Below, piece by piece: positions 1-64,000 of a stretch of 64,000 nucleotides of DNA (within the stretch, counting starts at the first letter, position 1; every line of letters starts with the position of its first letter). A program made the position numbers and the translations under genes. The DNA lies in contig DAOUMA010000008.1 in NCBI GenBank assembly GCA_034414555.1, positions 78,560 through 142,559 of the forward strand. Direction: 5' to 3'. The DNA is from Dehalococcoidia bacterium. Lineage in GTDB: Bacteria; Chloroflexota; Dehalococcoidia; GIF9; AB-539-J10. Under the pieces are notes generated by a model. It did no database searches. It saw only the letters and a program-made list of their open reading frames with translations, and was not told the DNA's origin.

Positions 1-276
1 GAATGTTATCGTGTTCTAAAAAATGGTAAGGAAGCCTGGATATATGATGGGTGTCCTGATGCCTTTAAAGACCAGGCTGATAGAAATAGAATGAGAAGGG
101 AATATGGGTTTTTGGTTTACCGAATTGGAACTAAAGTCGCTGGACTTCATGGTTTCGCCCGGGAAGAGTACGAGAGCGAAATTAAGGATATTTTAGACCA
201 AACAGAATTCAAAGATAGTTATCACATGGAGCTAACTGACATTTGGATGAAGATTACACTCAAGAAGCACAGGTGA
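1..276 (+). CDS. C-terminal portion of a protein whose start lies upstream of the window; function unknown
   Basis: Frame 1 is open from nt 1 to a stop at 274-276 (ECYRVLKNGKEAWIYDGCPDAFKDQ...KKHR*). The ORF track shows only the internal Met at 91. Confidence 0.35.
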   Translation, partial: ECYRVLKNGKEAWIYDGCPDAFKDQADRNRMRREYGFLVYRIGTKVAGLHGFAREEYESEIKDILDQTEFKDSYHMELTDIWMKITLKKHR

Positions 277-329
277 ACGAGTCTGGTCTTTCCCAACTGC
301 TTCGTTGCTCGCGAAGAGGCAAAGCTGGT

Positions 330-402
330 AAATACTCTTTTATACCAAATCTCAGCAAGCAGCGATAAAGCTCCCTGAGCCTGAACAATCTGCTGTTTTG
401 TT
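330..402. repeat. Degenerate copy of a repeat/scar sequence (tatacca...tcagcaagcagcgataaag..cctgaacaa..gttttgtt), about 85% identical to 6871-6950
   Basis: Direct by-eye alignment of 354-402 with 6901-6950. The 'tatacca' plus 'tcagcaagcagcg' context is shared with 6874-6913. Confidence 0.5.
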
Positions 403-454
403 CCCGGAATAGTTGACTGGAATAACATTCGTCCCCTGGGCTGCTGGCAGATTA

Positions 455-470
455 GTGGTGCTATAATCAA
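455..470 (+). promoter_or_regulatory. Candidate extended -10 promoter element TGcTATAAT (459-467) inside the recurring motif GGTGCTATAATC, about 90 nt upstream of the AbfD-like gene
   Basis: Sequence motif. The same 12-mer recurs at 15886-15897 and 23014-23025. Strong SD GGGAGGTG sits 7 nt before the ATG at 557. Confidence 0.4.
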
Positions 471-556
471 TGTGTTATATTTGTGGTCGACTTATTCCAT
501 GTTGTTAAGGAGAAGCCGAAGTCAAGCAAAAAAGACGACAAGGGAGGTGATGTATC

Positions 557-2026
557 ATGCCATTGAAAACCGCTGCAGAGTACATCGAGAGTCTGCGTAA
601 GCTGAAACTGGACCTCTATCTACTTGGTGAAAAGGTGGAGAATTGGGTTGATAATCCTATTATCAGGCCATCAATCAACGCTGTGGCGATGACCTACAAG
701 CTTGCTCACGAGCCCAGAAACAAGGAGCTGGCAACCACGGATTCGGTGCTTACCGGAAAGAAGGTAAACAGGTTTAACTCTCTCTTCAAGAGGACCGGTG
801 ATATGGTCAGTAAGGTAAGATTACAGAGGGAGCTGGGACAAAGGACAGGCTGTTGTTTCCAGAGGTGTGTTGGTCTTGACGCCATCAATGCTGTTTTTAG
901 CACCACCTACGAAATTGACCGGGCGCACGGAACCGAGTATCACCACAGGTTTAAAGAGTGGCTGGAGTATGTTCAACAGAATGACCTCTGTGTCCAGGGT
1001 GCCATGACCGATGTTAAGGGCGACCGGGCGGTGGCTCCCAGCAAGCAGGCTGACCCGGACATGTTTGTGCATGTGGTAGAGCGGAGGAGCGACGGCATCA
1101 TCATAAGGGGGGCAAAAGCAAGTCAGACGGGAACCACAAATTCACATGAAATGCTCATTATGCCAACCCTGAGAATGCGGGACGGCGATGAGGACTATTC
1201 CCTGAGCTGTGCTATACCAACAGACGCTGAAGGCGTACACCTCATCTATGGAAGACAGTCCTGCGATACGCGCAAGCTCGAGGAGGGTGACATCGATGTC
1301 GGTAACTACAGCTTCGGCGGGCAGGAGACACTGACTATCCTGGACAACGTCTTTGTCCCGTGGGACAGGGTTTTTATGTGCGGGGAGATCGAATTTGCCA
1401 TTATGATGGTGGAGAGATTCGCCGCTTATCACCGGCAGAGCTACGGCGGTTGTAAGCCGGGCATAGCTGATGTGCTTATTGGAGCGGCGGCCTCAATGGC
1501 TGATTACAACGGGATACGCAGAGCCCCTCATATCAGGGAGAAGCTTGGGGAGATGATTCACCTCGCTGAAACGATACATGCCTGCGGACTGGCTTGCGCC
1601 TACGAGGGGTGGCAGACTATGTCCGGCAACTACCAGTCCAACATCCTTTTAGCCAATGTATGTAAGCACAATGTGACGCGGTTTCCCTACGAGCTTTGCC
1701 GGCTTGCCGAGGACATAGCCGGCGGTATTCTGGTAACGCTGCCCTCCGAAAAAGACTTCAGGCATCCTGTGATGGGCAAATATATCGATAAGTACCTGAA
1801 GGGAATACCTGGTGTACCTACAGAGCACCGGATCCGCATGTTGACGCTCATCCACTCCATGACTTTTGGCCAGGTAGCTCCCAGTTATCGCACGGAGTCG
1901 CTGCATGGAGCTGGCTCGCCTCAGGCACAGAAAATTATGATTGAGCGCGAGACGGATATGGACCTCAAGCAGAGGCTCGCCCGCAGCCTGGCCGGCATCG
2001 ACAAAAGGGAAGACGTGACTGCTTAG
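557..2026 (+). CDS. 4-hydroxybutyryl-CoA dehydratase / vinylacetyl-CoA isomerase-like flavoenzyme (HpaB/AbfD family)
   Basis: 489 aa. N-terminus MPLKTAAEYIESLRKL and the overall pattern are typical of the HpaB/AbfD family. A CxxxC pair (GCCFQRC) and a later H/C (ETIHACGLAC) are consistent with AbfD Fe-S ligands. SD GGGAGGTG lies upstream. Confidence 0.65.
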   Translation: MPLKTAAEYIESLRKLKLDLYLLGEKVENWVDNPIIRPSINAVAMTYKLAHEPRNKELATTDSVLTGKKVNRFNSLFKRTGDMVSKVRLQRELGQRTGCCFQRCVGLDAINAVFSTTYEIDRAHGTEYHHRFKEWLEYVQQNDLCVQGAMTDVKGDRAVAPSKQADPDMFVHVVERRSDGIIIRGAKASQTGTTNSHEMLIMPTLRMRDGDEDYSLSCAIPTDAEGVHLIYGRQSCDTRKLEEGDIDVGNYSFGGQETLTILDNVFVPWDRVFMCGEIEFAIMMVERFAAYHRQSYGGCKPGIADVLIGAAASMADYNGIRRAPHIREKLGEMIHLAETIHACGLACAYEGWQTMSGNYQSNILLANVCKHNVTRFPYELCRLAEDIAGGILVTLPSEKDFRHPVMGKYIDKYLKGIPGVPTEHRIRMLTLIHSMTFGQVAPSYRTESLHGAGSPQAQKIMIERETDMDLKQRLARSLAGIDKREDVTA

Positions 2027-2033
2027 TTTCCAT

Positions 2034-2780
2034 ATGAACAAACATATCAAGGAGAAATTCATCCTGCTCTGGAAAAAGTATTTTGACGGTGCGGAACTCC
2101 CGGTTATTTTCTATTATACCAATGAAGAAGGACATGCCAGGCTGGTCGAGCCCGATTCGGTGCCCGGGTGCCTGATTGGGATATTAGTGGAGGTCAGGAA
2201 GGGGAGGTCTTTGTGTCTTAATGCGGACTCAGTCGGCTGTCCTGGGGGCAAACGATACCTTGGCTTTACGGAAGGGGTTATGCCAGACTTTGAATACTTC
2301 CTCTCCTACGGAATCCCTGGTAAGTTGACCGGTGAGCGCTATTGCAAATCTCCGCAACTGGTCGCGGAAATAATGAAACGCTCGCCTGCGTTCAAAGCAC
2401 CGGGACGCTTCATAATATTTAAAAGATGGGACAAGCTTGAGGAGTCAGACGACCCGGAGGTTGTTATCTTCTTTGCGGAGCCCGATGTTCTCTCTGGGCT
2501 TTTTACCCTGGCGCGTTTTGATGAAGCTGAGCAAAATGCCGTATTCACCCCCTTTGGCTCGGGCTGTTCCACAATTGTCCATTACCCGTATCTTGAACGA
2601 GATTCCGCCCGCCCCAGAGGAGTCATCGGAATGTTCGACCCTTCAGCGCGTCCTTCTGTTCCCAACAATGTGCTCACATTCTCAGTACCTATGAACAAGT
2701 TTGTCCGGATGGTTGAGAATATGGAGGAGAGCTTTCTCATCACAGATTCATGGCGCAAGATACGAAAAAGACTGAAATAG
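2034..2780 (+). CDS. Conserved hypothetical protein (possibly DUF169-like); two conserved GC..G motifs
   Basis: 248-aa ORF. A paralogous 5' fragment of this gene (codons about 17-33) is present as a remnant at 6849-6892. Confidence 0.4.
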   Translation: MNKHIKEKFILLWKKYFDGAELPVIFYYTNEEGHARLVEPDSVPGCLIGILVEVRKGRSLCLNADSVGCPGGKRYLGFTEGVMPDFEYFLSYGIPGKLTGERYCKSPQLVAEIMKRSPAFKAPGRFIIFKRWDKLEESDDPEVVIFFAEPDVLSGLFTLARFDEAEQNAVFTPFGSGCSTIVHYPYLERDSARPRGVIGMFDPSARPSVPNNVLTFSVPMNKFVRMVENMEESFLITDSWRKIRKRLK

Positions 2781-2862
2781 GCCGGAACGGAAGTCCATTT
2801 TGCCTGGCTGGCTCCGCTGAGATTCTTCTTGCCCGCCTTTTTTTATTGTCATCGCGAACGGG

Positions 2863-2913
2863 AAAATCCCTCTAAATCCCCCTTTAGAAAAGGGGGAGTA
2901 AGGGGGATTTGAC
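2863..2913. repeat. Palindromic hairpin repeat, copy 1 (aaatcccccttt agaaa agggggag taagggggattt)
   Basis: Internal inverted repeats. A second copy with the same ends lies at 3057-3120. Confidence 0.6.
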
Positions 2914-3056
2914 ATCCTAGGAAAAGCAAAACTCAAAAATCAAAGGGCAAAATGGCGGAGCAAAAATGAAAAAGCGGTCAGCGATTAGCTGAAGGCTGAT
3001 AGCTGAAAACTGCTAAACTGAACTTTGAATTTAGAGTATCCCGCATAACTTCGTAC

Positions 3057-3120
3057 AAAAATCCCTCTAAATCCACCTTTAGAAAAGGGGGTTCAACGCC
3101 CCCGTAAGGGGGATTTGACC
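3057..3120. repeat. Palindromic hairpin repeat, copy 2 (aatccctctaaatccaccttt agaaaaggggg ... gggggatttgacc)
   Basis: Shares aatccctctaaatcc and gggggatttgac termini with copy 1. Intergenic position. Confidence 0.6.
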
Positions 3121-3380
3121 ATTTGGGAAGCAGTGAGATCACAAATAGTTTCGTGACTAACTATAATTTGTCATTTTGCTTTTTTATCGGTGATGTTTAA
3201 TATTGTTCGGAATTTAGTGCTTTGAGTTTAGGATTTACCCGGGGACTGGCCTATTTCATATTCTATAGCAATATTGTCAGCCGGCGAATGGGGGTGTAAA
3301 ATAAATGCAGTACCTGGCGTAGAAGAGCCAGGATGTGCATATGGCTCATTGGCTTGTTGTGCCGGAGCTAAATATAGGAA

Positions 3381-3905
3381 TTGGAGGTAAGTGTGGTGAA
3401 ATACCGCCATATTATTTTACTGGTAATTCTTCTACTGGGAGCAATACTGATATCAGGATGTAACGCAGGGCAGAATGCGGCACAAGCGAAGAACGGCGAC
3501 ACTGTCCAGGTGGATTATACTGGAACGCTGGAAAACGGCACTGTATTTGATACATCGGTGGGAGGTGCACCTTTGAACTTTACTTTAGGTGCAGGTCAAG
3601 TGATTCCCGGGTTTGAACAAGCTGTCCTGGGGATGAAAGTCGGGGAATCGAAAACCGTTACCATTCCCGCGGATGAGGCCTACGGCCGGTACAATGATAC
3701 CCTGGTAGTGGTAGTAAATCGAGAGGACCTTCCGGCGGACCTGAATCCAGAGGTTGGTCAGCAGCTGCAGGGGCCTCGACCAGGTGATGGAACAGGCGTA
3801 GGCACTATAACCAATGTCACTAACACGACGATAACAGTAGATTTTAACTCCCCTCTTGCGGGGGAAAACCTGACCTTTGTAATTAAGCTTTTGAGCATAC
3901 AATAA
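3381..3905 (+). CDS. FKBP-type peptidyl-prolyl cis-trans isomerase, predicted lipoprotein
   Basis: Signal peptide with lipobox LISGC. FKBP core VQVDYTGTLENGTVFDTS...FTLGAGQVIPGFEQAVLGMKVGE. Confidence 0.8.
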   Translation: MEVSVVKYRHIILLVILLLGAILISGCNAGQNAAQAKNGDTVQVDYTGTLENGTVFDTSVGGAPLNFTLGAGQVIPGFEQAVLGMKVGESKTVTIPADEAYGRYNDTLVVVVNREDLPADLNPEVGQQLQGPRPGDGTGVGTITNVTNTTITVDFNSPLAGENLTFVIKLLSIQ

Positions 3906-3964
3906 ATTACCTTTTATAAGGTTAAGTGGTAGCGTCGTCTGCTGGTCTGCTGTAAGATTCCAGC

Positions 3965-5689
3965 TTACCCGCCCTCTTCGTGGTATATGTACTTGCCGCC
4001 TCGCAGCCATGAGGCAACGCTGGCGACAAGACACACCACAGCGGAGAAGGTCATCACCTCGGTAATGCCGTGGTCAAAAGCCCCGGCGATAAGCTGTGGG
4101 AAGAAGGCTCTGGAGGTTATAGTCGCCACCTGCCCCGCGGACAGGGTATGGAGCACTCCTGAAGGGATCAGCGTTCCCAGCGGGTTATAGCCCAGGAATG
4201 CCGCAAACAGGTATCCTATTGGCGGTATACCGGCCAGCTGTTGTGCGACCTGTGCGGGCACACCCTGTTGGGTAAGGCCGCTGAACATAGCCGCTGGCAC
4301 CGAGGCAGTCATGCCGATGATGAGGAGGGAGAAAAAAATGCCGATGGACAGTGGCATCCCCATGTTATTGAGTGTCGCCCTCATGCCGGAACTTACGCCG
4401 CGATGTCTCGCCGGGACACTGTTCATTATCGCGGCTGTGTTCGGAGCTGCGAACATCCCCATGCAGATGCCATTGAACAGGATTAGTAGCGCGAACAGCA
4501 GATAGGGAAAGTCCACCGGCAAAAATCTCAGCAAGACGAAGCTGGCGGCAGCCAGTATCATCCCGCCGGTAGTGAAATAACGTGCCCCAAAACGGTCAGA
4601 CAGCCAGCCGAAGAGTGGCCCGGCTAGCAGGAACCCCACGCCCATGGGTAACATGTAAATCCCTGCCCAGAGTGGCGTGACCTCAAAATCATATCCATGC
4701 AGCGGCAACCAGATGCCCTGTAGCCAGATGGCAAGCATAAACATCAGCCCGCCCCGTGCTACGGATGCCAGGAACGCGGCTGCATTGCCCGCGGCGAAAG
4801 CGCGGATGCGGAATAAGTTGAGCCGGAACATCGGTGCTCGAACACGCGCTTCGATAAGAATGAACACCGCAAGGAGAACAATTCCGCCGGCAATCATGCC
4901 CACCACGAATGGCGTTGTCCAGCTCATCGGGGAAGTGCCGCTGGGGCCAATGCCATAGGTGATGCCTACCAGTAGCATAATCAGGCCGGCAGCAAAGGTG
5001 AGATTCCCCCCCCAGTCGATAGTCTCTCTTTTCCGAATTCCTATCTCTCGGAGTGAGAGGTATGACCAGATGGTCCCGGCAATGCCTATGGGCACGTTGA
5101 CCAGGAATACCCACCGCCACCCTATCTGGGCTAAAAGCCCACCTGCCAGGATACCTAAGAGAGTGCCGACAATGAAAGCTACCTGGTTCAGCCCGAGGGC
5201 CATGCCGCGCTGATTTTCGGGAAAGGCGTCCGTCAGGATAGCCGCCGAGTTGGCAAACAAAAAAGCACCGCCGATACCCTGCACCAGCCGGAAGAGGATT
5301 AATTCCAGTGCTCCGGCGTCCCCCGTGCTCCAGGCAATAGCACACAACCCGGAGCCGACGGTGAAGATGGCAAAGCCGAGGTTGTACATACGGGTGCGCC
5401 CGAACATGTCTCCCAGACGCCCGAAGGTGACCACGAAGACAGCTACAATTACCATGTAGCCCATGAGCAACCAGAGCAGATAGTTGAAGCTTTCTGGGGC
5501 TAGAGGGTTAATATTGATGCCTCTGAAGATGACCGGCAGTGCCAGCAGTATGCTCGTGCTGCTGAGCGAAACCATAAGCACGCTGAGTGTGGTGTTTGAA
5601 AGGGCGATCCACTTATAACGAGGCCCTACCTGGGGACCGGGAGTGGTTGTCGAGTCTCGTGTCACTTTTCTTAAATCTCCTGCATTCAA
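3965..5689 (-). CDS. MFS transporter, 14-TMS drug:H+ antiporter (EmrB/QacA-like) family
   Basis: 574 aa with many hydrophobic helices. Typical MFS motifs are present (GRLGDMFGR, and LGP..G..L). Confidence 0.75.
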   Translation of the reverse strand: MNAGDLRKVTRDSTTTPGPQVGPRYKWIALSNTTLSVLMVSLSSTSILLALPVIFRGININPLAPESFNYLLWLLMGYMVIVAVFVVTFGRLGDMFGRTRMYNLGFAIFTVGSGLCAIAWSTGDAGALELILFRLVQGIGGAFLFANSAAILTDAFPENQRGMALGLNQVAFIVGTLLGILAGGLLAQIGWRWVFLVNVPIGIAGTIWSYLSLREIGIRKRETIDWGGNLTFAAGLIMLLVGITYGIGPSGTSPMSWTTPFVVGMIAGGIVLLAVFILIEARVRAPMFRLNLFRIRAFAAGNAAAFLASVARGGLMFMLAIWLQGIWLPLHGYDFEVTPLWAGIYMLPMGVGFLLAGPLFGWLSDRFGARYFTTGGMILAAASFVLLRFLPVDFPYLLFALLILFNGICMGMFAAPNTAAIMNSVPARHRGVSSGMRATLNNMGMPLSIGIFFSLLIIGMTASVPAAMFSGLTQQGVPAQVAQQLAGIPPIGYLFAAFLGYNPLGTLIPSGVLHTLSAGQVATITSRAFFPQLIAGAFDHGITEVMTFSAVVCLVASVASWLRGGKYIYHEEGG

Positions 5690-5699
5690 CTGCCTGACA

Positions 5700-6335
5700 T
5701 TATGACACGATTTGAACGCCCCAGACCTTAAGAATTTCCTCGTGGGTTACCACTTCGCACAGGCTTCTTAAGTTCGCCAGCGACCTCTCATGTGCGTCCT
5801 TGTTGGCTGAGGATACCCCATCGCTAACTATCACCACATAATAACCCCGGTTCAATGCCTCTCTGGCAGAGGATTCAACGCCCCACTCCGTAGATATACC
5901 TGTGAAAACCAGTGTTTCTATGCCTCCATACCTGGCGATATAGTCAAAATTCGTGCCTATAAATATGCTGGCCGTATTCTTGTTTAGGACGATGTCTTCC
6001 CGCAAAGGAGCTATCACCTCGGCGATTTCCAGCGCCTTTGGGTCATCACCAAAGGACGAGCGAAGTTGTTTTACATCCTTTATCCCTATTCGTTTCATCT
6101 GCTGGGCTAGCGCCGCCGGCGCCTGGAAGCGGGCAGGCAAAGGGGTTATTTTTGTATAGACCACCGGCACTTGAATCTTTCTCGCTGTCTGAAGCAGCGC
6201 TTCTACTGAGTTGAGAATCTCGTTTTTATTGAATACCCTGTTGACCAGCATATTTTGCATATCCCAAACTATCAGCAGCGAATGCTCTGGAGCTATAATA
6301 TCGGGCAGTTCGGTGTAGAATTTACTTGTCGCCAT
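5700..6335 (-). CDS. Isochorismatase-family (cysteine hydrolase-like) protein
   Basis: 211 aa. LLIVWDMQN...VVYTK...LVFTGISTEWGVESSAREA fits the isochorismatase fold pattern. The usual catalytic Cys is not obvious. Confidence 0.55.
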   Translation of the reverse strand: MATSKFYTELPDIIAPEHSLLIVWDMQNMLVNRVFNKNEILNSVEALLQTARKIQVPVVYTKITPLPARFQAPAALAQQMKRIGIKDVKQLRSSFGDDPKALEIAEVIAPLREDIVLNKNTASIFIGTNFDYIARYGGIETLVFTGISTEWGVESSAREALNRGYYVVIVSDGVSSANKDAHERSLANLRSLCEVVTHEEILKVWGVQIVS

Positions 6336-6842
6336 GAGATTCCTCCTCTTTACTTCATGTTATGCCATATTCCTTACCAATAAAAATCAAGATGCCGAAA
6401 AGAAGACACGCAATGCCTATGAAAATTGACGGGCGTATAAAAATAATTGGTCGCATATTCACCTTCTTCATTTATTAAGGCTGTTTAATTTTCAAAAGCC
6501 TTGTTTTTAGCTTCGTCATGGTTGTCCCGGAAATTTCTCACCCCCGAGCTTTGTAATGCGACCATTCAAGGTCGTGCAGCACGAGGCTAAAGCCTGGCAC
6601 TACATTTTTAAACATCCGCTCATTATATCAATTGAAGCGTGCTTTTGCTATAAATGGTGGCGATATATTAGCGAAGGTAACGGGTTGTGCTGTGGTTGGT
6701 CTGGAAGGAGCCATAGTTGAGGTGGAGGTTGACATATCATCTGGATTGCCTTCGTTTGTCAATGTTGGGACGCAATGTTAACAAGAGTATTCCTTTTGAG
6801 CTGGCTTTGACTGAGTAAACGGATATACCCGCAATCAACTCC

Positions 6843-6950
6843 TGTCGGGGTGGAACTTCCGGTTAATTTCTATTATACCAACGAGGAAGGAGTAAATTTC
6901 AGCAAGCAGCGATAAAATTCCCCAAGCCTGAACAAAATTGACGTTTTGTT
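6843..6950. repeat. Composite scar at the left border of the low-GC operon. It is a remnant of a paralog of the 2034..2780 gene (encodes VELPVNFYYTNEEG...) fused to a copy of the 354-402 repeat
   Basis: 6849-6892 aligns to 2090-2133 with about 6 mismatches. 6901-6950 aligns to 354-402 at about 85%. It reads in frame as a gene fragment ending in a stop. Confidence 0.6.
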
Positions 6951-7039
6951 ACATTACATTCTAGGCTTTTGTAAAATAGGTGGATACATAGAAAGGTTCA
7001 TGACATATTGGAATTGCATTTCATCAGCTAGGACTTTAC

Positions 7040-7702
7040 TCACGCAGGATTCCTAGCAATAAAATCACGCACACCTTGCACCATCAGAGCAACTTGTTCT
7101 TTTGAATATTCATTGTACTTGCCGTGTGCAGCATTGTTACGAAGCCCCAGCCACGCGGTGATACTTTTCTGGTCGAGTTTAGAATAAACGTTAGCGCCAG
7201 CGAGTTCTGCATTCAGACCATCGGCTTTCTTAGGCAGAGACCCCTTAGTCACTGGGATACTATGAGCCTGACATAATTTTCGCAACTGCTCTTCAAGAAC
7301 GCCACCGATTAGAACAGCTGCAGGGTCTTTGTAGCCTTCTGTAAGAAGATAGTCAGCCATCTCCAGAAAATCGCCAAAGATGTCCCCATGGATAATCTCG
7401 TAAACTGATCGTAGGTAACCTGCCTCGTAGTCGGTTCTTAGTGCTTTCAAAATACCGGGAAGGACTATTAAATTGTAAGCCTCATTCTCACCGTATTTCT
7501 TGAGAGCAGCGCGGGCATTCTCTGCATATCGGCTACCACGGGGAGCGAGCCGCTCTATAGCTGCGGCAAGTATCGTAACAAGCTCTGGCACTTCTGTGCC
7601 CAAGTCTGAGCAGTCATCATACTTGGAGCGTGACTTGGCCTTCGCCCATCTCTCAAGTGCTTTGTCGATCTGATTTAGAATAGCCTCTTGATTAATAGAC
7701 AT
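7040..7702 (-). CDS. Hypothetical protein with a C-terminal Rx4H motif (LRNNAAHG), possibly HEPN-like (DUF4145-like)
   Basis: 220 aa. The Rx4H motif lies near the C-terminus. It is the last gene of the nine-gene minus-strand operon, 11 nt after the radical SAM ORF. Confidence 0.45.
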   Translation of the reverse strand: MSINQEAILNQIDKALERWAKAKSRSKYDDCSDLGTEVPELVTILAAAIERLAPRGSRYAENARAALKKYGENEAYNLIVLPGILKALRTDYEAGYLRSVYEIIHGDIFGDFLEMADYLLTEGYKDPAAVLIGGVLEEQLRKLCQAHSIPVTKGSLPKKADGLNAELAGANVYSKLDQKSITAWLGLRNNAAHGKYNEYSKEQVALMVQGVRDFIARNPA

Positions 7703-7713
7703 TGTCTGACCCC

Positions 7714-8481
7714 TTAACGCGGCGCATTATATGAAAAAGCAAGATGATCCTCATACGGCTCCATTGCCTCGCGATGGAAGATAGCTTCCTCCGGCTGTTC
7801 TATTATGTGCTTAAACTCGCCAACATCTTTGCCAAAAGCCTTCTCAAAGAATGGCCTTCTCGGCCCCACCACACCGTGAGTAGCGTGAAGAATGCATTGT
7901 ATACCTCTTAGTTGTCTCTTAGTCCAATTTGGACTGATATATTTCCTATCTTTCGCATCAAGAGGTATGTACCGCATTGGGAAGGAGAAGATACTAAGGC
8001 CTAACTCCTCATTAAGTTCTATATTTATAAGAAGTCTTTTATAAAAGTCTTTCGGGCAATCATCAAAATTGAACAATATGTAATTGGATAGATGCCTGAT
8101 TCCGTACTTATGAGCTAAGCGCACTTTCTCTATATAGAGTTTTTCAAACTTAATGTTGTCAAAAGCTATTCGTAGTGGTTTGAGGGCCAACTGACTGAGA
8201 AGTTCCATCTTACCTTCGTCAAGTAGCCGTGCATCAACACCTTGGTTAAAATCAAGATACCGATAAGCATTCCCAAACCTAGCTCCTTTTTGGAATCCGT
8301 ACTTCTTTATCTCCTCAACTATGCGTGGAAACTCAGCAGAAGCCAAGACATTGTTGTCGAGCAATATGAGGTCTTTCTTGTCAGGATCCAACTGTTGCTC
8401 TAAAGGTATAAAGGGTATAAAGTGCGGCTCTAACCTGTGTACAGCACAGTAAGGGCAGTGGTTTATGCAACCTTTAGTCAT
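7714..8481 (-). CDS. Radical SAM core domain protein; CxxxCxxC (C-INH-C-PY-C) begins at residue 5
   Basis: MTKGCINHCPYCAV. 255 aa. The start ATG overlaps the stop of the upstream B12-binding-domain ORF (ATGA). Confidence 0.75.
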   Translation of the reverse strand: MTKGCINHCPYCAVHRLEPHFIPFIPLEQQLDPDKKDLILLDNNVLASAEFPRIVEEIKKYGFQKGARFGNAYRYLDFNQGVDARLLDEGKMELLSQLALKPLRIAFDNIKFEKLYIEKVRLAHKYGIRHLSNYILFNFDDCPKDFYKRLLINIELNEELGLSIFSFPMRYIPLDAKDRKYISPNWTKRQLRGIQCILHATHGVVGPRRPFFEKAFGKDVGEFKHIIEQPEEAIFHREAMEPYEDHLAFSYNAPR

Positions 8482-8972
8482 ATATCCAATGCTGTGTTGT
8501 TCGTGTAATACTCGTACACATCATTGGTTAGAGCATAGTCAGGTTTCAACCTGTCAACCTCTTCCCAGAGACCAAAGTGTGGAGCTATGCCTGTTTCCCT
8601 TTCAATGTCTGCTTGCAAGAGCGATGCAAGTATGCCTCCAACTTTTATGTTGTCATTCTTAAGCTTGTTACGCTGATAAAATTTAATAGTTTCTATAGTC
8701 CTTTTCCATTGGAAGGTGAACAGAGTGGCTATGTAGATGATGTCCCATCTCTGGTCTCTTATTGCGGCACTGGTTCCTTTGTAGAAAACGACCTCATCAC
8801 CATGCGATTTGTGATAGGTTGAGATTTTCATTAGACCGAGGGGAGGATACTTTACTTTATAGGCTGGCTCTACAAGTAGAACTCTTTTCGGCCTGTTAAT
8901 CAAAATATGTGGGCCTTCTTCAATATTAGGAGCCAGCTTGTACTGCTTAGTTACTGTTATTTCAGTGCTCAC
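8478..8972 (-). CDS. Cobalamin (B12)-binding-like domain, the N-terminal module of a class B radical SAM enzyme encoded as a separate ORF
   Basis: RVLLVEPAYKVKYPPLGLMKISTYHKSHGDEVVFY matches the LLinP..pPLGLlyla..l...Ghev signature of radical-SAM B12-binding domains. 164 aa. ATGA overlaps at both ends. Confidence 0.6.
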   Translation of the reverse strand: MSTEITVTKQYKLAPNIEEGPHILINRPKRVLLVEPAYKVKYPPLGLMKISTYHKSHGDEVVFYKGTSAAIRDQRWDIIYIATLFTFQWKRTIETIKFYQRNKLKNDNIKVGGILASLLQADIERETGIAPHFGLWEEVDRLKPDYALTNDVYEYYTNNTALDI

Positions 8973-10180
8973 GTATTCTCCAAAATCCTCTCCAATTTTA
9001 TTTGATAGTCAGTATTATTCCGGTCAATAGTGTAGTGCAGTGCAGTTGGGTCTGATTGGTAAATATCTTCTAGTAACCCAGCAGCCTTATCATATTCAAG
9101 GAAGAGGCCTTGGCCATCGCGCAAGCTCAGTATATTTGAATAGAGAAGCAATGGCCTTAACAGGCAATAGCCACCGACCCCAGCCAAATGTTTGTAACCT
9201 GGCCAAATAAAGGTCACGAACTTGTCATGCCCAACTTCTTGTGGCAACACCTTTCCATAAGCTTGAGCTACAAATTCAAAGAACCCCGAATCCAAAAGTG
9301 CTTTTATCACGTTTTCTGGGTATTTCTTCTCCATTTCTGCCGCATAGGCTTGTGTTAGCGAGATTAGTTTGAGTCCTACCCTGGTGAACCGCCATGTTCT
9401 AGACCCAGCTGACTCTACAGCCCCCATATCAACCAGCCATTCCAAGCGAGGTATTGTTGTCTGTTCACGTCTAGACCCAGACCCTTGCTCCTCGGCTTTC
9501 TCCTCTATGTTCTTGAGAATCTGTTGCCTGCCCTTTTCAAGAATCTGTAGCTGTTTCTGGTCGGTTAGAGTATACGCGGAGCCAAGGAAGCTATTCCTTA
9601 TATTCTCCATTATGCCAGGAATGAGTGAACCGGCATCAAGGTAATTGAAACTTCCATCTGAAAATCGATTTAGAAGGACATCATAAAAGGGTACTAAGAA
9701 ATCGCCATCCGCAGCTAGCAGGTTGTATAAGAAGAATACTTGCTCTCCACGTTCCAAGACAAGTGGATTTACGGCCGAAGGGTGGTCGAATGCCTCGAGT
9801 TGCTCCTTCGACATCAAACCCTGATATAGAACAAGACCCATGTCGGTTCGTTCATACGAGGCTGTCACCAATCCTAGACCGCGGGGTAAGTATTCCGCAT
9901 ACTCATTGAAGCCAAGTTTAGAGAGCCATCCCGTTTGTGATGGATGACCATAGATATATAGCTTTTGCAGGCTCGTCACATCAGTTCCTTCGCCCAATCC
10001 TTTAAGCCATGTGGCGAGAGCCTCATCCGAAACAGTAAATTTATGCTCTTCAAGCCTTCTGCGCAGTACATCTGACATCTGGTCTGGGGTTCTAGCGAGT
10101 TCGGAAAAAGCCAACACTGCCTTACAAAACCCAAGTCGTTGCATAGAAAGTCTGGAACGACTAATCCATCGAATAGCCAT
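8969..10180 (-). CDS. Hypothetical protein of the operon, 403 aa, no recognisable motif
   Basis: Long ORF packed tightly between the HerA-like gene (2-nt gap) and the B12-domain ORF (4-nt overlap). No motif identifiable by eye. Confidence 0.5.
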   Translation of the reverse strand: MAIRWISRSRLSMQRLGFCKAVLAFSELARTPDQMSDVLRRRLEEHKFTVSDEALATWLKGLGEGTDVTSLQKLYIYGHPSQTGWLSKLGFNEYAEYLPRGLGLVTASYERTDMGLVLYQGLMSKEQLEAFDHPSAVNPLVLERGEQVFFLYNLLAADGDFLVPFYDVLLNRFSDGSFNYLDAGSLIPGIMENIRNSFLGSAYTLTDQKQLQILEKGRQQILKNIEEKAEEQGSGSRREQTTIPRLEWLVDMGAVESAGSRTWRFTRVGLKLISLTQAYAAEMEKKYPENVIKALLDSGFFEFVAQAYGKVLPQEVGHDKFVTFIWPGYKHLAGVGGYCLLRPLLLYSNILSLRDGQGLFLEYDKAAGLLEDIYQSDPTALHYTIDRNNTDYQIKLERILENT

Positions 10181-10182
10181 AT

Positions 10183-11580
10183 CTATGCCTCAAAACCTCC
10201 ATGTGCACTGACTCTTGGGCGGACTTCCATGACAAAACATCTGGGAGTGTTGGTATCAGACACTACAGCTTGACCAACTCCTATGTCTCGTATGAGTTCA
10301 TTTATCGATATATTGACGTTGTTATCCTTGATTTCCGTTGGCAAAGGTGATTTCAAGTTATCTAGAACGTAGTCTATATCAGATTGAGAGACTAATTTGT
10401 GAACGATGAACGTTTCCACTTGAGATAGCACGTTCGGGTCGAGTGCTCTTGGTTGTTGGGTAGTCACTACAAAGGAAAGGCCAAAATTTCTGCCTTCCTT
10501 GACAAACCTTATCAAACTAGCGGTAGCAGAAGTGCGTTTACCGGCCGGGATTACGTTTTGTGCTTCGTCAATAACGACCCAAACCTTGGGTACATAGCGT
10601 TCTACCAGTTCTTTTTTCTCTTTTTTCTGCTGCTCATCTAATTTCGGATTAATAAGAAGATCCTTTGTCATTTCAGAAGCTTCGGCTCTTTCCTGCAATA
10701 GCCTCTTGATAACTACTGAAACAAGTACACCACGCAGATCTTCTGGCAAACCGTTAAGTAGCACTACCGAAGCACGGCCGGCGGTAATCAGGTCACGCAG
10801 TGGCGTTCCGGAACCTGAGAAGATAGGATGCCGGTCATAAGCCCGAAGTTGTTGTAGGACAGCCCTTCTTGTCTCCGCCCGATATACGGATGCCTCATTC
10901 TCCTGGTCCTTCTCTATACATTCAATGAAGTCCCAAATCGTTTGGTCTTTCTTAGCACGATGGTAGTTGCCTTCAGTATCGTACCATCCCAAATCAACCA
11001 CCTTCTGAAATACCTCAGTAAAGTATTGTCCCTTAATATCGCGGACTATATCTAAGTCGAGAAGTGAGCTCCAGTCATCCAATGAGAAGTCTGGTACATT
11101 AAGATACAGGTCCTTGAAAGCTGGCGATGATAGACGATACCGGTAACCGGCAGGAACCCATACGTCAACGTCTAAGGGTACAGCCGGCAATCCCCAAGAA
11201 CGGAGTATATCTGCCTGACTCTTCATTTCCGCGGACTGTTGCTCTGCCGATAGGACTGGAATATTCATCCACTGGAAAATGTTTAGAGTGTCGAATAGAA
11301 GCAAGCCCCTCCGTTTGCTTGTAGCACCAATCGCTGAATTTGACTCAGAGGTACAGAGCGCCTCAATGAGCGAGCCCAAAGTATATGATTTACCCTGTCC
11401 TCGTTTTCCAACAATTGCTATGACCTTCTCTTTCGATACGTCAAATTTGATATTGTAGCGACGTCCATATTCAGCTAGTTTCCCCAAGAAAAGCCATTCT
11501 TTCGGTTCACCGGCCTCTGAGCCTGACGTACACCAATCACCCTGAGCACTCATTTCGGGGTATAGACCATACCTTTTCAT
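10183..11580 (-). CDS. HerA/FtsK-like ATPase (DUF87-type)
   Basis: Walker A IVGKRGQGKSYTL. Walker B VWVVIDEAQNV. C-terminal EGRNFGLSFVVTTQQPRALDPNVLSQVETFIVHKL is typical of HerA/DUF87 ATPases. Confidence 0.8.
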   Translation of the reverse strand: MKRYGLYPEMSAQGDWCTSGSEAGEPKEWLFLGKLAEYGRRYNIKFDVSKEKVIAIVGKRGQGKSYTLGSLIEALCTSESNSAIGATSKRRGLLLFDTLNIFQWMNIPVLSAEQQSAEMKSQADILRSWGLPAVPLDVDVWVPAGYRYRLSSPAFKDLYLNVPDFSLDDWSSLLDLDIVRDIKGQYFTEVFQKVVDLGWYDTEGNYHRAKKDQTIWDFIECIEKDQENEASVYRAETRRAVLQQLRAYDRHPIFSGSGTPLRDLITAGRASVVLLNGLPEDLRGVLVSVVIKRLLQERAEASEMTKDLLINPKLDEQQKKEKKELVERYVPKVWVVIDEAQNVIPAGKRTSATASLIRFVKEGRNFGLSFVVTTQQPRALDPNVLSQVETFIVHKLVSQSDIDYVLDNLKSPLPTEIKDNNVNISINELIRDIGVGQAVVSDTNTPRCFVMEVRPRVSAHGGFEA

Positions 11581-11595
11581 GGATTTAATCTCCTG

Positions 11596-12831
11596 CTAAA
11601 TACGTGGCATAGCTGAATCTAGAAGAGTCTTATCCGCTATCACATATTGATTACTTGCTTTTCCTTGGTGATAAGCAGCAGCCGCAACTTGTGCTAGCGC
11701 ATTTATTATCATGCGGGCATTTCTCGTCTGTTCGTTTTGAAATAGTATTTCCACCGCTCTATCAAGAGCATCTTCCGTGAATGGTAGACTCTGCCAGGTA
11801 ACTTTGCCAGCCAAGCCGACCTCGTTAATAAACTCCTTAGCTCTTTCTTCATCCTTTATATTTTGCATCAAATTGCTCATGAAGGCTCGCATGTCGTTTT
11901 TCGTATTGATAAGCCGAATTAAGTTGATAAACGCTTCGTCCACATTCTGTCGGGTTACGCCTAATCGAGACAGAATGTCATCGGCTGGCTGGATAATGGC
12001 TTTGGGAATAAACTGTTGTCCGGTTCCGAAATAGGCAATTACGAATCCAACATCCTGGTTATAGTCTGAGGCAAGTTGCAGAAAGGCATGATGTATCTCT
12101 ATCAATCTCTTGTCGACATTGTTGAGATCTTGTGCTTCGTCCATGAGAAAGACAATGGCCTTGCCTTGAGTCTTCCGGACCAAGTTACCCAGATTTAATG
12201 TGACATTAACCATATCTTCGGCGTTTTCCAACGCCTTTGTGGCAGCTAGGTCTTGAGCTTGGGCGCCCTTTTCCAGTTTGGAACCCCTAAGCCACTGCCA
12301 GGCTGGTAGAGTCGACCGTGTTTCCCTCAAAAAATACCCGGAAAGAACGTTAGCAAGAGACCTTTTCAGATTTTCATCTCCAAACTTGAATAGCTTTTTC
12401 ATCTCGTTGGATAAATCAGCGGTTTTGTCCTCAGAAGAACGGTTAAATTCTTGAACAATTAGCCTGAGGAAGGCTTCGCCCATCGAATCTAACATCTTGC
12501 CATGAATATACTTCCAGCCGCCAAGATCGGGTATACGCTCATCATATGGCGCAAGCCCGAGGAAGAAACATTTTGCAGGGTAATTCCCTGGCTTTTTGTC
12601 AAACAAATACTTGATATGATACAGCGTGTGAGTCTTTCCATCGCCGAATCTTCCGATAACTCCACATTTTGGGACGCCTCTTATATCGAAGTCACTCCTA
12701 ATCCGAGCCAATAGCTCGTCACTTACCTGCTTGTTGCCAAAGAACCATTCAGCATCTGCCTCTGGGTTTACCCTGAAGCGAGGGCGATTCAGGCAACAGT
12801 AGTCCTTAAGCTCCATATCTTTGATATCCAT
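11596..12831 (-). CDS. P-loop NTPase, paralog C of a tandem trio
   Basis: Walker A GRFGDGKTH at about residue 60. Walker B IVFLMDEAQ at about residue 218. Same architecture as 13383..14573 and 14580..15776. Confidence 0.7.
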   Translation of the reverse strand: MDIKDMELKDYCCLNRPRFRVNPEADAEWFFGNKQVSDELLARIRSDFDIRGVPKCGVIGRFGDGKTHTLYHIKYLFDKKPGNYPAKCFFLGLAPYDERIPDLGGWKYIHGKMLDSMGEAFLRLIVQEFNRSSEDKTADLSNEMKKLFKFGDENLKRSLANVLSGYFLRETRSTLPAWQWLRGSKLEKGAQAQDLAATKALENAEDMVNVTLNLGNLVRKTQGKAIVFLMDEAQDLNNVDKRLIEIHHAFLQLASDYNQDVGFVIAYFGTGQQFIPKAIIQPADDILSRLGVTRQNVDEAFINLIRLINTKNDMRAFMSNLMQNIKDEERAKEFINEVGLAGKVTWQSLPFTEDALDRAVEILFQNEQTRNARMIINALAQVAAAAYHQGKASNQYVIADKTLLDSAMPRI

Positions 12832-12867
12832 TTTCGCCTCCTTTTGCTGAGTTCCAATAAACTAAAG

Positions 12868-13386
12868 CTAGCCAAACAGATTCACTTTAGTGACCTGTTT
12901 GAGTTCTGTTCCCGCTCTATTCGGGATGTCTTCTTTACCTAATACTTCGAGTTCTTCAACTATAGCACAACCTGCTCCCTTCCCCTCCACGAGTAGCCCA
13001 ACCTCAAGAGCTCTAGTCGCTCTCCCCGAGAGGTTGGCAGAGCTTAGTAGTGCAAACCCGAATGGCTCGCAACGACAAACGTATATCTTCGCATGCAAGT
13101 CATTGTTGTAGTATAGCGTCACAAATGGGCTTCCTCTGAAAAGCTTAGCTGCTTCCGTGTTCAGTTGTTCTCTCTCGGGACTGCGCATGATAATTGTCGT
13201 TGGCACCTTTTCCCTTCTTATGACATATAGAATAGCCTCCAATGAGAAGGGCTCTCCGTCAAGACCCAATATCCATGGAGATACTATTACTAGGCTCGTA
13301 ATTCCTGTAGCTTGCATGAATCGCTCAAAGAACAAAGTGTGTCCTCCCTCACGAACAATGGTGACAAATCTCTCTTCCCATCTCAT
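12868..13386 (-). CDS. Phospholipase D-family (single HKD) nuclease-like protein (Nuc/BfiI-like)
   Basis: YNNDLHAKIYVCRCEPFGFALLSSANLS has HxK followed by S-x-N. 172 aa is consistent with a one-HKD dimeric nuclease. Confidence 0.6.
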   Translation of the reverse strand: MRWEERFVTIVREGGHTLFFERFMQATGITSLVIVSPWILGLDGEPFSLEAILYVIRREKVPTTIIMRSPEREQLNTEAAKLFRGSPFVTLYYNNDLHAKIYVCRCEPFGFALLSSANLSGRATRALEVGLLVEGKGAGCAIVEELEVLGKEDIPNRAGTELKQVTKVNLFG

Positions 13387-14573
13387 ATCTCTAGCAGACC
13401 TGCTGCGTGCTCAAGTGTTAGCTCCTTGTTTTCTTGGCAAACGTCTAGGCTAACTACCAAGGCTCTGATAAAATCTCTAGGAGTGCTGGCTGAAGCTGAC
13501 ACGCATCTTCGCACGAATAGCCTTATTGAGGATTTACCAAAATCATTACGCCCCCAACCGTAAGCCTTAAAATGCAAGTCTCGAACCCCTTCAGCAAGCT
13601 CAGTTAATTCCTTGCTTCCTAACTGGTATAGCTCTGTAAAATTTCCCAGGGCTTTATCAAATCCATATGGCATACTCTTAAAGAAAGCTGGGGTAGTCGC
13701 ATATACAAAGTACGAGTATGGTGTACTACGAGCGGCGGTAGCCAGGCTGTATAGATTCTTATATGCCTCTTCTCTCCTTACTGCGCTGGGAAGTGAAGGT
13801 ATAGCGTCTGCCTCATCCAGCAATGTTACAAGCCCTTTTAAACCCATAAACCTGAGCATTTTTGTCAGATTGCCGAGCATTTTGAGTGCGTTCTCTGGGG
13901 AAACATTAGTACTCATACCGATACGCTTGGCATCAGTCATCGTGGTTTCACCTTGGAGCCAGCGAAGAGCTGTGTCTACCTTCCGTGGCCTAGCAAAATG
14001 AACACCTTCAAAGTACTGTGTCAGCGCGTTCTTGACATTTGCATCTAAGTCAGTGAGTATCCAAGGAGCAAGACTATGTCTCGTCACATACTCCTTGACT
14101 TCTAGTGCCCAGTTCTCCAGAACATCTTCCAGAGCCGGCCTATCTGCACAACCGGCCGTCCTGAGGCCCTTGATCACATGGCGATACACGCTCTGAAGAT
14201 TATCCATAGGGCATTCCCTAGAGGAAAGTGTTAGAAAACTGCTTGCAAATTCCTCTATATGTGCATACTCCTGAAGAACCCTTAGCGTAAAGGACTTACC
14301 CATACCAAATATTCCGTCTATGACCCGCAAGCAGGAACTGCCATTAGCTACAAGTGTTAAGTCCTGTTTCATGGAATCAAACAAGTCTTCCCGCCCAACT
14401 GCCAAGACAAGAGCACCCTGGGTAGGCGCTGTTCCTTGGCGACATGATTCCACCAAGGTCAAGGCCATCTCCTTGGATACGTCCCTGACAGATGGTAGCT
14501 TGGGGCGTCTTCGAGCCCTCTGAAGCAGTGCTCTAAGTTTCGGGTCATCTCCAATAGTACCCATTTTCGTCAC
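13383..14573 (-). CDS. P-loop NTPase, paralog B
   Basis: Walker A GIFGMGKSF. Walker B LVTLLDEAD. 396 aa. 4-nt ATGA overlap with the PLD gene. Confidence 0.7.
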   Translation of the reverse strand: MTKMGTIGDDPKLRALLQRARRRPKLPSVRDVSKEMALTLVESCRQGTAPTQGALVLAVGREDLFDSMKQDLTLVANGSSCLRVIDGIFGMGKSFTLRVLQEYAHIEEFASSFLTLSSRECPMDNLQSVYRHVIKGLRTAGCADRPALEDVLENWALEVKEYVTRHSLAPWILTDLDANVKNALTQYFEGVHFARPRKVDTALRWLQGETTMTDAKRIGMSTNVSPENALKMLGNLTKMLRFMGLKGLVTLLDEADAIPSLPSAVRREEAYKNLYSLATAARSTPYSYFVYATTPAFFKSMPYGFDKALGNFTELYQLGSKELTELAEGVRDLHFKAYGWGRNDFGKSSIRLFVRRCVSASASTPRDFIRALVVSLDVCQENKELTLEHAAGLLEI

Positions 14574-14579
14574 GTCTTG

Positions 14580-15776
14580 CTAGTCTTCATGCTCAAATTC
14601 AAGTTTCTCTATTAGATCGTCCAGCATAGCGTTTTCACGCTTCTCTTCTGTAACATCCAGAACGCCTATTAGACCCTTTATGAAAGACCTAATCATGCGC
14701 GGGTCACTAGTTTCAAGAAAGGCAGATACGTACTTGCTAATTGCTCTTGGGTTGAAATAGTCTCCGGCATTCCATTCATATGCCTTGGAGTGTGTGTCAA
14801 CAATGCGAGGTGCTAGCTCCTCCAAAGTGGATTGGTCGAAGGGTGGCAAAGCCATAATTATTGACCTAGCACTTGACTGTTGTAGTCCTCCTCCTATAAC
14901 ATCTTTGATTCTACTCCATAGTGCTGGATATGATCGGGCTCCATTATCAGGGTCTGAGAGGAACTTTGGTGTAGTAGCAAAGAAAACGTAAAAACCTCGA
15001 TGTTCGTCAGGGTTATCCAGCAGTTTACGTATATTCTGGTTTGCTTCTTCACGTTTACGGGATTGAGTCAGTGACGTAATAGCCTCAGCCTCGTCTAAGA
15101 GTACAACAAGGCCAGCATAACCACAAGCCCGCACAAATCGCAAGAAAGAGCCAAGTATCTCACTTACATTCATTATAGTAACGTTAGAGCGTATTCCTTT
15201 TGATTTAAGTTCAGACATTACCTGGTATCCTTGTAGCCAAGCTAATATTCCCTGCATCCGAATTCGATGATCCGGAGAGTCTGTATTAGCGTATTCTAAG
15301 CATGCACGTAAGGCTGCTCTAAAATCCAACGAAGGCGCAATTTGACGTAGATTCGCCTCGACTTCTTGCGAAGAATGGTAAGGAAATCGCCTTGCCCAAT
15401 CCTCAAACATGTGTTCAATACCCTGTCCATCGGGTAAGGTTACGCCACGCATTATCTTCGGGAATATCACTTCAAACCTATCAAACGGAGCTTCTCTTGA
15501 ATTGAGTTCTACATATGACAACAAGAAATTCGCAGACAGGGCTTTTTCCTTGACTTGCATGAAGAAATGTGTCTTACCGCCGCCATAGGGTGCAGACAAG
15601 AAGCGGATTTTGCAGCCACCTTGCCCTATATAAGCTAGATCTCGAGATATAGATGCCAACCATTGCTCACGGCCGACCGAGTACAGCTCCAAGTGTCGTG
15701 CTGGCACAGTCCCTTGCCGAAATGATTCTATAATCGCTTCTGCATCAAACCGACCTAGCTCCCCCGTGCTACTCAT
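14580..15776 (-). CDS. P-loop NTPase, paralog A; first gene of the operon
   Basis: Walker A YGGGKTHF. Walker B LVVLLDEAE. 398 aa. The three paralogs share a long (about 160 aa) Walker A-to-B spacing. Confidence 0.7.
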   Translation of the reverse strand: MSSTGELGRFDAEAIIESFRQGTVPARHLELYSVGREQWLASISRDLAYIGQGGCKIRFLSAPYGGGKTHFFMQVKEKALSANFLLSYVELNSREAPFDRFEVIFPKIMRGVTLPDGQGIEHMFEDWARRFPYHSSQEVEANLRQIAPSLDFRAALRACLEYANTDSPDHRIRMQGILAWLQGYQVMSELKSKGIRSNVTIMNVSEILGSFLRFVRACGYAGLVVLLDEAEAITSLTQSRKREEANQNIRKLLDNPDEHRGFYVFFATTPKFLSDPDNGARSYPALWSRIKDVIGGGLQQSSARSIIMALPPFDQSTLEELAPRIVDTHSKAYEWNAGDYFNPRAISKYVSAFLETSDPRMIRSFIKGLIGVLDVTEEKRENAMLDDLIEKLEFEHED

Positions 15777-15824
15777 TGTGCCGCCCCGTGACCCATAGTA
15801 TATAACCTCGGACTCAGCGACACA

Positions 15825-15947
15825 ACAAAATGGCGTTTTGTGCAGTAGGACGAGTTACCATATTCAGTTTCATAGCCATTCTCGCGGGTGCTATAATCTC
15901 GATGAAAACGGCGGATTGTTCGGCGCTGTGCCAACTTTGCCGGTGTC
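15825..15947. repeat. Composite repeat at the right border of the operon: ggcgttttgtgcag, motif A (cgcgggTGcTATAATctcgatgaaaa), then motif B (gcgctgtgccaactttgccg)
   Basis: Motif A recurs at 23009-23035 and is related to 455-470. Motif B with its ttgtgcag prefix recurs at 17093-17127. Confidence 0.55.
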
Positions 15948-16071
15948 TACATTTTTCCAGAAATTCATCTACGGCTTGTGCTAATCATAATTCCTCCTCC
16001 TCATCATAACTGCTTAGCAACAGCAAACTTGATTGAAAGGCAGATAAGCTGTGTAACATCCGGAGACGGAG

Positions 16072-16977
16072 TCATCTTGAGGCTACAATATATCCAGCGA
16101 TGAGAATTAGAAAACCACCGACAAGCATGAGTGGTGTGGGTTGCTGGGCTAGAAAGAGAAAGCCGAAAACCACAGCGCTTGCGGGCTCCAAATAAGTGAA
16201 AACTACCGCCTTCTGAGCCTTTATCATTCCAAGGCCTTTAAGGTAGAGTGTAACGGCAAATCCCGTGTTGAAGACACCCAAAACCAGCAGAAGTAACCAT
16301 GAAGATAAATCTGGAGAAAAATCAGTGCCTATTACGAAGGGAAGGAGGAAAATTGTAGCTGCAGCGTAAGAATAAAATGCTACGACTTGACTTGAGAAGC
16401 TGGATAAAGCCCTCTTAGACGCGATGACAAATCCGGCATAGGCGAGGCCGGCAAGAAGCCCAAGAATTACTCCCAAAAGATTCAGGTGACTAATCTGAAG
16501 ATTCTGCTGATATGAAATAACTACTATTCCTGCCACGGATATGGCTAATGCAAGCAGGGTAGATTTCTCAAGTTTCTCCTTAAGAAATAGGGGGGCAAGT
16601 AAAGCTACAAAGATGGGTGCCGTGTAATTTAGCAAGACCGCGTTGGCGATTGCAATGAGTTTCATCGAATGGAAAAGCAACGTCCAACCCAGGGCGAGCA
16701 GCAAGCCTAAACTCAGCATAACCCTCCAGGACCTAGCAGCACGCATCGTTTCAGGTTTTCGAGTCAAAAGTACTACAGGCAGGAGGGTGAGGCTGGCAAA
16801 TAAGACCCTGAAGAAAGCGATAACGGACGCGTCGTAAGGGACCCAGTTTACAATTACACCATTAGAGCCCCAGATGATAGCTGCCGCAGCCACGTAGGAG
16901 TATACCAAGAACTTTGAATTGAATTGTCTCAGCACAACTACCCCGGTTTTATGAAGCTGGAAAGAGACATTCTCCAT
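16072..16977 (-). CDS. EamA/DMT-superfamily transporter
   Basis: 301 aa, about 10 TM helices, with the two-repeat architecture typical of EamA. Confidence 0.7.
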   Translation of the reverse strand: MENVSFQLHKTGVVVLRQFNSKFLVYSYVAAAAIIWGSNGVIVNWVPYDASVIAFFRVLFASLTLLPVVLLTRKPETMRAARSWRVMLSLGLLLALGWTLLFHSMKLIAIANAVLLNYTAPIFVALLAPLFLKEKLEKSTLLALAISVAGIVVISYQQNLQISHLNLLGVILGLLAGLAYAGFVIASKRALSSFSSQVVAFYSYAAATIFLLPFVIGTDFSPDLSSWLLLLVLGVFNTGFAVTLYLKGLGMIKAQKAVVFTYLEPASAVVFGFLFLAQQPTPLMLVGGFLILIAGYIVASR

Positions 16978-17092
16978 TATACACTATAAGTTATCGCCGT
17001 CTCTTTTGTGTGCCAGGTTGTAAAGTTGTAGCCTTAGTCAAGGGATTGGGCCCTTCGGCTGTTGGCATCAGCTCACACCCTAATTGCACCTT

Positions 17093-17127
17093 TTAGCGGT
17101 TTGTGCAGCGCTGTGCCAACTTTGCCG
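17093..17127. repeat. Copy of agcggtttgtgcag plus motif B (gcgctgtgccaactttgccg)
   Basis: Aligns to 15831-15844 joined to 15923-15942. The intervening approximately 80 bp that carries motif A at 15.9 kb is absent here. Confidence 0.55.
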
Positions 17128-17174
17128 CCTAATATGCTAGAATAGGCAGGATATTGTAGTAGTGAAGGAGCACT

Positions 17175-17507
17175 ATGGACATCAAAATGCTGCCAGTATA
17201 TTTTGTGATTGGCGGGGTTATAGTCTCCGCCGCAATCTATTTTGGGAGTCAAGCAAAAGGTCTGCTTGCTGCATTTATTGCTTTCTTACCCACTATTAGC
17301 GTGGTAACTCTCTGCGGCATATACTTTGCTACCGGAACACAAGCTGCTGTTTCTTATGCCAAAAGCATGCTGATACTGTTGCCTCCCTGGGTGCTCTATG
17401 TCGTTGCGGTAATCTTTCTTTTGCCGCGTATAGGTCTGGCGGGCTCGCTCATTGTGGGCATCGCAGCCTATCTGGGAATAGCATTTCTAATCATGAGACT
17501 AATATAG
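17175..17507 (+). CDS. Small integral membrane protein (4 predicted TM helices)
   Basis: 110 aa, hydrophobic. SD-like GGAG lies upstream. Confidence 0.5.
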   Translation: MDIKMLPVYFVIGGVIVSAAIYFGSQAKGLLAAFIAFLPTISVVTLCGIYFATGTQAAVSYAKSMLILLPPWVLYVVAVIFLLPRIGLAGSLIVGIAAYLGIAFLIMRLI

Positions 17508-17595
17508 TTATAATGATCAGGAGTAGCTTGCGGTCTATTGAGCAGTAGCGAAGCTGGTGGGAAGGGGCGTACAATATAATTTGGAGGATAAAGAA

Positions 17596-17796
17596 ATGGC
17601 AAAGGCTAAATACCTTGTGGATGAGAAGGGTAGGAAGAGAGCAGTTCTCCTGGATATCAAGGAATATCAGCGATTCATGCGGCGGCTAGAAGAAATGGAA
17701 GATGCCCTCAGTTTAGATGAAGCAGTTCGCACTGCTCAAAGCTTCAGGGACTATCGTGAAGTCAGGGCTGAATTAAAGCGAGAAGGACGTCTGTGA
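17596..17796 (+). CDS. Type II antitoxin (Phd/YefM- or ParD-like)
   Basis: MAKAKYLVDEKGRKRAVLLDIKEYQRFMRRLEEMEDALSLDEAVR. SD GGAGGA 6 nt upstream of the ATG at 17596 (the ORF track started earlier at 17557). The stop overlaps the toxin start. Confidence 0.7.
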   Translation: MAKAKYLVDEKGRKRAVLLDIKEYQRFMRRLEEMEDALSLDEAVRTAQSFRDYREVRAELKREGRL

Positions 17797-18053
17797 GGTA
17801 TGTTGTTCTCCTGGAAAGTCGAGCCGAGAAGGAGCTTAAATCTCTTCCTCAAGGGGTTTTGAAGCGGGTGGATATTAAGTTGCAAGCTTTGTCGCTCAAT
17901 CCTCGCCCAAGAGGTGTAACAAAACTAAAAGGAAAAGAAAGTGAAGGATGGCGACTTAGAATAGGCGATTATCGGCTCCTTTATCAAATCGATGATAAAG
18001 AGAATGTCGTGCGTATCTATAAAATTAAACACAGACGGGAAGTTTATCGCTGA
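17793..18053 (+). CDS. RelE/ParE-family type II toxin
   Basis: 86 aa. ...GDYRLLYQIDDKENVVRIYKIKHRREVY is typical of RelE/ParE. It overlaps the antitoxin by 4 nt. Confidence 0.8.
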   Translation: MRYVVLLESRAEKELKSLPQGVLKRVDIKLQALSLNPRPRGVTKLKGKESEGWRLRIGDYRLLYQIDDKENVVRIYKIKHRREVYR

Positions 18054-18370
18054 TCTTCCTTCTCTATCTGCTGAACATGCCTAGGGCAATTGGTTGTCAC
18101 TACACTTTTCGGCGCTTTGATTAGCGTGACCTGATAATTCCCGGTCGCATGGCACAGAAGCCTGAAATGTGCAATTGATGGTTTTGGAGTTCCTATTCTC
18201 ATTGACTGGTCAGACTCAACATGATAGAGTCCAAACGAAGAGCTCGAGGAAAGGAGAAAAAATATATCGTGGCATACTTTTTTGCCGACATCTTCCTAGC
18301 CAATGGTGTGCCCACTTCGTGCACCGCATATCTGGATTGAGTATAACTGTCAAGTTCAGGGCTTGAGCTA

Positions 18371-18988
18371 ATGGAACAACTAATACTGGATTTTATCCGC
18401 CATGTCTATCAGGTCATCGGCTGGCCTGGCGTGGTGTTACTGATGACTATAGAGAGTGCCTGCATCCCATTGCCCAGCGAAATCATCATGCCGCTTAGCG
18501 GATGGATGCTGATTGCAGACAGGGGACTGGGGGTAGGATATATCGTTTTGGCTGGCTTCTGCGGTGCTGTTGGCAATGTTGTCGGTTCAGTGATCGCCTA
18601 CTGGGTAGGCGCCTGGGGTGGTCGTCCCTTTCTCAATCGCTACGGGAAATACCTCCTCATCTCGCGACATGACATTGAGCTAGCTGACCGCTGGTTTGAT
18701 AGATACGGTGACCGAATAATGTTCTTCTCGCGGCTCCTCCCGGTAGTCCGCACCTTCATCAGTTTCCCCGCTGGAATAGCCAGGATGAATATGGGTAGGT
18801 TCCTACTCTACTCGTTCCTCGGCTCTCTCCTTTGGTCTACCGGTCTGGCATACGGCGGTTACATTCTGGGGCAGAACTGGGAACACATCCGCGAGGTGAT
18901 TCGGCCTTTCGATATCCCTATCCTGGTCGTATTCCTGGTCCTGGTTGTCATCTTCATCTCGCGGCGACTTAAGAGGCCATCACCTTAG
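18371..18988 (+). CDS. DedA-family (VTT domain) membrane protein
   Basis: LLMTIESACIPLPSEIIMPLSGW...FFSRLLPVVRTFISFPAG is the DedA signature. Confidence 0.8.
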   Translation: MEQLILDFIRHVYQVIGWPGVVLLMTIESACIPLPSEIIMPLSGWMLIADRGLGVGYIVLAGFCGAVGNVVGSVIAYWVGAWGGRPFLNRYGKYLLISRHDIELADRWFDRYGDRIMFFSRLLPVVRTFISFPAGIARMNMGRFLLYSFLGSLLWSTGLAYGGYILGQNWEHIREVIRPFDIPILVVFLVLVVIFISRRLKRPSP

Positions 18989-19347
18989 CCGCGGGACCCG
19001 AACAAGATTACACATATAACCTCATCACACAGGTGAGACCAAATTGATCTCCCTGTTGTTCCAGGCCGATCACCAACGACAAGAGGCTCCTGGTGAGGCA
19101 GATTGCTAGGATTAAGAGTTGCTCAACAACGTTGTCTACACTTTCTGGAGAAGCAGGTGTTCACCATAAAGCCGCTACTTATCTTAGCCCTCGGGAAGAT
19201 AGCCACAGAATCTTGCCCGCAGATCAAAGGTGAGAGGGTACCCTCTAAGTTCAAGCTCAAGGATTCGGTGGCAAGCCAAACAGCGTGGCTTGACTATGGC
19301 CGCTGATGGCAATGACCATAGGGGGTTGGGAACGCCTGGCACTATCA

Positions 19348-19381
19348 GCCTTCAACGTAACCAACGCCGTGGCAGACAGGG
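19348..19381. repeat. 34-bp direct repeat (ccttcaacgtaaccaacgccgtggca..gggc), copy 1
   Basis: Near-identical copy at 24395-24428. Confidence 0.6.
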
Positions 19382-19455
19382 CGATAACACTTTTTCTATT
19401 GCCATCAGAATATGAACTGCATAAAATAGAGCTCTTGCGGAGTGATTAACGAGTT

Positions 19456-20298
19456 GTGACAGTTAAAATCGTAACTGATAGTGTTGCTGATTTACCACCT
19501 GATGTGGTTAAAGAGCTAGGCATTACGGTGATTCCCCTACTTGTTCGCTTCGGAGAAAAGGTCTACCGCGACGGTGTTGACCTGACTGCTGAGCAGTTCT
19601 ACAAGAAGCTGAAGCAGAGCAAGGTCCTTCCAGGGACTTCAGTACCATCACCGGCGACCTTTGCTACGGCATATGATAAGCTGGCTGAAGACACGGATAA
19701 AATCCTGGCTATCATTCTCAGCTCTAAGCTCAGCGGCACCTATGAGGTAGCGCAACAGAGCGTTGGCCTAATGAACAAGAAATGCAGGGTAGAAGTGATT
19801 GACTCAGAATGGGCTGCTATGACAGAGGGATTCATAGTCATGAAGGCAGCTAAAGCGGCTCAGGCTGGCGCCAGCCTTGACGAAGTGATAGCGATAACTC
19901 GAAAGACTATTCCCCGTGTGGATTTTCTATGCACCTTCGATACTCTGGAATATCTCCGGAGAGGTGGGCGTATCGGTAAGGCTCAAACATTTCTAGGGTC
20001 AGTACTCAGGGTGAATCCTCTAATCACCCTGAGGGATGGTGTGGTTGAACCAGCAGGCAGAGCACACTTTCGCGCTAAAGCGATAGAGCGTCTATATAGC
20101 TTCGCTACGAGCTATTCCTCCATCGAGGAAATGGCTGTAGAAGACACTGCTTGCCCCGACGAAGCGGAGACACTTGTTAAGCGACTTAGCGCTAAATTTC
20201 CCAAAGAGCGTATCTATCGGTCAAAAATGACCCCGGCAATCGGCACACATACCGGTCCTGGCCTCCTGCTGGTAGCTATATTAGGAGATAAAAAGTAG
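19456..20298 (+). CDS. DegV-family fatty-acid-binding protein
   Basis: 280 aa. MTVKIVTDSVADLP... is the typical DegV N-terminus. Confidence 0.85.
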   Translation: MTVKIVTDSVADLPPDVVKELGITVIPLLVRFGEKVYRDGVDLTAEQFYKKLKQSKVLPGTSVPSPATFATAYDKLAEDTDKILAIILSSKLSGTYEVAQQSVGLMNKKCRVEVIDSEWAAMTEGFIVMKAAKAAQAGASLDEVIAITRKTIPRVDFLCTFDTLEYLRRGGRIGKAQTFLGSVLRVNPLITLRDGVVEPAGRAHFRAKAIERLYSFATSYSSIEEMAVEDTACPDEAETLVKRLSAKFPKERIYRSKMTPAIGTHTGPGLLLVAILGDKK

Positions 20299-20420
20299 CT
20301 GTGCAACCGAATGGATGGAACATCAATCTTCCATTTACGGAGAGCGTTTCCGCATTTTGGCATTGTACCTATCTGCCCAGAACTGAAGAAAATAAGATTA
20401 AAACCTGATTCCGAGGAAAG

Positions 20421-20993
20421 TTGAGTATGAATGAACCTATTGATGCAAATCAGGCAGTCAACCCCATTCGCTACGAGCTAGCTATCACGGCAGCGGAAGC
20501 GAGACTCGGAACTAAAAAGATATTGTCAAGGCGTGGCAAAAAGCTGGAGGTAGATATCCCGGCTGGAGTAATAGCAGGCAGCACAATAAAATTAACTAAC
20601 GCTCTCCAGTTAACCGATGGTCAGCCTGGAGATATTCTAATTCAAATCAAGGTCAAAGATGAGAAAGTGGCAGCCAGAGTCATTGAAGTTAATGACGGCA
20701 ATTTTGAACATGAGGTGTTAAGATGCAAGACGCCCGTCGTAGTAGATTTCTGGGCACCATGGTGCGGCCCGTGTCGAATGATTGCTCCGATAACTGAAAG
20801 GCTAGCAGAGGAGTATCAAGGTCGGGTCAAATTCTGTAAGTTTAATGTAGATGAGAATCCTCTGGCGGCAGCGAAATACCAGGTTATGAGTATACCGCTG
20901 TTGCTATTTTTCAAAGATGGCAAGGTGAATGAACAAATTGTTGGCGCAGTTTCCGAGTCTGCGGTTCGATCAAAAATAGAAGCAGTACTTTGA
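20421..20993 (+). CDS. Thioredoxin with an approximately 100-aa N-terminal extension
   Basis: WCGPCRMIAP active site in the C-terminal 105 aa. The N-terminal 100 aa are of unknown fold. Confidence 0.8.
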   Translation: MSMNEPIDANQAVNPIRYELAITAAEARLGTKKILSRRGKKLEVDIPAGVIAGSTIKLTNALQLTDGQPGDILIQIKVKDEKVAARVIEVNDGNFEHEVLRCKTPVVVDFWAPWCGPCRMIAPITERLAEEYQGRVKFCKFNVDENPLAAAKYQVMSIPLLLFFKDGKVNEQIVGAVSESAVRSKIEAVL

Positions 20994-21321
20994 TATTAGC
21001 AGGCTCCTCGGGAGACAAACATTGCATCGATAGACAGGGAAGTTCCAGGCTACTTTCTTGCAGTGGTATAATAAGTCTGACACCCGAATCAAGGTAATTT
21101 ACTGAGCATATACCAATAGGGACCAGGCATGCTATGAAATTGCTCAGTATTTCAACGTGGAGATGGCCATAACAGAATCCACGATTAAATCGCGGTTTGC
21201 GGGCGAGATTTTAGAAAGAATATAGAACGACATGGAGAACATAGGGCTCGGTGGTATGTCTAGAGGCGAAATTTCAAAGCATTTGCGAGAAGGAAAAATT
21301 TGAACACGGAAGGAACGCAGC

Positions 21322-22500
21322 ATGCCTGAATGGATGAAAATGGTTGGTGAACTTGGTCCTGAGAAAATCATCCATGTTTATGACCCTGCTGCTGGGATGA
21401 AAGCTGTTGTTGTTATTGACACTGCATCACTAGCCGGGTCAGCAGGCGGCACCCGCATGCTTCCAGATATAACTACGCAAGAAATATTCTGGCTTGCCAG
21501 GACGATGACATACAAGTTCGCCATCCTTGATATCCCAGTAGGTGGTGCCAAGGCAGGCATATGGGCTGACCCCATCACGAGTGGGGCGCCGCGAGAAGCT
21601 ATTCTGAGAGCCTTTGGGAATGCGGTGAAGCCATTGCTTACAGCAGGAGTAATTCTAGGAGCCGACATGGGCACTGATGCCAGAGATGTAGCAACCATCT
21701 ACGAAGGGGCTGGCGTCCCCTCGGGAAGCACGGGTCTGGCGCGGCAAGAAAAGGATGGGGAACCGCTTGAGGATCATGCCACAGGCTATGGGGTTGTTGT
21801 AGCTGCTGAGGCAGCCTGTGACTTTGCCGGCATGAAGCTTAAGGGGGCTACTGTAGCCATTGAGGGCTTTGGCAAGGTGGGTGGTGGCGTGGCACGCTAT
21901 ATGACTGAGGCAGGTGCTAAAGTAGTGGCAATATCAACCATACATGGGACAGCGTATAACAGGGAAGGGCTTGACATTAAAAAGCTTCTGGAGGCACGTA
22001 AGAAATCCGGGGATAAAGCTGTAGAGGAATATGAAAATGCCCAACACATCGATAGGGAAGCACTATATTCCCTTCCCGTTGATATTCTTGTCCCGGGTGC
22101 ACGCCCTTACGTGATCGACAAGAATAACGCCAGTCAGGTTCAGGCTAAAGTCATCTCCAGCGTCGCCAACATACCCATCACTGATGAGGCGCAAGAGATG
22201 CTGTTCAAGCGAGGAATATATTCAGTCCCTGATTTTATTTCCAATGCTGGTGGGGTTGTGCTTGGGGTGGTTGATGTCCTCGGAGGCACAAGCGACAATG
22301 TCTTCAAGTCCTTGAGGGAACTCCTCGGCCCGCTAACCCACAACATACTTGCTGACGCCCGCAAGGAAGGAATCAACCCTCGGAGTTTAGCCGTAAGAAG
22401 AACCACCCAGAAGGTGCTAGAAGCACGAACGCAAAAGGAGCCAGCACCATCTTGGGAGGAGTTGCTCAAACTTGGTAGACAGCGCCTCAAGATGTGGTAA
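21322..22500 (+). CDS. Glu/Leu/Phe/Val-family amino-acid dehydrogenase (glutamate dehydrogenase-like)
   Basis: GGAKAGI active-site region plus a Rossmann GFGKVGG motif. Confidence 0.8.
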   Translation: MPEWMKMVGELGPEKIIHVYDPAAGMKAVVVIDTASLAGSAGGTRMLPDITTQEIFWLARTMTYKFAILDIPVGGAKAGIWADPITSGAPREAILRAFGNAVKPLLTAGVILGADMGTDARDVATIYEGAGVPSGSTGLARQEKDGEPLEDHATGYGVVVAAEAACDFAGMKLKGATVAIEGFGKVGGGVARYMTEAGAKVVAISTIHGTAYNREGLDIKKLLEARKKSGDKAVEEYENAQHIDREALYSLPVDILVPGARPYVIDKNNASQVQAKVISSVANIPITDEAQEMLFKRGIYSVPDFISNAGGVVLGVVDVLGGTSDNVFKSLRELLGPLTHNILADARKEGINPRSLAVRRTTQKVLEARTQKEPAPSWEELLKLGRQRLKMW

Positions 22501-23082
22501 GCATTTATAGAAAATGAGGTAGGTATAGCAACAGCGATAAAGGACGAGCTCTGTAGCCCGAGGGAGAAAGTTTCTCACTTTGCCCAGCAGAACATTGCTC
22601 ACCGTAGTGACCTTCACACCAGCAATGAGTTTCCTTATGACATCTGGCACAAGATGTCTCAGGAGAAGCTTCTGGGAGTTGGAATTCCACAGGAATATGG
22701 GGGGATGGGAGGCAACTGTCTTTCCATAGCGGTAGCCGGAGAAGCAATGGTACGGCGAGGACACAGCATGGGACTTGCTGTGTCATGGCTAATGCATGAG
22801 CTTATTTCCCGTTTTGTGATACTGAAGTTTGGAGACTCACGGCAGAAAAATAAATATTTACCTGAGTTCGCAAACGGCGAGCTCATAGCTTCTTTTGCCA
22901 TTTCAGAACCGGGTGGAGGAGCTCATCCTAAATATTTGAAAACAGTTGCTCATGAAGAGGGTAATGGTTATGTGTTGAGCGGGGAGAAATACTACCTGAC
23001 AGTCGTTATCGCGGGTGCTATAATCTCAATGAAAATAGCGAGTCAGGCAAAGCCTGAGTTTGTCTATATCGCCCGCTGTTAG
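22501..23082 (+). pseudogene. Truncated acyl-CoA dehydrogenase (N-terminal and middle domains only, no canonical start)
   Basis: The frame is open directly after the gdh stop with no ATG/GTG/TTG until M at 22654. Typical ACAD N-terminus (...FPYDIWHKMSQEKLLGVGIPQEYGG...ISEPGGGAHP...). The ORF ends after about 190 aa against about 380 for the family. Its 3' end runs into repeat motif A (23009-23035). Confidence 0.6.
23009..23035 (+). promoter_or_regulatory. Motif A copy (cgcgggTGcTATAATctcaatgaaaa), an extended -10-like element about 230 nt upstream of the MBL gene
   Basis: 26/27 identity to 15882-15908. Confidence 0.4.
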
Positions 23083-23249
23083 CTGAAATTCGCCCGCCAC
23101 GTATTTTCTGTAAAGGGACGGCAGGAAGGAGGTGATGTCTATGCCAAACCAAAACTGGCCTCTTCACCCGCAGGAAGCGAAGGGGTTGTTTCGTTTTAGT
23201 TAAACAGCCCGATATAGTTAATTGAATTTAATCTATCAGGAGGTGCTAC

Positions 23250-24188
23250 ATGATGAGTGGATTGAATTTGCGAGAAGCAGACAAACTGGAAGTTACAGTC
23301 TTGGTAGACAATTACACCGATGCACTCTTGCTCCAGGGCACAGACGTCGTCAAGCGGCCACTGATTCCTCCTCCCAAGCTGCTCCGGGCAGAACATGGAT
23401 TATCATGTCTCCTCAAAGTCTACGCCGGCACAGAGGAACATCTAGTGCTGTTCGACGCAGCGGTATCACCGACCTGTTTCTTTCACAATGCAGACCTTCT
23501 ACAGGTAGACTTGAGCAAAGTTGAGTCTGCGGCTCTGAGCCACGGTCATTTCGACCATTTTGGAACTATGGTAGAATTTCTAAATAGGGCTACAAAAGGA
23601 ATACCTCTTGTCCTCCATCCGGACGCTTTTCTTCAGCGCCGTATCAATGTCCCCGGTGTCGGACATGCAGATTTTCCTACGTTGGATGAGACAGCGTTAA
23701 AGAAAACGGGAACAGCGCTTCACAAAATCAAGGAGGCTTCTACACTGGCGTCAGACCTCATCCTGGTTTTGGGAGAAGTGGAGCGAGTAACCGATTTCGA
23801 GAAGGGCTTTCCCTGGGTTGAAGCGAAAATTGATGACGAGTGGGTAGTGGACCCTTTTCATGATGACCAGGGGGTAGCGGTCAAGGTGAAGGACAAAGGA
23901 CTGGCAGTCATTGGTGGATGTTCTCACGCCGGCATCATCAATACGGTCAAATATGCCCAGAAAGTTGCACAAGCGGACAAGGTCCATGCAGTGCTGGGCG
24001 GGTTTCACCTCACCGGGCCGATTTTTGAGCCAATCATCGGGCCAACTATCGAAGAGATGAAGAAGATAGAGCCGGATTTCGTTGCGCCCATGCATTGCAC
24101 CGGGTGGAAAGCTATCACTCAATTTGCCGAAGAGATGCCGGAGCAGTTCCTCCTTAATACCGTAGGCACAACCTATGTCTTCCAATAA
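23250..24188 (+). CDS. MBL-fold metallo-hydrolase
   Basis: HGHFDHFG metal-binding motif. 312 aa. Confidence 0.8.
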   Translation: MMSGLNLREADKLEVTVLVDNYTDALLLQGTDVVKRPLIPPPKLLRAEHGLSCLLKVYAGTEEHLVLFDAAVSPTCFFHNADLLQVDLSKVESAALSHGHFDHFGTMVEFLNRATKGIPLVLHPDAFLQRRINVPGVGHADFPTLDETALKKTGTALHKIKEASTLASDLILVLGEVERVTDFEKGFPWVEAKIDDEWVVDPFHDDQGVAVKVKDKGLAVIGGCSHAGIINTVKYAQKVAQADKVHAVLGGFHLTGPIFEPIIGPTIEEMKKIEPDFVAPMHCTGWKAITQFAEEMPEQFLLNTVGTTYVFQ

Positions 24189-24394
24189 CCCTGATAACCT
24201 GTCTAAGTAATTCAAGTGAAATTCAGTTGATAAGGGTGAGGCGATATTCTTGATAAAAATCACGATAGGAGGCGTTGAATATGGCATTTAAATCAGCGTT
24301 TGTTGCCATGCCCCTGATGCAGATTTGGAAAAGCACAGGTGCGTAATTGAAACGTCCAACTACAAGGGATTCAGCAAGATTCCCCACCATCAAC

Positions 24395-24428
24395 CTTCAA
24401 CGTAACCAACGCCGTGGCAAACGGGGCA
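24395..24428. repeat. 34-bp direct repeat, copy 2
   Basis: Matches 19348-19381. Confidence 0.6.
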
Positions 24429-24605
24429 CTCGTCATTCTGGCGAATTCCAATAGCGCCTTTCAGAAACGGCGGTAAGTCTTTTCTGGGCACTTCCCCTTG
24501 GCATTTATAGAGGAGTCCCAGCATTTCGATGGCATAAAGGCTACCTATGATGGGTCAAAATATGCTTTAATGTGGGGAAGTATTAACTTTAAAGGAGCGG
24601 ATTGG

Positions 24606-25277
24606 ATGGACAAAATAGAATTGAAGGTTACCAAGCGGGACATTCTGGGCAAAAAAGTCAGGTTTTTACGCCGACAAGGGGTTACCCCGGTGCATCTTTT
24701 TGGGCATGGTATCGAATCAATGGCGCTGCAATGCGATACTGCCAAGCTTCGGCAAATATTAGCTAAAGCAGGGGAAGCCAAGCTTATTGATGTCAAACTC
24801 GGTAGCGAAAAGAGGCCAAGGAGCGTTTTAGTCCGTGAAATTCAGGTAGACTTGCCAAGACACGAATTGCTCCATGTAGATTTTTATCAGGTAAGAATGG
24901 CGGAGGCAATAAAGGTGGAAGTTCCTATTACCTTGGTTGGGGAAGCGCCAGCCTTGAAAGTGAGGGAGAATACCCTGGTGCAGGAGCTCGATACTTTGAC
25001 CGTTGAGTGCCTCCCAGCAAATATTCCTACCAGTATAGAACTGGACATCAGTTCCCTCACCGAGTCAGGCCAGGTGCTGCGGGTGAAGGACATTGAACTG
25101 GAGAAAGGGGTTACTGTCCTTAACGACCCAGAGGTGGTGGTGGCGATGATTAGTGTACAACGGGTAGAGGAGGTAGTAGCAGAGAAGGTGGTAGCCGAAG
25201 AGGTGGCAGCAGAAGAGGAGGTTGAAGAAGCCCCGGAGGAAGCTCCGCCGCCTGAAGGGAAGTCTAAGGAAGAATAA
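24606..25277 (+). CDS. rplY: 50S ribosomal protein L25 / general stress protein Ctc, with an acidic C-terminal tail
   Basis: MDKIELKVTKRDILGKKVRFLRRQGVTPVHLFG. SD AGGAG 8 nt upstream of the ATG at 24606 (the ORF track started earlier). Glu/Ala/Val-rich tail. Confidence 0.85.
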   Translation: MDKIELKVTKRDILGKKVRFLRRQGVTPVHLFGHGIESMALQCDTAKLRQILAKAGEAKLIDVKLGSEKRPRSVLVREIQVDLPRHELLHVDFYQVRMAEAIKVEVPITLVGEAPALKVRENTLVQELDTLTVECLPANIPTSIELDISSLTESGQVLRVKDIELEKGVTVLNDPEVVVAMISVQRVEEVVAEKVVAEEVAAEEEVEEAPEEAPPPEGKSKEE

Positions 25278-25278
25278 T

Positions 25279-26361
25279 GTGATAAAGACGAAGCTCTGTG
25301 AGTTACTGGGGATAAAATATCCCCTGATACAAGCAGGCATGGGACCATTTCAAACGCAGAAGCTAGCTCAAGCAGTGGCAAATGCCGGGGCACTCGGGAT
25401 TATCAGCACAAGCGGCATCATTTTCGGTAGTTTAGGAGTGGATTTAGGTCCTCTCACCACAGAAAGAGGTGACCCATACGATGTGGTAACAAAATACATC
25501 CGCGAGGTGGGTAAAGGCACTAAAAAGGGAGCGACCTTTGGGATAAACGTTATGGTGTCCGCTGAGCTTAGCACGCCAGCAAGGGAGTTTGTCCGGGCGG
25601 CGGTCAATGCGCGGGACGAGGATGCGGATATAAGGGAAGGACTCAAGGTGATAATCACTTCAGCCGGAGACCCTTTGCCCTGGACCGATGTGATAAAGCC
25701 CAGCGGGCTCAAATGGTTTCACGTGGTTCCTTCAGTTCGTCACGCTAAAAGGGCTGAAAAAGCCGGTGTAGATGCGGTAATCGCTTCAGGGCATGAGGGG
25801 GGAGGTCATGTAGCCTGGGAGCCAGTCCATACCATGGCCATTCTTCCTTCAGTGGTCAATGCCGTGGGTGTTCCGGTAATCGGTGCCGGTGGATTTTGTG
25901 ATGGCGCAACGCTCGCTGCAGCTCTTGCTTTAGGAGCCGTAGGGATTCAGATGGGCACCAGATTTATTGGCACAAAAGAGGCCGATACGTGTTTTGGGGA
26001 CATATGGAAGAATCGGCTGTTAAAAACCGATGAGAGAAGCACGATAGTAGCCAGAGGTTTTGTTGGTCCTCTACGGTATCTGAGAAATGAGGCATCTGTT
26101 CAACTTGCCAGACTTACGGTTGAGAAAGTTCCCAATTTGTTTGTCGGTCAACCCGATATAACCCTGGACCAGACTCTTCTTGCCACAGAAATGGAAGGGC
26201 ATAGGGCCTTGGCGGGAGAAGATGATGAGAAGGCACTTTTTTATGGAGGTGAGGTGGCAGGAAGAATACAGGATATCCCGAGTGTGAAAGAACTTGTAGA
26301 AAGAATAGCGGAGGAAGCGGAGAAGATAATAAAGGAGTTACCCGGCAAGGTTATCGTTTAG
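25279..26361 (+). CDS. Nitronate monooxygenase / FabK-like FMN-dependent oxidoreductase
   Basis: ...GIKYPLIQAGMGPFQTQKLAQAVANAGALGI...GHEGGGH. GTG at 25279 lies immediately after the L25 stop, with an AGGAAG SD. The ORF track began at an upstream ATG inside L25. Confidence 0.7.
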   Translation: MIKTKLCELLGIKYPLIQAGMGPFQTQKLAQAVANAGALGIISTSGIIFGSLGVDLGPLTTERGDPYDVVTKYIREVGKGTKKGATFGINVMVSAELSTPAREFVRAAVNARDEDADIREGLKVIITSAGDPLPWTDVIKPSGLKWFHVVPSVRHAKRAEKAGVDAVIASGHEGGGHVAWEPVHTMAILPSVVNAVGVPVIGAGGFCDGATLAAALALGAVGIQMGTRFIGTKEADTCFGDIWKNRLLKTDERSTIVARGFVGPLRYLRNEASVQLARLTVEKVPNLFVGQPDITLDQTLLATEMEGHRALAGEDDEKALFYGGEVAGRIQDIPSVKELVERIAEEAEKIIKELPGKVIV

Positions 26362-26387
26362 GGGGCAATGATTGGGTAAGGTCTCCC

Positions 26388-27983
26388 TTAGTCTTTTTTC
26401 AACATTTCGGAAATCTCTTTCTTTAAAGCCATCTTATCCACCTTGCCATTGGACAAAAGAGGCAATAACTGGCGTATGAAGAATCTTTTGGGGACCTTAA
26501 AGTTGGCTAATTTGGATTTGCACAGGTCTCGCAATTCCTCTTCCGTCGTGGTTTTGCCAGGTATCAGCATGACAAAGGCCCACCCCACTTCCTGATAAAT
26601 TTCGTCAGACACCCCTATTACAGCAGCAAAGAGTATACTGTCATGTGATTCCAGTGTATCTTCTATCTCACGCGGATAGACATTTTCTCCGCCAGTTTTA
26701 AACATCTCAGACGCCCTCCCGGTGATATAGATGTATCCTCTCTTGTCCTTACGGGCGAGGTCAGAGGTATAATACCAGCCCTGTTCATCAATCACCTCGG
26801 CTGTGGCCTCTGGTTTATTGAAGTATCCTTTCATAAGGAAAGGACCCCTCACAGCGATCTCTCCTATCTTGCCATCCGGGAGTTCCCTGCGATTCTCATC
26901 CACAATCTTGAGCTCAAATGGTGGAGCAATCTTTCCGGCGCTCTTCATCACCGTTTCCATATCATCTCCTGCCTCGGTGTAAGTGACAAATCCCGCTACC
27001 TCAGTACTTCCATACCCGGTGAGTAATTTCGCACCGGTCTTTTTACAGATACTACTGAGCACATCAATCATGACTTTTGGTGCCGCAGCTCCAGCCCATA
27101 CAAATCCTTCGATGCTGCTGAAATCAGTGTTAAAAAAGTCAGGTTGTCTGAATTCTAACAGGAACATAACAGGGACCTGACCAAGTGCGGTTATGCGTTC
27201 CTTTTCTATTACCTTCAAAGTTGCAGCGGGGTCGAATTTGTCCATCAAAACGAGACAGCCACCTTGCATTATCGCAGCAACCCCTATCTCGGTATCAGCA
27301 GCTACATGATTTATGGGGAAATGCAGCAGTGCCCTGCTTGTCTCTGCAAAGTAAAACTTTTCCACCTCAACCTTTATGTTCTCAACAATGCTCTTGTGGG
27401 TATGAACCACACCTTTAGGCTTGCCTGTAGAACCAGAGGTGTACAATAAAAGGGCTTCATCGTCATCACTGACCTCAGATACCCGTTTTTCAAGGGCTTC
27501 ATTTAGCTCCTGTCTTGGTTTTTCGGTGAATTCTGCAAAACTCTCAGTGCCTTCAAATGCCTCACCGATAACAAGAACCTTCTTCAGGCCGGAAAATTCT
27601 TTTATCAAGGCCTTTATGTTTTCCGAAAGGTCATTGCCGAGGTATTCTCGAAGTGTGATGAGCATTGTGGGTTGGCTATCTCCAATCTGATACCGAAGCT
27701 CATCCAGGGTAAACTTGGGTGATAGGCCCAGCCATACGGCGCCAACCTTGCCGGCTGCCATGTAAGTGGTCAAGAATTCATTTCGTGCCATGGAAAGCAG
27801 GGCAACTCGGTCTCCCTTTTGCACCCCCACTTCAAGGTATGCCCTGGCTACACTGTCCATCTTTTTCTTGAAATCTCTCCAGGAAAGCCTCTCATCCTCA
27901 AACACGAGAGCTTCAGCCTCTGGTTTCTTTTCGGCCCATTTTTCCACAAAATGCCAGGCTCGAGTTAAGTCTTTCCAGCTCAT
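26388..27983 (-). CDS. AMP-forming acyl-CoA synthetase / fatty-acid-CoA ligase
   Basis: LLYTSGSTGKPKGV (AMP-binding P-loop) and the GYGSTE motif. Confidence 0.85.
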   Translation of the reverse strand: MSWKDLTRAWHFVEKWAEKKPEAEALVFEDERLSWRDFKKKMDSVARAYLEVGVQKGDRVALLSMARNEFLTTYMAAGKVGAVWLGLSPKFTLDELRYQIGDSQPTMLITLREYLGNDLSENIKALIKEFSGLKKVLVIGEAFEGTESFAEFTEKPRQELNEALEKRVSEVSDDDEALLLYTSGSTGKPKGVVHTHKSIVENIKVEVEKFYFAETSRALLHFPINHVAADTEIGVAAIMQGGCLVLMDKFDPAATLKVIEKERITALGQVPVMFLLEFRQPDFFNTDFSSIEGFVWAGAAAPKVMIDVLSSICKKTGAKLLTGYGSTEVAGFVTYTEAGDDMETVMKSAGKIAPPFELKIVDENRRELPDGKIGEIAVRGPFLMKGYFNKPEATAEVIDEQGWYYTSDLARKDKRGYIYITGRASEMFKTGGENVYPREIEDTLESHDSILFAAVIGVSDEIYQEVGWAFVMLIPGKTTTEEELRDLCKSKLANFKVPKRFFIRQLLPLLSNGKVDKMALKKEISEMLKKD

Positions 27984-27997
27984 ACTATCCTCCTTTT

Positions 27998-28933
27998 TTA
28001 TTTTTCCAGCCTTGCATAGCCATCGCTTATAGCCTTCTTCCCCTCAGCGTTTAGAACAACAAAGAACAGGTCTATGCCATCACTATTGTCGTCCTTTTTG
28101 ATAAGTTGCACCTTTATATTTGTCCCGGGCAAGACCATACTGCTAAATCGGCAATACAGGCATTTCAGTGTAAGCGGGTTTCCACCTGCTTCCCTGTTGA
28201 TAAGCTCGCGCACAGCATAGGCAAGGGTAGCTGTACCCTGTAAAATTCTTCCGGGAAGCCCTACTTGATGAGCAAACTTAACAGAGGTGTGTATTGGGAA
28301 AATGATTCTGGTACAGCCATCATATATAAATGAGGCAAGGGGTTCTATCGGGATAACCGATTCCCAGATGGGGACATTATCTCCGGTATGTCTGGGAACT
28401 CCGGGAAGAGCTTCTTCGCCTCTGCCCTCGTCGGTACACTCGACTCCTCGCAGCATACCTCCAATGTGCTCTGTGAAAACAGGTTTGCCTTCCTTATCGA
28501 AGGCATCAAGGCGGGTAACAATGTGAGTACCCGCCTTATGAGGCAGGATGGCGGCAATCTTGCCCTTTATGCTTAGCTCATCTCCTGGTGCTATCGGGCG
28601 ATAAAATTTCAGGTGCTCCGTATAATGTACCAGGGTGAATATAATCTCTTTGGGAAAATCCTGGACCTCGATGTAATCCCAGAATCTCTCAGATATTGGC
28701 CATGTCACCGCCACACTAAACATTGGAGGCGCAATGACCCCCTCTGTGCGCTCGTCATCCAGATAACAGGGATTATTATCACCGATAGCGGCGGCATAAT
28801 TCATGGTGTCACGCCAGGTTATCTCAGTTTTATAGTCTTTTAATCTAGCCCCGACGAACTTTGAAGAGACCTCCATTGTATCTCCTGCGCTTCTCATATT
28901 GTAGCTTGTTACGAATGTTATTGCATTTTTCAT
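27998..28933 (-). CDS. MaoC-like double hot-dog (R)-specific enoyl-CoA hydratase/dehydratase
   Basis: 311 aa. Hot-dog fold signatures. Adjacent to the acyl-CoA synthetase. Confidence 0.6.
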   Translation of the reverse strand: MKNAITFVTSYNMRSAGDTMEVSSKFVGARLKDYKTEITWRDTMNYAAAIGDNNPCYLDDERTEGVIAPPMFSVAVTWPISERFWDYIEVQDFPKEIIFTLVHYTEHLKFYRPIAPGDELSIKGKIAAILPHKAGTHIVTRLDAFDKEGKPVFTEHIGGMLRGVECTDEGRGEEALPGVPRHTGDNVPIWESVIPIEPLASFIYDGCTRIIFPIHTSVKFAHQVGLPGRILQGTATLAYAVRELINREAGGNPLTLKCLYCRFSSMVLPGTNIKVQLIKKDDNSDGIDLFFVVLNAEGKKAISDGYARLEK

Positions 28934-28991
28934 GCAATCTCAACCTGGTGAAGGTTGGAAGTCCTCTCTGAGCCTGAATACTGCCGGGGAA

Positions 28992-29037
28992 AATTTGGGG
29001 GTTAATAAACAATCTCTGTACAGAGATTGTTTATTAA
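28992..29037. repeat. Perfect 46-bp palindrome (gttaataaacaatctctgta|cagagattgtttattaac)
   Basis: Exact reverse-complement symmetry. It abuts the MITE-like element. Confidence 0.7.
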
Positions 29038-29174
29038 CCTATCCCCCTGACTCCCTTCCCTTAGCAAGGGAAGGGGGAGTGCAGGTAAGAGAGGGGTGAA
29101 ACCCCTCTCTATAAATCTCTTCCCTCTCCTTTGAAGGAGGGGGGATAAAGAGGGTGAGGTTAGTAAACACTCTC
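29027..29174 (+). repeat. Hairpin-rich, approximately 150-bp MITE/REP-like element, copy 1
   Basis: About 90% identical to the reverse complement of 37873-38027. Several internal stem-loops (cccttcccttagcaagggaaggg; gaggggtgaaacccctc; ctctcctttgaaggagag). Confidence 0.7.
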
Positions 29175-29318
29175 GGTACATCGTGTTGACAGAGAAGACG
29201 CCGTTATATTAAACTTCCATCTTTGACATGGGTTATTTTAACCAGCGAGAGACGTAAGTATGGGCACTTACATTTAGAGTGAGTGCCCTTATTTTTGTGC
29301 TTATTTAGAATGGAGGTT

Positions 29319-31526
29319 ATGATGTCACAAATTCCGGGAATTTTCTGGCTGGTGGTGATAGGCGGGGGTATAGGCATTATTTTTGCCTTACTCCTAATAA
29401 GGTATATCCTGCGCGCTGATTCGGGAACAGCAGCGATGCAGGATGTCAATGCCATGATCACGGAGGGTGCCTGGGCCTTCATCAGACGCCAATATTCCAC
29501 CATCGGCATAACTGCTGTTGTGGTAGCAGTGCTAATTGGCGTCCTGCTCGGCAAGCTGAGTAGCCCTGCAGAGCTGGAGATGCTGGGAGTGTCGGCTTTT
29601 GGCTTGGGGTGGAGAACGGCGGTTGCCTTTCTCGTCGGCGGTATGTGCTCCTGCGTTTCTGGAATTGTGGGCATGTGGATTGCGGTCAAGTCAAATGTTC
29701 GCTGTGCTGCTGCCTCTCATCATGGCTTAAATGCGGCTATAAGAGTAGCGCTGCGCGGTGGAGCAGTTTCTGGCTTTCTCATTGTTGCCTTGAGCTTGCT
29801 CGGAGTAACAGCAATATTTTTTGCCTTTGGAGGAGCTACTCATCCTGAAATTGCTCCTCACATTATTGTTGGTTTTGGTTTTGGTGCCAGTATGGTCGCC
29901 CTTTTCGCCCAGCTTGGCGGTGGTATCTACACCAAGGCTGCTGATATGGGCGCTGACCTTGCCGGTAAAGTTGAGGCGGGGATTCCTGAAGATGACCCCC
30001 GCAATGCCGCGGTAATTGCTGACCAGGTCGGTGATAATGTTGGTGACTGCGCTGGTCGTGGTGCCGACCTCTTTGAATCCACAGCAGCAGAAAACATCGG
30101 CGCCATGATAATAGGTGTGGCTTTGTATGCCATCTCCATAAAGGCGGGGGTTGCTCCGCTTGTCGCTGTGGGCTGGGTGCTCTTCCCGCTCATCATTCGT
30201 GGCTGCGGTATTGTTGCCAGCATGTTCGGCATTTTAGGCGTGCACAGCCGCAGCGAAGAAGAGGACCCTATGACTGCTCTCAACCGTGGCTATTTTATCG
30301 CCCTGGCTCTCTGTGCCGTGGCGATGTTTGCTATCTGCAAAGTGATGTTCAGCTCTATGTGCTCAGGATGGCTGTGGCTTATGGGGGCTGGTTTTGTTGG
30401 CATAGTAACCAGCGTAATTGTAGTCTATGTTACTCAGTATTACACTGAATCCAGATATAACCCGACAAGAAGTATTGCGGAAGCCTGCCGCACTGGTCCA
30501 GCGACCACCGTTGTTACCGGCTTGTCGGTGGGATTCGAGACCATCATGCCTACGGCGCTCATTATCTCTGTTGCTCTTGCGGTCACATATTGGTTTGGCA
30601 CACAATCAGGGTTAAACCTTCCCTGGTGGGTAGGCGGCGCTTACGGCACTGCAGTAGCTACCATGGGTATGCTGATGACCTGTCCCTTCATTCTGGCTGA
30701 AGATACTTTTGGTCCGATAACCGACAATGCCAACGGAATCAACGAGTTCACTCACGCCGGTGGCGAGATAAGGCGAGTTACCGACCATCTTGATGCTACC
30801 GGCAATACCACCAAAGCTCTAACCAAGGGATATGCCATGGTATCGGCAGGACTGGCTGGCTTCCTTCTCTTTCAAGCTTACTTTGACAGGGTCCTGCTCT
30901 TTCAAGGCAAGGCGGGAGTGCCGTTCAGTATAGACCTTGTTTTTCCTGAGGTTCTTATTGGCGCTATTCTTGCCATCATGATGGTCTTTCTTTTCAGCTC
31001 CTGGGGGCTTAGGTCAGTAGGAAAGGCAGCAAGTGGGATTATTGAAGAAGTGCGTCGTCAAATCAAGGCTGACCCTGGCATAATGGCGGGAACCTCAAGA
31101 CCCAATTATGGCCGGGCAGTCGACATTACTACAAAGGCAGCATTAAAGGGAATGGTTGCCCCGGGATTGCTTCCCGTGCTTCTCCCCATAGTTATTGGAG
31201 TCGCCTTTAGATTCATACCAGGCTACAATGCTCCTATGGCAGTAGGTGCCTTCCTTATGGTAGGTACTTTCTCTGCTATTCTTATGGCTTCCTTCATGAA
31301 TAACGGTGGCGGTGCCTGGGATAATGCCAAGAAGTATATCGAGGATGGGCAACTCAAGGATGAAGCTGGGAATGTCATCCTCAAAGGTTCACCGATACAC
31401 GCTGCTGGTGTCGTTGGTGACACTGTTGGTGACCCTCTTAAAGACACCGTGGGGCCTTCATTACATATTGTAGCTAAGCTTATAGCTACGGTAACACTGG
31501 TGCTTTGTCCCCTGTGGATTATTTAG
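29319..31526 (+). CDS. hppA: Membrane-bound proton/sodium-translocating pyrophosphatase
   Basis: GGG.AL..Q / DNVGDCAGRGADLFES / GDTVGDPLKD signature motifs. Many TM helices. Likely start MMSQ at 29319-29322 after a GGAGG SD. Confidence 0.9.
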   Translation: MMSQIPGIFWLVVIGGGIGIIFALLLIRYILRADSGTAAMQDVNAMITEGAWAFIRRQYSTIGITAVVVAVLIGVLLGKLSSPAELEMLGVSAFGLGWRTAVAFLVGGMCSCVSGIVGMWIAVKSNVRCAAASHHGLNAAIRVALRGGAVSGFLIVALSLLGVTAIFFAFGGATHPEIAPHIIVGFGFGASMVALFAQLGGGIYTKAADMGADLAGKVEAGIPEDDPRNAAVIADQVGDNVGDCAGRGADLFESTAAENIGAMIIGVALYAISIKAGVAPLVAVGWVLFPLIIRGCGIVASMFGILGVHSRSEEEDPMTALNRGYFIALALCAVAMFAICKVMFSSMCSGWLWLMGAGFVGIVTSVIVVYVTQYYTESRYNPTRSIAEACRTGPATTVVTGLSVGFETIMPTALIISVALAVTYWFGTQSGLNLPWWVGGAYGTAVATMGMLMTCPFILAEDTFGPITDNANGINEFTHAGGEIRRVTDHLDATGNTTKALTKGYAMVSAGLAGFLLFQAYFDRVLLFQGKAGVPFSIDLVFPEVLIGAILAIMMVFLFSSWGLRSVGKAASGIIEEVRRQIKADPGIMAGTSRPNYGRAVDITTKAALKGMVAPGLLPVLLPIVIGVAFRFIPGYNAPMAVGAFLMVGTFSAILMASFMNNGGGAWDNAKKYIEDGQLKDEAGNVILKGSPIHAAGVVGDTVGDPLKDTVGPSLHIVAKLIATVTLVLCPLWII

Positions 31527-31582
31527 AATTAGACTATAGCAAACTTTTTAAGAAGTCTGGCATGGTGCTAAAATAAAGCATC

Positions 31583-34459
31583 ATGCCAGATGCCATATTT
31601 ATCAAAGGTGCCAGGGAGCACAATCTTAAGAATATAGACGTCGTCATTCCCCGGAATAAGCTGGTGGTCATCACCGGTGTTTCCGGAAGTGGCAAGAGCT
31701 CGCTGGCTTTTGACACCATATATGCTGAGGGGCAACGCCGCTATGTGGAGTCCCTTTCCGCCTATGCCCGACAGTTTCTGGGGCAGATGGAGAAGCCTGA
31801 CGTGGATTATATTGAAGGGCTTAGCCCGGCCATCTCGATTGACCAAAAAGGACCGCCGCACAATCCCCGTTCCATTGTGGGCACCATTACTGAAATCTAT
31901 GATTATTTGAGGCTTCTCTTTGCCCGCATCGGGCATCCTCACTGCCTTCAATGTGGGCGAGAGATTTCTCGTCAGACAGTGCAGCAAATTGTAGATTCGG
32001 TGAACAAAATACCCGAGGGCAGCCGAATTATGATACTCGCCCCGCTGGTCAGGGACCGTAAGGGCGAGCATCAGGGAATATTCCGGGATTTGCAGAAAGC
32101 GGGCTTTGTCCGTGTCAGGGTCGATGGCGAAATTCATGACCTTTCTGAAGAATTCCAGCTTGATAAATATAAAAAGCATTCCATTGAAGTAGTGGTTGAT
32201 CGGTTGCAGGTAGGTGGAACGGAGAATGCCAGTCGGCTGGCCGATTCCGTTGAGACAGCGCTAAAGCTGGGCTCAGGTATAGTACTAATCTCCATTATCG
32301 ATGGCGAGGAGCGGCTTTTCTCGGAGCATTTTGCCTGTCCTTATTGCAACGTCAGTCTGGGGGAAATTGCCCCACGAACTTTCAGCTTCAATAGTCCCCA
32401 TGGTGCCTGTCCTGCCTGCACTGGACTGGGCTGTAACCTGGAAATCGACCCTGGCTTTGTCATTCCTGATAAAGAGCTAAGCCTGGCGGAAGGTGCTATC
32501 CAGCCGTGGGGTCGGAGTGGGCAGATGAGCACCTGGTATGGTAGCATACTTGAAGCTCTAGCTCACCGCCATGGCTTTTCTCTGGATACGCCGGTTAGGG
32601 AGCTAAGTGCAGACCAGCTCCACCTGATACTTTATGGTGATGGCGGCGAAACTGTTCCCGCAGTTTATGAAGACCACTATGGTCACTTCCGACATTATTA
32701 CACTGAGTTTGAAGGCGTTATCCCTCATCTGGAGCGTCGTTATAAAGAGACTGAATCCGATAACGTTAAAACAGCCATTGAGAGGTACATGTCGTCCACT
32801 CCCTGTCCAGTATGCCATGGAAAGAGACTTAAGCCGGAATCTTTAGCGGTCACCATCATGGGGGACAACATCATGGATGTTACCGATATGTTTGTTACCC
32901 AGGCTCTAGAATGGGTAGACAGACTTGTGGACGAGATTACCCCTCGTGAGCTTACCATAGCCCGCCAGATCATCAAGGAGCTCCATGCTCGTTTAAATTT
33001 CCTCGTTGATATCGGGTTGGGCTATTTAACCCTGGGCAGAGCTTCATCAACCCTGAGTGGCGGTGAGGCGCAAAGAATTCGCCTGGCTACCCAGATTGGC
33101 AGTGGATTAATCGGTGTTCTCTACATCTGCGATGAGCCCACAGTGGGGCTGCATCCTGCCGATGGCTCCCGGCTAATAACAACGCTAAAGTACCTCAGGG
33201 ATTTAGGCAATACTGTGATTATTGTGGAACATGATGAAGCGGTGATGAAGGCTGCCGACTACATCATTGATATGGGACCTGGTGCGGGGAAGCAGGGAGG
33301 GGAAATCGTGGCTACAGGGCAGATTAGCGATATTATGAGCTGTCCCCAATCGATAACCGGGCAATATTTAAGTGGGGTGAAGGAAATCCCCATGCCTCAG
33401 TGCCGGCGTCCCGGTTCAGGGAAGGAACTGGTGATTAAGGGAGCTAGAGAGAATAACTTGAAGAGCATCGATGTCCACATTCCTCTGGGCAAGTTTGTTT
33501 GCATCACCGGCGTTTCGGGAAGCGGTAAAAGCACTCTTATTGGTGAGGTGTTATACAAAAAGCTGGCACAGTTGTTTTACCGGGCTAAAGACAGACCAGG
33601 TAAGTGCGAGGGCATTATTGGCATTGAGCATATTGATAAGGTGATTAACATTGACCAGTCACCGATAGGTCGCACACCGCGGAGCAATCCCGCCACCTAT
33701 ACCGGGACATTTACCCCTATTCGTGAACTCTTTGCCTCTGTTCCTGAAGCAAGGATGCGTGGTTACCCAGCAGGGCGGTTTTCGTTCAACGTAAAAGGGG
33801 GGAGGTGTGAAGCCTGTCAGGGAGCCGGTTATGTTCAAATCGAGATGCAGTTCCTTCCCAATGTCTCCGTCCCCTGTGACATATGCAAAGGGAAACGATA
33901 TAACCGTGAGGCACTGGAGATTAAATTTAAGGGGAAGAACATTGCTGAAATTCTGGAGCTGACTGTGGATGAAGCTCTGGAATTTTTCGACCATTTCCCC
34001 CAGGTTAAGCGGAAGCTGGAAACTCTCAAGGATGTCGGTCTGGGGTATATTTGTTTGGGGCAGCCAGCACCTACTCTTTCTGGTGGTGAGGCGCAGCGGG
34101 TGAAATTAGCTACTGAGCTCTCACGTCGTTCCACGGGCAAAACGCTCTATATACTTGACGAACCAACTACCGGCCTTTCCTTCCCCGATGTTGCCGCTCT
34201 TCTTCAAGTGCTGCAGCGGTTGGTTGATTACGGCAACACGGTCATCATTATTGAGCACCATCTGGATGTAATCAAAAACACTGACTGGGTTATTGACCTT
34301 GGTCCCGGAGCCGGTGACGAAGGAGGCTACATTGTAGCTACTGGTACACCGGAGGAAATAGCCGGGGCAGAGGGCTCCTTTACTGGTAATTATCTTCGTG
34401 GTATGCTATCATCGGTATACCACCACGAGCGAACCAAGGCAAATTCAATTAAGCTATGA
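31583..34459 (+). CDS. uvrA: Excinuclease ABC subunit A
   Basis: Two ABC ATPase modules ([12 protein letters not shown]...; [10 protein letters not shown]...) and zinc-finger Cys clusters. 958 aa. Confidence 0.95.
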
Positions 34460-35004
34460 ACAGGAGAGAGATTCTGAATTCGGTCAGAGCTAATGTTCAA
34501 GATGAAAACACCGTGAAACATATGCTGGCTACCGAGGCGATCATGCGCGCCCTGGCAAAAAGGCTCGGTGAAGATGAGGAGGAGTGGGGACTTACCGGGC
34601 TGCTGCACGATATAGACACGGAGCTGGTTGAAAATGACCTTAATACTCATGGTAAGTTAGGGGCTGACATTGCTGAGGAGCTCGGGGCTACTGAGGAAAT
34701 GGCTCATGCTATACTATGTCATAACGAAGCTCTCGGCGTTTCCAGGAAAATGAAGCTGGATAAAGGGCTCTTCTGTGTTGACCCCCTGACCGGGCTCATC
34801 ACTGCCTCTGCTCTAGTCCGTCCTGATAAACTGGGTGGACTGACCACTAAATCGGTGATGAAACACTTTCGTCAGCCAAGATTTGCTGCTGGAGCTAACC
34901 GAGAACAAATTGCTCAATGCAGCGAGCTCGGTCTTGAGCTGGAGGAATTCATCACTTTGGGCATTGAGGCAATGAAGGGCATCTCCTCAGAGCTGGGATT
35001 GTAA
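34456..35004 (+). CDS. HD-domain (HDIG-type) phosphohydrolase
   Basis: LLHDID motif. 182 aa. The start overlaps the uvrA stop. Confidence 0.65.
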
Positions 35005-35045
35005 TATCGCGGTCTTCCATAATAATTAGAGCAAATCAGGTTCCC

Positions 35046-35825
35046 ATGGGAAAATCGGAAATTGTGTATCTTGCCTTAATTCCTCTGGCTGTCCCTGAAA
35101 CAAGTCTCGTAGAAAAAGTAGCCGACATTATCGGGAAAGACCCTTACGGGACGAGGCTTCTCCTTGCCGGGAAGGTACCCAGGATAGTTGCTTATTACGA
35201 TAGTAAGCAGATGGCAGAGTCAGTCACCCAGGAGCTAAGGGATTTAGGACTTCTGCCGATTTTGTGCACAGATTCAGAGCTTTGCTGCTCTTCGGAAGGT
35301 TTTATCGCACACACTCTGGAATTGGAACAGGGATACGTTCTATTCTATGACCGAGGCGGGCAAAAACGGGAGGTGAAATCCGAGGACGTTTTCTTGATTA
35401 TCAAGGGCGGAAGGGAAACTTATGTAGTCAAGGAGAAGACTGAAATCACCAAGAAGTTTAGCCTGAGTATGACTATTTTAATGAATGGGATACCTATGTG
35501 GCGCACGGAAAAGAAACGAGTCAAGGTGATGTCCCCGACAACGGAATATTTTGCCCGGCTTTATACCCCAGAATCATCGGAGCCTGTGGTGAAGATATTC
35601 CACACTCAGATGGATTATTCATTCTTAAAAGGGGAAATGGCTTCTTCGTCCCTGGCAAATTTTAATATCGTGGTTACCAAGCTGCAACAAGCATTTCCTG
35701 GAGCGATTTTTGATGACAATTTGATGCGTGCCTCGATAAAGCAGCCTTACACACCCAGCGCTGTCGATGATGCTGAAATCAACTGCAAACTCCTCTATTT
35801 ACAATATCTAGCACTAAGGTCATAG
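35046..35825 (+). CDS. Hypothetical protein
   Basis: 259-aa ORF in an operon-like position after the HD-domain gene. No motif recognised. Confidence 0.4.
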   Translation: MGKSEIVYLALIPLAVPETSLVEKVADIIGKDPYGTRLLLAGKVPRIVAYYDSKQMAESVTQELRDLGLLPILCTDSELCCSSEGFIAHTLELEQGYVLFYDRGGQKREVKSEDVFLIIKGGRETYVVKEKTEITKKFSLSMTILMNGIPMWRTEKKRVKVMSPTTEYFARLYTPESSEPVVKIFHTQMDYSFLKGEMASSSLANFNIVVTKLQQAFPGAIFDDNLMRASIKQPYTPSAVDDAEINCKLLYLQYLALRS

Positions 35826-36089
35826 ATGCCAGAAGTTTTCTTCACTTAGCCTCTGTCGTGAATATTTAACAAGCTAGTGGATTGTTATTTTCCTTATACC
35901 GTATATATAGTCATTTGCGAAAATGGTTACACAAAAGTCATTGCGAGGCAGATGAAGTCAGCCGAAACAATCTTGGAAGTGGCAACGAGATTGCCACGCT
36001 TCGCTCGCAATGACCGGTAAAATTGTGTAGTGATTTATGCGGTTAACTATAAATGCAAGAATGAGAGGCCCTTTACTCTGTATTTAAGG

Positions 36090-37709
36090 TTATCCTTTTA
36101 ACTCGCCGGTAGCATACATCTTCCTCAGTTCTATTTTGTCGAATTTCCCGACGCTTGTCTTCGGTATTCCATCCATGAACACAAATTTGTCTGGTATCCA
36201 CCATGAGACCTTAACCTTGCCTTGTAGAAACTCTTTTAATTCATCCCCAGTCACAGTCTCACCTAGTCGGGGTACCACGCATGCCAGCGGCCTCTCCTGC
36301 CATTTAGGATGTGGAACCCCGATGACAGCAGCCTCTAGAACCTTTGGATGAGCCATTATGGCATCTTCAAGGTCAACCGATGATATCCACTCACCTCCAC
36401 TCTTAACCAGGTCCTTTGTCCGGTCCACAAGTCTCACATATCCCTCCTCATCTATGGTACCTACATCACCAGTGTGCAGCCATCCTCCTTCAAATGCAGG
36501 CTTGGAGCGCTCGGGGTCCTTGTAGTACTCTTTGGCTATCCATGGTCCTCTGAGCAATATCTCTCCCCATTCCTTGCCATCCCATTTGACCTCTTCACCC
36601 TTGTCGTTAACTAGCTTTATCTCAAGCCCCGCGGCAAGAAGCCCTCCGCTGGCTTTCACGTCATAGAGTTTATCCATAGGCCAGTCAGCCATGTAGCTTT
36701 TTGGTAAAGCTGCAGTGGCAAGTGGTGAGGTCTCGGTCATTCCGTATGCCTGCACGATTGGGAAGTTATATTTTTCGTTCAATCCTTCCATAAGATACCT
36801 CGGGACGGCTGATCCTCCGCTGAATATAGCCTTAAGTGATGAAAAGTCATGCCATCCACCTTTTTCCAGGTAATCATAGAGCATCATCCATATAGTGGGC
36901 ACTCCTGCGGTAAAGGTCACTTTTTCATCCGCTATTATCCGGCACAGCTTTTCCATGTTCAGCACTTCTCGTCCTGGAAAAACTTGCTTGCATCCTACCA
37001 GCATCCCGACAAAAGGGCCACCCCAGGCATTTGCATGGAACATGGGCACTATATGCAGTATGCAAGCATCTTCTGAACCTCCAAGTGTCACGGCTGCTGC
37101 GTAACTGTGTAATACAAGTCCCCTGTGTGTATACACAACCCCCTTAGGGTCACCGGTAGTTGCCGAGGTATAGCAGATAAAGGCAGGGTCCCACTCATCG
37201 AGGTCTTCCGGGAAATCGTAGGATTCCGGAAATTGTGAAATCAGTTCGTCATATAAACATACGGGTGAAATACTTGTCTCGGGGAGTTTACCGCTCTGAG
37301 ATAGGATGACAAATTGTTTGACCGTTTTTAACTGGTCCTTAATAGCCTCTATCAAGAATAGGAGATCCTCGTCTACAAACATAACCTTGTCCTCAGCATG
37401 GTTTATTATATAGACCATATGATGCTGGGGAAGCCTGGGGTTCACAGTATGGAGCACAGCCCCGATACACGGTACACCGAAGTAGAGTTCCATGTGCCGG
37501 TGGTTATTGAGGGCGAAGCTGGCTACTCTGTCTCCCTTTTTTACCCCCAGTGATTTCAGGGCATGAGCTAACTGACATGTCCTTTTAAAATAGTCTGCAT
37601 AGGTATAGCGGAAGGTCTCATTTGGATATGATGAGACAAGTTCTTTCTTTGGGAAAAATTTTGCAACTCTCAAAAGAAAAGTCCTCAGCAATAGCGGATA
37701 TTCCATCAT
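36090..37709 (-). CDS. AMP-forming acyl-CoA synthetase (medium/long-chain fatty-acid-CoA ligase-like)
   Basis: YTSATTGDPKGVVYTH AMP-binding motif and GYGMTE. Confidence 0.8.
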   Translation of the reverse strand: MMEYPLLLRTFLLRVAKFFPKKELVSSYPNETFRYTYADYFKRTCQLAHALKSLGVKKGDRVASFALNNHRHMELYFGVPCIGAVLHTVNPRLPQHHMVYIINHAEDKVMFVDEDLLFLIEAIKDQLKTVKQFVILSQSGKLPETSISPVCLYDELISQFPESYDFPEDLDEWDPAFICYTSATTGDPKGVVYTHRGLVLHSYAAAVTLGGSEDACILHIVPMFHANAWGGPFVGMLVGCKQVFPGREVLNMEKLCRIIADEKVTFTAGVPTIWMMLYDYLEKGGWHDFSSLKAIFSGGSAVPRYLMEGLNEKYNFPIVQAYGMTETSPLATAALPKSYMADWPMDKLYDVKASGGLLAAGLEIKLVNDKGEEVKWDGKEWGEILLRGPWIAKEYYKDPERSKPAFEGGWLHTGDVGTIDEEGYVRLVDRTKDLVKSGGEWISSVDLEDAIMAHPKVLEAAVIGVPHPKWQERPLACVVPRLGETVTGDELKEFLQGKVKVSWWIPDKFVFMDGIPKTSVGKFDKIELRKMYATGELKG

Positions 37710-37872
37710 GGCAATTCACCTCCTTATGTTCTATTTTGAGGCATTATAAAGGTTCTAGCTATGGTGATGTCAAGGTAGAACGGAATTTTTGGCTCTACGT
37801 GATATGTCTGCCACCCCTGTACCTGGCATTCATTCAGCCTTGAGTAAATTGTGAGGATATTTCATGTTCAAT

Positions 37873-38027
37873 GAGAGTGTTTACTAACCTCACCCCCTTT
37901 ATCCCCCTCTCCTTCAAAGGAGAGGGGGAAGAGATTTAAAAGAGGGGTGAAACCCCTCTCTTACCTACACTCCCCCTTCCCTTGCTAAGGGAAGGGGGTC
38001 AGGGGGATGGGTTGCTGAACAATCTCC
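37873..38027 (-). repeat. Hairpin-rich, approximately 150-bp MITE/REP-like element, copy 2 (inverted relative to copy 1)
   Basis: The reverse complement aligns end-to-end with 29027-29174. Confidence 0.7.
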
Positions 38028-38104
38028 TAAATGTCGTTTCCTTTCGCCTTGGGCAAGAACTATAATAACCCGATATTCAGTTGAGCAATATGCGGCAGGA
38101 GTGA

Positions 38105-38665
38105 TTGAAAATGCGAGTTACAAATAGAGAGGTTGCTTTTGACGGAAAGTATCTGCAAGTGGTGAGGAAATATTTTAACACAGATGCGGGTGGGGAAGGC
38201 GTTTGGGAAGCGGTGGAAAGGAAAAACATATATGGTAAAGGGGCAGTGGTAATTGTCGCTTTAACTAGAAAGGGAGAATTAATTCTGGAAAGAAACTGGA
38301 GAGTTCCCATAGAAGCCTTCGTTATCCAATTTCCTGCCGGGCTCACCGACAGAGAGGGGGAAAGCGAGGAGGAAACTGCACGGAGGGAACTTTTAGAGGA
38401 GACAGGCTACAGGGCAGAGAGGCTCATTCCAATCATCTCAGTGCCGATATCCCCGGTGTTAACTTCCACCAGGTCAACTCATTTCTTTGCCCCTGAGGCT
38501 GAGTTTGTGGGGAAAAGGAAAAAAGAAATCGGCGAGGCAATTGAGGTTTTAACAGTCCCGCGGGATAAGATAAGCGATTTTTTGCTGAACCTTCCTCAGG
38601 ATACCGAACTGGACCTTAGAGTTCCGGGCATACTATGGATTTTAGAAAAGCGGGGGCTGATTTAA
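38105..38665 (+). CDS. NUDIX hydrolase
   Basis: Nudix box GLTDREGESEEETARRELLEETGY. Confidence 0.8.
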   Translation: MKMRVTNREVAFDGKYLQVVRKYFNTDAGGEGVWEAVERKNIYGKGAVVIVALTRKGELILERNWRVPIEAFVIQFPAGLTDREGESEEETARRELLEETGYRAERLIPIISVPISPVLTSTRSTHFFAPEAEFVGKRKKEIGEAIEVLTVPRDKISDFLLNLPQDTELDLRVPGILWILEKRGLI

Positions 38666-38766
38666 AAATTTTGTCTGCCTCCTACAAGCCTTGATTCTTA
38701 ACTCTTGTGTTATAATGTCTTTAAGTTCGATGCCTTGAGGATTGTCTGAAGGCAAGAGGGTATGCA

Positions 38767-39309
38767 GTGGGCTGTGTTGTGGTAAGTAAAGGCAAGGCGC
38801 AAACTATGAAGAGATCACTCGAGGCTTACCTTGATATTGAGACCACCGGGTTATCTTCCTTTTTTGATGCCATAACCGTGATTGGCATTTATCGCTGTGA
38901 TGGCATTGTTGGCGAGGTTATTCAATTGGTGGACGAGGAAGTAACCAGCGATAACCTTCTCAAAACCCTTGAAGGCGTGAATACGATTTATACCTATAAT
39001 GGCAGCAGATTCGATTTTCCTTTCATTTATACTGCTCTGGGCATAGACCTTGAGATTAGGTTTCAGCATCATGACCTCATGTATGACTGCTGGGATAACA
39101 ATCTATATGGAGGTCTTAAGGGAGTGGAGCAACAACTGGGCATTCCCAGGCAGCTGCAAGGTATCTATGGAGTGGATGCGATAGAGTTGTGGTGGAGATA
39201 TAAAATCGACCATGACCAGGATGCCCTGGCTTTGCTGTTGGAATATAATAAAGAAGATGTAGTAAATTTGAAAGCTCTGAGGGAGAGGCTGGTCCTGAAA
39301 TCAAGGTAG
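38767..39309 (+). CDS. Predicted RNase H-like 3'-5' exonuclease (YprB/COG3359-like)
   Basis: AYLDIETTGL exo I motif. 180 aa. The true start may be the internal Met (MKRSLEAYLDIETTG). Confidence 0.55.
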   Translation: MGCVVVSKGKAQTMKRSLEAYLDIETTGLSSFFDAITVIGIYRCDGIVGEVIQLVDEEVTSDNLLKTLEGVNTIYTYNGSRFDFPFIYTALGIDLEIRFQHHDLMYDCWDNNLYGGLKGVEQQLGIPRQLQGIYGVDAIELWWRYKIDHDQDALALLLEYNKEDVVNLKALRERLVLKSR

Positions 39310-40002
39310 GAGATATTCCATGATTTCCGTCAAGCGGTGAATTCGGGGGCAATTGGTAATTTCGGGGAAGGAGTCATTACGGTCAATAAGCACTGCTTTC
39401 ATACCAACGCCGCGGGCACCAACGATATCTAAATCATATTGGTCACCGACATATATTGCCTCTTCAGCGTTAACCTGAGCTCTTTCCAGCGCCGCTAAAA
39501 ATATCCCGGGACGTGGTTTGTCATAGCCTACTTCAAAAGAGGTTACCTGGAAATCAAGATAAGGTTGTAGCCCTAAATTCTGGCATATTGTGGTAGTATC
39601 CTGTCCGACATTGGATATTATTCCCAGAATGAAGTTGCGTTCCTTGAGCAATTTTAAGGTGGGCAGGGCATCATCATAAAGCTTGAATTTCAAGCCATCC
39701 GGGAATACCTTCATTAGTATTTGAGCCATGGTGTCGCGGCTAACCTCCAGCCCAGCTCCTCTTAAGATTGTGAGCCCATATTCAACATAGGCAGCATTTT
39801 TTTCCTTTGGTGGTCTTTTACCTATTGGAGAACGATAATTTTCCTCCCGCCACCAGACATCAGCCTGGGGAAGGGATTTACGGAGTGCTCCAGGAGATAC
39901 CTCAAGCCCAACCTCATGACAGGCTGTGGCATATACCTCTTCGCGAGGAGGCTGATAGTGCGCTAAAGTTTCGTGTAAATCAAAGCAAACCGCTTTAATC
40001 AT
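39301..40002 (-). CDS. HAD-superfamily hydrolase
   Basis: N-terminal VCFDLHETL (DxD/T motif I) and later GDQYDLD. Confidence 0.8.
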   Translation of the reverse strand: MIKAVCFDLHETLAHYQPPREEVYATACHEVGLEVSPGALRKSLPQADVWWREENYRSPIGKRPPKEKNAAYVEYGLTILRGAGLEVSRDTMAQILMKVFPDGLKFKLYDDALPTLKLLKERNFILGIISNVGQDTTTICQNLGLQPYLDFQVTSFEVGYDKPRPGIFLAALERAQVNAEEAIYVGDQYDLDIVGARGVGMKAVLIDRNDSFPEITNCPRIHRLTEIMEYLLP

Positions 40003-40054
40003 ATTGGCGTAACAAGCCTCGCAAAGAGTATTATTTTATGCTTAAGGATGTGAT

Positions 40055-40684
40055 ATGGCAAGAATTGAGCCGTTTGAAAAGCACCCACTCCAGTATGAAC
40101 AGTGGTTTGATAAACACAAATTCGCCTACGAGTCGGAGCTTCACGCGATAAGGAAGTTATTGCCCCAGGGTGAGAATGGTCTCGAAATTGGTGTTGGGAG
40201 TGGTCGCTTTGCAGTGCCTCTGGGAATCAAGCTTGGAATTGAACCATCAAGCAAAATGATGCAAATAGCCCTACGGAAAGGGATTGAAGTTATCGGTGGC
40301 GTAGCTGAAAGCCTCCCTTTCCGTAACTCGCAGTTCGACTTTGCTCTAATGGTCACCACAATTTGTTTTTTAGATAATGTAGGAGTGGCATTTAACGAGG
40401 CATACCGGATATTAAAACCTGATGGATGCCTGATAATAGGATTCATTGATAAAGACAGCCCTGTCGGGCAGTTGTATCAGCAACATAAAGATGAAAGTGT
40501 GTTTTACAAGATAGCTACTTTCTATTCTGTGGATGAGGTTGTTTCATGTTTGAAGAAGGCAAAGTTCAACGGCTTTGATTTTAGCCAAACGATTTTCCAT
40601 AATCTAGCGGAAATGGTGGGCATTGAGTTGGCGAGGGAGGGTTATGGGGAAGGGTCATTCGTTGTGGTCAGGGCGGCAAAATGA
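40055..40684 (+). CDS. Class I SAM-dependent methyltransferase
   Basis: LEIGVGSGRF motif I. LKPDGCLII motif. Confidence 0.8.
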   Translation: MARIEPFEKHPLQYEQWFDKHKFAYESELHAIRKLLPQGENGLEIGVGSGRFAVPLGIKLGIEPSSKMMQIALRKGIEVIGGVAESLPFRNSQFDFALMVTTICFLDNVGVAFNEAYRILKPDGCLIIGFIDKDSPVGQLYQQHKDESVFYKIATFYSVDEVVSCLKKAKFNGFDFSQTIFHNLAEMVGIELAREGYGEGSFVVVRAAK

Positions 40685-40768
40685 CAACACAAGTTTGAGA
40701 ATTAACAAGCAAAGCGGTTCAGGAAAGGATACAAGGTTAAAGGACATTGATGCACCAAGGAGGAGAAT

Positions 40769-41491
40769 ATGACGGTACTGGCATTTAACTGCAGTCCCAG
40801 GATGGACAAGGGCAACACAGCCCTTATCTTAAATCCCTTCCTTGAGGGGATGAAAGAGGCGGGAGCGGAGGTCGAACTCTTCTATACCATGAAACTCAAA
40901 ATCAATCCCTGCCACGGCGGGTTTAGCTGCTGGTTCAAGACACCTGGCCAGTGCTGGCAGAAAGACGACATGCAGATGCTCTATCCAAAGTTACGTGAGG
41001 CCGATATTTACGTGTTTGCCACTCCGGTCTACGTAGATGGAATCGCCGGTCCGATGAAGAACCTGCTGGACCGAATAGTTCCGCTGGCACAGCCGTTTTT
41101 CGAGCTGCGGGACGGTCACTGTCGTCACCTGATGCGTGAGGGGCACAAGCGTGGCAAGGTGGTGCTGGTGTCTAACTGTGGCTTTTGGGAGATGGACAAT
41201 TTCGACCCGCTACTGGTGCATACGAAAGCCTTTTGCAAGAACGCATCGATGGAGTTCGCCGGAGCACTGCTGCGTCCCCACGGAGAGGCATTGAGGCCCA
41301 TGATGAAGCTGGGTATGCCATTGGATGATGTCTTTGATGCGGCGAAAGATGCCGGGCGTCAACTGGTGCGGGATGGGAAGATGTCCATTGAGACTCTCAA
41401 TATTGTCAGCCGCGAACTTGTGCCGTTGGAGCTATATGTACGGGCTGCCAATGAGTCATTCCAGCGAGCGTTGGATGCGTTGAAGAAGTAA
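40769..41491 (+). CDS. Flavodoxin-like fold NAD(P)H-dependent FMN reductase / iron-sulfur flavoprotein-like
   Basis: N-terminal LAFNCSPR...GNT and a later TPVYVDG region resemble the FMN-reductase fold. Confidence 0.55.
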   Translation: MTVLAFNCSPRMDKGNTALILNPFLEGMKEAGAEVELFYTMKLKINPCHGGFSCWFKTPGQCWQKDDMQMLYPKLREADIYVFATPVYVDGIAGPMKNLLDRIVPLAQPFFELRDGHCRHLMREGHKRGKVVLVSNCGFWEMDNFDPLLVHTKAFCKNASMEFAGALLRPHGEALRPMMKLGMPLDDVFDAAKDAGRQLVRDGKMSIETLNIVSRELVPLELYVRAANESFQRALDALKK

Positions 41492-41512
41492 GATGCGATA
41501 TGCCATTCGCTT

Positions 41513-42037
41513 TTGACACCCAGGAAGGTCATGATTCGTCAATGCGATAACAGCGAGGTTGAGCTAATCTACTCCATTATCAATGATGCCGCCGAAGCAT
41601 ACAGGGGAGTCATCCCCGGGGACCGCTGGAAAGAGCCTTATATGTCTGAAGACGAGCTTCAGCACGAGATAGACCAGGGTGTTGTGTTCTGGGGATATGA
41701 GCAGGGTGGCCAACTGGTTGGCGTGATGGGCATCCAACATCTTCAGGATGTGACCCTCATCAGACATGCCTATGTTCGCACGGCTAAGCGAAATCAGGGC
41801 ATAGGGGGGAAATTGCTGTCCTCTCTTCGTCAGCAGGCGACTCACCCGCTGTTAGTCGGCACCTGGGCAGATGCCCTGTGGGCAATTCGTTTCTATAAAG
41901 ACCACGGTTTTCGGTTGGTTTCCTGGGAAGAGAAAGAGCGGTTGTTGAGAAAATACTGGTCAATCCCGGAACGTCAGGTTGAGACCTCTGTCGTTCTTGC
42001 CGACCAGAAGTGGTTTGATGCCCGGCAACACCCTTAA
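41513..42037 (+). CDS. GNAT-family N-acetyltransferase
   Basis: Acetyl-CoA binding region RNQGIGGKLL. Confidence 0.8.
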   Translation: MTPRKVMIRQCDNSEVELIYSIINDAAEAYRGVIPGDRWKEPYMSEDELQHEIDQGVVFWGYEQGGQLVGVMGIQHLQDVTLIRHAYVRTAKRNQGIGGKLLSSLRQQATHPLLVGTWADALWAIRFYKDHGFRLVSWEEKERLLRKYWSIPERQVETSVVLADQKWFDARQHP

Positions 42038-42064
42038 AATACAAAGGTTTATAATGGTGACAAG

Positions 42065-43057
42065 GTGAAGAAGCTTATCAAAGACTTTATCCACAGACCC
42101 GGGGTGCATTGTGAATCCACCGCGCTGAGAAATATCTATGAATTTTACGGTTTTAAATTCACTGAGCCAATGATTTTCGGGCTTGGTAGCGCTCTGGGTT
42201 TTGTCTATTGGAAGACGGAGTGGATGAAATTTCCCTTTATCGGCGGACGAATAAATGATTTGGATAGAAATCTGTGCGATAACCTCGGTGTGGGTTTAGA
42301 GATACACATGACATCAAGCAGAAGAAAAGCGTATCAATCGTTAAAAGAACTGATAAGCAGTGGTATTCCTGTAGCAATTCATGTCGATATGCCTTATTTA
42401 AAGTATCTTAAGCTATCAAAAGAAGCCCACTTTGGCGCACATGCTGTGGTTGTTGCTGGTTTAGATGAGGAAAGAGGCATCGCTTACATTGCCGATACTC
42501 AGTATCAAAAATTGCAGATTGCGACGCTTGGTGAGCTTGAGGAGGCAAGAGCATCCAAATTTGGTCCCTTTCCCGCACAGAATGCGTGGCTTGAGTTTAA
42601 ATTCCCTCTCAAGCTAAGTCCACTTGATGAGGCAATTAAAAGGGCGATTGTAAAGGCGGCGGATTCCATGTTAAATCCACCGATAAAAAATCTGGGCATA
42701 AAAGGCATTCGCCATTTTGGCAGTGAGATTGTCACGTGGCCTGAGGAATATCCGCCTCAAGAATTTGGCTGGGGCTATAAATTTGCATATGTTTATCTGG
42801 AGGAGGACGGCAGTGGTGGTTGTTGTTTTCGCTACCTGTTCTCGAGGTTTTTGAGGGAGGCGAGCGAGTGCATTAAAAGCGATGAGCTAAAGTCCTTAGG
42901 GGATAAATATGAGCAGGTAGGAAGAAGGTGGACAGAAGTAGCTCATTTAGTCCAGGATATTCCCAACGGCGGGAAGGTTGGTGATATTCAAAAATTGCTT
43001 TTTGAGATTGCCGATGAAGAAGAGGGAATATTCTCCGTCTTGAAGAAGTTTGGCTAG
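42065..43057 (+). CDS. BtrH N-terminal domain-like (papain-like fold) protein
   Basis: GVHCESTALRNIYEFYGF...GLGSALGFVY resembles the BtrH_N / DUF4872 family. Confidence 0.5.
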   Translation: MKKLIKDFIHRPGVHCESTALRNIYEFYGFKFTEPMIFGLGSALGFVYWKTEWMKFPFIGGRINDLDRNLCDNLGVGLEIHMTSSRRKAYQSLKELISSGIPVAIHVDMPYLKYLKLSKEAHFGAHAVVVAGLDEERGIAYIADTQYQKLQIATLGELEEARASKFGPFPAQNAWLEFKFPLKLSPLDEAIKRAIVKAADSMLNPPIKNLGIKGIRHFGSEIVTWPEEYPPQEFGWGYKFAYVYLEEDGSGGCCFRYLFSRFLREASECIKSDELKSLGDKYEQVGRRWTEVAHLVQDIPNGGKVGDIQKLLFEIADEEEGIFSVLKKFG

Positions 43058-43061
43058 AAAC

Positions 43062-43135
43062 TGGCTGGGGATCCAGGATTCGAACCTGGCCTAACTGATC
43101 CAGAGTCAGTCGTCCTACCGCTAGACTAATCCCCA
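43062..43135 (-). tRNA. tRNA-Gln (anticodon CUG), CCA encoded
   Basis: Manual fold of the reverse complement. 7-bp acceptor stem (U1:A72-type first pair), D stem GUCU/GGAC, anticodon stem ACUGA/UCAGU with loop CU-CUG-GA, T arm CCAGG-UUCGAAU-CCUGG, discriminator G, CCA. Confidence 0.85.
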
Positions 43136-43331
43136 ACGAGTTTCATTATAGCGAAATTAAAGCTAGTAGAGCAAGAAAGGTTACCTGCTCGTTCATTTCA
43201 CCCTCACCCTAGCTCTCTCCCATCGAGGGAGAGGGAAATAGTCATCGTCTGCCCTGTTGATTAATGCTTGTTTACAAAAGCAAATTTTGCTACAATAATT
43301 GTCGAAGTTATAGTAAATTGGGGAGGGCGAG

Positions 43332-43526
43332 ATGAGTGAAAACACAGATTTAAGGAAGATTTTAAAACCCTATTCTGACAAATGGGTTGCTCTTTCTGAA
43401 GATAGCAGCAAGGTTGTTGGGGCTGGTGATACGCCGGGGAGGGCTTTGGAGCAAGCGTCTTTATGTAGTGAGAAAAATCCTATCCTAACGAAAGTTCCAA
43501 AGCACTATGACACTTACATATTGTGA
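43332..43526 (+). CDS. DUF5678-like small protein
   Basis: 64 aa. ...YSDKWVALSEDSSKVVGAGDTP... Its stop overlaps the start of the following aspartyl protease gene. Confidence 0.5.
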   Translation: MSENTDLRKILKPYSDKWVALSEDSSKVVGAGDTPGRALEQASLCSEKNPILTKVPKHYDTYIL

Positions 43527-43966
43527 GTATTCACTTTAAACTTGATTATCGCAAGTTTCCCGCAGAACCTTGTAAAGCATTCCCCCGGCGCCGAAGTGCT
43601 TCCAGACCAGTGGTGCCTGTCTCCCTGATAAATAAGGATAAGAGAGTCCGTTATCTCGCGATTATTGATTCTGGGGCTGATTTTTGTATTTTCCATGCTG
43701 AGCTTGGTGCGCAAATAGACTTAGAAGTCAAATCAGGCACGGAACTCACTTTTTTCGGCATCGGAGGTATTCAACAAACTGCCTACTTCCATCATATAGG
43801 AATGGAGGTGGGAGGGTACGAATTTCCCTGTTATGCAGGTTTTTCCTATGACCTAAAGAGCTTGCCTTATGGCATATTGGGCCAAGTTGGCTTCTTCAAT
43901 CTCTTTAGAGTTCAGTTCAACTATGAAAAGCAAAGAATTGAGCTCTGGCGTGCAGAGCGAAGCTAG
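43523..43966 (+). CDS. Retropepsin-like (clan AA) aspartyl protease
   Basis: IDSGAD catalytic D-S-G-A motif. 147 aa. Confidence 0.6.
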   Translation: MSIHFKLDYRKFPAEPCKAFPRRRSASRPVVPVSLINKDKRVRYLAIIDSGADFCIFHAELGAQIDLEVKSGTELTFFGIGGIQQTAYFHHIGMEVGGYEFPCYAGFSYDLKSLPYGILGQVGFFNLFRVQFNYEKQRIELWRAERS

Positions 43967-44264
43967 GGTTTTGGTGACCCTCTTAGCCCACTCTTTTCAT
44001 AGTATCTGCAAAACTTGATTTATAACCTCCTGGGTTTTCATATCTACGATAGCTATAGATATTTCCCCGTATTCTAAATACAAAAATAATAAGAGTAACA
44101 TCATTGCTAGCTAAGAAAACATGCGATAAAACCGAAATCAGGGTTGCAGTTGTGTGAGCCTACCTACTAATAAACAATGAATTCCGCTCGGGGGGCTTTG
44201 TATCACAAATGCCCTCTGTGTCAAAAGTCAGGTGGTTGTATAAAAAGTGTTATCGAACAGAATC

Positions 44265-44477
44265 CTATGCCTTTGGCTTTCGCATTTCCATAGGGCGCTT
44301 AAAAATCCATAAGTCGTTTAGACTTTTGTTAGGGTCTCCGCTCAAAAACATTACTAATTCCCAATGCTCCTCGCCTTGCTTATTAAGTTGTCTCATTAAC
44401 TCATCTGGTTCTGACTGAGGAGTTCCACCAAAATGGAGAGCGGGAATTGCTTTGTATTCCCATATCGTATTCGCCAT
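44265..44477 (-). CDS. Small hypothetical protein (DUF4177-like)
   Basis: 70 aa, WEYK..P...EELMRQLNKQGEEHWELV pattern. Confidence 0.4.
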   Translation of the reverse strand: MANTIWEYKAIPALHFGGTPQSEPDELMRQLNKQGEEHWELVMFLSGDPNKSLNDLWIFKRPMEMRKPKA

Positions 44478-44540
44478 TTTTCCTCCTATAAATTACTTGA
44501 ATAAGGTAGTGATTTTATATAAGGCAATTATCCATTGACA

Positions 44541-44783
44541 TCAAGTAGATAACCCTAAGATGTCTTTAATTAACTTCTTCCTTTCTTCAAAACTCGGAAG
44601 ACGTCGAGGATTTGTTAATGCTGCTACATCGAAGCTCATTCCATCTATCGCCCCGGCTAAGAAAACTTTCTCTGGGTCTTTAATCTCTTGCACAAATGCC
44701 TTTACATCTTTCTTGTATTCCGCACTATTCCTCATAGAATTTGCCTTTGCTCGTATTATATCCTCAACAATTTTATTAAGCAT
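44541..44783 (-). CDS. Hypothetical protein
   Basis: 80-aa ORF in an AT-rich island. Confidence 0.3.
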   Translation of the reverse strand: MLNKIVEDIIRAKANSMRNSAEYKKDVKAFVQEIKDPEKVFLAGAIDGMSFDVAALTNPRRLPSFEERKKLIKDILGLST

Positions 44784-45122
44784 CGCTTACCCCCTTTAAC
44801 ATTTAATGGCTTTGCTTCTAAAGTACCTTCTGCTCCAAAAGTCGTTATCAGACTTCAACTGAAACGTCATTCAATTCTTTCAAGTACTGGATTAGAGTAT
44901 CTCTCATTGCATAAGCTTGGTGATATTTATTCGCCAATTCTTTTTGTTTATCCACATCTGGGAGAACATTAACTCCATTCCCCTTACTTGTCAACTCAAT
45001 ATCAATATCTTTGGGTTTTCTTTTCTGGCAACTAGGATATAGACCGATGCTTTCAAAAATCCTACAAGTCTTCTATTTGAGCCTGGGCGGGAGTATAATT
45101 GACTTAACAGCGGGGTGAAGTT

Positions 45123-45713
45123 ATGCCATTTTGTTCTAATTGTGGAAACGAAATACAAGAAAGCATGAAGTTTTGTCCAGAATGCGGTCATAGGCGTGCC
45201 GCTGAGGGAAAGGAGCCAGAAGAGATATTGGGGCTGGATGAAGTAAAGAGGATAGCGAAGGAATACGTTCGGTGTGAAGAGAATATAGGAGATGTGGAGG
45301 TCGAAGGTGCTGTGCCTTGCTCCCGAGAAGGGCAGCTTGTGTGGGTGGTGCAGGGAAAAGTAAGGAAACACACTGTTGACCCGAAACCCTGGCAGGCCTG
45401 GCCGGTTGGTGTAGTGGAAGAGCGCCCTTTCACCGTCCAGGTCTCTGATAAAGATGGGAAGATAACTGATTATAAGCCAGGTGATTGGATAAGGAAGAAT
45501 GCAGAGCAAGCTCCATCGGAGAGTTCTTCCTGTGATACGATACTGGTTGACCCTGAACCATATCCATTTAGCGAGCCCGAGACAATTAGTGATATACGAC
45601 TGAAAGATGCCAAGAGGAGGAACGAAGAAGCTGATGCTGAACTCAAAAGAGAAATCGCAAAGGACATCAGGGATAAGAGAGGAATGAGAGGGGGCTGGGG
45701 ACTGCCTTTCTAA
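45123..45713 (+). CDS. Zinc-ribbon domain protein
   Basis: N-terminal CSNCGNEI...CPECGHR double CxxC. 196 aa. Preferred over the low-complexity 323-aa antisense ORF. Confidence 0.55.
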   Translation: MPFCSNCGNEIQESMKFCPECGHRRAAEGKEPEEILGLDEVKRIAKEYVRCEENIGDVEVEGAVPCSREGQLVWVVQGKVRKHTVDPKPWQAWPVGVVEERPFTVQVSDKDGKITDYKPGDWIRKNAEQAPSESSSCDTILVDPEPYPFSEPETISDIRLKDAKRRNEEADAELKREIAKDIRDKRGMRGGWGLPF

Positions 45714-45821
45714 GTTTTCTAGTCTCTGGGATTGCGAGAATTGCCTCTTAATAAAGCAACTTGAGAAGGGTAAATAACCAACAGATATACCAATAGCCCA
45801 GTGGTGTGGAGAAGAAAGACA

Positions 45822-45974
45822 ATGGTAACAGCTTACTGTATGAAGTGTAATAAGAAGGTGGAGATAAAATACCCAGTCCCGGTCACCGTGAAAGGTGTCC
45901 ATGGAATAAATGGGATTTGCCCTGTTTGTGGCACTAGAGTATTCCGCCCAACAAGAGGTCAATCAAACCGATAA
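45822..45974 (+). CDS. Small zinc-ribbon protein (50 aa; C6/C9...C33/C36)
   Basis: MVTAYCMKCNKKVEIKY...GICPVCGTRVF. Below the ORF-track cutoff. Weak. Confidence 0.3.
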   Translation: MVTAYCMKCNKKVEIKYPVPVTVKGVHGINGICPVCGTRVFRPTRGQSNR

Positions 45975-46057
45975 TGCCAGTTCTGCAAATGCTACAATTA
46001 CAATAATCATGGCCACTCCACCTTTACCTGAGGAGTGATTGTAATAAGGGCGGGAAC

Positions 46058-46642
46058 ATGGGGTTGTTTGGTAAGAAGCTGTCCCCCGAACAAAAGACTG
46101 AACTACGACATTTTGCGGATACCCTAAATGAAATAGGCGAGGCTTGTAAGGTCTCTATGGATGATTTCAAAGTTGACACGATTGACCTCTATCACATTTG
46201 CTTTGCTGTCCGTGCTCACAGTCGAGAATTACAAGAGGTTGAGTATTTGCATGTCCTAGAAAGACCAAATGAGGACGGCATTTGGGAGACCGAAGTTCTT
46301 AGGGAGCCTGGAGTATCATTTGATGTGCCCGCTCTCATAGATAAAGCTCGGAATGCCCTGGAGGCGTATACTGCTTTCCTGAAGGAAGCACAATCAGAAG
46401 TCGCCTCCCTCAGATGCGCTGAGTGGTATCCAAGAAAATATCGCAAGACATTGGATTCGTGGACCTTCTACTTTCAGTGGTTGCTGATGGGTACATGTTC
46501 GGGATGGGTAGCGGAAGCCCTTCAGCCACCTAGACCGCTCGCAAACGAGCACGGAAGCCCTAAGCTCAATATGCTTGTCGGCGGATTAGGTTATATGTAT
46601 AGGGGGCATCGAGACCTTTCCCCCAAACCCCTGAAACTGTGA
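46058..46642 (+). CDS. Hypothetical protein
   Basis: 194-aa ORF. Confidence 0.4.
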   Translation: MGLFGKKLSPEQKTELRHFADTLNEIGEACKVSMDDFKVDTIDLYHICFAVRAHSRELQEVEYLHVLERPNEDGIWETEVLREPGVSFDVPALIDKARNALEAYTAFLKEAQSEVASLRCAEWYPRKYRKTLDSWTFYFQWLLMGTCSGWVAEALQPPRPLANEHGSPKLNMLVGGLGYMYRGHRDLSPKPLKL

Positions 46643-46675
46643 TTAGCTGTTAGATACGATTTAGCCCACACTAAG

Positions 46676-46716
46676 CCTCCGATAAAGCTTCAAGCTATCC
46701 TCAAACTTCACCGACC
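46676..46716. repeat. 40-bp direct repeat (ccgataaagcttcaagctatcctcaaacttcaccgacc), copy 1
   Basis: Copy 2 at 49075-49116 has 2 mismatches. Confidence 0.65.
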
Positions 46717-46723
46717 TAGCGAG

Positions 46724-46732
46724 TGGTATAAT
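46724..46732 (+). promoter_or_regulatory. Candidate extended -10 (TGgTATAAT) upstream of the 46815 gene
   Basis: Sequence motif only. Confidence 0.35.
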
Positions 46733-46814
46733 AGGATTAGGATGATATTTTGCTCACTGAGCAATCTAGCGAAGTAATTCCTATCTAAGAATAGTAATTG
46801 AAACAAAAGAACAA

Positions 46815-48038
46815 ATGTTGAAAAAACTATCTAAGAATGTGAACAAGAACTGGCTGCTCAGCCTGCTGTTAGTCCTTACCCTTTCGCTTGTCGGATGGGG
46901 TATTAGTGCTTTGATTAGTAGTTTCATTCCGTTCTGGTCGCTACTAGGGTTTTCCGTTATTTTTTCTATTGAAAAGTGGTTAAGTTATTATACTAGGAAA
47001 TATAAGGTTGTCGGGAGAATTTATAGACTAATCTTGAATTTCTCCGTACTATCGTTGCTAGGTCTTCTTATCTGGTCTAGCGTATTGCTATTCACTCACC
47101 AATTTATGCAGAGTCCACTCATTGGGAGTTTATTATTTATAGCTGAACTCGGTGTCTTTATCTGGTTGTGTAGGGTCGTCTCAAAAAATAGCTGGCGACA
47201 ACCAAGTATGAAACTCACGGTATTTTCCTTAATATGCTTATTCCTTATATTTTCCTTTGCTGGTGTGCAACCGCTATCCGCCTACAAAGATAGTCTGTTC
47301 AACTCCATATCTACTTATTTCAGAAGCGCTAATCAACCTGCTACGACTCCCTCTTCCTCTAACGAAATCAATTCCGATACCGGCAAATATAGAAACTACT
47401 ATTTGGGTCTTGTAGATACGCCAGAAGGATATCTCTCAGGGGATGGTTGTTATGACGACACAGGAGATTTCATTGTACTCATCAACAACGAAAATGCTGT
47501 TAATCCAAGCTACTCTCAACTAGTTAGTTTCTTACAACAGGATAAGACCGATGAGTTCCCATACACTTATATAATCAGCCCACCAGGAATGTATTATGGT
47601 ACAGCAGAAAGTCATGTAGACCTAAAACATATTCAAAACATAATCGATGGAACTGCACAACCTAGTAACCCTCATGTGTGCGCCGACTTTGCCGAGAGAC
47701 TTCATAATGATGCAGAAATGGCAGGAATTAGATGCGCCTATGTAAGTGTAACATTAACTGGATATACTGACCCTTATCACTATGGTATCCTTTCTAATAC
47801 AGGCCATGCGTGCGATGCCTTTCAAACAACAGATAGAGGGCTAGTCTATATTGACGATACTGGATGGGCGGCAAACCAGCCACACCCAGTTAGAGCAGTG
47901 TCAACGGTAAGTATTGTAGTCGGACAATCCTATACACCCGTGAGCCTATTTCCCGAAGTTGGTTGGCAGAACTCATACAGTAGCATGGGAACAGTTATCG
48001 ATTTTCAAGTTATTTGGGATGGTAGTTGGAATAATTAG
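46815..48038 (+). CDS. Membrane protein: N-terminal multi-TM region plus a C-terminal soluble domain of unknown function
   Basis: 407 aa. Hydrophobic N-terminal 150 aa. Confidence 0.5.
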   Translation: MLKKLSKNVNKNWLLSLLLVLTLSLVGWGISALISSFIPFWSLLGFSVIFSIEKWLSYYTRKYKVVGRIYRLILNFSVLSLLGLLIWSSVLLFTHQFMQSPLIGSLLFIAELGVFIWLCRVVSKNSWRQPSMKLTVFSLICLFLIFSFAGVQPLSAYKDSLFNSISTYFRSANQPATTPSSSNEINSDTGKYRNYYLGLVDTPEGYLSGDGCYDDTGDFIVLINNENAVNPSYSQLVSFLQQDKTDEFPYTYIISPPGMYYGTAESHVDLKHIQNIIDGTAQPSNPHVCADFAERLHNDAEMAGIRCAYVSVTLTGYTDPYHYGILSNTGHACDAFQTTDRGLVYIDDTGWAANQPHPVRAVSTVSIVVGQSYTPVSLFPEVGWQNSYSSMGTVIDFQVIWDGSWNN

Positions 48039-48237
48039 TTCGGGGAGGTCAGGTTAACTCGTGGTTGGTATAGCCTTTTCCATTTCTCCAAAAGTTAAGC
48101 CAATTCATTCAATAGTCGTGTTAGAATACGAACATGCTGCAAAGATTTATTAACTTTATACTCACTTACTGGCAAGGACTTATTACTTCAGCTATGGGAG
48201 TAGTCCAATTGGCAATTTGTTTAGGAGAGTAAACAAG

Positions 48238-48798
48238 ATGCGCATATACTTTACATCAGATTTACATTTACACCATAAAAATATTATTCGTTATGCTCAT
48301 AGGAATCCGCCTTTTAGAAATATTGATGAAATGAATAGGGGATTAATAGCAAATTGGAATAGTACAATTACAAACTCTGATAAGGTATATCACTTGGGTG
48401 ATTTTTGTTTTACACGCGACAATCATATCTATGGCGAAGCCATGCATATGGTTCACGGTAGAACTCTATTTTTGAGGGGAAACCATGATAATGGATTACA
48501 GCATGCCGACTATTTCATTTGTCGCAAGATAGGCGGAATGAAAATATTTATGAGGCATTGGCCTCCGTGGGAACATCCACGCAGATTTATTCATTCGTTT
48601 AGTATCCCTTTTGATGTTGACCTTATTTTGTGTGGGCACGTGCATGATAAGTGGAAATCTCATGTACATAGTGTGGGGCAAAGACTCATTCCCGTAGTTA
48701 ATGTCGGAATAGATGTTTGGGGATACAAGCCAATTAACATGACTACCATAATGGAAGAGGTGAAGAGATTAGTTTCTTCAAAACAGACTAAGGTATAA
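48238..48798 (+). CDS. Calcineurin-like metallophosphoesterase
   Basis: DLHLHH, GDFCF, GNHD and GHVHD motifs. SD AGGAGAG before the ATG at 48238. Confidence 0.8.
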   Translation: MRIYFTSDLHLHHKNIIRYAHRNPPFRNIDEMNRGLIANWNSTITNSDKVYHLGDFCFTRDNHIYGEAMHMVHGRTLFLRGNHDNGLQHADYFICRKIGGMKIFMRHWPPWEHPRRFIHSFSIPFDVDLILCGHVHDKWKSHVHSVGQRLIPVVNVGIDVWGYKPINMTTIMEEVKRLVSSKQTKV

Positions 48799-48862
48799 GG
48801 GTAAATATGATAAGACTGAAACAACCAAGAGTTAACTTAACCAAAAGGAGGAGGTAAATAGA

Positions 48863-48997
48863 ATGAAGTGCCCAAAGTGTGGACACCAGATGCGAGTAAA
48901 GGTTGTAAAAGTAAGAATTAACCCCATCGCAACTGCAACACGGGACGAGCCTCATTACGTTTGCACCAACTGTGGTCATATTATGCCGAAAGACTAA
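48863..48997 (+). CDS. Small zinc-ribbon protein (44 aa)
   Basis: MKCPKCGHQM...CTNCGH. Strong SD AGGAGGAGG upstream. Below the ORF-track cutoff. Confidence 0.4.
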   Translation: MKCPKCGHQMRVKVVKVRINPIATATRDEPHYVCTNCGHIMPKD

Positions 48998-49074
48998 TTC
49001 TGAGCTTGAGCGGACGCCAGAAGTGGCTAACCTTTATGATTTAGGACATCTGTGAGCCTTTAGGGAGGTTCTCA

Positions 49075-49116
49075 AGCCGCCGATAAAGCTTCAAGCTATC
49101 CTCGAACTTCACTGAC
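49075..49116. repeat. 40-bp direct repeat, copy 2
   Basis: Matches 46676-46716. Confidence 0.65.
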
Positions 49117-49161
49117 CGGGTGAAAAATTAACGTTTTTTTGTTTCTTTTCATTTGCGTTTT

Positions 49162-49206
49162 CACAACATATAGTAGTAAAATTATTCTAAAACACAACTC
49201 TAGGGG
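49162..49206 (+). promoter_or_regulatory. Possible tandem NrdR boxes (cacaacatatagtagt ... aacacaactctagggg) upstream of nrdR-nrdJ
   Basis: Partial match to the acaCwAtATaTwGtgt-type palindrome. Weak. Confidence 0.25.
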
Positions 49207-49737
49207 GTGATTATGAAGTGTCCTTATTGTGGCGAGATGGAATCGAGGGTGGTTGACTCGCGCCCTGTAGGCGAAGGAGTGAGGCGGCGAAGGAAGTGCG
49301 CTCACTGTGGTGCTCGTTTTACCACTTATGAACGAGTTCAGCCGCGTAATGTATTTATAGTCAAAAAGGACGGGCGCCGTGAGGAATATAGTCGTGACAA
49401 GCTCTACGCCGGCATTCGCAAAGCCTGTGAGAAACGCCCTTTGCCGACCGGGGCTATTGATAAGCTTGTAGATAGCATTGAAGCTGAGATTTATAAAGCT
49501 GGTAAAGCTGAAATCCCTAGTTCGCTGATTGGCGATTTAGTCATAAGGGGATTAGAGAAACTTGACCATATCGCCTATATCCGCTTTGCCAGTGTATATC
49601 GTGAGTTCACTGACATTACTCAATTGAAACAAGAAATTGACAATCTAACTGAGGGGGAAGCAGCAACACCGTCTAATCAGTTACCGCTGCTACCACCTGA
49701 AGTGGTGAATTCGCTGATTCGTCGTCGGGGAAGGTAA
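49207..49737 (+). CDS. nrdR: Transcriptional repressor NrdR
   Basis: MKCPYCG...CAHCGARFTTYER zinc ribbon plus ATP-cone. 176 aa. Confidence 0.9.
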   Translation: MIMKCPYCGEMESRVVDSRPVGEGVRRRRKCAHCGARFTTYERVQPRNVFIVKKDGRREEYSRDKLYAGIRKACEKRPLPTGAIDKLVDSIEAEIYKAGKAEIPSSLIGDLVIRGLEKLDHIAYIRFASVYREFTDITQLKQEIDNLTEGEAATPSNQLPLLPPEVVNSLIRRRGR

Positions 49738-49739
49738 TA

Positions 49740-52277
49740 ATGGCTAATCCAAGGAAGTCTACCCGAACTAAACCTATTGACCATAATAAGGTAGTCAAGG
49801 CTGTTTTTGCTGCTGGAGAGGCTATGGGCATAACCGACAGGCTTCTGCTGGAGAAATTTACCGAGCAAGTAGCACAGCGCCTGCGGGTGGCTCAACCTCT
49901 GCCTGGTATGGAGGAATTTGTTCCGTTACAAATTAAGCATCTAACTGAGTCTCAGCTTCAGGCTGTAATCAGTGAAGTTATTACCGTTGATGAATTTTCC
50001 CCTCAAGCCCGAGGCAAGGTCGTTTCGGGAATCAAACTAAGCCAAAATGCCCTGAGGGTTCTGGAAAAGAGATATTTGATGAAGGATAAAGAGGGGAAAG
50101 TCATTGAGACTCCTAAGGCGCTATTTCGCCGTGTGGCAAAACATATTGCTAAAGCAGAGCTGATTTACGATGCTAAAGCAGATGTCTCTTCCTGGGAAAA
50201 GGCATTTTACAAGCTAATGGCAGACCTGGAGTTTCTACCCAATTCTCCCACGTTGATGAATGCTGGAAGAGAGCTGGGGCAACTTTCAGCTTGTTTTGTT
50301 ATTCCCGTTGACGATTCCATGGAGTCCATCTTCGATGCTGTGAAATACACCGCCTTAATTCATAAGAGCGGTGGTGGCACCGGTTTCTCCTTTTCCCGGC
50401 TTAGACCTGAAAATGATAGGGTCGGTTCTACCGGTGGTGTTGCCAGTGGTCCCATTTCCTTCATGAGGACTTTTGATGTAACTACTGATGTGATAAAGCA
50501 AGGGGGGATGCGGCGGGGGGCTAATATGGCAATTCTTAATGTTGACCACCCGGACATCTTGAAGTTCATCACTGTCAAAGGAGACCCAAATGCCTTGACC
50601 AATTTTAACCTATCGGTAGCGGTAACCGATGAATTTATGGAGGCGGTGAGGAAGGGGACTGATTATAACTTGGTAAATCCGCAAAGTAGGGAGGTGGCGG
50701 GGAAGCTTAATGCTAAGGAAGTATTCCACAAAATGGTGGAAATGGCATGGCGCACTGGCGACCCCGGAGTTGTATTTATAGATGAGATAAACAGACATAA
50801 TCCCACTCCTGAATTGGGCAGGATAGAAAGCACCAACCCCTGCGGGGAACAACCTCTGCTTCCCTTTGAGTCCTGTAATTTAGGCTCGATAAATTTGTCC
50901 CGGGTGGTTACTCATCAGGATGGGAAAGCGGAGATTGACTATGACAAATTATCTCATCTAGTAAGGCTGGTAGTTCGCTTTCTTGATGACGTCATTGATG
51001 TTAACCGCTTCCCCCTGCCCCAGATAGAGGAAATGACTAAGGCTACCCGGAAAATAGGCTTAGGGGTTATGGGATTTGCTGACATGCTCATCCAGCTTGG
51101 CGTTTCTTATGATAGTGAGCAAGGATTAGCCATCGCTGAGGAAGTTGCCCGTTTCGTCTCCGAAGAGGCAAACAAAGCCTCGCTGGAGCTAGGAGAGCAG
51201 AGAGGTGTTTTTCCTGCTTTTAAAGGGAGCGTTTATGATGTGCCCCGTGGTCCGCGATTTAGAAATGCCACTCGAACCACTGTAGCTCCCACCGGTAGTT
51301 TAAGCATAATTGCCAATTGCTCCAGCGGCATCGAGCCAATCTTCGCCCTGAGCTATGTACGTCATATCCTCGAGGGTGAGGAACTTGTGGAGGTAAATCC
51401 CTATTTTGAGCAAGTGGCTAAAGATGGGGGATTTTATTCTCCGGAGTTGATGAAGGATTTAGCCCTTGGGAAAAAGCTACGGGATATAGAGGGTGTTCCT
51501 GAAGATGTAAAGCGGATTTTCGTTACTGCACATGATATAACTCCAGAATGGCATGTTAAGATGCAGGCAGTTTTTCAGAGATTTTGCGATAGCGCTGTTT
51601 CCAAAACGGTTAATTTCCCCTACGAGGCAACGCCGGAGGATGTAGCTAATGTATATATGCGGGCTTATGAAGAGAAGCTGAAGGGGATAACCATTTATCG
51701 AGATAGAAGCCGGGAAAGCCAGGTTCTCACTATAGGTGAGGTGGTGAAGGGGGTTGAAAGGGGGGTTGTCCCCCGCAAAAGGCCTAAAGTTACCCGGGGC
51801 ATAACCGAGAGGGTGAGCACAGGATGTGGCTATATCTACGTAACTTTAAATTTCGATGAGCACGGGGTGGTTGAGGTCTTCTCCACCTTAGGTAAAGCTG
51901 GAGGCTGTGCTGCTGCTCAGCTTGAAGCAATAAGTCGTCTCATCTCTTTATCTCTGAGGTCCGGGCTGGATTTATCCTCCGTGGTAAAGCAATTGCGAGG
52001 CATTCGTTGTCCCTCGATTGCCTGGGAGCAAGGACATGCTATCACCTCCTGTGCGGATGCTATTGCCAGTGTGCTGCAAAAATATATCAAAAGTGGTGGT
52101 GGTAACAGTCCTGATGCTCAGAGCAGCGAAGTTATTGCCGATGCGGAAACGTCCCAGTCCGGTAACTCTGGAGTGGTTAGAAGCGCAGCGGGACAATGTC
52201 CTGAGTGCGGAGGGCCTCTTATTTACCAGGAAGGGTGTAATATCTGCCTCAATTGCGGCTTCACCAAGTGCGGGTAA
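49740..52277 (+). CDS. nrdJ: Adenosylcobalamin-dependent (class II) ribonucleotide reductase
   Basis: 845 aa. RNR fold motifs (NPCGEQPL, the thiyl-radical Cys region). C-terminal Cys4 cluster CPECGG...CNICLNCG. Starts 2 nt after the nrdR stop. Confidence 0.9.
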   Translation: MANPRKSTRTKPIDHNKVVKAVFAAGEAMGITDRLLLEKFTEQVAQRLRVAQPLPGMEEFVPLQIKHLTESQLQAVISEVITVDEFSPQARGKVVSGIKLSQNALRVLEKRYLMKDKEGKVIETPKALFRRVAKHIAKAELIYDAKADVSSWEKAFYKLMADLEFLPNSPTLMNAGRELGQLSACFVIPVDDSMESIFDAVKYTALIHKSGGGTGFSFSRLRPENDRVGSTGGVASGPISFMRTFDVTTDVIKQGGMRRGANMAILNVDHPDILKFITVKGDPNALTNFNLSVAVTDEFMEAVRKGTDYNLVNPQSREVAGKLNAKEVFHKMVEMAWRTGDPGVVFIDEINRHNPTPELGRIESTNPCGEQPLLPFESCNLGSINLSRVVTHQDGKAEIDYDKLSHLVRLVVRFLDDVIDVNRFPLPQIEEMTKATRKIGLGVMGFADMLIQLGVSYDSEQGLAIAEEVARFVSEEANKASLELGEQRGVFPAFKGSVYDVPRGPRFRNATRTTVAPTGSLSIIANCSSGIEPIFALSYVRHILEGEELVEVNPYFEQVAKDGGFYSPELMKDLALGKKLRDIEGVPEDVKRIFVTAHDITPEWHVKMQAVFQRFCDSAVSKTVNFPYEATPEDVANVYMRAYEEKLKGITIYRDRSRESQVLTIGEVVKGVERGVVPRKRPKVTRGITERVSTGCGYIYVTLNFDEHGVVEVFSTLGKAGGCAAAQLEAISRLISLSLRSGLDLSSVVKQLRGIRCPSIAWEQGHAITSCADAIASVLQKYIKSGGGNSPDAQSSEVIADAETSQSGNSGVVRSAAGQCPECGGPLIYQEGCNICLNCGFTKCG

Positions 52278-52286
52278 GTTATTAAA

Positions 52287-53732
52287 ATGGGTAGTAGAAG
52301 GAAGGATAATTACTATTTAGCTCTGAGGCAGATAGCCAAAGTTGCCAATTCAGACTTGAGCACCAGGAGAATTTTCAATTCCGTTGCTAAGAGTGCTGCT
52401 AAAGCGGTGGGTGCCAATGGCTGCCGTATTTCTTTTCTTGATGTGCAAAAGGAATATTTAATCGATGTTGGTGCTTATGGTCTCAGTGACTTTTACCTCA
52501 AGAAGGCGCCGCTTGAGGCTCGTAAAAGCATACCTGAAGTTCTTAATGGTGAAGTGGTATATATTGCCGATGCCACCAAAGATGAGAGGATTCAGCATAC
52601 TCAGATAGCAAAGGCACAAAGAATATCTTCGATACTGGCAGCTCCTATAACGGAAAAAGGCGAGGTGAGTGGTGAAATCAGGCTTTATACCCATGACATC
52701 CATCAATTCTCGGAGGGTGATAAAAATTTTATTCTCGCTGTTGCCAATCTAAGCGCTGCTCTGTTAGCGAAAGATGAGCTTCAGCGCTTATTGGGGAGTG
52801 GCTATAAGGGCCTTCAAGGACAATCGAAATTGCCGCAATTGCCTACTACATCGTTAAGGCCAACCGAGTTTGCTCACCCCAGCGAGGAGGAATTTGCCCG
52901 GCTTCTGGATTTCTATCAAATTGAGTGGCTCTATGAACCTCGTTCCTTCCCACTTCGCTGGGAAAACGGTGGAATAGTTGAGATGTTTACCCCTGACTTT
53001 TATTTACCGGAGTTTGACCTCTACATCGAGCTCACCACCTTGAAGCAGGGTTTGGTGACGGAGAAGAACCGCAAGGTGCGTCGGCTTAAGGAACTTTATC
53101 CCGAAGTTAACATCAAGCTCCTTAATAAAAACGATTTCCTCAGGCTTCTGGCTAAATATGGCTATGGCTCCTTAAGCGGGGCCAAAGTACCCGGCATTGA
53201 CCGTATTCTGTTCACCCATAATCAAATTCAGCGAAGAGTGAAAGCATTAGCACGGCAAATCTCCCGTGATTATGAAGGGGAGAAACTTATCTTGGTGGGA
53301 GTTTTGAAGGGAGTTGTCTGCTTCATGACTGACCTGATGCAACATCTTTCTGTGCCAGTTAGTGTGGATTTTATGGCTATTTCCTATTACGGTGAAGGGA
53401 AAAGTCAGCTGGTTAAAATAACCAAGGACCTCGATGATAGCATAACAGGGCAGCATGTATTGATGGTTGAGGATATTGTAGACACGGGCATGACGTTAAA
53501 TTATGTTCTGAAATATTTACTGGCTCACGAGCCAGCGAGTCTCCGTGTATGCACCTTGCTTGATAAACGAGCACGCCGGCTGGTGGATGTTCCTCTTGAT
53601 TATGTGGGTTTCGAAATTCCGGATGAGTTCATAGTTGGTTATGGGTTGGACTATAGAGGAGAATACCGTAACCTTCCCTTTATCGGTACTTTTCACCCTG
53701 AATTGGCTGAGGAAGGAAAGTCAGGAAAATAA
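52287..53732 (+). CDS. Three-part fusion protein: N-terminal GAF-like domain, a central region of unknown function, and a C-terminal hypoxanthine/guanine phosphoribosyltransferase
   Basis: The C-terminal 180 aa has an HPRT PRPP-binding motif (VLMVEDIVDTGMTL) and a LILVGVLKG start. The N-terminal 150 aa is GAF-like. 481 aa total. Confidence 0.6.
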   Translation: MGSRRKDNYYLALRQIAKVANSDLSTRRIFNSVAKSAAKAVGANGCRISFLDVQKEYLIDVGAYGLSDFYLKKAPLEARKSIPEVLNGEVVYIADATKDERIQHTQIAKAQRISSILAAPITEKGEVSGEIRLYTHDIHQFSEGDKNFILAVANLSAALLAKDELQRLLGSGYKGLQGQSKLPQLPTTSLRPTEFAHPSEEEFARLLDFYQIEWLYEPRSFPLRWENGGIVEMFTPDFYLPEFDLYIELTTLKQGLVTEKNRKVRRLKELYPEVNIKLLNKNDFLRLLAKYGYGSLSGAKVPGIDRILFTHNQIQRRVKALARQISRDYEGEKLILVGVLKGVVCFMTDLMQHLSVPVSVDFMAISYYGEGKSQLVKITKDLDDSITGQHVLMVEDIVDTGMTLNYVLKYLLAHEPASLRVCTLLDKRARRLVDVPLDYVGFEIPDEFIVGYGLDYRGEYRNLPFIGTFHPELAEEGKSGK

Positions 53733-54079
53733 AAAAAGTCCCAAGCAACCTCACCTTTTGCTTTGGTTCCTCACCTTCCCACCTTCCGGCTTCCACCTAC
53801 CTTGCGCCCTCACTTTTGGTTCCTGCGCCTTTCTGTTTCGGCCTTCCAGGATTGGGCTCCTCACCACCCGCCTTCCAGCTTGGTTGCTTGGAACTAATTA
53901 TTTACTGTATCACATTATTATAAGTTTGTCAATAGTTAATACCTAAAAAAATTTGATTTGTGGTTTTAGAGCATCTTTTCCAGCTCTTTCTTTTGCTATT
54001 TTACCATCCTGGCTAATATAGCCCGAAAGGGAAGTAAAATTATAATTACACAAAGCGAAAAGCTAATTAGAAAAAGATC

Positions 54080-55033
54080 CTATAACTTGCCCTCTTGCCC
54101 CAGTTTCTTGATGATATCCGAAGCAGCCGAGTAAGGGTCAGTCCTTTTGTTCACTAAGTCGTCTATCAGCTTTTCCAGATAATTATTCTGGTTAACTATC
54201 TGGAAGACGTGGTCCATTAAGGAACTCTTAAGCACTTCAATTAGCTCAAGCCTTGCTCTCTCCTTAAGATGTGTATCGTGTCCTCCAGTAGCGATGAGGA
54301 ATTCCTTATGCTGGTAAATTCCCTCCACCAACTCATCAATCCCTTTATTATTGACCGCTTCAGTTAAGAATATTTTGGGCTTCCATGCCTGTGGAGAATA
54401 AACACTCATTTGGAGCATCGCTTCTAGCTCCGCTTTCAATTCATCAGCCCCCTTTTTATCTGCTTTGTTTATGACAAAGATATCAGCTATCTCTAGAATG
54501 CCAGCTTTAAGCGTTTGAACCCAATCCCCCATTCCAGGGACTAAGATCACCATAGAGGTGTGAGTGAAATTAATTATATCTACCTCTGCTTGACCTGCGC
54601 CTACGGTTTCTATCAAGATGATATCCTTACCCATGGCATCCATAATGTTAATAACGTTGGCTGTAGCCCGGGATAGTCCTCCTCGCCAGCCTCTCGTAGC
54701 CAAACTCCTGATAAAAACACCCCCGTCCGTGGCATGTCTCTGCATCCTTATCCTGTCCCCCAGTATTGCACCACCACTAAAGGGGCTGGAGGGGTCGATA
54801 GCGATAACACCAATTGTCTTACCCCTCTTCCTGAAGACATCTATCAGCAGGTCTATTAAGGTACTTTTCCCCGAACCCGGGGAACCCGTAATACCAATGA
54901 TGTAGGACCTCCCAGTATGGGGGTAGAGGGCTTTTAACTCTTCGATAGCACTCGGCAATTCATCTTCCACATCTCTTATCAATCTTGCCGTTGCCTTTAT
55001 ATTGCCTTGCAATACCTCTTTCGCAAGTCTCAT
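54080..55033 (-). CDS. meaB: Methylmalonyl-CoA mutase-associated GTPase MeaB/ArgK
   Basis: GITGSPGSGKSTL P-loop. 317 aa. Confidence 0.9.
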   Translation of the reverse strand: MRLAKEVLQGNIKATARLIRDVEDELPSAIEELKALYPHTGRSYIIGITGSPGSGKSTLIDLLIDVFRKRGKTIGVIAIDPSSPFSGGAILGDRIRMQRHATDGGVFIRSLATRGWRGGLSRATANVINIMDAMGKDIILIETVGAGQAEVDIINFTHTSMVILVPGMGDWVQTLKAGILEIADIFVINKADKKGADELKAELEAMLQMSVYSPQAWKPKIFLTEAVNNKGIDELVEGIYQHKEFLIATGGHDTHLKERARLELIEVLKSSLMDHVFQIVNQNNYLEKLIDDLVNKRTDPYSAASDIIKKLGQEGKL

Positions 55034-55065
55034 TTATGGTACCTCATCACTCTTCTTCTCCAACA

Positions 55066-55476
55066 TTATGCATGCCGGGGTTTCACATTAGCTCTTGTCC
55101 AATTTATTATCTCGCTGAGAGATGAGCCTGGTAAGAATATTTCTTTAATCCCCACTTTCTTAAGCTTTGGAATATCTTCTTTGGGGATGATACCTCCCAC
55201 TATAACTATTATATCTTCCGCCTTATTTTCCTTCAGCAGCTCAACTACCCGTGGGAACAAGTAGACATGAGCGCCAGAGAGACAACTTAGACCGATTAGA
55301 TCAACATCCTCCTGCAAAGCTGCATTGACAATCTGCTCTGGAGTCTGATGCAGGCCAGTGTATATGACCTCAAATCCGGCATCTCTATAAGCTCGAGCTA
55401 CAATTTTCACTCCCCGGTCATGACCATCAAGCCCTGGCTTGGCAACCAGAATCCTTATCTTCCTTTCCGAACTCAT
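55066..55476 (-). CDS. Methylmalonyl-CoA mutase small (B12-binding) subunit
   Basis: [17 protein letters not shown] is the DxHxxG cobalamin-binding motif. 136 aa. Confidence 0.9.
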
Positions 55477-55485
55477 CTTCTCTTC

Positions 55486-57189
55486 CTATAAGTGAATAGC
55501 TGACTCGCGGTATTCTCCAAGGACATCTCTCCACGTATCGCAAATTTCCTGCTCAGTGGCATATTCCTTCACCGCCTCTATCACGTAAGGCATCAAATTT
55601 TTATCAGTTTTAGAAGCAGTGCGGAGGTCACTCAAGGTTTGAATCACTTGCCGATTATCTCTTATTCTTTTAACCTCATTTGTTCTGGCGATTTGCTCCT
55701 CTTCTAATTCCTCGGGTATCTGCAGTAGCGGGGGGTAAACTTGTTCACCGGTGGAGTACTTATTTACCCCTATTACAACTTTCTCCCCCTTATCTATTTG
55801 TTGCTGGTAATGGTAAGCAGCATTGGCAATCTCCATTTGAGGGAAGCCTTGCTCAATAGCAGCAGGCATGCCTCCCATGTCATCTATCTTATTGATATAT
55901 TCCCAGGCTTTCTCCTCCATCTGATTGGTCAATGATTCCACAAAATATGACCCAGCCAGAGGGTCTATGGTATTAGTGACCCCTATCTCATCAGCAATAA
56001 TCTGTTGGGTGCGGAGAGCAGTGGTAGCAGCAAACTCGGAAGGCAAAGCTAGCGTCTCATCTAAAGAGTTGGTGTGTAGAGACTGTGTTCCCCCTAGAAC
56101 CGCCGCCAGTGCCTCAATAGCAGTCCTGATAACATTATTATAAGGCTGTTGAGCAACAAGTGAGCATCCTGCAGTCTGAGTATGGAACCTCATCCACCAA
56201 GAGCGAGGGTCCTTAGCCTTAAATCTATCCCTCATAATTTTAGCCCACATCCTTCTAGCTGCCCTAAATTTGGCAACCTCCTCGAAGAAATCAAGATGAG
56301 AGTTAAAGAAGAACGAGAGACGGGGGGCAAAAGAATCAACATCCAGCTTCTTCCGTTCAATAACATCCTGTACATACTCTATTCCATCAGCCAGGGTAAA
56401 AGCCAATTCCTGAATAGCGGTAGAGCCCGCCTCACGAATATGGTAACCACTAATGCTTATAGTATTCCATTTAGGAACATACTTGGTGCCAAACTCGATT
56501 GTGTCGCTTATCAGCCTAATTGATGGCTCAAGCGGGAGCATCAGTGTTTTCTGAGCAATGAATTCCTTCAGCATATCATTTTGAATTGTCCCCCCAATTT
56601 TATCCCAGCTTATCCCAGCTTTTTCAGCCGCAGCTAAATACATAGCCCAGAGTATGGATGCTGGGGGATTGATGGTCATGGAAGTGGTAATCTTATCGAA
56701 GGGTATCCTGTCGGTCAGGATCTCGAAATCTCTCAAGGTATCAATCGCTACCCCGCACCTTCCACACTCACCTCTAGCCCGGGGCGAATCAGTATCATAT
56801 CCCATTAAAGTAGGAAAATCGAAAGCAGTGCTCAGCCCTGTCTCACCCTCTTTAAGTAAAAGATGCCATCTTTTATTAGTATCCTCAGCACTGCCAAATC
56901 CCGCGAACATACGCATTGTCCATTCCCTTCCTCGATACATTGTTGGCTGACATCCCCTGGTAAACGGGAAGATACCAGGATAGCCAATATCTCTGGCGAA
57001 ATCCAGGTCTGCGATATCTTCTGGGGTATAAATTCCTTTTATTTTCATGTCGGAAACAGTGGAGAATCCTCCTTTTCTCTCCGGGTTTTGCATAATGACT
57101 TTCTCTACTTCTTTCTCCCATTCTTTCTTACCTTCACGCACCTGCCTTAAAGTTTCCTCTGCAAACATAGCTGCCTCCTCTTTGAGCAA
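55486..57189 (-). CDS. Methylmalonyl-CoA mutase large (catalytic) subunit
   Basis: 567 aa. MCM catalytic-domain signatures. Immediately upstream of the B12 subunit. Confidence 0.9.
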   Translation of the reverse strand: MLKEEAAMFAEETLRQVREGKKEWEKEVEKVIMQNPERKGGFSTVSDMKIKGIYTPEDIADLDFARDIGYPGIFPFTRGCQPTMYRGREWTMRMFAGFGSAEDTNKRWHLLLKEGETGLSTAFDFPTLMGYDTDSPRARGECGRCGVAIDTLRDFEILTDRIPFDKITTSMTINPPASILWAMYLAAAEKAGISWDKIGGTIQNDMLKEFIAQKTLMLPLEPSIRLISDTIEFGTKYVPKWNTISISGYHIREAGSTAIQELAFTLADGIEYVQDVIERKKLDVDSFAPRLSFFFNSHLDFFEEVAKFRAARRMWAKIMRDRFKAKDPRSWWMRFHTQTAGCSLVAQQPYNNVIRTAIEALAAVLGGTQSLHTNSLDETLALPSEFAATTALRTQQIIADEIGVTNTIDPLAGSYFVESLTNQMEEKAWEYINKIDDMGGMPAAIEQGFPQMEIANAAYHYQQQIDKGEKVVIGVNKYSTGEQVYPPLLQIPEELEEEQIARTNEVKRIRDNRQVIQTLSDLRTASKTDKNLMPYVIEAVKEYATEQEICDTWRDVLGEYRESAIHL

Positions 57190-57646
57190 TTAATGTGATT
57201 GTTTAACTTTAGCAGATTTCGAAGGGCAATACCTGGCACAAAACAAACTTCGTACTGGACCATCGCCCACTGAGAAATTCGTCACAGAGTATATCTGACA
57301 CTGAGAGTGAAGTCAAACACGCCCCGCTATCTGGTATTAAAAGTAAGCTTTTTCTCATAGCTCTCGGTCAGTCATTCGTCGCGAAGGCCAGTGGCGAACT
57401 TACCAACTTGGGCAAGATAGAAATTTGTGCCTCAAGGGAAGGGAAATAGCCGATAATGCTGGCAAATTATGGGAAGTAAGGATAGCAACAGCGACTTTAC
57501 CGTAGCTTATTACAGCAGGTAAATTGTATCAAATTCTGTTAACATCAAATCACGACATATCGGTAAAGCTGCTGCTTTTACCCTGTAATTTGTTTAAACT
57601 GAGTAATAAAAATTAGGAACTTAGTAGAAAAAGGGGGTGAATATCA

Positions 57647-59236
57647 ATGAAACTATTAGATGAGATGCCGGTAAGAGGGTTTTCGGCATTTGCTGAGTCT
57701 CTTCTCTATGCTATGGGCAGGACGCCAGAGGAGATAGCCAGGCCAGGAATTGCTATTGTCAATTCACAGAATGAGCTTGTTCCGGGGCATATCCATCTCG
57801 ATGACATTGCATCTGCTGTTCGAGATGGAATCGTATCAGCAGGGGGCACCCCTTTTGAATTTCCCACCATCGCTATCTGTGATGGTCTTGCCATGGGGCA
57901 TGCTGGAATGTGCTATCCACTGGCTAGCCGGGAGCTGATAGCTGATTCAATTGAGGCCATGATATTAGCGCATAACCTGGATGCCATGGTGCTGGTCACT
58001 GGCTGTGACAAGATCACACCGGGAATGATGATGGCAGCAGCTCGTTTGGACATTCCCGCTATCGTAATCAACGGAGGACCGATGTTGGCGCCACGACCCA
58101 CGAGCAAAGTTCCTCTGTTAGGATGTGGCAGTTGTCCCGGTTTGTATACTGCCAACAGCATGGCCTGCATGGCTGAAGTGCTTGGCCTTGCCTTACCCTG
58201 GAATAGTTGTATCCCTGCGGCACATGGTGCGAGGAGGCAACTGGCAAGAAAAGCCGGCGTAAGGATTATGGAACTTTTAAGGGAAGGGATAATTCCCAGG
58301 CAGATTCTCACCAAAAAAGCCTTCGAGAATGCCATAACGGTGGATATGGCTATCGGCGGTTCCTCCAACACTATCCTGCACCTCATGGCTCTTGCCAGTG
58401 AGGCAGAAATAGACATTGGCCTGGAGCTCTTTGATCAAATAGGCCGCCGGACTCCCAGACTATGCGATCTCAGTCCTGCGGGGCCCTACTTCTTAGAAGA
58501 TTTGTATGAGGCCGGGGGATTACAGGCGGTAATGGCGGAACTATCTAACAAGAATCTGCTCCATCTGGATGCACTTACGCTTAGCGGCCAGACTTTAGGG
58601 GAAATTATTGAAGGAGCCCGGAGCACACGCCCCGAAGTAATCAGGAGCATAGAGGAGCCATATTATTCTGAAGGGGGACTCGCTATCCTTTATGGCAATC
58701 TAGCTCCCGATGGTGCAGTAGTAAAGCAGTCAGCGGTAAAGCCTGAGATGTTCAAGCATTCTGGTCCAGCCAGAGTATTTGACCTTGAGGAAGATGCTGT
58801 AACGGCAATGCTGGATGGCAAAATCCATAGCGGTGATGTGGTAGTAATTAGATATGAGGGTCCCAGGGGAGGGCCGGGATTCCGGGAAATGCTGATGGCT
58901 ACCAGCACGATACTGGCGGTAGAGTTAAGTGGAGAGGTAGCGCTGGTCACCGATGGCAGGTTTTCCGGGGCAACAGAAGGCGCTGCTATCGGGCATGTAT
59001 CCCCTGAGGCTATGGAAGGGGGCCCGATTGCAATTGTGGAGGAAGGAGACATCATTGAGATAGATATTCCCTCTCGGAAGTTAAACGTGAGACTAGCGCA
59101 GAAAGAAATCCAGAGTCGCCTTGCCCGGTGGTCACCTCCGCCCTTGAAGAGAGAAGTTAAAAGCTATCTGCGCAGATATTCCCGTTTAGTGACCTCAGCG
59201 AGCACCGGTGCCATACTGATAACGCCTGAAAGGTAG
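57647..59236 (+). CDS. ilvD: Dihydroxy-acid dehydratase (IlvD/EDD family)
   Basis: CDGLAMGH / CDKITPGM Fe-S ligand regions. 529 aa. Confidence 0.85.
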
Positions 59237-59243
59237 TAAGCCC

Positions 59244-60227
59244 TTAAAATCGCCGCTGGACATCGGCAAGTACCTCCTCAGCCTCTCGCACCATTCTTTC
59301 CAGGAGTTCCCGGCAACTGACGATTTCCTTGATGAGGCCGATAGATTGACCGAGCGCCAAGGGAGCATATTCCACATCGCCGCTTTCCCAGGCTTTCTGG
59401 ATGCGCTCGCCAGAGATGAGGGATATTATTTCTTCGAGCCCACCGTGCCGCGCCTCTACCTTCAGCACCTCCTGGACTAATTTATTCTTCAGGGCTCGCA
59501 TTTGTAAGTTAATAGACTTGCATATCAAGGTAACATCGTTTTCCTGGCGGTGAACGAGCTCCTCTTTGATTTTGGGGTGTGCCAGGCACTCTGTTGTCGC
59601 GATGAACCGTGAAGCCATCATGACTCCATCCGCTCCAAGGACCATAGCAGCAGCCATGCTCCTTCCATCTGCAATGCCTCCTGCAGTAATAACAGGGATG
59701 TTCACGGACTCACGGATTCGGGGGGTGAGCAGCATGGTGGTCACGTCATCATCCAGAGGATGACCACCTTCCTCGAAACCCGCGGCAATAACAGCAGCGT
59801 AGCCAGCTTTCTCCGCATGCTTCGCATGTCTGACCGCACCAACTTTATGTATCAACCTCACACCTGCTTCCTTGGCCTGGCTAACGGAGTCTGGTCCCAG
59901 GTACTTATCTAAGGGTGCGCCTGAGATTTCAAGGGCAGTCACTTTTTCTTCGCAACAGACCTGAAAGTATTCCTGGTGTAGCTCTTTTGTAATGCGCACG
60001 GATGGCAATAGAGTGATGTTCACGGAGAAGGGGTTATCAGTCAACCTTCGGGTCTTATCAATAGCCTTCCGAAGAGCATTTCCAGATTCGTAGTTTCCCG
60101 CAGTCAAGTTTCCGAGTCCACCGGCATTAGAAATAGCGGCACAAAGCTCAGGTTTAGCCAGCCACATCATACCCCCACATATAATAGGATGCTGAATGCC
60201 AAAAAGTTCTGTGATTCTAGTTTTCAC
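59244..60227 (-). CDS. Enoyl-ACP reductase II (FabK)-like / nitronate monooxygenase-family FMN oxidoreductase
   Basis: MKTRITELFGIQHPIICGGMMWLAKPELCAAISNAGGLG. Confidence 0.75.
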   Translation of the reverse strand: MKTRITELFGIQHPIICGGMMWLAKPELCAAISNAGGLGNLTAGNYESGNALRKAIDKTRRLTDNPFSVNITLLPSVRITKELHQEYFQVCCEEKVTALEISGAPLDKYLGPDSVSQAKEAGVRLIHKVGAVRHAKHAEKAGYAAVIAAGFEEGGHPLDDDVTTMLLTPRIRESVNIPVITAGGIADGRSMAAAMVLGADGVMMASRFIATTECLAHPKIKEELVHRQENDVTLICKSINLQMRALKNKLVQEVLKVEARHGGLEEIISLISGERIQKAWESGDVEYAPLALGQSIGLIKEIVSCRELLERMVREAEEVLADVQRRF

Positions 60228-60518
60228 GAGTTTCCTCCTTTACCTGGCGTAATTATAGCCACGATAGGAGTGTGGGACAATAGAAAACGGCTTTATTCCC
60301 GCTCTAAATCTGCCTCAAGTGTTGAGGTGAAATCCGGATATTCGCCCCTTAGCGTTTGGAAGAATAAAGCACGGCTTTTGAAAAAGGGATTTAACCCTCT
60401 CATAGCTGGCAGAGTTAGCATTACAATTTTTTGTGTCCTAAGTGCTATCATGGACAAAGACGCAGTCCCAAGAAATTGGGCTAAGATAATGGAAGCTAGA
60501 TAGTGTAGTAGCAGTGAT

Positions 60519-60920
60519 ATGGATAGAGAGGAATTTGAGACTCTAGTGGTGGAAGCCATTAATAATCTGCCTCTTGAGTTTCGCAATAAGCTTGAAAATG
60601 TTGATGTCGTTGTAGAGGACTGGCCAACATCAGGACAGCTTAAGAAAGTGAAAGTTAGCCATCCCAGCCAATTATTGGGGCTTTATGAAGGCGTGCCCCA
60701 AACCAAGCGTGGTGGAGGGTATGGGCTGGTTACGCCTGATAAAATAAGCATCTTTCAGAAGCCTATAGAGGGTCAGTGTCACTCTAATGAGGAGATCGGC
60801 GTGAAAATAACTGAAGTAGTGTGCCACGAGATAGCTCACCACTTTGGCATTGATGAGAGGACTTTGCGTAGGATAGAGGATGAGAGGCGCAGGAAAAGCA
60901 GGCATTGGATGAAACCGTAA
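60519..60920 (+). CDS. Small zinc metallopeptidase-like protein (HExxH)
   Basis: VCHEIAHHFG motif. 133 aa. Confidence 0.55.
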   Translation: MDREEFETLVVEAINNLPLEFRNKLENVDVVVEDWPTSGQLKKVKVSHPSQLLGLYEGVPQTKRGGGYGLVTPDKISIFQKPIEGQCHSNEEIGVKITEVVCHEIAHHFGIDERTLRRIEDERRRKSRHWMKP

Positions 60921-61130
60921 CAAAATGACGGTCTGTGCAATTAGGTAACAAAACAAGCTAATGTTATCCTAGAACCATCGCACACTCATGATGCTGACCT
61001 CCAGTCGTTCTCCCTCGCATTTGGAGAGGAACGGGCCGCGCGGGTGCTAAAGAATTTCTAGGTTCTCCCTCAAAACTTAACAGGATTTTAATATTTGGCT
61101 CTTATTATTTTAATTAGAAAGGAGAACACA

Positions 61131-61334
61131 ATGGAAGAACCAATAGTCAAGTTAGAAAGCTCAATCGGGCTGTTGAGAAACGAACTTAATGAACTTAGGA
61201 GCAAGTTGATGACACTACTGTGGTTTCAAATAGGAAGCTTGGTAATACTAATAGCAGTCATCATCGTCACCTGGCTTTTCCCCCATTTCCGGTTCGGGGC
61301 AGGAATGCCACGCATCCCATCACAGGTGCCTTAA
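61131..61334 (+). CDS. Small single-TM protein
   Basis: SD AGGAG 6 nt before the ATG at 61131. One hydrophobic helix. Confidence 0.4.
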   Translation: MEEPIVKLESSIGLLRNELNELRSKLMTLLWFQIGSLVILIAVIIVTWLFPHFRFGAGMPRIPSQVP

Positions 61335-61435
61335 AACCACCTTGCGAGCCATAGGAGCCGCTGACGCCGACGTCCATAACATATTAGACAGATGTTCAAT
61401 CCAAAAAATAGGGCTTTCATTTGTGTTTTTGCTTT

Positions 61436-62104
61436 CTAGTATTTTGAAGCGCTAATTTCCTCCATCTTGCCAGTAACAACAAACACCACCCGTTCACAGA
61501 TGTTGGTCACCCTATCAGCGCTACGCTCCAGGTTGTGAGCCACCCAGATAAGGCGTGTTGCCCGAGTAATCGTCCTCGGGTCTTCAACCATGAAGATGAG
61601 CAATTCCCGATACACTTGGTCGTAGAGGTTGTCTACTAGATCATCCTCGGTAGCGATTTTCTTGGCCGCTTCAGCGTCCCTGTTGACGAAAGCATCCAGG
61701 CTATGGCGCAGCATGTCTACAGTTTGTTCCGCCATGCGGGGGATATCAACCAGTGGTTTTAAGGGCGGCTCATCACCAATCATTATTACAATCCGGGCAA
61801 TACCTACCGCGTAGTCAGCAATCCGCTCAATCTCAGTTGTAATATTGAGGATGGCAATAATGATGCGGAGGTCGCTGGCCATGGGTTGCTGAGTAGCTAT
61901 CAGCTGAATACACTTTTCTTCAATCTCAAATCTCTTATTGTTTACTTTTTGGTCATCAGCGATTATCTGGTGTGCACCCGCCAAGTCTCGGTTTTTAAGA
62001 GCATCAATGGAGCGAAGGATTGATTTACTTGCCATGCTTCCCATAGCCAGAATATCGTCCTGAATTTCTCTCAGTTTCTTATGAAAGACTGCCCTCATTT
62101 CCAT
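61436..62104 (-). CDS. phoU: Phosphate transport system regulator PhoU
   Basis: 222 aa, two PhoU repeats. Confidence 0.9.
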   Translation of the reverse strand: MEMRAVFHKKLREIQDDILAMGSMASKSILRSIDALKNRDLAGAHQIIADDQKVNNKRFEIEEKCIQLIATQQPMASDLRIIIAILNITTEIERIADYAVGIARIVIMIGDEPPLKPLVDIPRMAEQTVDMLRHSLDAFVNRDAEAAKKIATEDDLVDNLYDQVYRELLIFMVEDPRTITRATRLIWVAHNLERSADRVTNICERVVFVVTGKMEEISASKY

Positions 62105-62124
62105 GTGTACCCTCCTTGCAAGAT

Positions 62125-62976
62125 TTATCCGAACCGCCCGGTGATGTAATCCTCAGTGCGCTTATCTTTAGGATTAGTAAAGAGCTCAGACGTAGGTCCA
62201 TATTCTACCAACACGCCAGCCCTATCTTCTTCCATCATCAGGAAGGCAGCCATATCTGATACCCTTGCTGCCTGCTGCATATTATGGGTAACAATAACAA
62301 TAGTGTATTTTTCAGCTAGGTTTCTCATCAAATCCTCAATTTTTAGAGTGGCCATCGGATCAAGCGCACTGCATGGTTCATCCATTAGTATCACCTCTGG
62401 CTCAACAGCGAGTGCCCGGCCTATGCATAGACGCTGTTGTTGCCCACCAGACAGAGATGCCCCTGACTGGTTAAGCTTATCTTTCACTTCATCCCACAGT
62501 GCCGCCTGCCGCAGACTTTGTTCAACAATCTCTTCCAGTTCCCATCGTCGGCTCCATAGGCGGGATAGCCTAAGACCGGCAGCGACATTGTCAAAAACTG
62601 ACATCGTGGGGAAAGGGTTTGGTTTCTGAAAGACCATCCCTATGCGGCGGCGGATAACCACAGGGTCAACATCACCGGCATAGATATCTTTCCCGTTCAA
62701 CAAGATACAGCCCTCTACTCGCCCTCCATGCGAGACCTCATGCATTCGGTTGAGACAACGAATGAAGGTAGACTTTCCACAGCCTGAGGGACCGATGATA
62801 GCCGTGATTGCTTGTGACTTGATAGTCATGCTGATGTGCTTGATGGCAAGAGTGTTTCCGTACCACGCACTCAAATTTTGGACTTCCAGAATGCCGTTCT
62901 TGTCTTCAAGATTAGCCATATATTCCTTAGGTTTGCATTGTATGTTATCGTTAATCAAATTATATACCATAGTCAT
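62125..62976 (-). CDS. pstB: Phosphate ABC transporter ATP-binding protein PstB
   Basis: GPSGCGKST Walker A, LSGGQQQR signature, LLMDEP Walker B. Confidence 0.9.
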
Positions 62977-62997
62977 TCATCTCTCCTTTCATTTCTA

Positions 62998-63849
62998 TCA
63001 AGCAGCGTTACTATGCCTTCGGTTACTAATCCAGCGCACCAGGATGCTTATGCCCAGAACCAGCATTATCAGGAGAAAGGCTGCCGCCCAGGCCTGTTGC
63101 TGCCAGTCCAGATAAGGCGACAAAGCATAGTGGTATATTTGAAGTGGCAACGCCCCAATCGGCTTAAAGAGACCCTGTAAACCAAACTGGCTGCCCAGAG
63201 CTGTGAACAGGAGCGGTGCAGTTTCCCCGGCAATACGAGCAACTGCTAACATTATACCGGTAACAATTCCGGTTAAAGCTCCGGGTACGATTACACTCAA
63301 TACTGCTCGCCATCTCGTAATGCCCAGGGCAAGCGCTGCCTCTCGCATTGAATTCGGCACCAGGCGCAATGACTCCTCGGCTGTCCGGGCAACAATAGGA
63401 ATCATGATGATGGCTAATGCAACGCCTGCTGCAAAAGCCGAGTATGAGAGCATCGGACGGACTACGATAGTGTAGGCGAACACACCGACTACGACTGAGG
63501 GCACACCAGCTAGAATGTCCGCTGCGAATCTAACCGAGGCCGCCATTCTAGGGCTGGCAAATTCAGCTAAGAAAATACCCGCCAACAGCCCGACTGGCAG
63601 GGCGAGTAATGACCCCAGCGCTACTAGAATGAAAGTACCAAGAATCTCATTGCGCATCCCTCCCCCCACCTCGCCCACTGGTTTGGCAGCCTGGGTAAGA
63701 AAGTTCAGATTGAGAGCGGATATGCCACGCACCAATGTGTAACCCAAGATAAGCGCCAGAAGCAGGATGGCCAAACCAGCAGCGACACTGCTCAGGATGA
63801 GCATTAGCCGATTAAACCACTTTCGTCGCAAATAACCGCGTTCAGACAT
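62998..63849 (-). CDS. pstA: Phosphate ABC transporter permease PstA
   Basis: 283 aa, 6 TM helices. EAA-like loop. Confidence 0.85.
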   Translation of the reverse strand: MSERGYLRRKWFNRLMLILSSVAAGLAILLLALILGYTLVRGISALNLNFLTQAAKPVGEVGGGMRNEILGTFILVALGSLLALPVGLLAGIFLAEFASPRMAASVRFAADILAGVPSVVVGVFAYTIVVRPMLSYSAFAAGVALAIIMIPIVARTAEESLRLVPNSMREAALALGITRWRAVLSVIVPGALTGIVTGIMLAVARIAGETAPLLFTALGSQFGLQGLFKPIGALPLQIYHYALSPYLDWQQQAWAAAFLLIMLVLGISILVRWISNRRHSNAA

Positions 63850-63852
63850 TTA

Positions 63853-64000
63853 TTATTCCGTTGCCGTCTTCACTGAAGTCATGCGCCACACCAGCACGCG
63901 GGCAACAACATTTACCAGCAGCGTAATTGCGAAAAGTATGAGCGCCAATTCTATCAGGCTGGCAATAAGGACTCCGCTAGAAGCCTCGTTGAAATTGCTG
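63853..64000 (-). CDS. pstC: Phosphate ABC transporter permease PstC, C-terminal end (start beyond the window)
   Basis: Minus-strand frame reads ...LILFAITLLVNVVARVLVWRMTSVKTATE*. The stop lies 3 nt before the pstA start. Confidence 0.7.
   Translation of the reverse strand, partial: SNFNEASSGVLIASLIELALILFAITLLVNVVARVLVWRMTSVKTATE

What the first reader, a model, noticed from the sequence alone, without database searches (positions are those of the whole stretch)
28992..38027. Inverted pair of approximately 150-bp hairpin-rich MITE/REP-like elements bracketing an 8.7-kb block (hppA-uvrA-HD-hyp-ACS), plus an adjacent perfect 46-bp palindrome
The elements at 29027-29174 and 37873-38027 are reverse complements of each other at about 90% identity. 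Each contains at least three internal stem-loops.

They lie in non-coding DNA immediately flanking a block that includes the essential repair gene uvrA. Copy 1 overlaps a perfect palindrome (28992-29037, 19-bp arms). Inverted repeats of this size can mediate inversion of the intervening segment. They could also be a dispersed MITE family or regulatory or terminator structures.
Basis: seen in the sequence. Interest (0 to 1): 0.55.

Follow-up and report, generated by a model that had tools for sequence, protein, structure and literature searches.

The report
Two MITE copies in Dehalococcoidia DNA
The two inverted ~150-bp hairpin-rich elements are real and are two separate copies of a small, apparently undescribed non-coding mobile element (a MITE) found in many uncultured Dehalococcoidia genomes; nothing shows that they flip or move the genes between them.

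Summary
Copy 1 (29023-29174) and copy 2 (37873-38026) are reverse complements at about 90% identity, and each has three GC-rich hairpins.

Each copy also has its own 17-bp terminal inverted repeats (GAGAKTGTTTAYTAACC). The "perfect palindrome" is 29000-29039 (20-nt arms, no spacer). It is a truncated extra element end abutting copy 1 across TGTACA.

A truncated scan of species-representative genomes found the terminus about 85 times in at least 40 Dehalococcoidia/Chloroflexota MAGs, on 11-13 contigs in single MAGs. 23 of 45 complete elements carry AT-rich 5-9-bp target-site duplications, against 1.5% in a shuffled control. Copy 1 has GTACA.

Each window copy is closer to copies in other MAGs (93.5% and 96.8%) than to the other window copy (89.7%). 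They are therefore independent insertions, not a local duplication.

Both copies lie between divergently transcribed genes and upstream of the putative promoters, so a terminator or mRNA role is unlikely.

There is no shared duplication around the 9-kb block and no recombinase nearby. Inversion could not be tested, and no partner transposase was found.

Across the family, ends sit 0-17 bp upstream of outward-facing -35-like TTGAC hexamers far more often than a null predicts.

Verdict: a new member of a known kind (MITE), of moderate interest.

The parts
29023..29174 (-). MITE copy 1 (152 nt). The A end is at the right (29158-29174) and the B end at the left (29023-29039). Three internal hairpins lie at 29051-29077, 29088-29110 and 29120-29145.
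   Evidence: It is 93.5% identical to copies in other MAGs (L051, L070).
37873..38026 (+). MITE copy 2 (154 nt). The A end is at the left (37873-37889) and the B end at the right (38010-38026, one mismatch to the family's B-end consensus). Hairpins lie at 37902-37929, 37937-37963 and 37972-37998.
   Evidence: It is 96.8% identical to L114 (MAG MNYD01). No clear target-site duplication was found.
28983..29016 (+). Truncated extra element end. The 17-nt terminus at 29000-29016 is followed by an A-end-like C-run/AT/C-run remnant. It forms the left arm of the perfect palindrome 29000-29039.
   Evidence: exact terminus match on the - strand at 29000-29016; I4. The same geometry occurs in L091, and an outward AGATTG lies at offset 7 in 3 of 75 ends.
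29017..29022 (.). Left copy of copy 1's target-site duplication (TGTACA). It is also the 6-bp spacer of the end-to-end junction and the centre of the palindrome.
   Evidence: GTACA is repeated at 29176-29180. The sequence is visible.
29175..29180 (.). Right copy of copy 1's target-site duplication (GGTACA; 5 of 6 bases identical to the left copy).
29186..29215 (+). Promoter-like site for hppA (TTGACA-N18-TAAACT, 10 of 12). Its -35 hexamer starts 11 nt outside the A end of copy 1.
   Evidence: A family-wide association of element ends with outward TTGAC is shown.
28915..28943 (-). Promoter-like site for the divergent MaoC-type dehydratase gene (TTGAGA-N17-TAACAT, 9 of 12). That gene's start was called at 28876 in an independent contig.
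   Evidence: (L199 gene-1032 maps to window 28876).

Best explanation
[quoted passage not shown] The family is widespread in uncultured Dehalococcoidia (Chloroflexota).

**Anatomy (shown).** A canonical copy is 152-157 bp and has:
- 17-bp terminal inverted repeats (GAGAKTGTTTAYTAACC), extended by C-run subterminal sequence to about 33 bp;
- two distinguishable ends: A (...AACCTCACCCCCTTTATCCCCC) and B (...AACCTATCCCCCTGACCCCC);
- three GC-rich hairpin cassettes in between.

Other family members keep the termini but carry different or additional cassettes (84-418 bp).

**Mechanism (inferred).**
- A transposase encoded elsewhere binds the termini and inserts the element into AT-rich intergenic DNA. 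This creates a 5-9-bp duplication.
- Insertions are found preferentially a few bp upstream of -35 hexamers, and occasionally right next to a resident element end.
- The end-to-end case explains the 40-bp perfect palindrome at copy 1. There, a truncated older end and copy 1's B end abut across the duplicated TGTACA.
- The two arms have since become identical, possibly by sequence conversion.

**Meaning of the arrangement (inferred).**
- The inverted orientation of the two copies and their bracketing of hppA-uvrA-HD-hyp-ACS are incidental. Each copy simply occupies one of two neighbouring divergent-promoter intergenic regions.
- At these two sites the elements act, if at all, as DNA, because they lie upstream of the putative promoters on both sides.
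For: **Termini and structure**
- The terminus occurs 5 times in the window against 0.57 expected. Terminus pairing and the hairpins are kept in 20 aligned copies.

**Copy number and distribution**
- A truncated genome scan returned 113 stretches. About 85 come from at least 40 Dehalococcoidia/Chloroflexota MAGs, with 11 contigs in MNYD01 and 13 in CAZYZL01.
- The remaining ~26 stretches come from other taxa, which is consistent with random occurrences of a 17-mer (about 280 expected by my arithmetic for the whole 596-Gb collection; the scan was cut short).
- 0.89 Mb of unrelated metagenome loci contained no family hit.
- 20+ copies are 82-96% identical to the window copies over their full length.

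**Target-site duplications**
- 23 of 45 complete elements have direct repeats of at least 5 bp at their flanks, against 1.5% in a shuffled-pair control.
- The duplications are 78% A+T, against 52-56% in the background.
- Copy 1 is flanked by GTACA.

**Independent insertions**
- Each window copy has 9-10 closer relatives in other MAGs than the other window copy.

**Repeat behaviour in the source organism**
- Logan contigs carrying identical genes end inside the elements, at window 29029, 37901, 37983 and 37987.

**Position**
- All complete elements are intergenic or nearly so, with no orientation bias relative to genes.
- Both window copies lie between divergent genes.

**End-to-end junction**
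- The geometry recurs in L091.
- An outward AGATTG lies at offset 7 in 3 of 75 ends, with 5 occurrences in total against about 0.5 expected and none in the reverse orientation.
- IS30 is documented to insert next to its own inverted repeats, forming IR-IR junctions with sequence conversion (PMC9333248).
Against: - No transposase gene bounded by these termini was found in about 0.7 Mb of fetched Dehalococcoidia loci or in the window.
- No empty (pre-insertion) site or presence/absence polymorphism could be shown.
- Copy 2 has no recognisable duplication.
- Duplication length is variable (5-9 bp), and 22 of 45 elements show none of 5 bp or more.
- Within the window's own genome only 2 full copies and 1 remnant are directly seen. 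The multi-copy state there is inferred from contig breaks.
- The stems barely vary among canonical copies: 4 of 56 pairs have a both-sides change. Structure conservation therefore cannot be separated from recent common descent.
Confidence: 0.8

Rival explanations
1. The elements are host-domesticated structural DNA elements of the REP/BIME or Correia type. In this reading their main role here is architectural or regulatory at the DNA level.

Possible roles include:
- cruciform-forming supercoil sinks or insulators between divergent promoters;
- AT-rich termini acting as UP-element-like sequences just upstream of -35 hexamers.

This is compatible with an origin as a mobile element.
For: - Both copies sit exactly between divergent promoter-like sites.
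- An outward-facing TTGAC lies 0-17 nt from 18 of 75 element ends, against 1 of 75 in the reverse orientation.
- It lies within 12 nt of 11 of 21 reconstructed insertion sites, against a 4.6% null (p = 4e-10).
- Folding as DNA is very stable.
- The termini are conserved across many species while the interiors vary.
- Correia elements and BIMEs have such documented roles (PMC3184786).
Against: - The -35 hexamers lie outside the duplications, in pre-existing DNA, and occur at both A and B ends equally. This fits target choice or tolerance of insertions rather than a function carried by the element.
- About a third of ends face gene 3' ends.
- No expression or binding data exist.
- The null used for the promoter association does not model selection against insertions elsewhere.
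Confidence: 0.1
2. The inverted pair is a functional unit. Either it is a recombination substrate that inverts the 8.7-kb hppA-uvrA-HD-hyp-ACS block, or it forms the ends of a MITE-flanked composite transposon that moves the block.
For: - The two copies are inverted, about 150 bp long and 90% identical. Their outer ends are both B ends, so they form a formally valid terminal pair.
- MITE pairs that mobilise integrons are documented (PMC3184786).
- Short-read contigs break inside both copies, so they cannot exclude the alternative orientation.
Against: - No direct repeat flanks the whole unit: the outer flanks are ...CTCTGTACA and CTAAATGTC....
- Copy 1 has its own duplication at its own two ends.
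- The longest identical run between the copies is 29 nt, which is poor for RecA-mediated exchange.
- No invertase, integrase or transposase is among the neighbouring genes.
- The cargo is housekeeping genes whose composition matches the flanks.
- Pairs of elements flanking ordinary genes such as lexA or purA occur elsewhere simply because each intergenic region can hold one copy.
Confidence: 0.04
3. The elements function as RNA, for example as transcription terminators or attenuators, mRNA-stabilising hairpins, or a structured small RNA.
For: - Predicted RNA folding is very stable.
- Many bacterial repeats such as BOX, ERIC and BIME act when co-transcribed (PMC3049150).
- Across the family, some copies lie just after gene 3' ends.
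Against: - At both window sites the flanking genes diverge.
- The promoter-like sites lie outside the element ends, so the elements are probably not transcribed.
- No U-tract terminator signature lies within either element.
- No Rfam family reaches threshold; the best match scores 26 bits against a gathering score of 57.
- Hairpin loops occur in both orientations among copies. That argues against a strand-specific RNA.
Confidence: 0.04
4. The adjacency is an assembly artefact. The contig would have been joined wrongly at a multi-copy repeat, so the block is not really bracketed as shown.
For: - All independent short-read contigs of the same organism stop inside the repeats.
- Only the window's own assembly therefore supports the joins across the copies.
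Against: - The elements themselves are real and are found intact inside many contigs of other MAGs, with unique flanks on both sides.
- Copy 1's duplication GTACA is present on both of its flanks in the window, as expected for a genuine contiguous insertion.
- A second, 20-50 kb contig carrying the adjacent AMP-binding gene is on record, but its DNA was not returned.
Confidence: 0.02

Closest known systems
Bacterial MITEs in general (for example RUP, Nezha, MITEAba12, IMU), as reviewed in PMC3184786
   Same: - Less than 200 bp and non-coding.
- Terminal inverted repeats and target-site duplications.
- Many dispersed intergenic copies.
- A highly base-paired predicted fold.
   Different: - There is no sequence relationship to any of them that I could find.
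- The host clade is new (uncultured Dehalococcoidia).
- The element is GC-rich rather than AT-rich, because of its C/G-run hairpins.
- The parent IS is unknown.
- Duplication length is variable (5-9 bp).
BOX elements of Streptococcus pneumoniae (boxA-boxB(n)-boxC; PMC3049150)
   Same: - Modular build: conserved terminal modules that pair with each other.
- A variable set and number of internal hairpin modules that fold independently.
- A wide size range.
   Different: - The sequence is unrelated.
- The internal modules here are several different cassettes, not tandem copies of one boxB.
- The termini are clear 17-bp inverted repeats with duplications.
- At the two window sites the elements are probably untranscribed.
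Correia elements (CREE/NEMIS) of Neisseria (PMC3184786; PMC3049150 background)
   Same: - About 100-155 bp with terminal inverted repeats.
- Intergenic and frequently next to promoters.
- Present in full-length and internally deleted variants.
   Different: - From my own knowledge, Correia elements duplicate TA, carry an IHF site and contribute promoter hexamers themselves.
- Here the duplications are 5-9 bp and the -35 hexamers lie in the flanking DNA, not in the element.
IS30 'IR-targeting' and IR-IR junctions (PMC9333248)
   Same: - The 40-bp palindrome is an element end abutting the opposite-type end of a second, truncated copy across a short spacer.
- The two arms are identical, as if converted.
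- IS30 inserts next to its own inverted repeats, makes only IRL-IRR junctions, and shows sequence conversion.
   Different: - From my own knowledge, the IS30 junction spacer and duplication are 2 bp; here they are 5-6 bp.
- No IS30-family transposase was found.
- The resemblance is one of geometry only.
REP/BIME elements and their RAYT transposases
   Same: - GC-rich palindromic units clustered in intergenic DNA.
- Mosaic combinations of units.
   Different: - REPs lack terminal inverted repeats around the cluster and lack target-site duplications.
- No conserved GTAG-type head was seen in the sequences read.
- No RAYT was seen.

Membership tests
MITE (miniature inverted-repeat transposable element) | Small size (usually under 200 bp, up to about 400-500 bp) with no transposase gene | tested here: met
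   The copies are 152 and 154 bp. No ORF of 80 aa or more lies inside either copy. The family ranges from 84 to 418 bp.
MITE (miniature inverted-repeat transposable element) | Terminal inverted repeats | tested here: met
   The 17-bp terminus GAGAKTGTTTAYTAACC is present at both ends of both copies. The terminal pairs are kept in 18-20 of 20 aligned copies.
MITE (miniature inverted-repeat transposable element) | Target-site duplications flanking the copies | tested here: met
   23 of 45 complete elements have direct repeats of at least 5 bp, against 1.5% in a shuffled-pair control. Copy 1 has GTACA. Copy 2 has none recognisable.
MITE (miniature inverted-repeat transposable element) | Many dispersed copies within one genome | tested here: met
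In the window's own organism the state is inferred: 2 copies plus 1 remnant in 64 kb, and contig breaks inside each copy.
MITE (miniature inverted-repeat transposable element) | Termini shared with an autonomous IS whose transposase acts in trans | tested here: inconclusive
   No transposase gene bounded by these termini was found in the fetched loci. Pairs of termini 1-4 kb apart enclose housekeeping genes such as lexA, purA, dapA, MatE and a Mur ligase. ISfinder was not available.
MITE (miniature inverted-repeat transposable element) | Presence/absence polymorphism (empty sites) in related genomes | not testable with these tools
   The closest hppA relative in metagenome contigs is 66% identical and shows no synteny.
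REP/BIME | Isolated or clustered 20-40-nt imperfect palindromes without terminal inverted repeats or target-site duplications | tested here: not met
   Terminal inverted repeats and duplications are present.
REP/BIME | Association with a RAYT (IS200/IS605-like tyrosine transposase) gene flanked by the repeats | not tested
   No RAYT turned up among the ORFs scanned, but no systematic search was possible.
Correia element | TA target-site duplication and promoter hexamers carried by the element | tested here: not met
   The duplications are 5-9 bp. The -35-like hexamers lie outside the duplications, in flanking DNA.
Composite transposon or programmed invertible segment | A single target-site duplication flanking the whole two-element unit | tested here: not met
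   The outer flanks (...CTCTGTACA| and |CTAAATGTC...) share no repeat. Copy 1 carries its own duplication.
Composite transposon or programmed invertible segment | A site-specific recombinase or transposase gene within or next to the segment | tested here: not met
   Pfam scans of the 10 ORFs from 26388 to 40002, plus the precomputed Pfam domains listed for the genes downstream of 40002 on L117, show none.
Composite transposon or programmed invertible segment | Both orientations, or another location, observed in a population or in relatives | not testable with these tools
   Short-read contigs end inside the repeats. No syntenic relatives were found.
Intrinsic terminator | A GC-rich hairpin followed by a U tract at the 3' end of a gene | tested here: not met
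   The consensus scan finds no terminator-like site inside either element. All four flanking genes point away from the elements.
Any Rfam RNA family | A covariance-model score at or above the family's gathering threshold | tested here: not met
   Only a tRNA elsewhere in the window passes. The best sub-threshold match on copy 1 scores 26.4 bits against a gathering score of 56.8.

The most novel reading that the evidence does not exclude
The family is a previously undescribed, cassette-swapping MITE lineage of Dehalococcoidia. Its unknown transposase would choose targets actively rather than randomly.

- **Promoter-proximal targeting.** It would insert into the AT-rich 5-9 bp lying only 0-8 bp upstream of sigma-70-type -35 hexamers. 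That places each AT-rich terminus in UP-element position.
- **End targeting.** It would also insert next to resident element ends or end-like sequences (GAGATTG), producing end-to-end junctions like the 40-bp palindrome.
- **Horizontal spread.** Near-identical copies (up to 96.8%) in MAGs that each represent a different species would then reflect recent horizontal spread among lineages.

If true, this would be a bacterial example of promoter-proximal targeting by a DNA transposon. It would also be a natural system that repeatedly rewires the sequence upstream of promoters in very compact genomes.
Probability: 0.3. Interest if true: 0.6.

Novelty: new member of a known kind. Interest (0 to 1): 0.35.

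Why it matters
Dehalococcoidia are abundant, mostly uncultured subsurface and sediment bacteria with small, compact genomes. I found no description of interspersed repeats or MITEs for them in the searchable literature.

A defined MITE family with a 17-bp diagnostic terminus has several uses:
- It explains why their metagenome assemblies fragment at specific intergenic sites.
- It gives a marker for strain typing and for detecting horizontal exchange.
- It points to an active, still unidentified transposase.

If the association of insertion sites with the DNA just upstream of -35 hexamers reflects target choice, it would be an unusual property for a bacterial transposon. It would also bear on how promoters evolve in streamlined genomes.

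For the specific locus, the practical message is negative. The bracketing of uvrA and hppA is coincidental, and nothing indicates a mobile or invertible repair-gene cassette.

Tried and rejected
1. **Partner transposase.**
   - I examined all pairs of termini 0.7-5 kb apart in the fetched loci and scanned the enclosed ORFs with Pfam and NCBIfam. They are housekeeping genes (LexA, adenylosuccinate synthetase, DHDPS, MatE, a Mur ligase, an IstB-like ATPase) plus one unknown 485-aa ORF with no transposase features.
   - All-against-all clustering of ORFs from the loci found only paralogous metabolic genes: enoyl-CoA hydratases, DegV, ABC ATPases.
   - ORFs next to solitary termini are read by eye as GatB and a phosphoglycerate mutase-like protein, among others.
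2. **Synteny or empty-site test.** An hppA-based scan of metagenome contigs gave at most 66% identity and no shared gene order. Exact-protein look-ups returned only three samples of the same organism, all with contigs broken at the repeats.
3. **Orientation bias relative to genes.** None was found: A end 19 gene starts and 14 stops, B end 16 starts and 6 stops.
4. **Covariation support for the hairpins.** The canonical copies are too similar; only 4 of 56 pairs show a both-sides change.
5. **Rfam.** No hits at the gathering threshold or at permissive thresholds.
6. **Phage vector.** The A-end pattern is absent from 2.9 million viral contigs.
7. **Literature.** No paper combines Dehalococcoidia with MITE, and none contains the terminal sequences.
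8. **An element split by a 1.9-kb insertion (L028).** Rejected; it looks like two partial elements flanking an ordinary gene.
9. **integron attC site or CRISPR.** Considered from the sequence only and dropped. There are no R'/R'' core sites and no regular spacing.
Full report
**1. The observation**

- The window holds two reverse-complementary elements at 29023-29174 and 37873-38026.
- The repeat finder reports arms of 86 nt (90% complementary) and 35 nt (97%), joined by a more variable middle. A pairwise alignment shows that identity stops exactly at those borders.
- In a 20-copy family alignment the two copies are 89.7% identical, and their longest identical run is 29 nt.
- Chance is excluded. 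The 25-nt hairpin-1 module occurs 3 times against 0.00 expected. The 17-nt terminus occurs 5 times against 0.57 expected.
- Each copy folds into three GC-rich hairpins closed by pairing of its two ends. The z-scores are -7.8 and -7.2 as RNA and -9.8 and -7.2 as DNA, and no shuffle folds as well.
- The "perfect palindrome" is real but sits at 29000-29039, with two 20-nt arms and no spacer.
- Pfam confirms the gene content of the block: H+-PPase 29283/29319-31526, UvrA 31583-34459, an HD protein 34456-35004, a 259-aa protein with no Pfam match 35046-35825, and an AMP-binding enzyme 36090-37709 on the - strand.

**2.

- Each element has its own terminal inverted repeats, GAGAKTGTTTAYTAACC. In the window they lie at 29023 (+), 29158 (-), 37873 (+) and 38010 (-). 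A fifth, solitary copy lies at 29000-29016 (-).
- The two ends can be told apart.
  - The A end continues TCACCCCCTTTATCCCCC.
  - The B end continues TATCCCCCTGACCCCC.
- Copy 1 runs B to A on the + strand, and copy 2 runs A to B.
- The left arm of the palindrome is a truncated A-end-like remnant (about 28983-29016). It abuts copy 1's B end across TGTACA.
- GTACA is repeated at the other end of copy 1 (29176-29180). This is copy 1's target-site duplication.
- The palindrome is therefore a head-to-tail end-to-end junction between an old, mostly deleted copy and copy 1.
- Copy 1's B end reads ...TTTATTAACC, like the remnant, rather than the family's usual B-end ...TTTAGCAACC. This suggests that the two arms have been homogenised.

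**3. Census**

- The terminus pattern was scanned against one genome per species of bacteria and archaea.
- About 85 stretches come from at least 40 MAGs labelled Dehalococcoidia, Dehalococcoidales or Chloroflexi. They include 11 contigs of MNYD01 (Dehalococcoidia bacterium CG2_30_46_19) and 13 of CAZYZL01.
- The roughly 26 hits in other phyla have unrelated interiors. That is in line with random occurrences of a 17-mer: my arithmetic gives about 280 chance matches for the whole 596-Gb collection, of which the truncated scan saw only part.
- In the Chloroflexota hits the terminus is followed by the same C-run subterminal sequence and hairpin cassettes.
- More than twenty copies match the window copies over their full length at 82-96% identity.
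- As a negative control, 0.89 Mb of unrelated metagenome loci contained no family hit.
- Many hits lie at contig ends.
- In the window's own organism, independent short-read (Logan) contigs with identical genes end inside the elements, at window positions 29029, 37901, 37983 and 37987. That is the behaviour of a multi-copy repeat.
- The window's organism is most likely itself a member of the Dehalococcoidia. Its UvrA is 72% identical to that of a Dehalococcoidales MAG, and a second repeat family is shared with MNYD01.

**4. Evidence for transposition**

- 23 of 45 complete elements (two termini 60-700 bp apart) are flanked by direct repeats of at least 5 bp. When left and right flanks are paired at random the figure is 1.5%.
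- The duplications are 5-9 bp (mode 6-7) and 78% A+T, in loci that are 52-56% A+T.
- Each window copy is closer to copies in other MAGs than to the other window copy.
  - Copy 1: 93.5% to L051 and L070.
  - Copy 2: 96.8% to L114.
  - Copy 1 to copy 2: 89.7%.
- The two copies are therefore independent insertions, not a local duplication.
- The family is modular. The same termini enclose different numbers and kinds of hairpin cassettes (84-418 bp).
- A roughly 110-bp subfamily with a quite different interior occurs at four or more distinct loci.
- I found no autonomous partner. Pairs of termini 1-4 kb apart simply flank housekeeping genes.

**5. Where the elements sit**

- All complete elements are intergenic or nearly so, with no A/B orientation bias relative to neighbouring genes.
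- Both window copies lie between divergently transcribed genes.
  - Copy 1 lies between the MaoC-type dehydratase gene (start 28876 according to an independent gene call) and hppA.
  - Copy 2 lies between the AMP-binding gene and the NUDIX gene.
- The hppA promoter-like site (TTGACA-N18-TAAACT, 29186-29215) begins 11 nt outside copy 1's A end.
- A MaoC promoter-like site lies at 28943-28915.
- For copy 2 the consensus scan finds no promoter-like site. By eye there is a TTGAAC-N17-TTTACT next to its A end and a TATAAT downstream of its B end.
- The elements are therefore probably not transcribed here. They also have no U-tract terminator signature.

**6. A family-wide pattern in target sites**

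- An outward-facing TTGAC lies 0-17 nt beyond 18 of 75 family ends. The reverse orientation occurs at 1 of 75.
- A and B ends are affected equally, and all the flanks are different loci.
- In 11 of 21 reconstructed pre-insertion sites the hexamer lies within 12 nt of the duplicated sequence. The figure is 4.6% for AT-rich intergenic 7-mers in the same loci (p = 4e-10).
- Several of these look like complete promoters, for example TTGACA followed at about 17 nt by TATAAT in L028.
- Two explanations remain open.
  - The transposase prefers the AT-rich DNA just upstream of promoters.
  - In these compact genomes only such insertions are tolerated.
- I cannot separate the two explanations.
- Separately, an outward AGATTG (the start of the terminus) occurs at offset 7 from 3 of 75 ends. 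There are 5 occurrences in total against about 0.5 expected, and none in the reverse orientation.
  - The window palindrome and L091 share this geometry.
  - It resembles the documented insertion of IS30 next to its own inverted repeats, which creates IR-IR junctions and sequence conversion (PMC9333248).
  - The resemblance is one of geometry only.

**7. The block between the copies**

- No evidence makes the pair a functional unit.
  - No direct repeat flanks the whole 9-kb unit.
  - Copy 1 has its own duplication.
  - No recombinase or transposase gene is nearby.
  - The cargo is housekeeping genes with the same composition as the flanks.
  - Similar pairs flank ordinary genes elsewhere.
- Homologous recombination between the copies would invert the block, but the longest identical run is only 29 nt.
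- Orientation polymorphism could not be tested. The closest hppA relatives are 66% identical and not syntenic, and the short-read contigs stop inside the repeats.
- For the same reason, only the window's own assembly supports the joins across the repeats. The matching GTACA on both flanks of copy 1 argues that at least that join is genuine.

**8. Comparison with known elements**

- The family meets the defining features of a MITE as listed in PMC3184786 and PMC3049150: small size, no transposase gene, terminal inverted repeats, target-site duplications, many copies and a strong fold.
- The link to a parent IS remains open.
- Its modular build is most like the pneumococcal BOX elements (boxA-boxB(n)-boxC).
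- Its size and its position near promoters recall Correia elements. However, the duplications are not TA, and the promoter hexamers are not carried by the element.
- It is not a REP/BIME, because it has terminal repeats and duplications.
- No Rfam family matches.
- No paper in the searchable library mentions the terminal sequences or MITEs in Dehalococcoidia.

**9. Verdict**

- The finding is real and is best described as two independent copies, plus one remnant, of an apparently undescribed Dehalococcoidia MITE family.
- It is a new member of a known kind.
- The inversion, composite and terminator readings are unsupported.
- The most interesting residue is the tight association of insertion sites with the DNA immediately upstream of -35 hexamers and with element-end-like sequences. 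This deserves a proper test in closed genomes.

Noticed in passing
window 2863-2913 and 3058-3120 (wider unit 3030-3216): A second small palindromic repeat (AAAATCCCTCTAAATCCMCCTTTAGAAAAGGGGG...GGGGGATTTGAC) is present as two direct copies 195 nt apart. The 187-nt stretch 3030-3216 is 85-86% identical to L070 1792-1980 and L114 7139-7325, both from MAG MNYD01. A second dispersed family is therefore shared with that MAG.
   Followed up: partly
window 29262-29298: A terminator-like hairpin (GGGCACTTACATTTAGAGTGAGTGCCC) followed by TTATTTTTGT lies inside the hppA leader. It sits between the predicted promoter (29186-29215) and the start codon (29319). It could be an attenuator or riboregulator of the H+-pyrophosphatase gene. 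There is no significant Rfam match.
   Followed up: no
window 29098-29100 versus 37949-37951, and alignment A3 columns 84-88 and 131-133: The hairpin loops are inverted between copies while the stems stay the same. Hairpin 2 reads TTTCA or TGAAA (also CTTTG or CAAAG), and hairpin 1 reads GCT or AGC. Both forms occur within single MAGs. The two window copies carry the same loop on the + strand although the elements are inverted. This is a flip-flop typical of palindrome-templated switching.
   Followed up: partly
L013 1246-1356, L045 2901-3008, L093, L103 1913-2024, L106; also L021, L081, L089: A roughly 110-bp subfamily has the same termini but a different interior (GCTCGTGGTGAGC...GAACCATGAGCGG, GCCCTTCGACAGGCTCAGGGCGAAC). 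It sits 22 nt upstream of a conserved gene start (MKELIEGAGKLG..., which I read as rsmG-like without running a test) at the same locus in five MAGs. It also occurs at three unrelated loci.
   Followed up: partly
family-wide: 75 element ends in L004-L116 and the window: An outward-facing -35-like TTGAC lies 0-17 nt from 18 of 75 ends, against 1 of 75 in the reverse orientation. It lies next to 11 of 21 reconstructed insertion sites, against a 4.6% null. The first five flanking positions are 68-81% A+T.
   Followed up: yes
L028 570-2324 (- strand): A 91-aa ORF and a 485-aa ORF in series are separated by a single stop. Neither has a Pfam or NCBIfam match. They are flanked on both sides by partial elements of the family. 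This may be one gene with a recoded or erroneous stop.
   Followed up: partly
window 26388-27983 and 36090-37709 (both - strand): Two paralogous AMP-binding (acyl-CoA synthetase-type) genes lie 8 kb apart. One is just outside copy 1's side and the other is just inside copy 2. Several other short paralogous matches occur in the window (for example 19340/24385, 46673/49074 and 347/6894).
   Followed up: no
window 43065-43135 (- strand): This tRNA gene is the only Rfam match in the window at gathering threshold (63.2 bits).
   Followed up: no

Follow-up and report, generated by a model that had tools for sequence, protein, structure and literature searches.

What does a hypoxanthine/guanine phosphoribosyltransferase (HPRT) do at the end of a three-part protein encoded directly behind a ribonucleotide reductase, and what is the region in the middle of that protein? 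This question is raised by a 481-aa ORF on the forward strand (52287..53732) of the window, which denotes here the whole analyzed stretch of 64,000 nucleotides of Dehalococcoidia DNA. The ORF, located exactly where a preliminary description of the same DNA had placed it, runs from ATG to stop and starts 9 nt behind the nrdJ stop at 52277. It encodes a GAF domain, an endonuclease-I-like domain, named X in this study, and an HGPRT domain. Two further genes precede it on the same strand, separated from each other by 2 nt. The product of nrdR (49207..49737), the first gene, is a Zn-ribbon plus ATP-cone repressor (Pfam Zn_ribbon_NrdR, 3.3e-18; ATP-cone, 1.5e-21). The product of nrdJ (49740..52277) is a class II-type ribonucleotide reductase of 845 aa which contains a TSCPD domain and ends in a Cys-rich tail (Pfam Ribonuc_red_lgC, 3.9e-138, together with Ribonuc_red_lgN and TSCPD matches). 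The fusion gene is the final member of this predicted nrdR-nrdJ-hpt operon in the Dehalococcoidia genome. Promoter, terminator and Rfam scans around the operon yielded nothing exceeding background and no convincing internal promoter or terminator. The gene order is widely kept in Dehalococcoidia, with nrdJ found directly upstream of the fusion, ending less than 300 bp away, at 66 of the 67 loci with enough flanking sequence, and 64 of 80 related loci also have nrdR in front of nrdJ.

In most other lineages X and HPRT are encoded by two distinct genes, and such genes might have been joined here by a frameshift or an assembly artefact, a possibility already raised in the preliminary description. 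It was rejected. The identical 481-aa protein occurs on three contigs in public collections and belongs to a 90 % cluster of 61 members, at least 120 clusters match the fusion at 93-100 % query coverage and 68-96 % identity, and the single-frame architecture is common to hundreds of independent assemblies. The chance that the fusion is an artefact is practically nil. A search for the same fusion in other genomes recovered the identical order of GAF, X and HPRT in 80 species-level Dehalococcoidia/Chloroflexota genomes (80/80 Dehalococcoidia loci fused).

Both end domains pass curated cut-offs and were correctly named before. The C-terminal HPRT domain (residues 305-473; 53199..53705, forward strand) scores 210.2 bits against the equivalog model TIGR01203 (cut-off 150; residues 307-469), matches Pfam Pribosyltran at 6.7e-29, and has its best PDB match in 1r3u (2e-57). 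HPRT is a textbook enzyme and drug target which is generally viewed as a free-standing dimer or tetramer. Compared with canonical bacterial HGPRT (TIGR01203; Thermoanaerobacter HGPRT, PDB 1R3U), the C-terminal domain of the fusion shares all examined catalytic and PRPP-binding motifs. However, an endonuclease-like N-terminal partner, fused or encoded by an adjacent gene, and a GAF domain are added, and the nrdR-nrdJ operon takes the place of the common tilS-hpt-ftsH arrangement. The window protein keeps the L-K-G motif, the S-Y flexible loop, E-D-I-V-D-T-G, the O6-reading Lys, the stacking Phe, and the Asp and Arg residues. Across 78 fused HPRTs and 67 other HPRTs linked to X, these elements (LKG, SYY loop, EDIVDTG, LLDK, F448, D455 and R461) vary hardly or not at all, and every catalytic residue examined is kept in 144 of the 145. 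The HPRT domain of Thermomicrobium roseum has lost both its general-base Asp and its S-Y loop. The HPRT domain of the fusion is predicted to be catalytically competent. A regulator of the PyrR/PurR type with a PRT fold was considered and rejected, the best PyrR model reaching 32.7 bits where 218 are required. Six Dehalococcoidia loci possess a second, free hpt just downstream of the fusion, and because of this the fused HPRT may not be the housekeeping enzyme. Identity to the fused HPRT is higher in the X-adjacent HPRTs of Bacillota (49-54 %) than in the second Dehalococcoidia paralogue (41-47 %).

The GAF domain covers residues 25-160 (52359..52766, forward strand). It passes the gathering scores of both Pfam GAF_2 (PF13185; 32.2 bits, gathering 28.6) and GAF (PF01590; 27.7 bits, gathering 22.4) and matches the GAF protein 3e0y in the PDB at 1.2e-7, so that the earlier reading of the N-terminal third as GAF-like stands. 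Of all parts of the protein GAF is conserved the least, with identities of 36-89 % and a mean of 56 % over 80 loci. The full-length AF2 model is of only moderate confidence here, 10-residue block means of pLDDT ranging from 34 to 84 over residues 21-160. GAF is connected to X by some 28 residues of variable linker (residues ~165-193; 52779..52865, forward strand). In the homolog alignment this linker contains several indels and no column is conserved; its pLDDT is 24-33, and it is probably disordered, as judged from alignment and model. The linkers of kinase-like-X proteins are likewise of low complexity. Known GAF-regulated enzymes, such as the cyclic-nucleotide phosphodiesterases and cyclases, PtsP/EI-Ntr and NifA, also carry an N-terminal GAF before an enzymatic output, and the closest NCBIfam similarities of the GAF in the fusion are to the GAF regions of PtsP and NifA. 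In contrast to these enzymes, the fusion has its GAF on a flexible, non-conserved linker instead of a signalling helix, and an additional domain lies between GAF and enzyme. Rigid allostery from GAF to the enzyme is not favoured, because the linker is variable and is modelled with very low confidence. The GAF domain is a lineage-specific addition, with a cytidylate-kinase-like domain or nothing in its place elsewhere.

The X domain (residues ~194-295; 52866..53171, forward strand) was described before as matching nothing recognisable. This was a fair statement: no Pfam or NCBIfam model exceeds its threshold in the middle region, and the single middle sequence gives nothing significant against Pfam, NCBIfam or PDB, so that a family profile was required for detection. 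Searched against the PDB, the family profile finds 3cae (3.4e-6), 2pfj (2.4e-4) and 1m0d (3.9e-4), and the sole other listed entry has E = 1.6. The match to endonuclease I in PHROGs is 1.7e-8, and tblastn of X finds annotated phage endodeoxyribonuclease I (pelagiphage orthologs) at 4e-6 with 33-39 % identity. Against Pfam PF05367, the X domain of the window protein scores 12.5 bits, below the gathering score of 29.1, and P0131 scores 18.4 bits. The profile alignment places E200, D237 and E248 opposite the metal ligands E20, D55 and E65 of T7 endonuclease I. X also possesses the core of the PD-(D/E)XK fold, in which one helix is followed by a mixed sheet, a second helix and one more strand, and in which the carboxylates lie on the former helix and on central strands; the fold predicted for X in a monomer model agrees with the relationship. 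X is a PD-(D/E)XK homolog of T7 endonuclease I, as profiles and predicted fold indicate. Besides the core, X shares with phage T7 endonuclease I (gp3; PF05367; PDB 1M0D, 2PFJ, 3CAE) a TPDF motif, basic residues that follow the third strand, and a strand of the form hP-E-h-x-I-+-h. No significant sequence similarity to X was found in RAP, DUF559 or Vsr-like PD-(D/E)XK domains. RAP domains are RNA-binding modules of eukaryotic organelles, and the active site of Vsr uses His residues.

Conservation in X is concentrated in one putative site. Among 483 unique X sequences, E200, E217, D237, E248 and K263 are conserved in 100 %, T250, T251, K260 and Y216 in more than 99 %, and H197 in 97 %. Of the catalytic tetrad E20, D55, E65 and K67, only the three carboxylates are kept. 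At the position equivalent to Lys67, 482 of 483 sequences have Thr (Thr250), within a motif E-L-T-T-[LMQ]-[KR]-Q, and the canonical E-x-K lysine is absent. An alternative alignment with a three-residue gap brings Lys253 to this position, but it is Lys in only 78 %. The K67A mutant of T7 endonuclease I keeps junction binding and loses cleavage; the 2pfj chain reads VETAG at the Lys67 position. Further differences from the phage enzyme are the extra invariant residues H197, Y216, E217, K260 and K263, and the occurrence of X as a cellular, not viral, domain paired with HPRT. A single weak match to X was found among 2.9 million viral contigs. A role in anti-phage defence was rejected, since PADLOC gives only marginal PD-(D/E)XK motif matches (E >= 2.8e-4, 15-18 bits) and X is essentially non-viral. 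X is also the most conserved part of the fusion, its identity averaging 79 % as compared with 75 % in HPRT and 56 % in GAF. This high conservation, together with occurrence independent of the fusion, rules out a mere spacer or linker.

The X family contains 1,935 representatives at 50 % identity and is tied to HPRT. The architecture is GAF-X-HPRT in Dehalococcoidia, and hpt of Thermomicrobium roseum encodes an X-HPRT fusion (WP_012643103.1). A cytidylate-kinase-like domain (PF13189) fused to X precedes the HGPRTase gene in Bacillota, in two different neighbourhoods; this kinase-like domain has a degenerate P-loop without the Walker-A GK[ST]. Stand-alone X genes of Armatimonadota and others overlap the PRT gene (hpt) by 4 bp in three of four look-ups, while one stand-alone X (L089) has no adjoining PRT. 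HPRT follows X in 66 of 66 informative metagenomic loci; the metagenomic set of 80 loci consists of the top matches to a single clade and lacks phylogenetic independence. Judging from gene order, this HPRT clade has X as its partner in several phyla, either within one protein or in the adjoining gene, with the exception of L089. Fusion of X to hpt, or its translational coupling with hpt, was seen in Chloroflexota (including Dehalococcoidia and Thermomicrobia), Armatimonadota, Bacillota and apparently high-G+C lineages. The nrd linkage is restricted to Dehalococcoidia, and the other X-hpt lineages have no nrd link. All-against-all clustering of flanking ORFs revealed no other conserved X-hpt neighbour such as tilS or ftsH, the clusters being dominated by spurious high-G+C ORFs. 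In high-G+C contigs X seemed to carry long extensions at its N-terminus, which were discarded as stop-free frames and not domains. SurE nucleotidase or PNP genes are located near some X loci. Literature searches on a GAF-HPRT or endonuclease-HPRT combination returned nothing relevant, and the partnership is undescribed there.

The explanation that we prefer, with a confidence somewhat short of even, is that the ORF represents the fused, Dehalococcoidia-specific form of a widespread bipartite purine-salvage module of X and HPRT, to which GAF is tethered and which is co-transcribed with nrdR-nrdJ. X and HPRT would form an obligate physical complex, in which X may dimerise like T7 endonuclease I, a domain-swapped homodimer acting on four-way junctions, and so set the oligomeric arrangement of HPRT. 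The invariant acidic and basic site of X would bind Mg2+ and a phosphate-bearing ligand, which might be a nucleic-acid structure, an oligonucleotide or a nucleotide, and through this site X might control, localise or feed the HPRT reaction (base + PRPP -> IMP/GMP + PPi). Binding or a modified chemistry would be likelier for X than classical junction cleavage. GAF may serve as a small-molecule input on a flexible tether, replaced in Bacillota by the cytidylate-kinase-like domain with the degenerate P-loop, and the operon placement in Dehalococcoidia would link purine nucleotide supply to NrdR-controlled deoxyribonucleotide synthesis. The full-length AF2 model, based on 23 close homologs, has a pLDDT of 52, too poor for domain packing. 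X may be a true enzyme, because its four invariant carboxylates, two Lys, two Thr, His and Tyr resemble a catalytic centre and not a scaffold. In a bolder version, which is possible and yet doubtful, X and HPRT would make up an unrecognised two-subunit holoenzyme of several bacterial phyla, with X as a subunit derived from endonuclease I. The re-engineered site of X (E/E/D/E + H + K/K + T/T) would then carry out a new phosphoester chemistry or sense nucleic-acid structures or fragments, obligately coupled to purine phosphoribosylation. If so, the well-studied HPRT has an overlooked conserved partner, which in Dehalococcoidia is also wired to a GAF sensor and the NrdR/NrdJ deoxyribonucleotide operon.

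Two other accounts of X were weighed. X may be an active metal-dependent nuclease or phosphodiesterase whose rearranged active site has His197 or Lys260/Lys263 in place of the lost lysine. It would degrade a phosphodiester metabolite or nucleic acid and in this way supply nucleotide salvage together with HPRT, and the same recycling logic would extend to the kinase-like domain and NrdJ. Phage T7 recycles host DNA with its endonuclease I, which offers an analogy. The strictly kept metal-binding triad, together with E217, K260, K263 and H197, is in agreement with this idea, as are the fusion of X to a further nucleotide-metabolism domain (PF13189) and the SurE or PNP genes near some loci. However, Thr occupies the position of the catalytic lysine, the alternative Lys253 is poorly kept, and the kinase-like domain lacks its Walker-A motif. 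Several intermediate enzymes would also be needed, since the substrates of HPRT are free bases and not nuclease products, and we judge this account rather unlikely. The other account makes X-HPRT a "trigger enzyme" that would regulate gene expression, for example of its own operon or the nrd genes, with X as the DNA- or RNA-binding part and HPRT as the sensor of purine, PRPP or (p)ppGpp status. PyrR and PurR are PRT-fold regulators and provide a general analogy, together with TilS-HprT. The conserved basic helix of X (T-x-K-N-R-K-x-R) and the loss of the general-base Asp and S-Y loop from the T. roseum HPRT domain would fit such a regulator. The clearest precedent is from B. subtilis, where tilS overlaps hprT and the product of this upstream gene forms a functional DNA-binding complex with HprT that acts at ftsH (PMC8152036). 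X occupies the same slot directly upstream of hpt, with the 4 bp overlap, and like TilS it is possibly a nucleic-acid-handling product, though X is unrelated to TilS and the window protein has no PP-loop domain. Against this account, the examined catalytic residues are kept in all but one of the X-linked HPRTs, PyrR models stay far under their cut-offs, the invariant metal-binding triad is not obviously needed by a pure binding domain, and no conserved target or neighbour was seen outside Dehalococcoidia. We regard it as unlikely.

A further model, built on the allosteric coupling suggested in the preliminary description, has GAF directly and allosterically switching HPRT on a nucleotide-status ligand, with a passive middle. 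The end domains are genuine and the nrdR-nrdJ synteny is conserved, but the model overlooks that the middle is a conserved domain. The passive-linker part is largely refuted by the conservation of X. Furthermore, X accompanies HPRT without GAF in most lineages, and GAF itself sits on the variable, poorly modelled linker. This model is very improbable.

Under the preferred account of an X-HPRT module, the pairing leads to the concrete prediction that X and HPRT are joined physically and functionally in one complex, for which Thermomicrobium roseum WP_012643103.1 offers a cultured source. X is a large, highly conserved and uncharacterised family, homologous to a phage Holliday-junction resolvase without its canonical lysine, and X-HPRT may reveal a new regulation of purine salvage or a new activity of the PD-(D/E)XK fold. 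X-HPRT may further explain in what way organohalide-respiring Dehalococcoidia link purine salvage to B12-dependent dNTP synthesis. Recognising the pairing moreover corrects mis-annotations. The JGI label 'bifunctional protein TilS/HprT' on some homologs is one of them, as no TilS PP-loop match was obtained from Pfam or NCBIfam. In public collections, X proteins are named "hypoxanthine phosphoribosyltransferase", "cytidylate kinase family protein" or "hypothetical protein".

The preliminary description had reported a 481-aa protein in which a GAF domain, an unrecognised middle region and a hypoxanthine/guanine phosphoribosyltransferase (HPRT) are fused. The ATG-initiated ORF was found in the ORF list at 52287..53732 (+), as claimed, and both terminal assignments hold. 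Pfam GAF_2/GAF match residues 25-160, over both gathering scores, and Pfam Pribosyltran covers residues 310-457. The NCBIfam HGPRTase equivalog TIGR01203 has a cut-off of 150 bits and gives 210, and the closest solved structure is Thermoanaerobacter HGPRT (1r3u, 2e-57). Judged by curated thresholds, the protein belongs to both the HGPRT and the GAF family. Identical copies are recorded on three contigs, the 90 % cluster has 61 members, and at least 120 further clusters of full-length homologs share 68-96 % identity. The same fusion, sought in other genomes, is present with its parts in the same order in 80/80 related loci from species-representative genomes, all Dehalococcoidia/Chloroflexota MAGs with taxa taken from the MAG titles. 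A frameshift artefact is therefore excluded, and we regard the chance of any assembly or frameshift error as negligible.

The middle domain, here called X (about residues 194-295), was said to match nothing. This is true of the single sequence, which gave no Pfam family over threshold (Phage_endo_I at E = 0.11) and no match in a PDB sequence search, but not of the family profile. A library-wide search with residues 188-300 recovered 1,935 representatives at 50 % identity, 895 of them at E <= 1e-10; among the best 150, identity to the query is 57-90 %. The profile built from 49 diverse X members matched the T7 endonuclease I chains 3cae (3.4e-6), 2pfj (2.4e-4), 1m0d (3.9e-4) and 1fzr (2.3e-3) in PDB, and the sole other entry among the matches listed has E = 1.6. 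The catalytic E20, D55 and E65 of the T7 enzyme have E200, D237 and E248 as their counterparts in this alignment. Matches by tblastn in 50,697 phage genomes were all annotated as endodeoxyribonuclease I or endonuclease I (33-39 % identity, E down to 4e-6), and PHROGs returned endonuclease and Holliday-junction-resolvase families (1.7e-8 to 2e-5). Together these matches identify X as an endonuclease-I-like PD-(D/E)XK domain, with fold and ancestry common to T7 endonuclease I. Because X falls under the Pfam threshold and lacks one defining catalytic residue, however, membership of that family should not be assigned to it. Viral contigs are essentially devoid of X, and defence-system models gave no meaningful match to it. 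The sole viral-contig relative (L170 2434-2673, IMG/VR UViG_3300032118_000240) is weak, with 34 % identity over 91 residues, and presumably represents a phage endonuclease I of the ordinary kind, outside the X family.

Among 483 unique X sequences, E200, E217, D237, E248 and K263 are 100 % conserved, Y216, T250, T251 and K260 above 99 %, and H197 97 %. Lys67 of T7 endonuclease I is essential. Thr250 falls at its position in the HMMER alignment, and the MAFFT alignment inserts a 3-residue gap that brings Lys253 opposite it. Residue 253 is Lys in only 78 % of the sequences and R, S or N in the others, too variable for an essential catalytic residue. The E-x-K signature is absent across the family under either alignment, the motif being E-L-T-T-[LMQ]-[KR]-Q. 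Compared with T7 endonuclease I, the metal ligands are retained and H197, E217, K260 and K263 are new invariant residues; the predicted active site is conserved yet not canonical. X is the most constrained part of the fusion, with a mean identity to the window protein of 79 % (71-96 %) across the 80 Dehalococcoidia loci, against 75 % (64-95 %) for HPRT and 56 % (36-89 %) for GAF. The GAF-X segment of about 28 residues is variable, with indels in the alignment and very low model confidence, and GAF seems only loosely attached to the rest.

The distribution of X is a classic "Rosetta-stone" pattern, in which X belongs with HPRT and not with GAF. The best 150 X representatives show GAF-X-HPRT, X-HPRT, PF13189 (cytidylate-kinase-like)-X and short X alone. 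The kinase-like-X family occurs in Bacillota. There its gene is directly followed, in each of two unrelated neighbourhoods, by a 177-181-aa gene over the HGPRTase cut-off, 49-54 % identical to the window HPRT domain. Where X stands alone (114-151 aa; Armatimonadota and others), its gene and the Pribosyltran gene downstream share 4 bp in three of the four cases looked up; the fourth, a 160-aa X (P0490, L089 4001-4483), has no PRT gene adjacent. A metagenome scan seeded with stand-alone X gave 80 loci, 66 with enough downstream DNA, in a sample biased to one clade and to short contigs: HPRT follows X on the same strand within 400 bp in 64, is fused in one and lies 422 bp away in one, so that none of the 66 lacks it. 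No further conserved neighbour was found around X-hpt in the metagenomic loci. In the cultured Thermomicrobium roseum DSM 5159, the hpt-annotated WP_012643103.1 (333 aa; L171 4944-5945, megaplasmid NC_011961.1 368419-369420) is an X-HPRT protein with X 69 % identical to the window X. From this linkage it is almost certain that X and its HPRT clade work jointly, probably in a complex. The N-terminal add-ons are interchangeable, namely GAF in Dehalococcoidia and, in Bacillota, the kinase-like domain. The latter is probably not a kinase, because its Walker A is degenerate (GSGG in place of GxxxxGK[ST]) and it scores 33.7 bits against a (d)CMP kinase cut-off of 102. It occupies the N-terminal ~180 aa (P0158, P0198, P0211, P0232; L081 7001-7990), with long low-complexity linkers between it and X.

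The HPRT of the fusion is predicted to be an enzyme. The catalytic and PRPP-binding positions checked (L-K-G, S-Y loop, E-D-I-V-D-T-G, O6 Lys/Arg, stacking Phe, Asp, Arg) either do not vary or carry conservative substitutions across 78 fused and 67 further X-linked HPRTs, with T. roseum as the sole outlier of 145: it has EDIVNTG (general-base Asp to Asn) and a divergent region without the S-Y catalytic loop. Six Dehalococcoidia loci have another, free-standing HGPRTase gene directly downstream of the fusion (L006 7096-7578; L013 7246-7734; L067 6893-7408; also L059, L073 and L079), so the fused HPRT may not be the housekeeping copy there. These paralogues are 41-47 % identical to the fused domain, lower than the Bacillota X-adjacent HPRT, and the one copy scanned (L006) is over the TIGR01203 cut-off.

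In the window, the fusion is preceded by nrdR (49207..49737, +) and a gene for an 845-aa NrdJ-type reductase (49740..52277, +). Intergenic distances are 2 nt (nrdR-nrdJ) and 9 nt (nrdJ-fusion), and no promoter or terminator between the genes rises over background, which is most simply read as a three-gene operon. In 66 of the 67 Dehalococcoidia loci with enough flank, fewer than 300 bp separate the nrdJ stop from the fusion downstream. X-hpt pairs looked up outside Dehalococcoidia have unrelated gene contexts; the nrd link is lineage-specific.

For the function of X we infer, tentatively, an obligate partner subunit of HPRT. It would dimerise in the manner of T7 endonuclease I and thereby organise HPRT, and with its invariant Mg2+/phosphate-binding site it would bind a ligand, either nucleic acid or nucleotide; by way of this site it would control, localise or feed HPRT. 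GAF would be a tethered sensor, and the position in the operon would tie the supply of purine nucleotides to dNTP synthesis under NrdR control. An alternative that we consider rather unlikely is that X is a catalytically active nuclease or phosphodiesterase whose general base has been relocated. Slightly less probable still is a nucleic-acid-binding trigger enzyme, by analogy with Bacillus subtilis, where tilS overlaps hprT and the TilS-HprT complex activates ftsH (PMC8152036). A model after the preliminary description, in which GAF directly gates HPRT and the middle is a passive linker, is improbable; it has to face the strong constraint on X and the HPRT pairing elsewhere.

An HPRT with a conserved endonuclease-like partner appears to have gone unrecognised. 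A full-text literature search, incomplete in coverage so that a prior mention is possible, gave no account of the fusion or of the X-hpt pairing. Public names ("hypoxanthine phosphoribosyltransferase", "bifunctional TilS/HprT", "cytidylate kinase family protein", "hypothetical protein") are incomplete or wrong. The JGI label "bifunctional protein TilS/HprT" on many full-length homologs (e.g. P0032, P0036, P0510) is an annotation artefact, since no TilS domain is present, and so is "hypoxanthine phosphoribosyltransferase" on some stand-alone X proteins.

A high-G+C X clade (L106, L110, L113, L121, L122, L133, L153) carries a conserved post-domain extension (...KYG+LALV+xLSGxxGQV...) followed by Ala/Arg-rich tails; the apparent 300-500-aa N-terminal extensions in these contigs are stop-free frames, not domains. 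The L089 neighbours include a purine-nucleoside-phosphorylase-family gene, FTHFS, FolD and Thy1, which serve purine, folate and thymidylate metabolism. Genes for DNA repair are seen repeatedly near X-hpt: a DinB/IMS-family polymerase gene is convergent with hpt in Armatimonadota-type loci (L086 5092-6291, L088 5041-6273), with genes for SurE (nucleotidase) and for Macro-domain proteins on the opposite strand, upstream, in L086-L088, and the T. roseum gene converges on mutM (Fpg) with a 3' overlap of ~70 bp. This may be coincidental, because the Armatimonadota-type loci are related to one another. The window reductase, presumably B12-dependent, has a TSCPD domain (residues 690-782) and a Cys-rich C-terminal tail (CPECGG...CNICLNCGFTKCG) of zinc-ribbon-like appearance. 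No Rfam family, and with it no cobalamin riboswitch, reached the gathering threshold in 44000-60000. A convergent methylmalonyl-CoA-mutase-like cluster (54080-57189, -) lies next to nrdJ; its members, judged by eye from translations, are a MeaB-like GTPase, a small B12-binding subunit and a large subunit.
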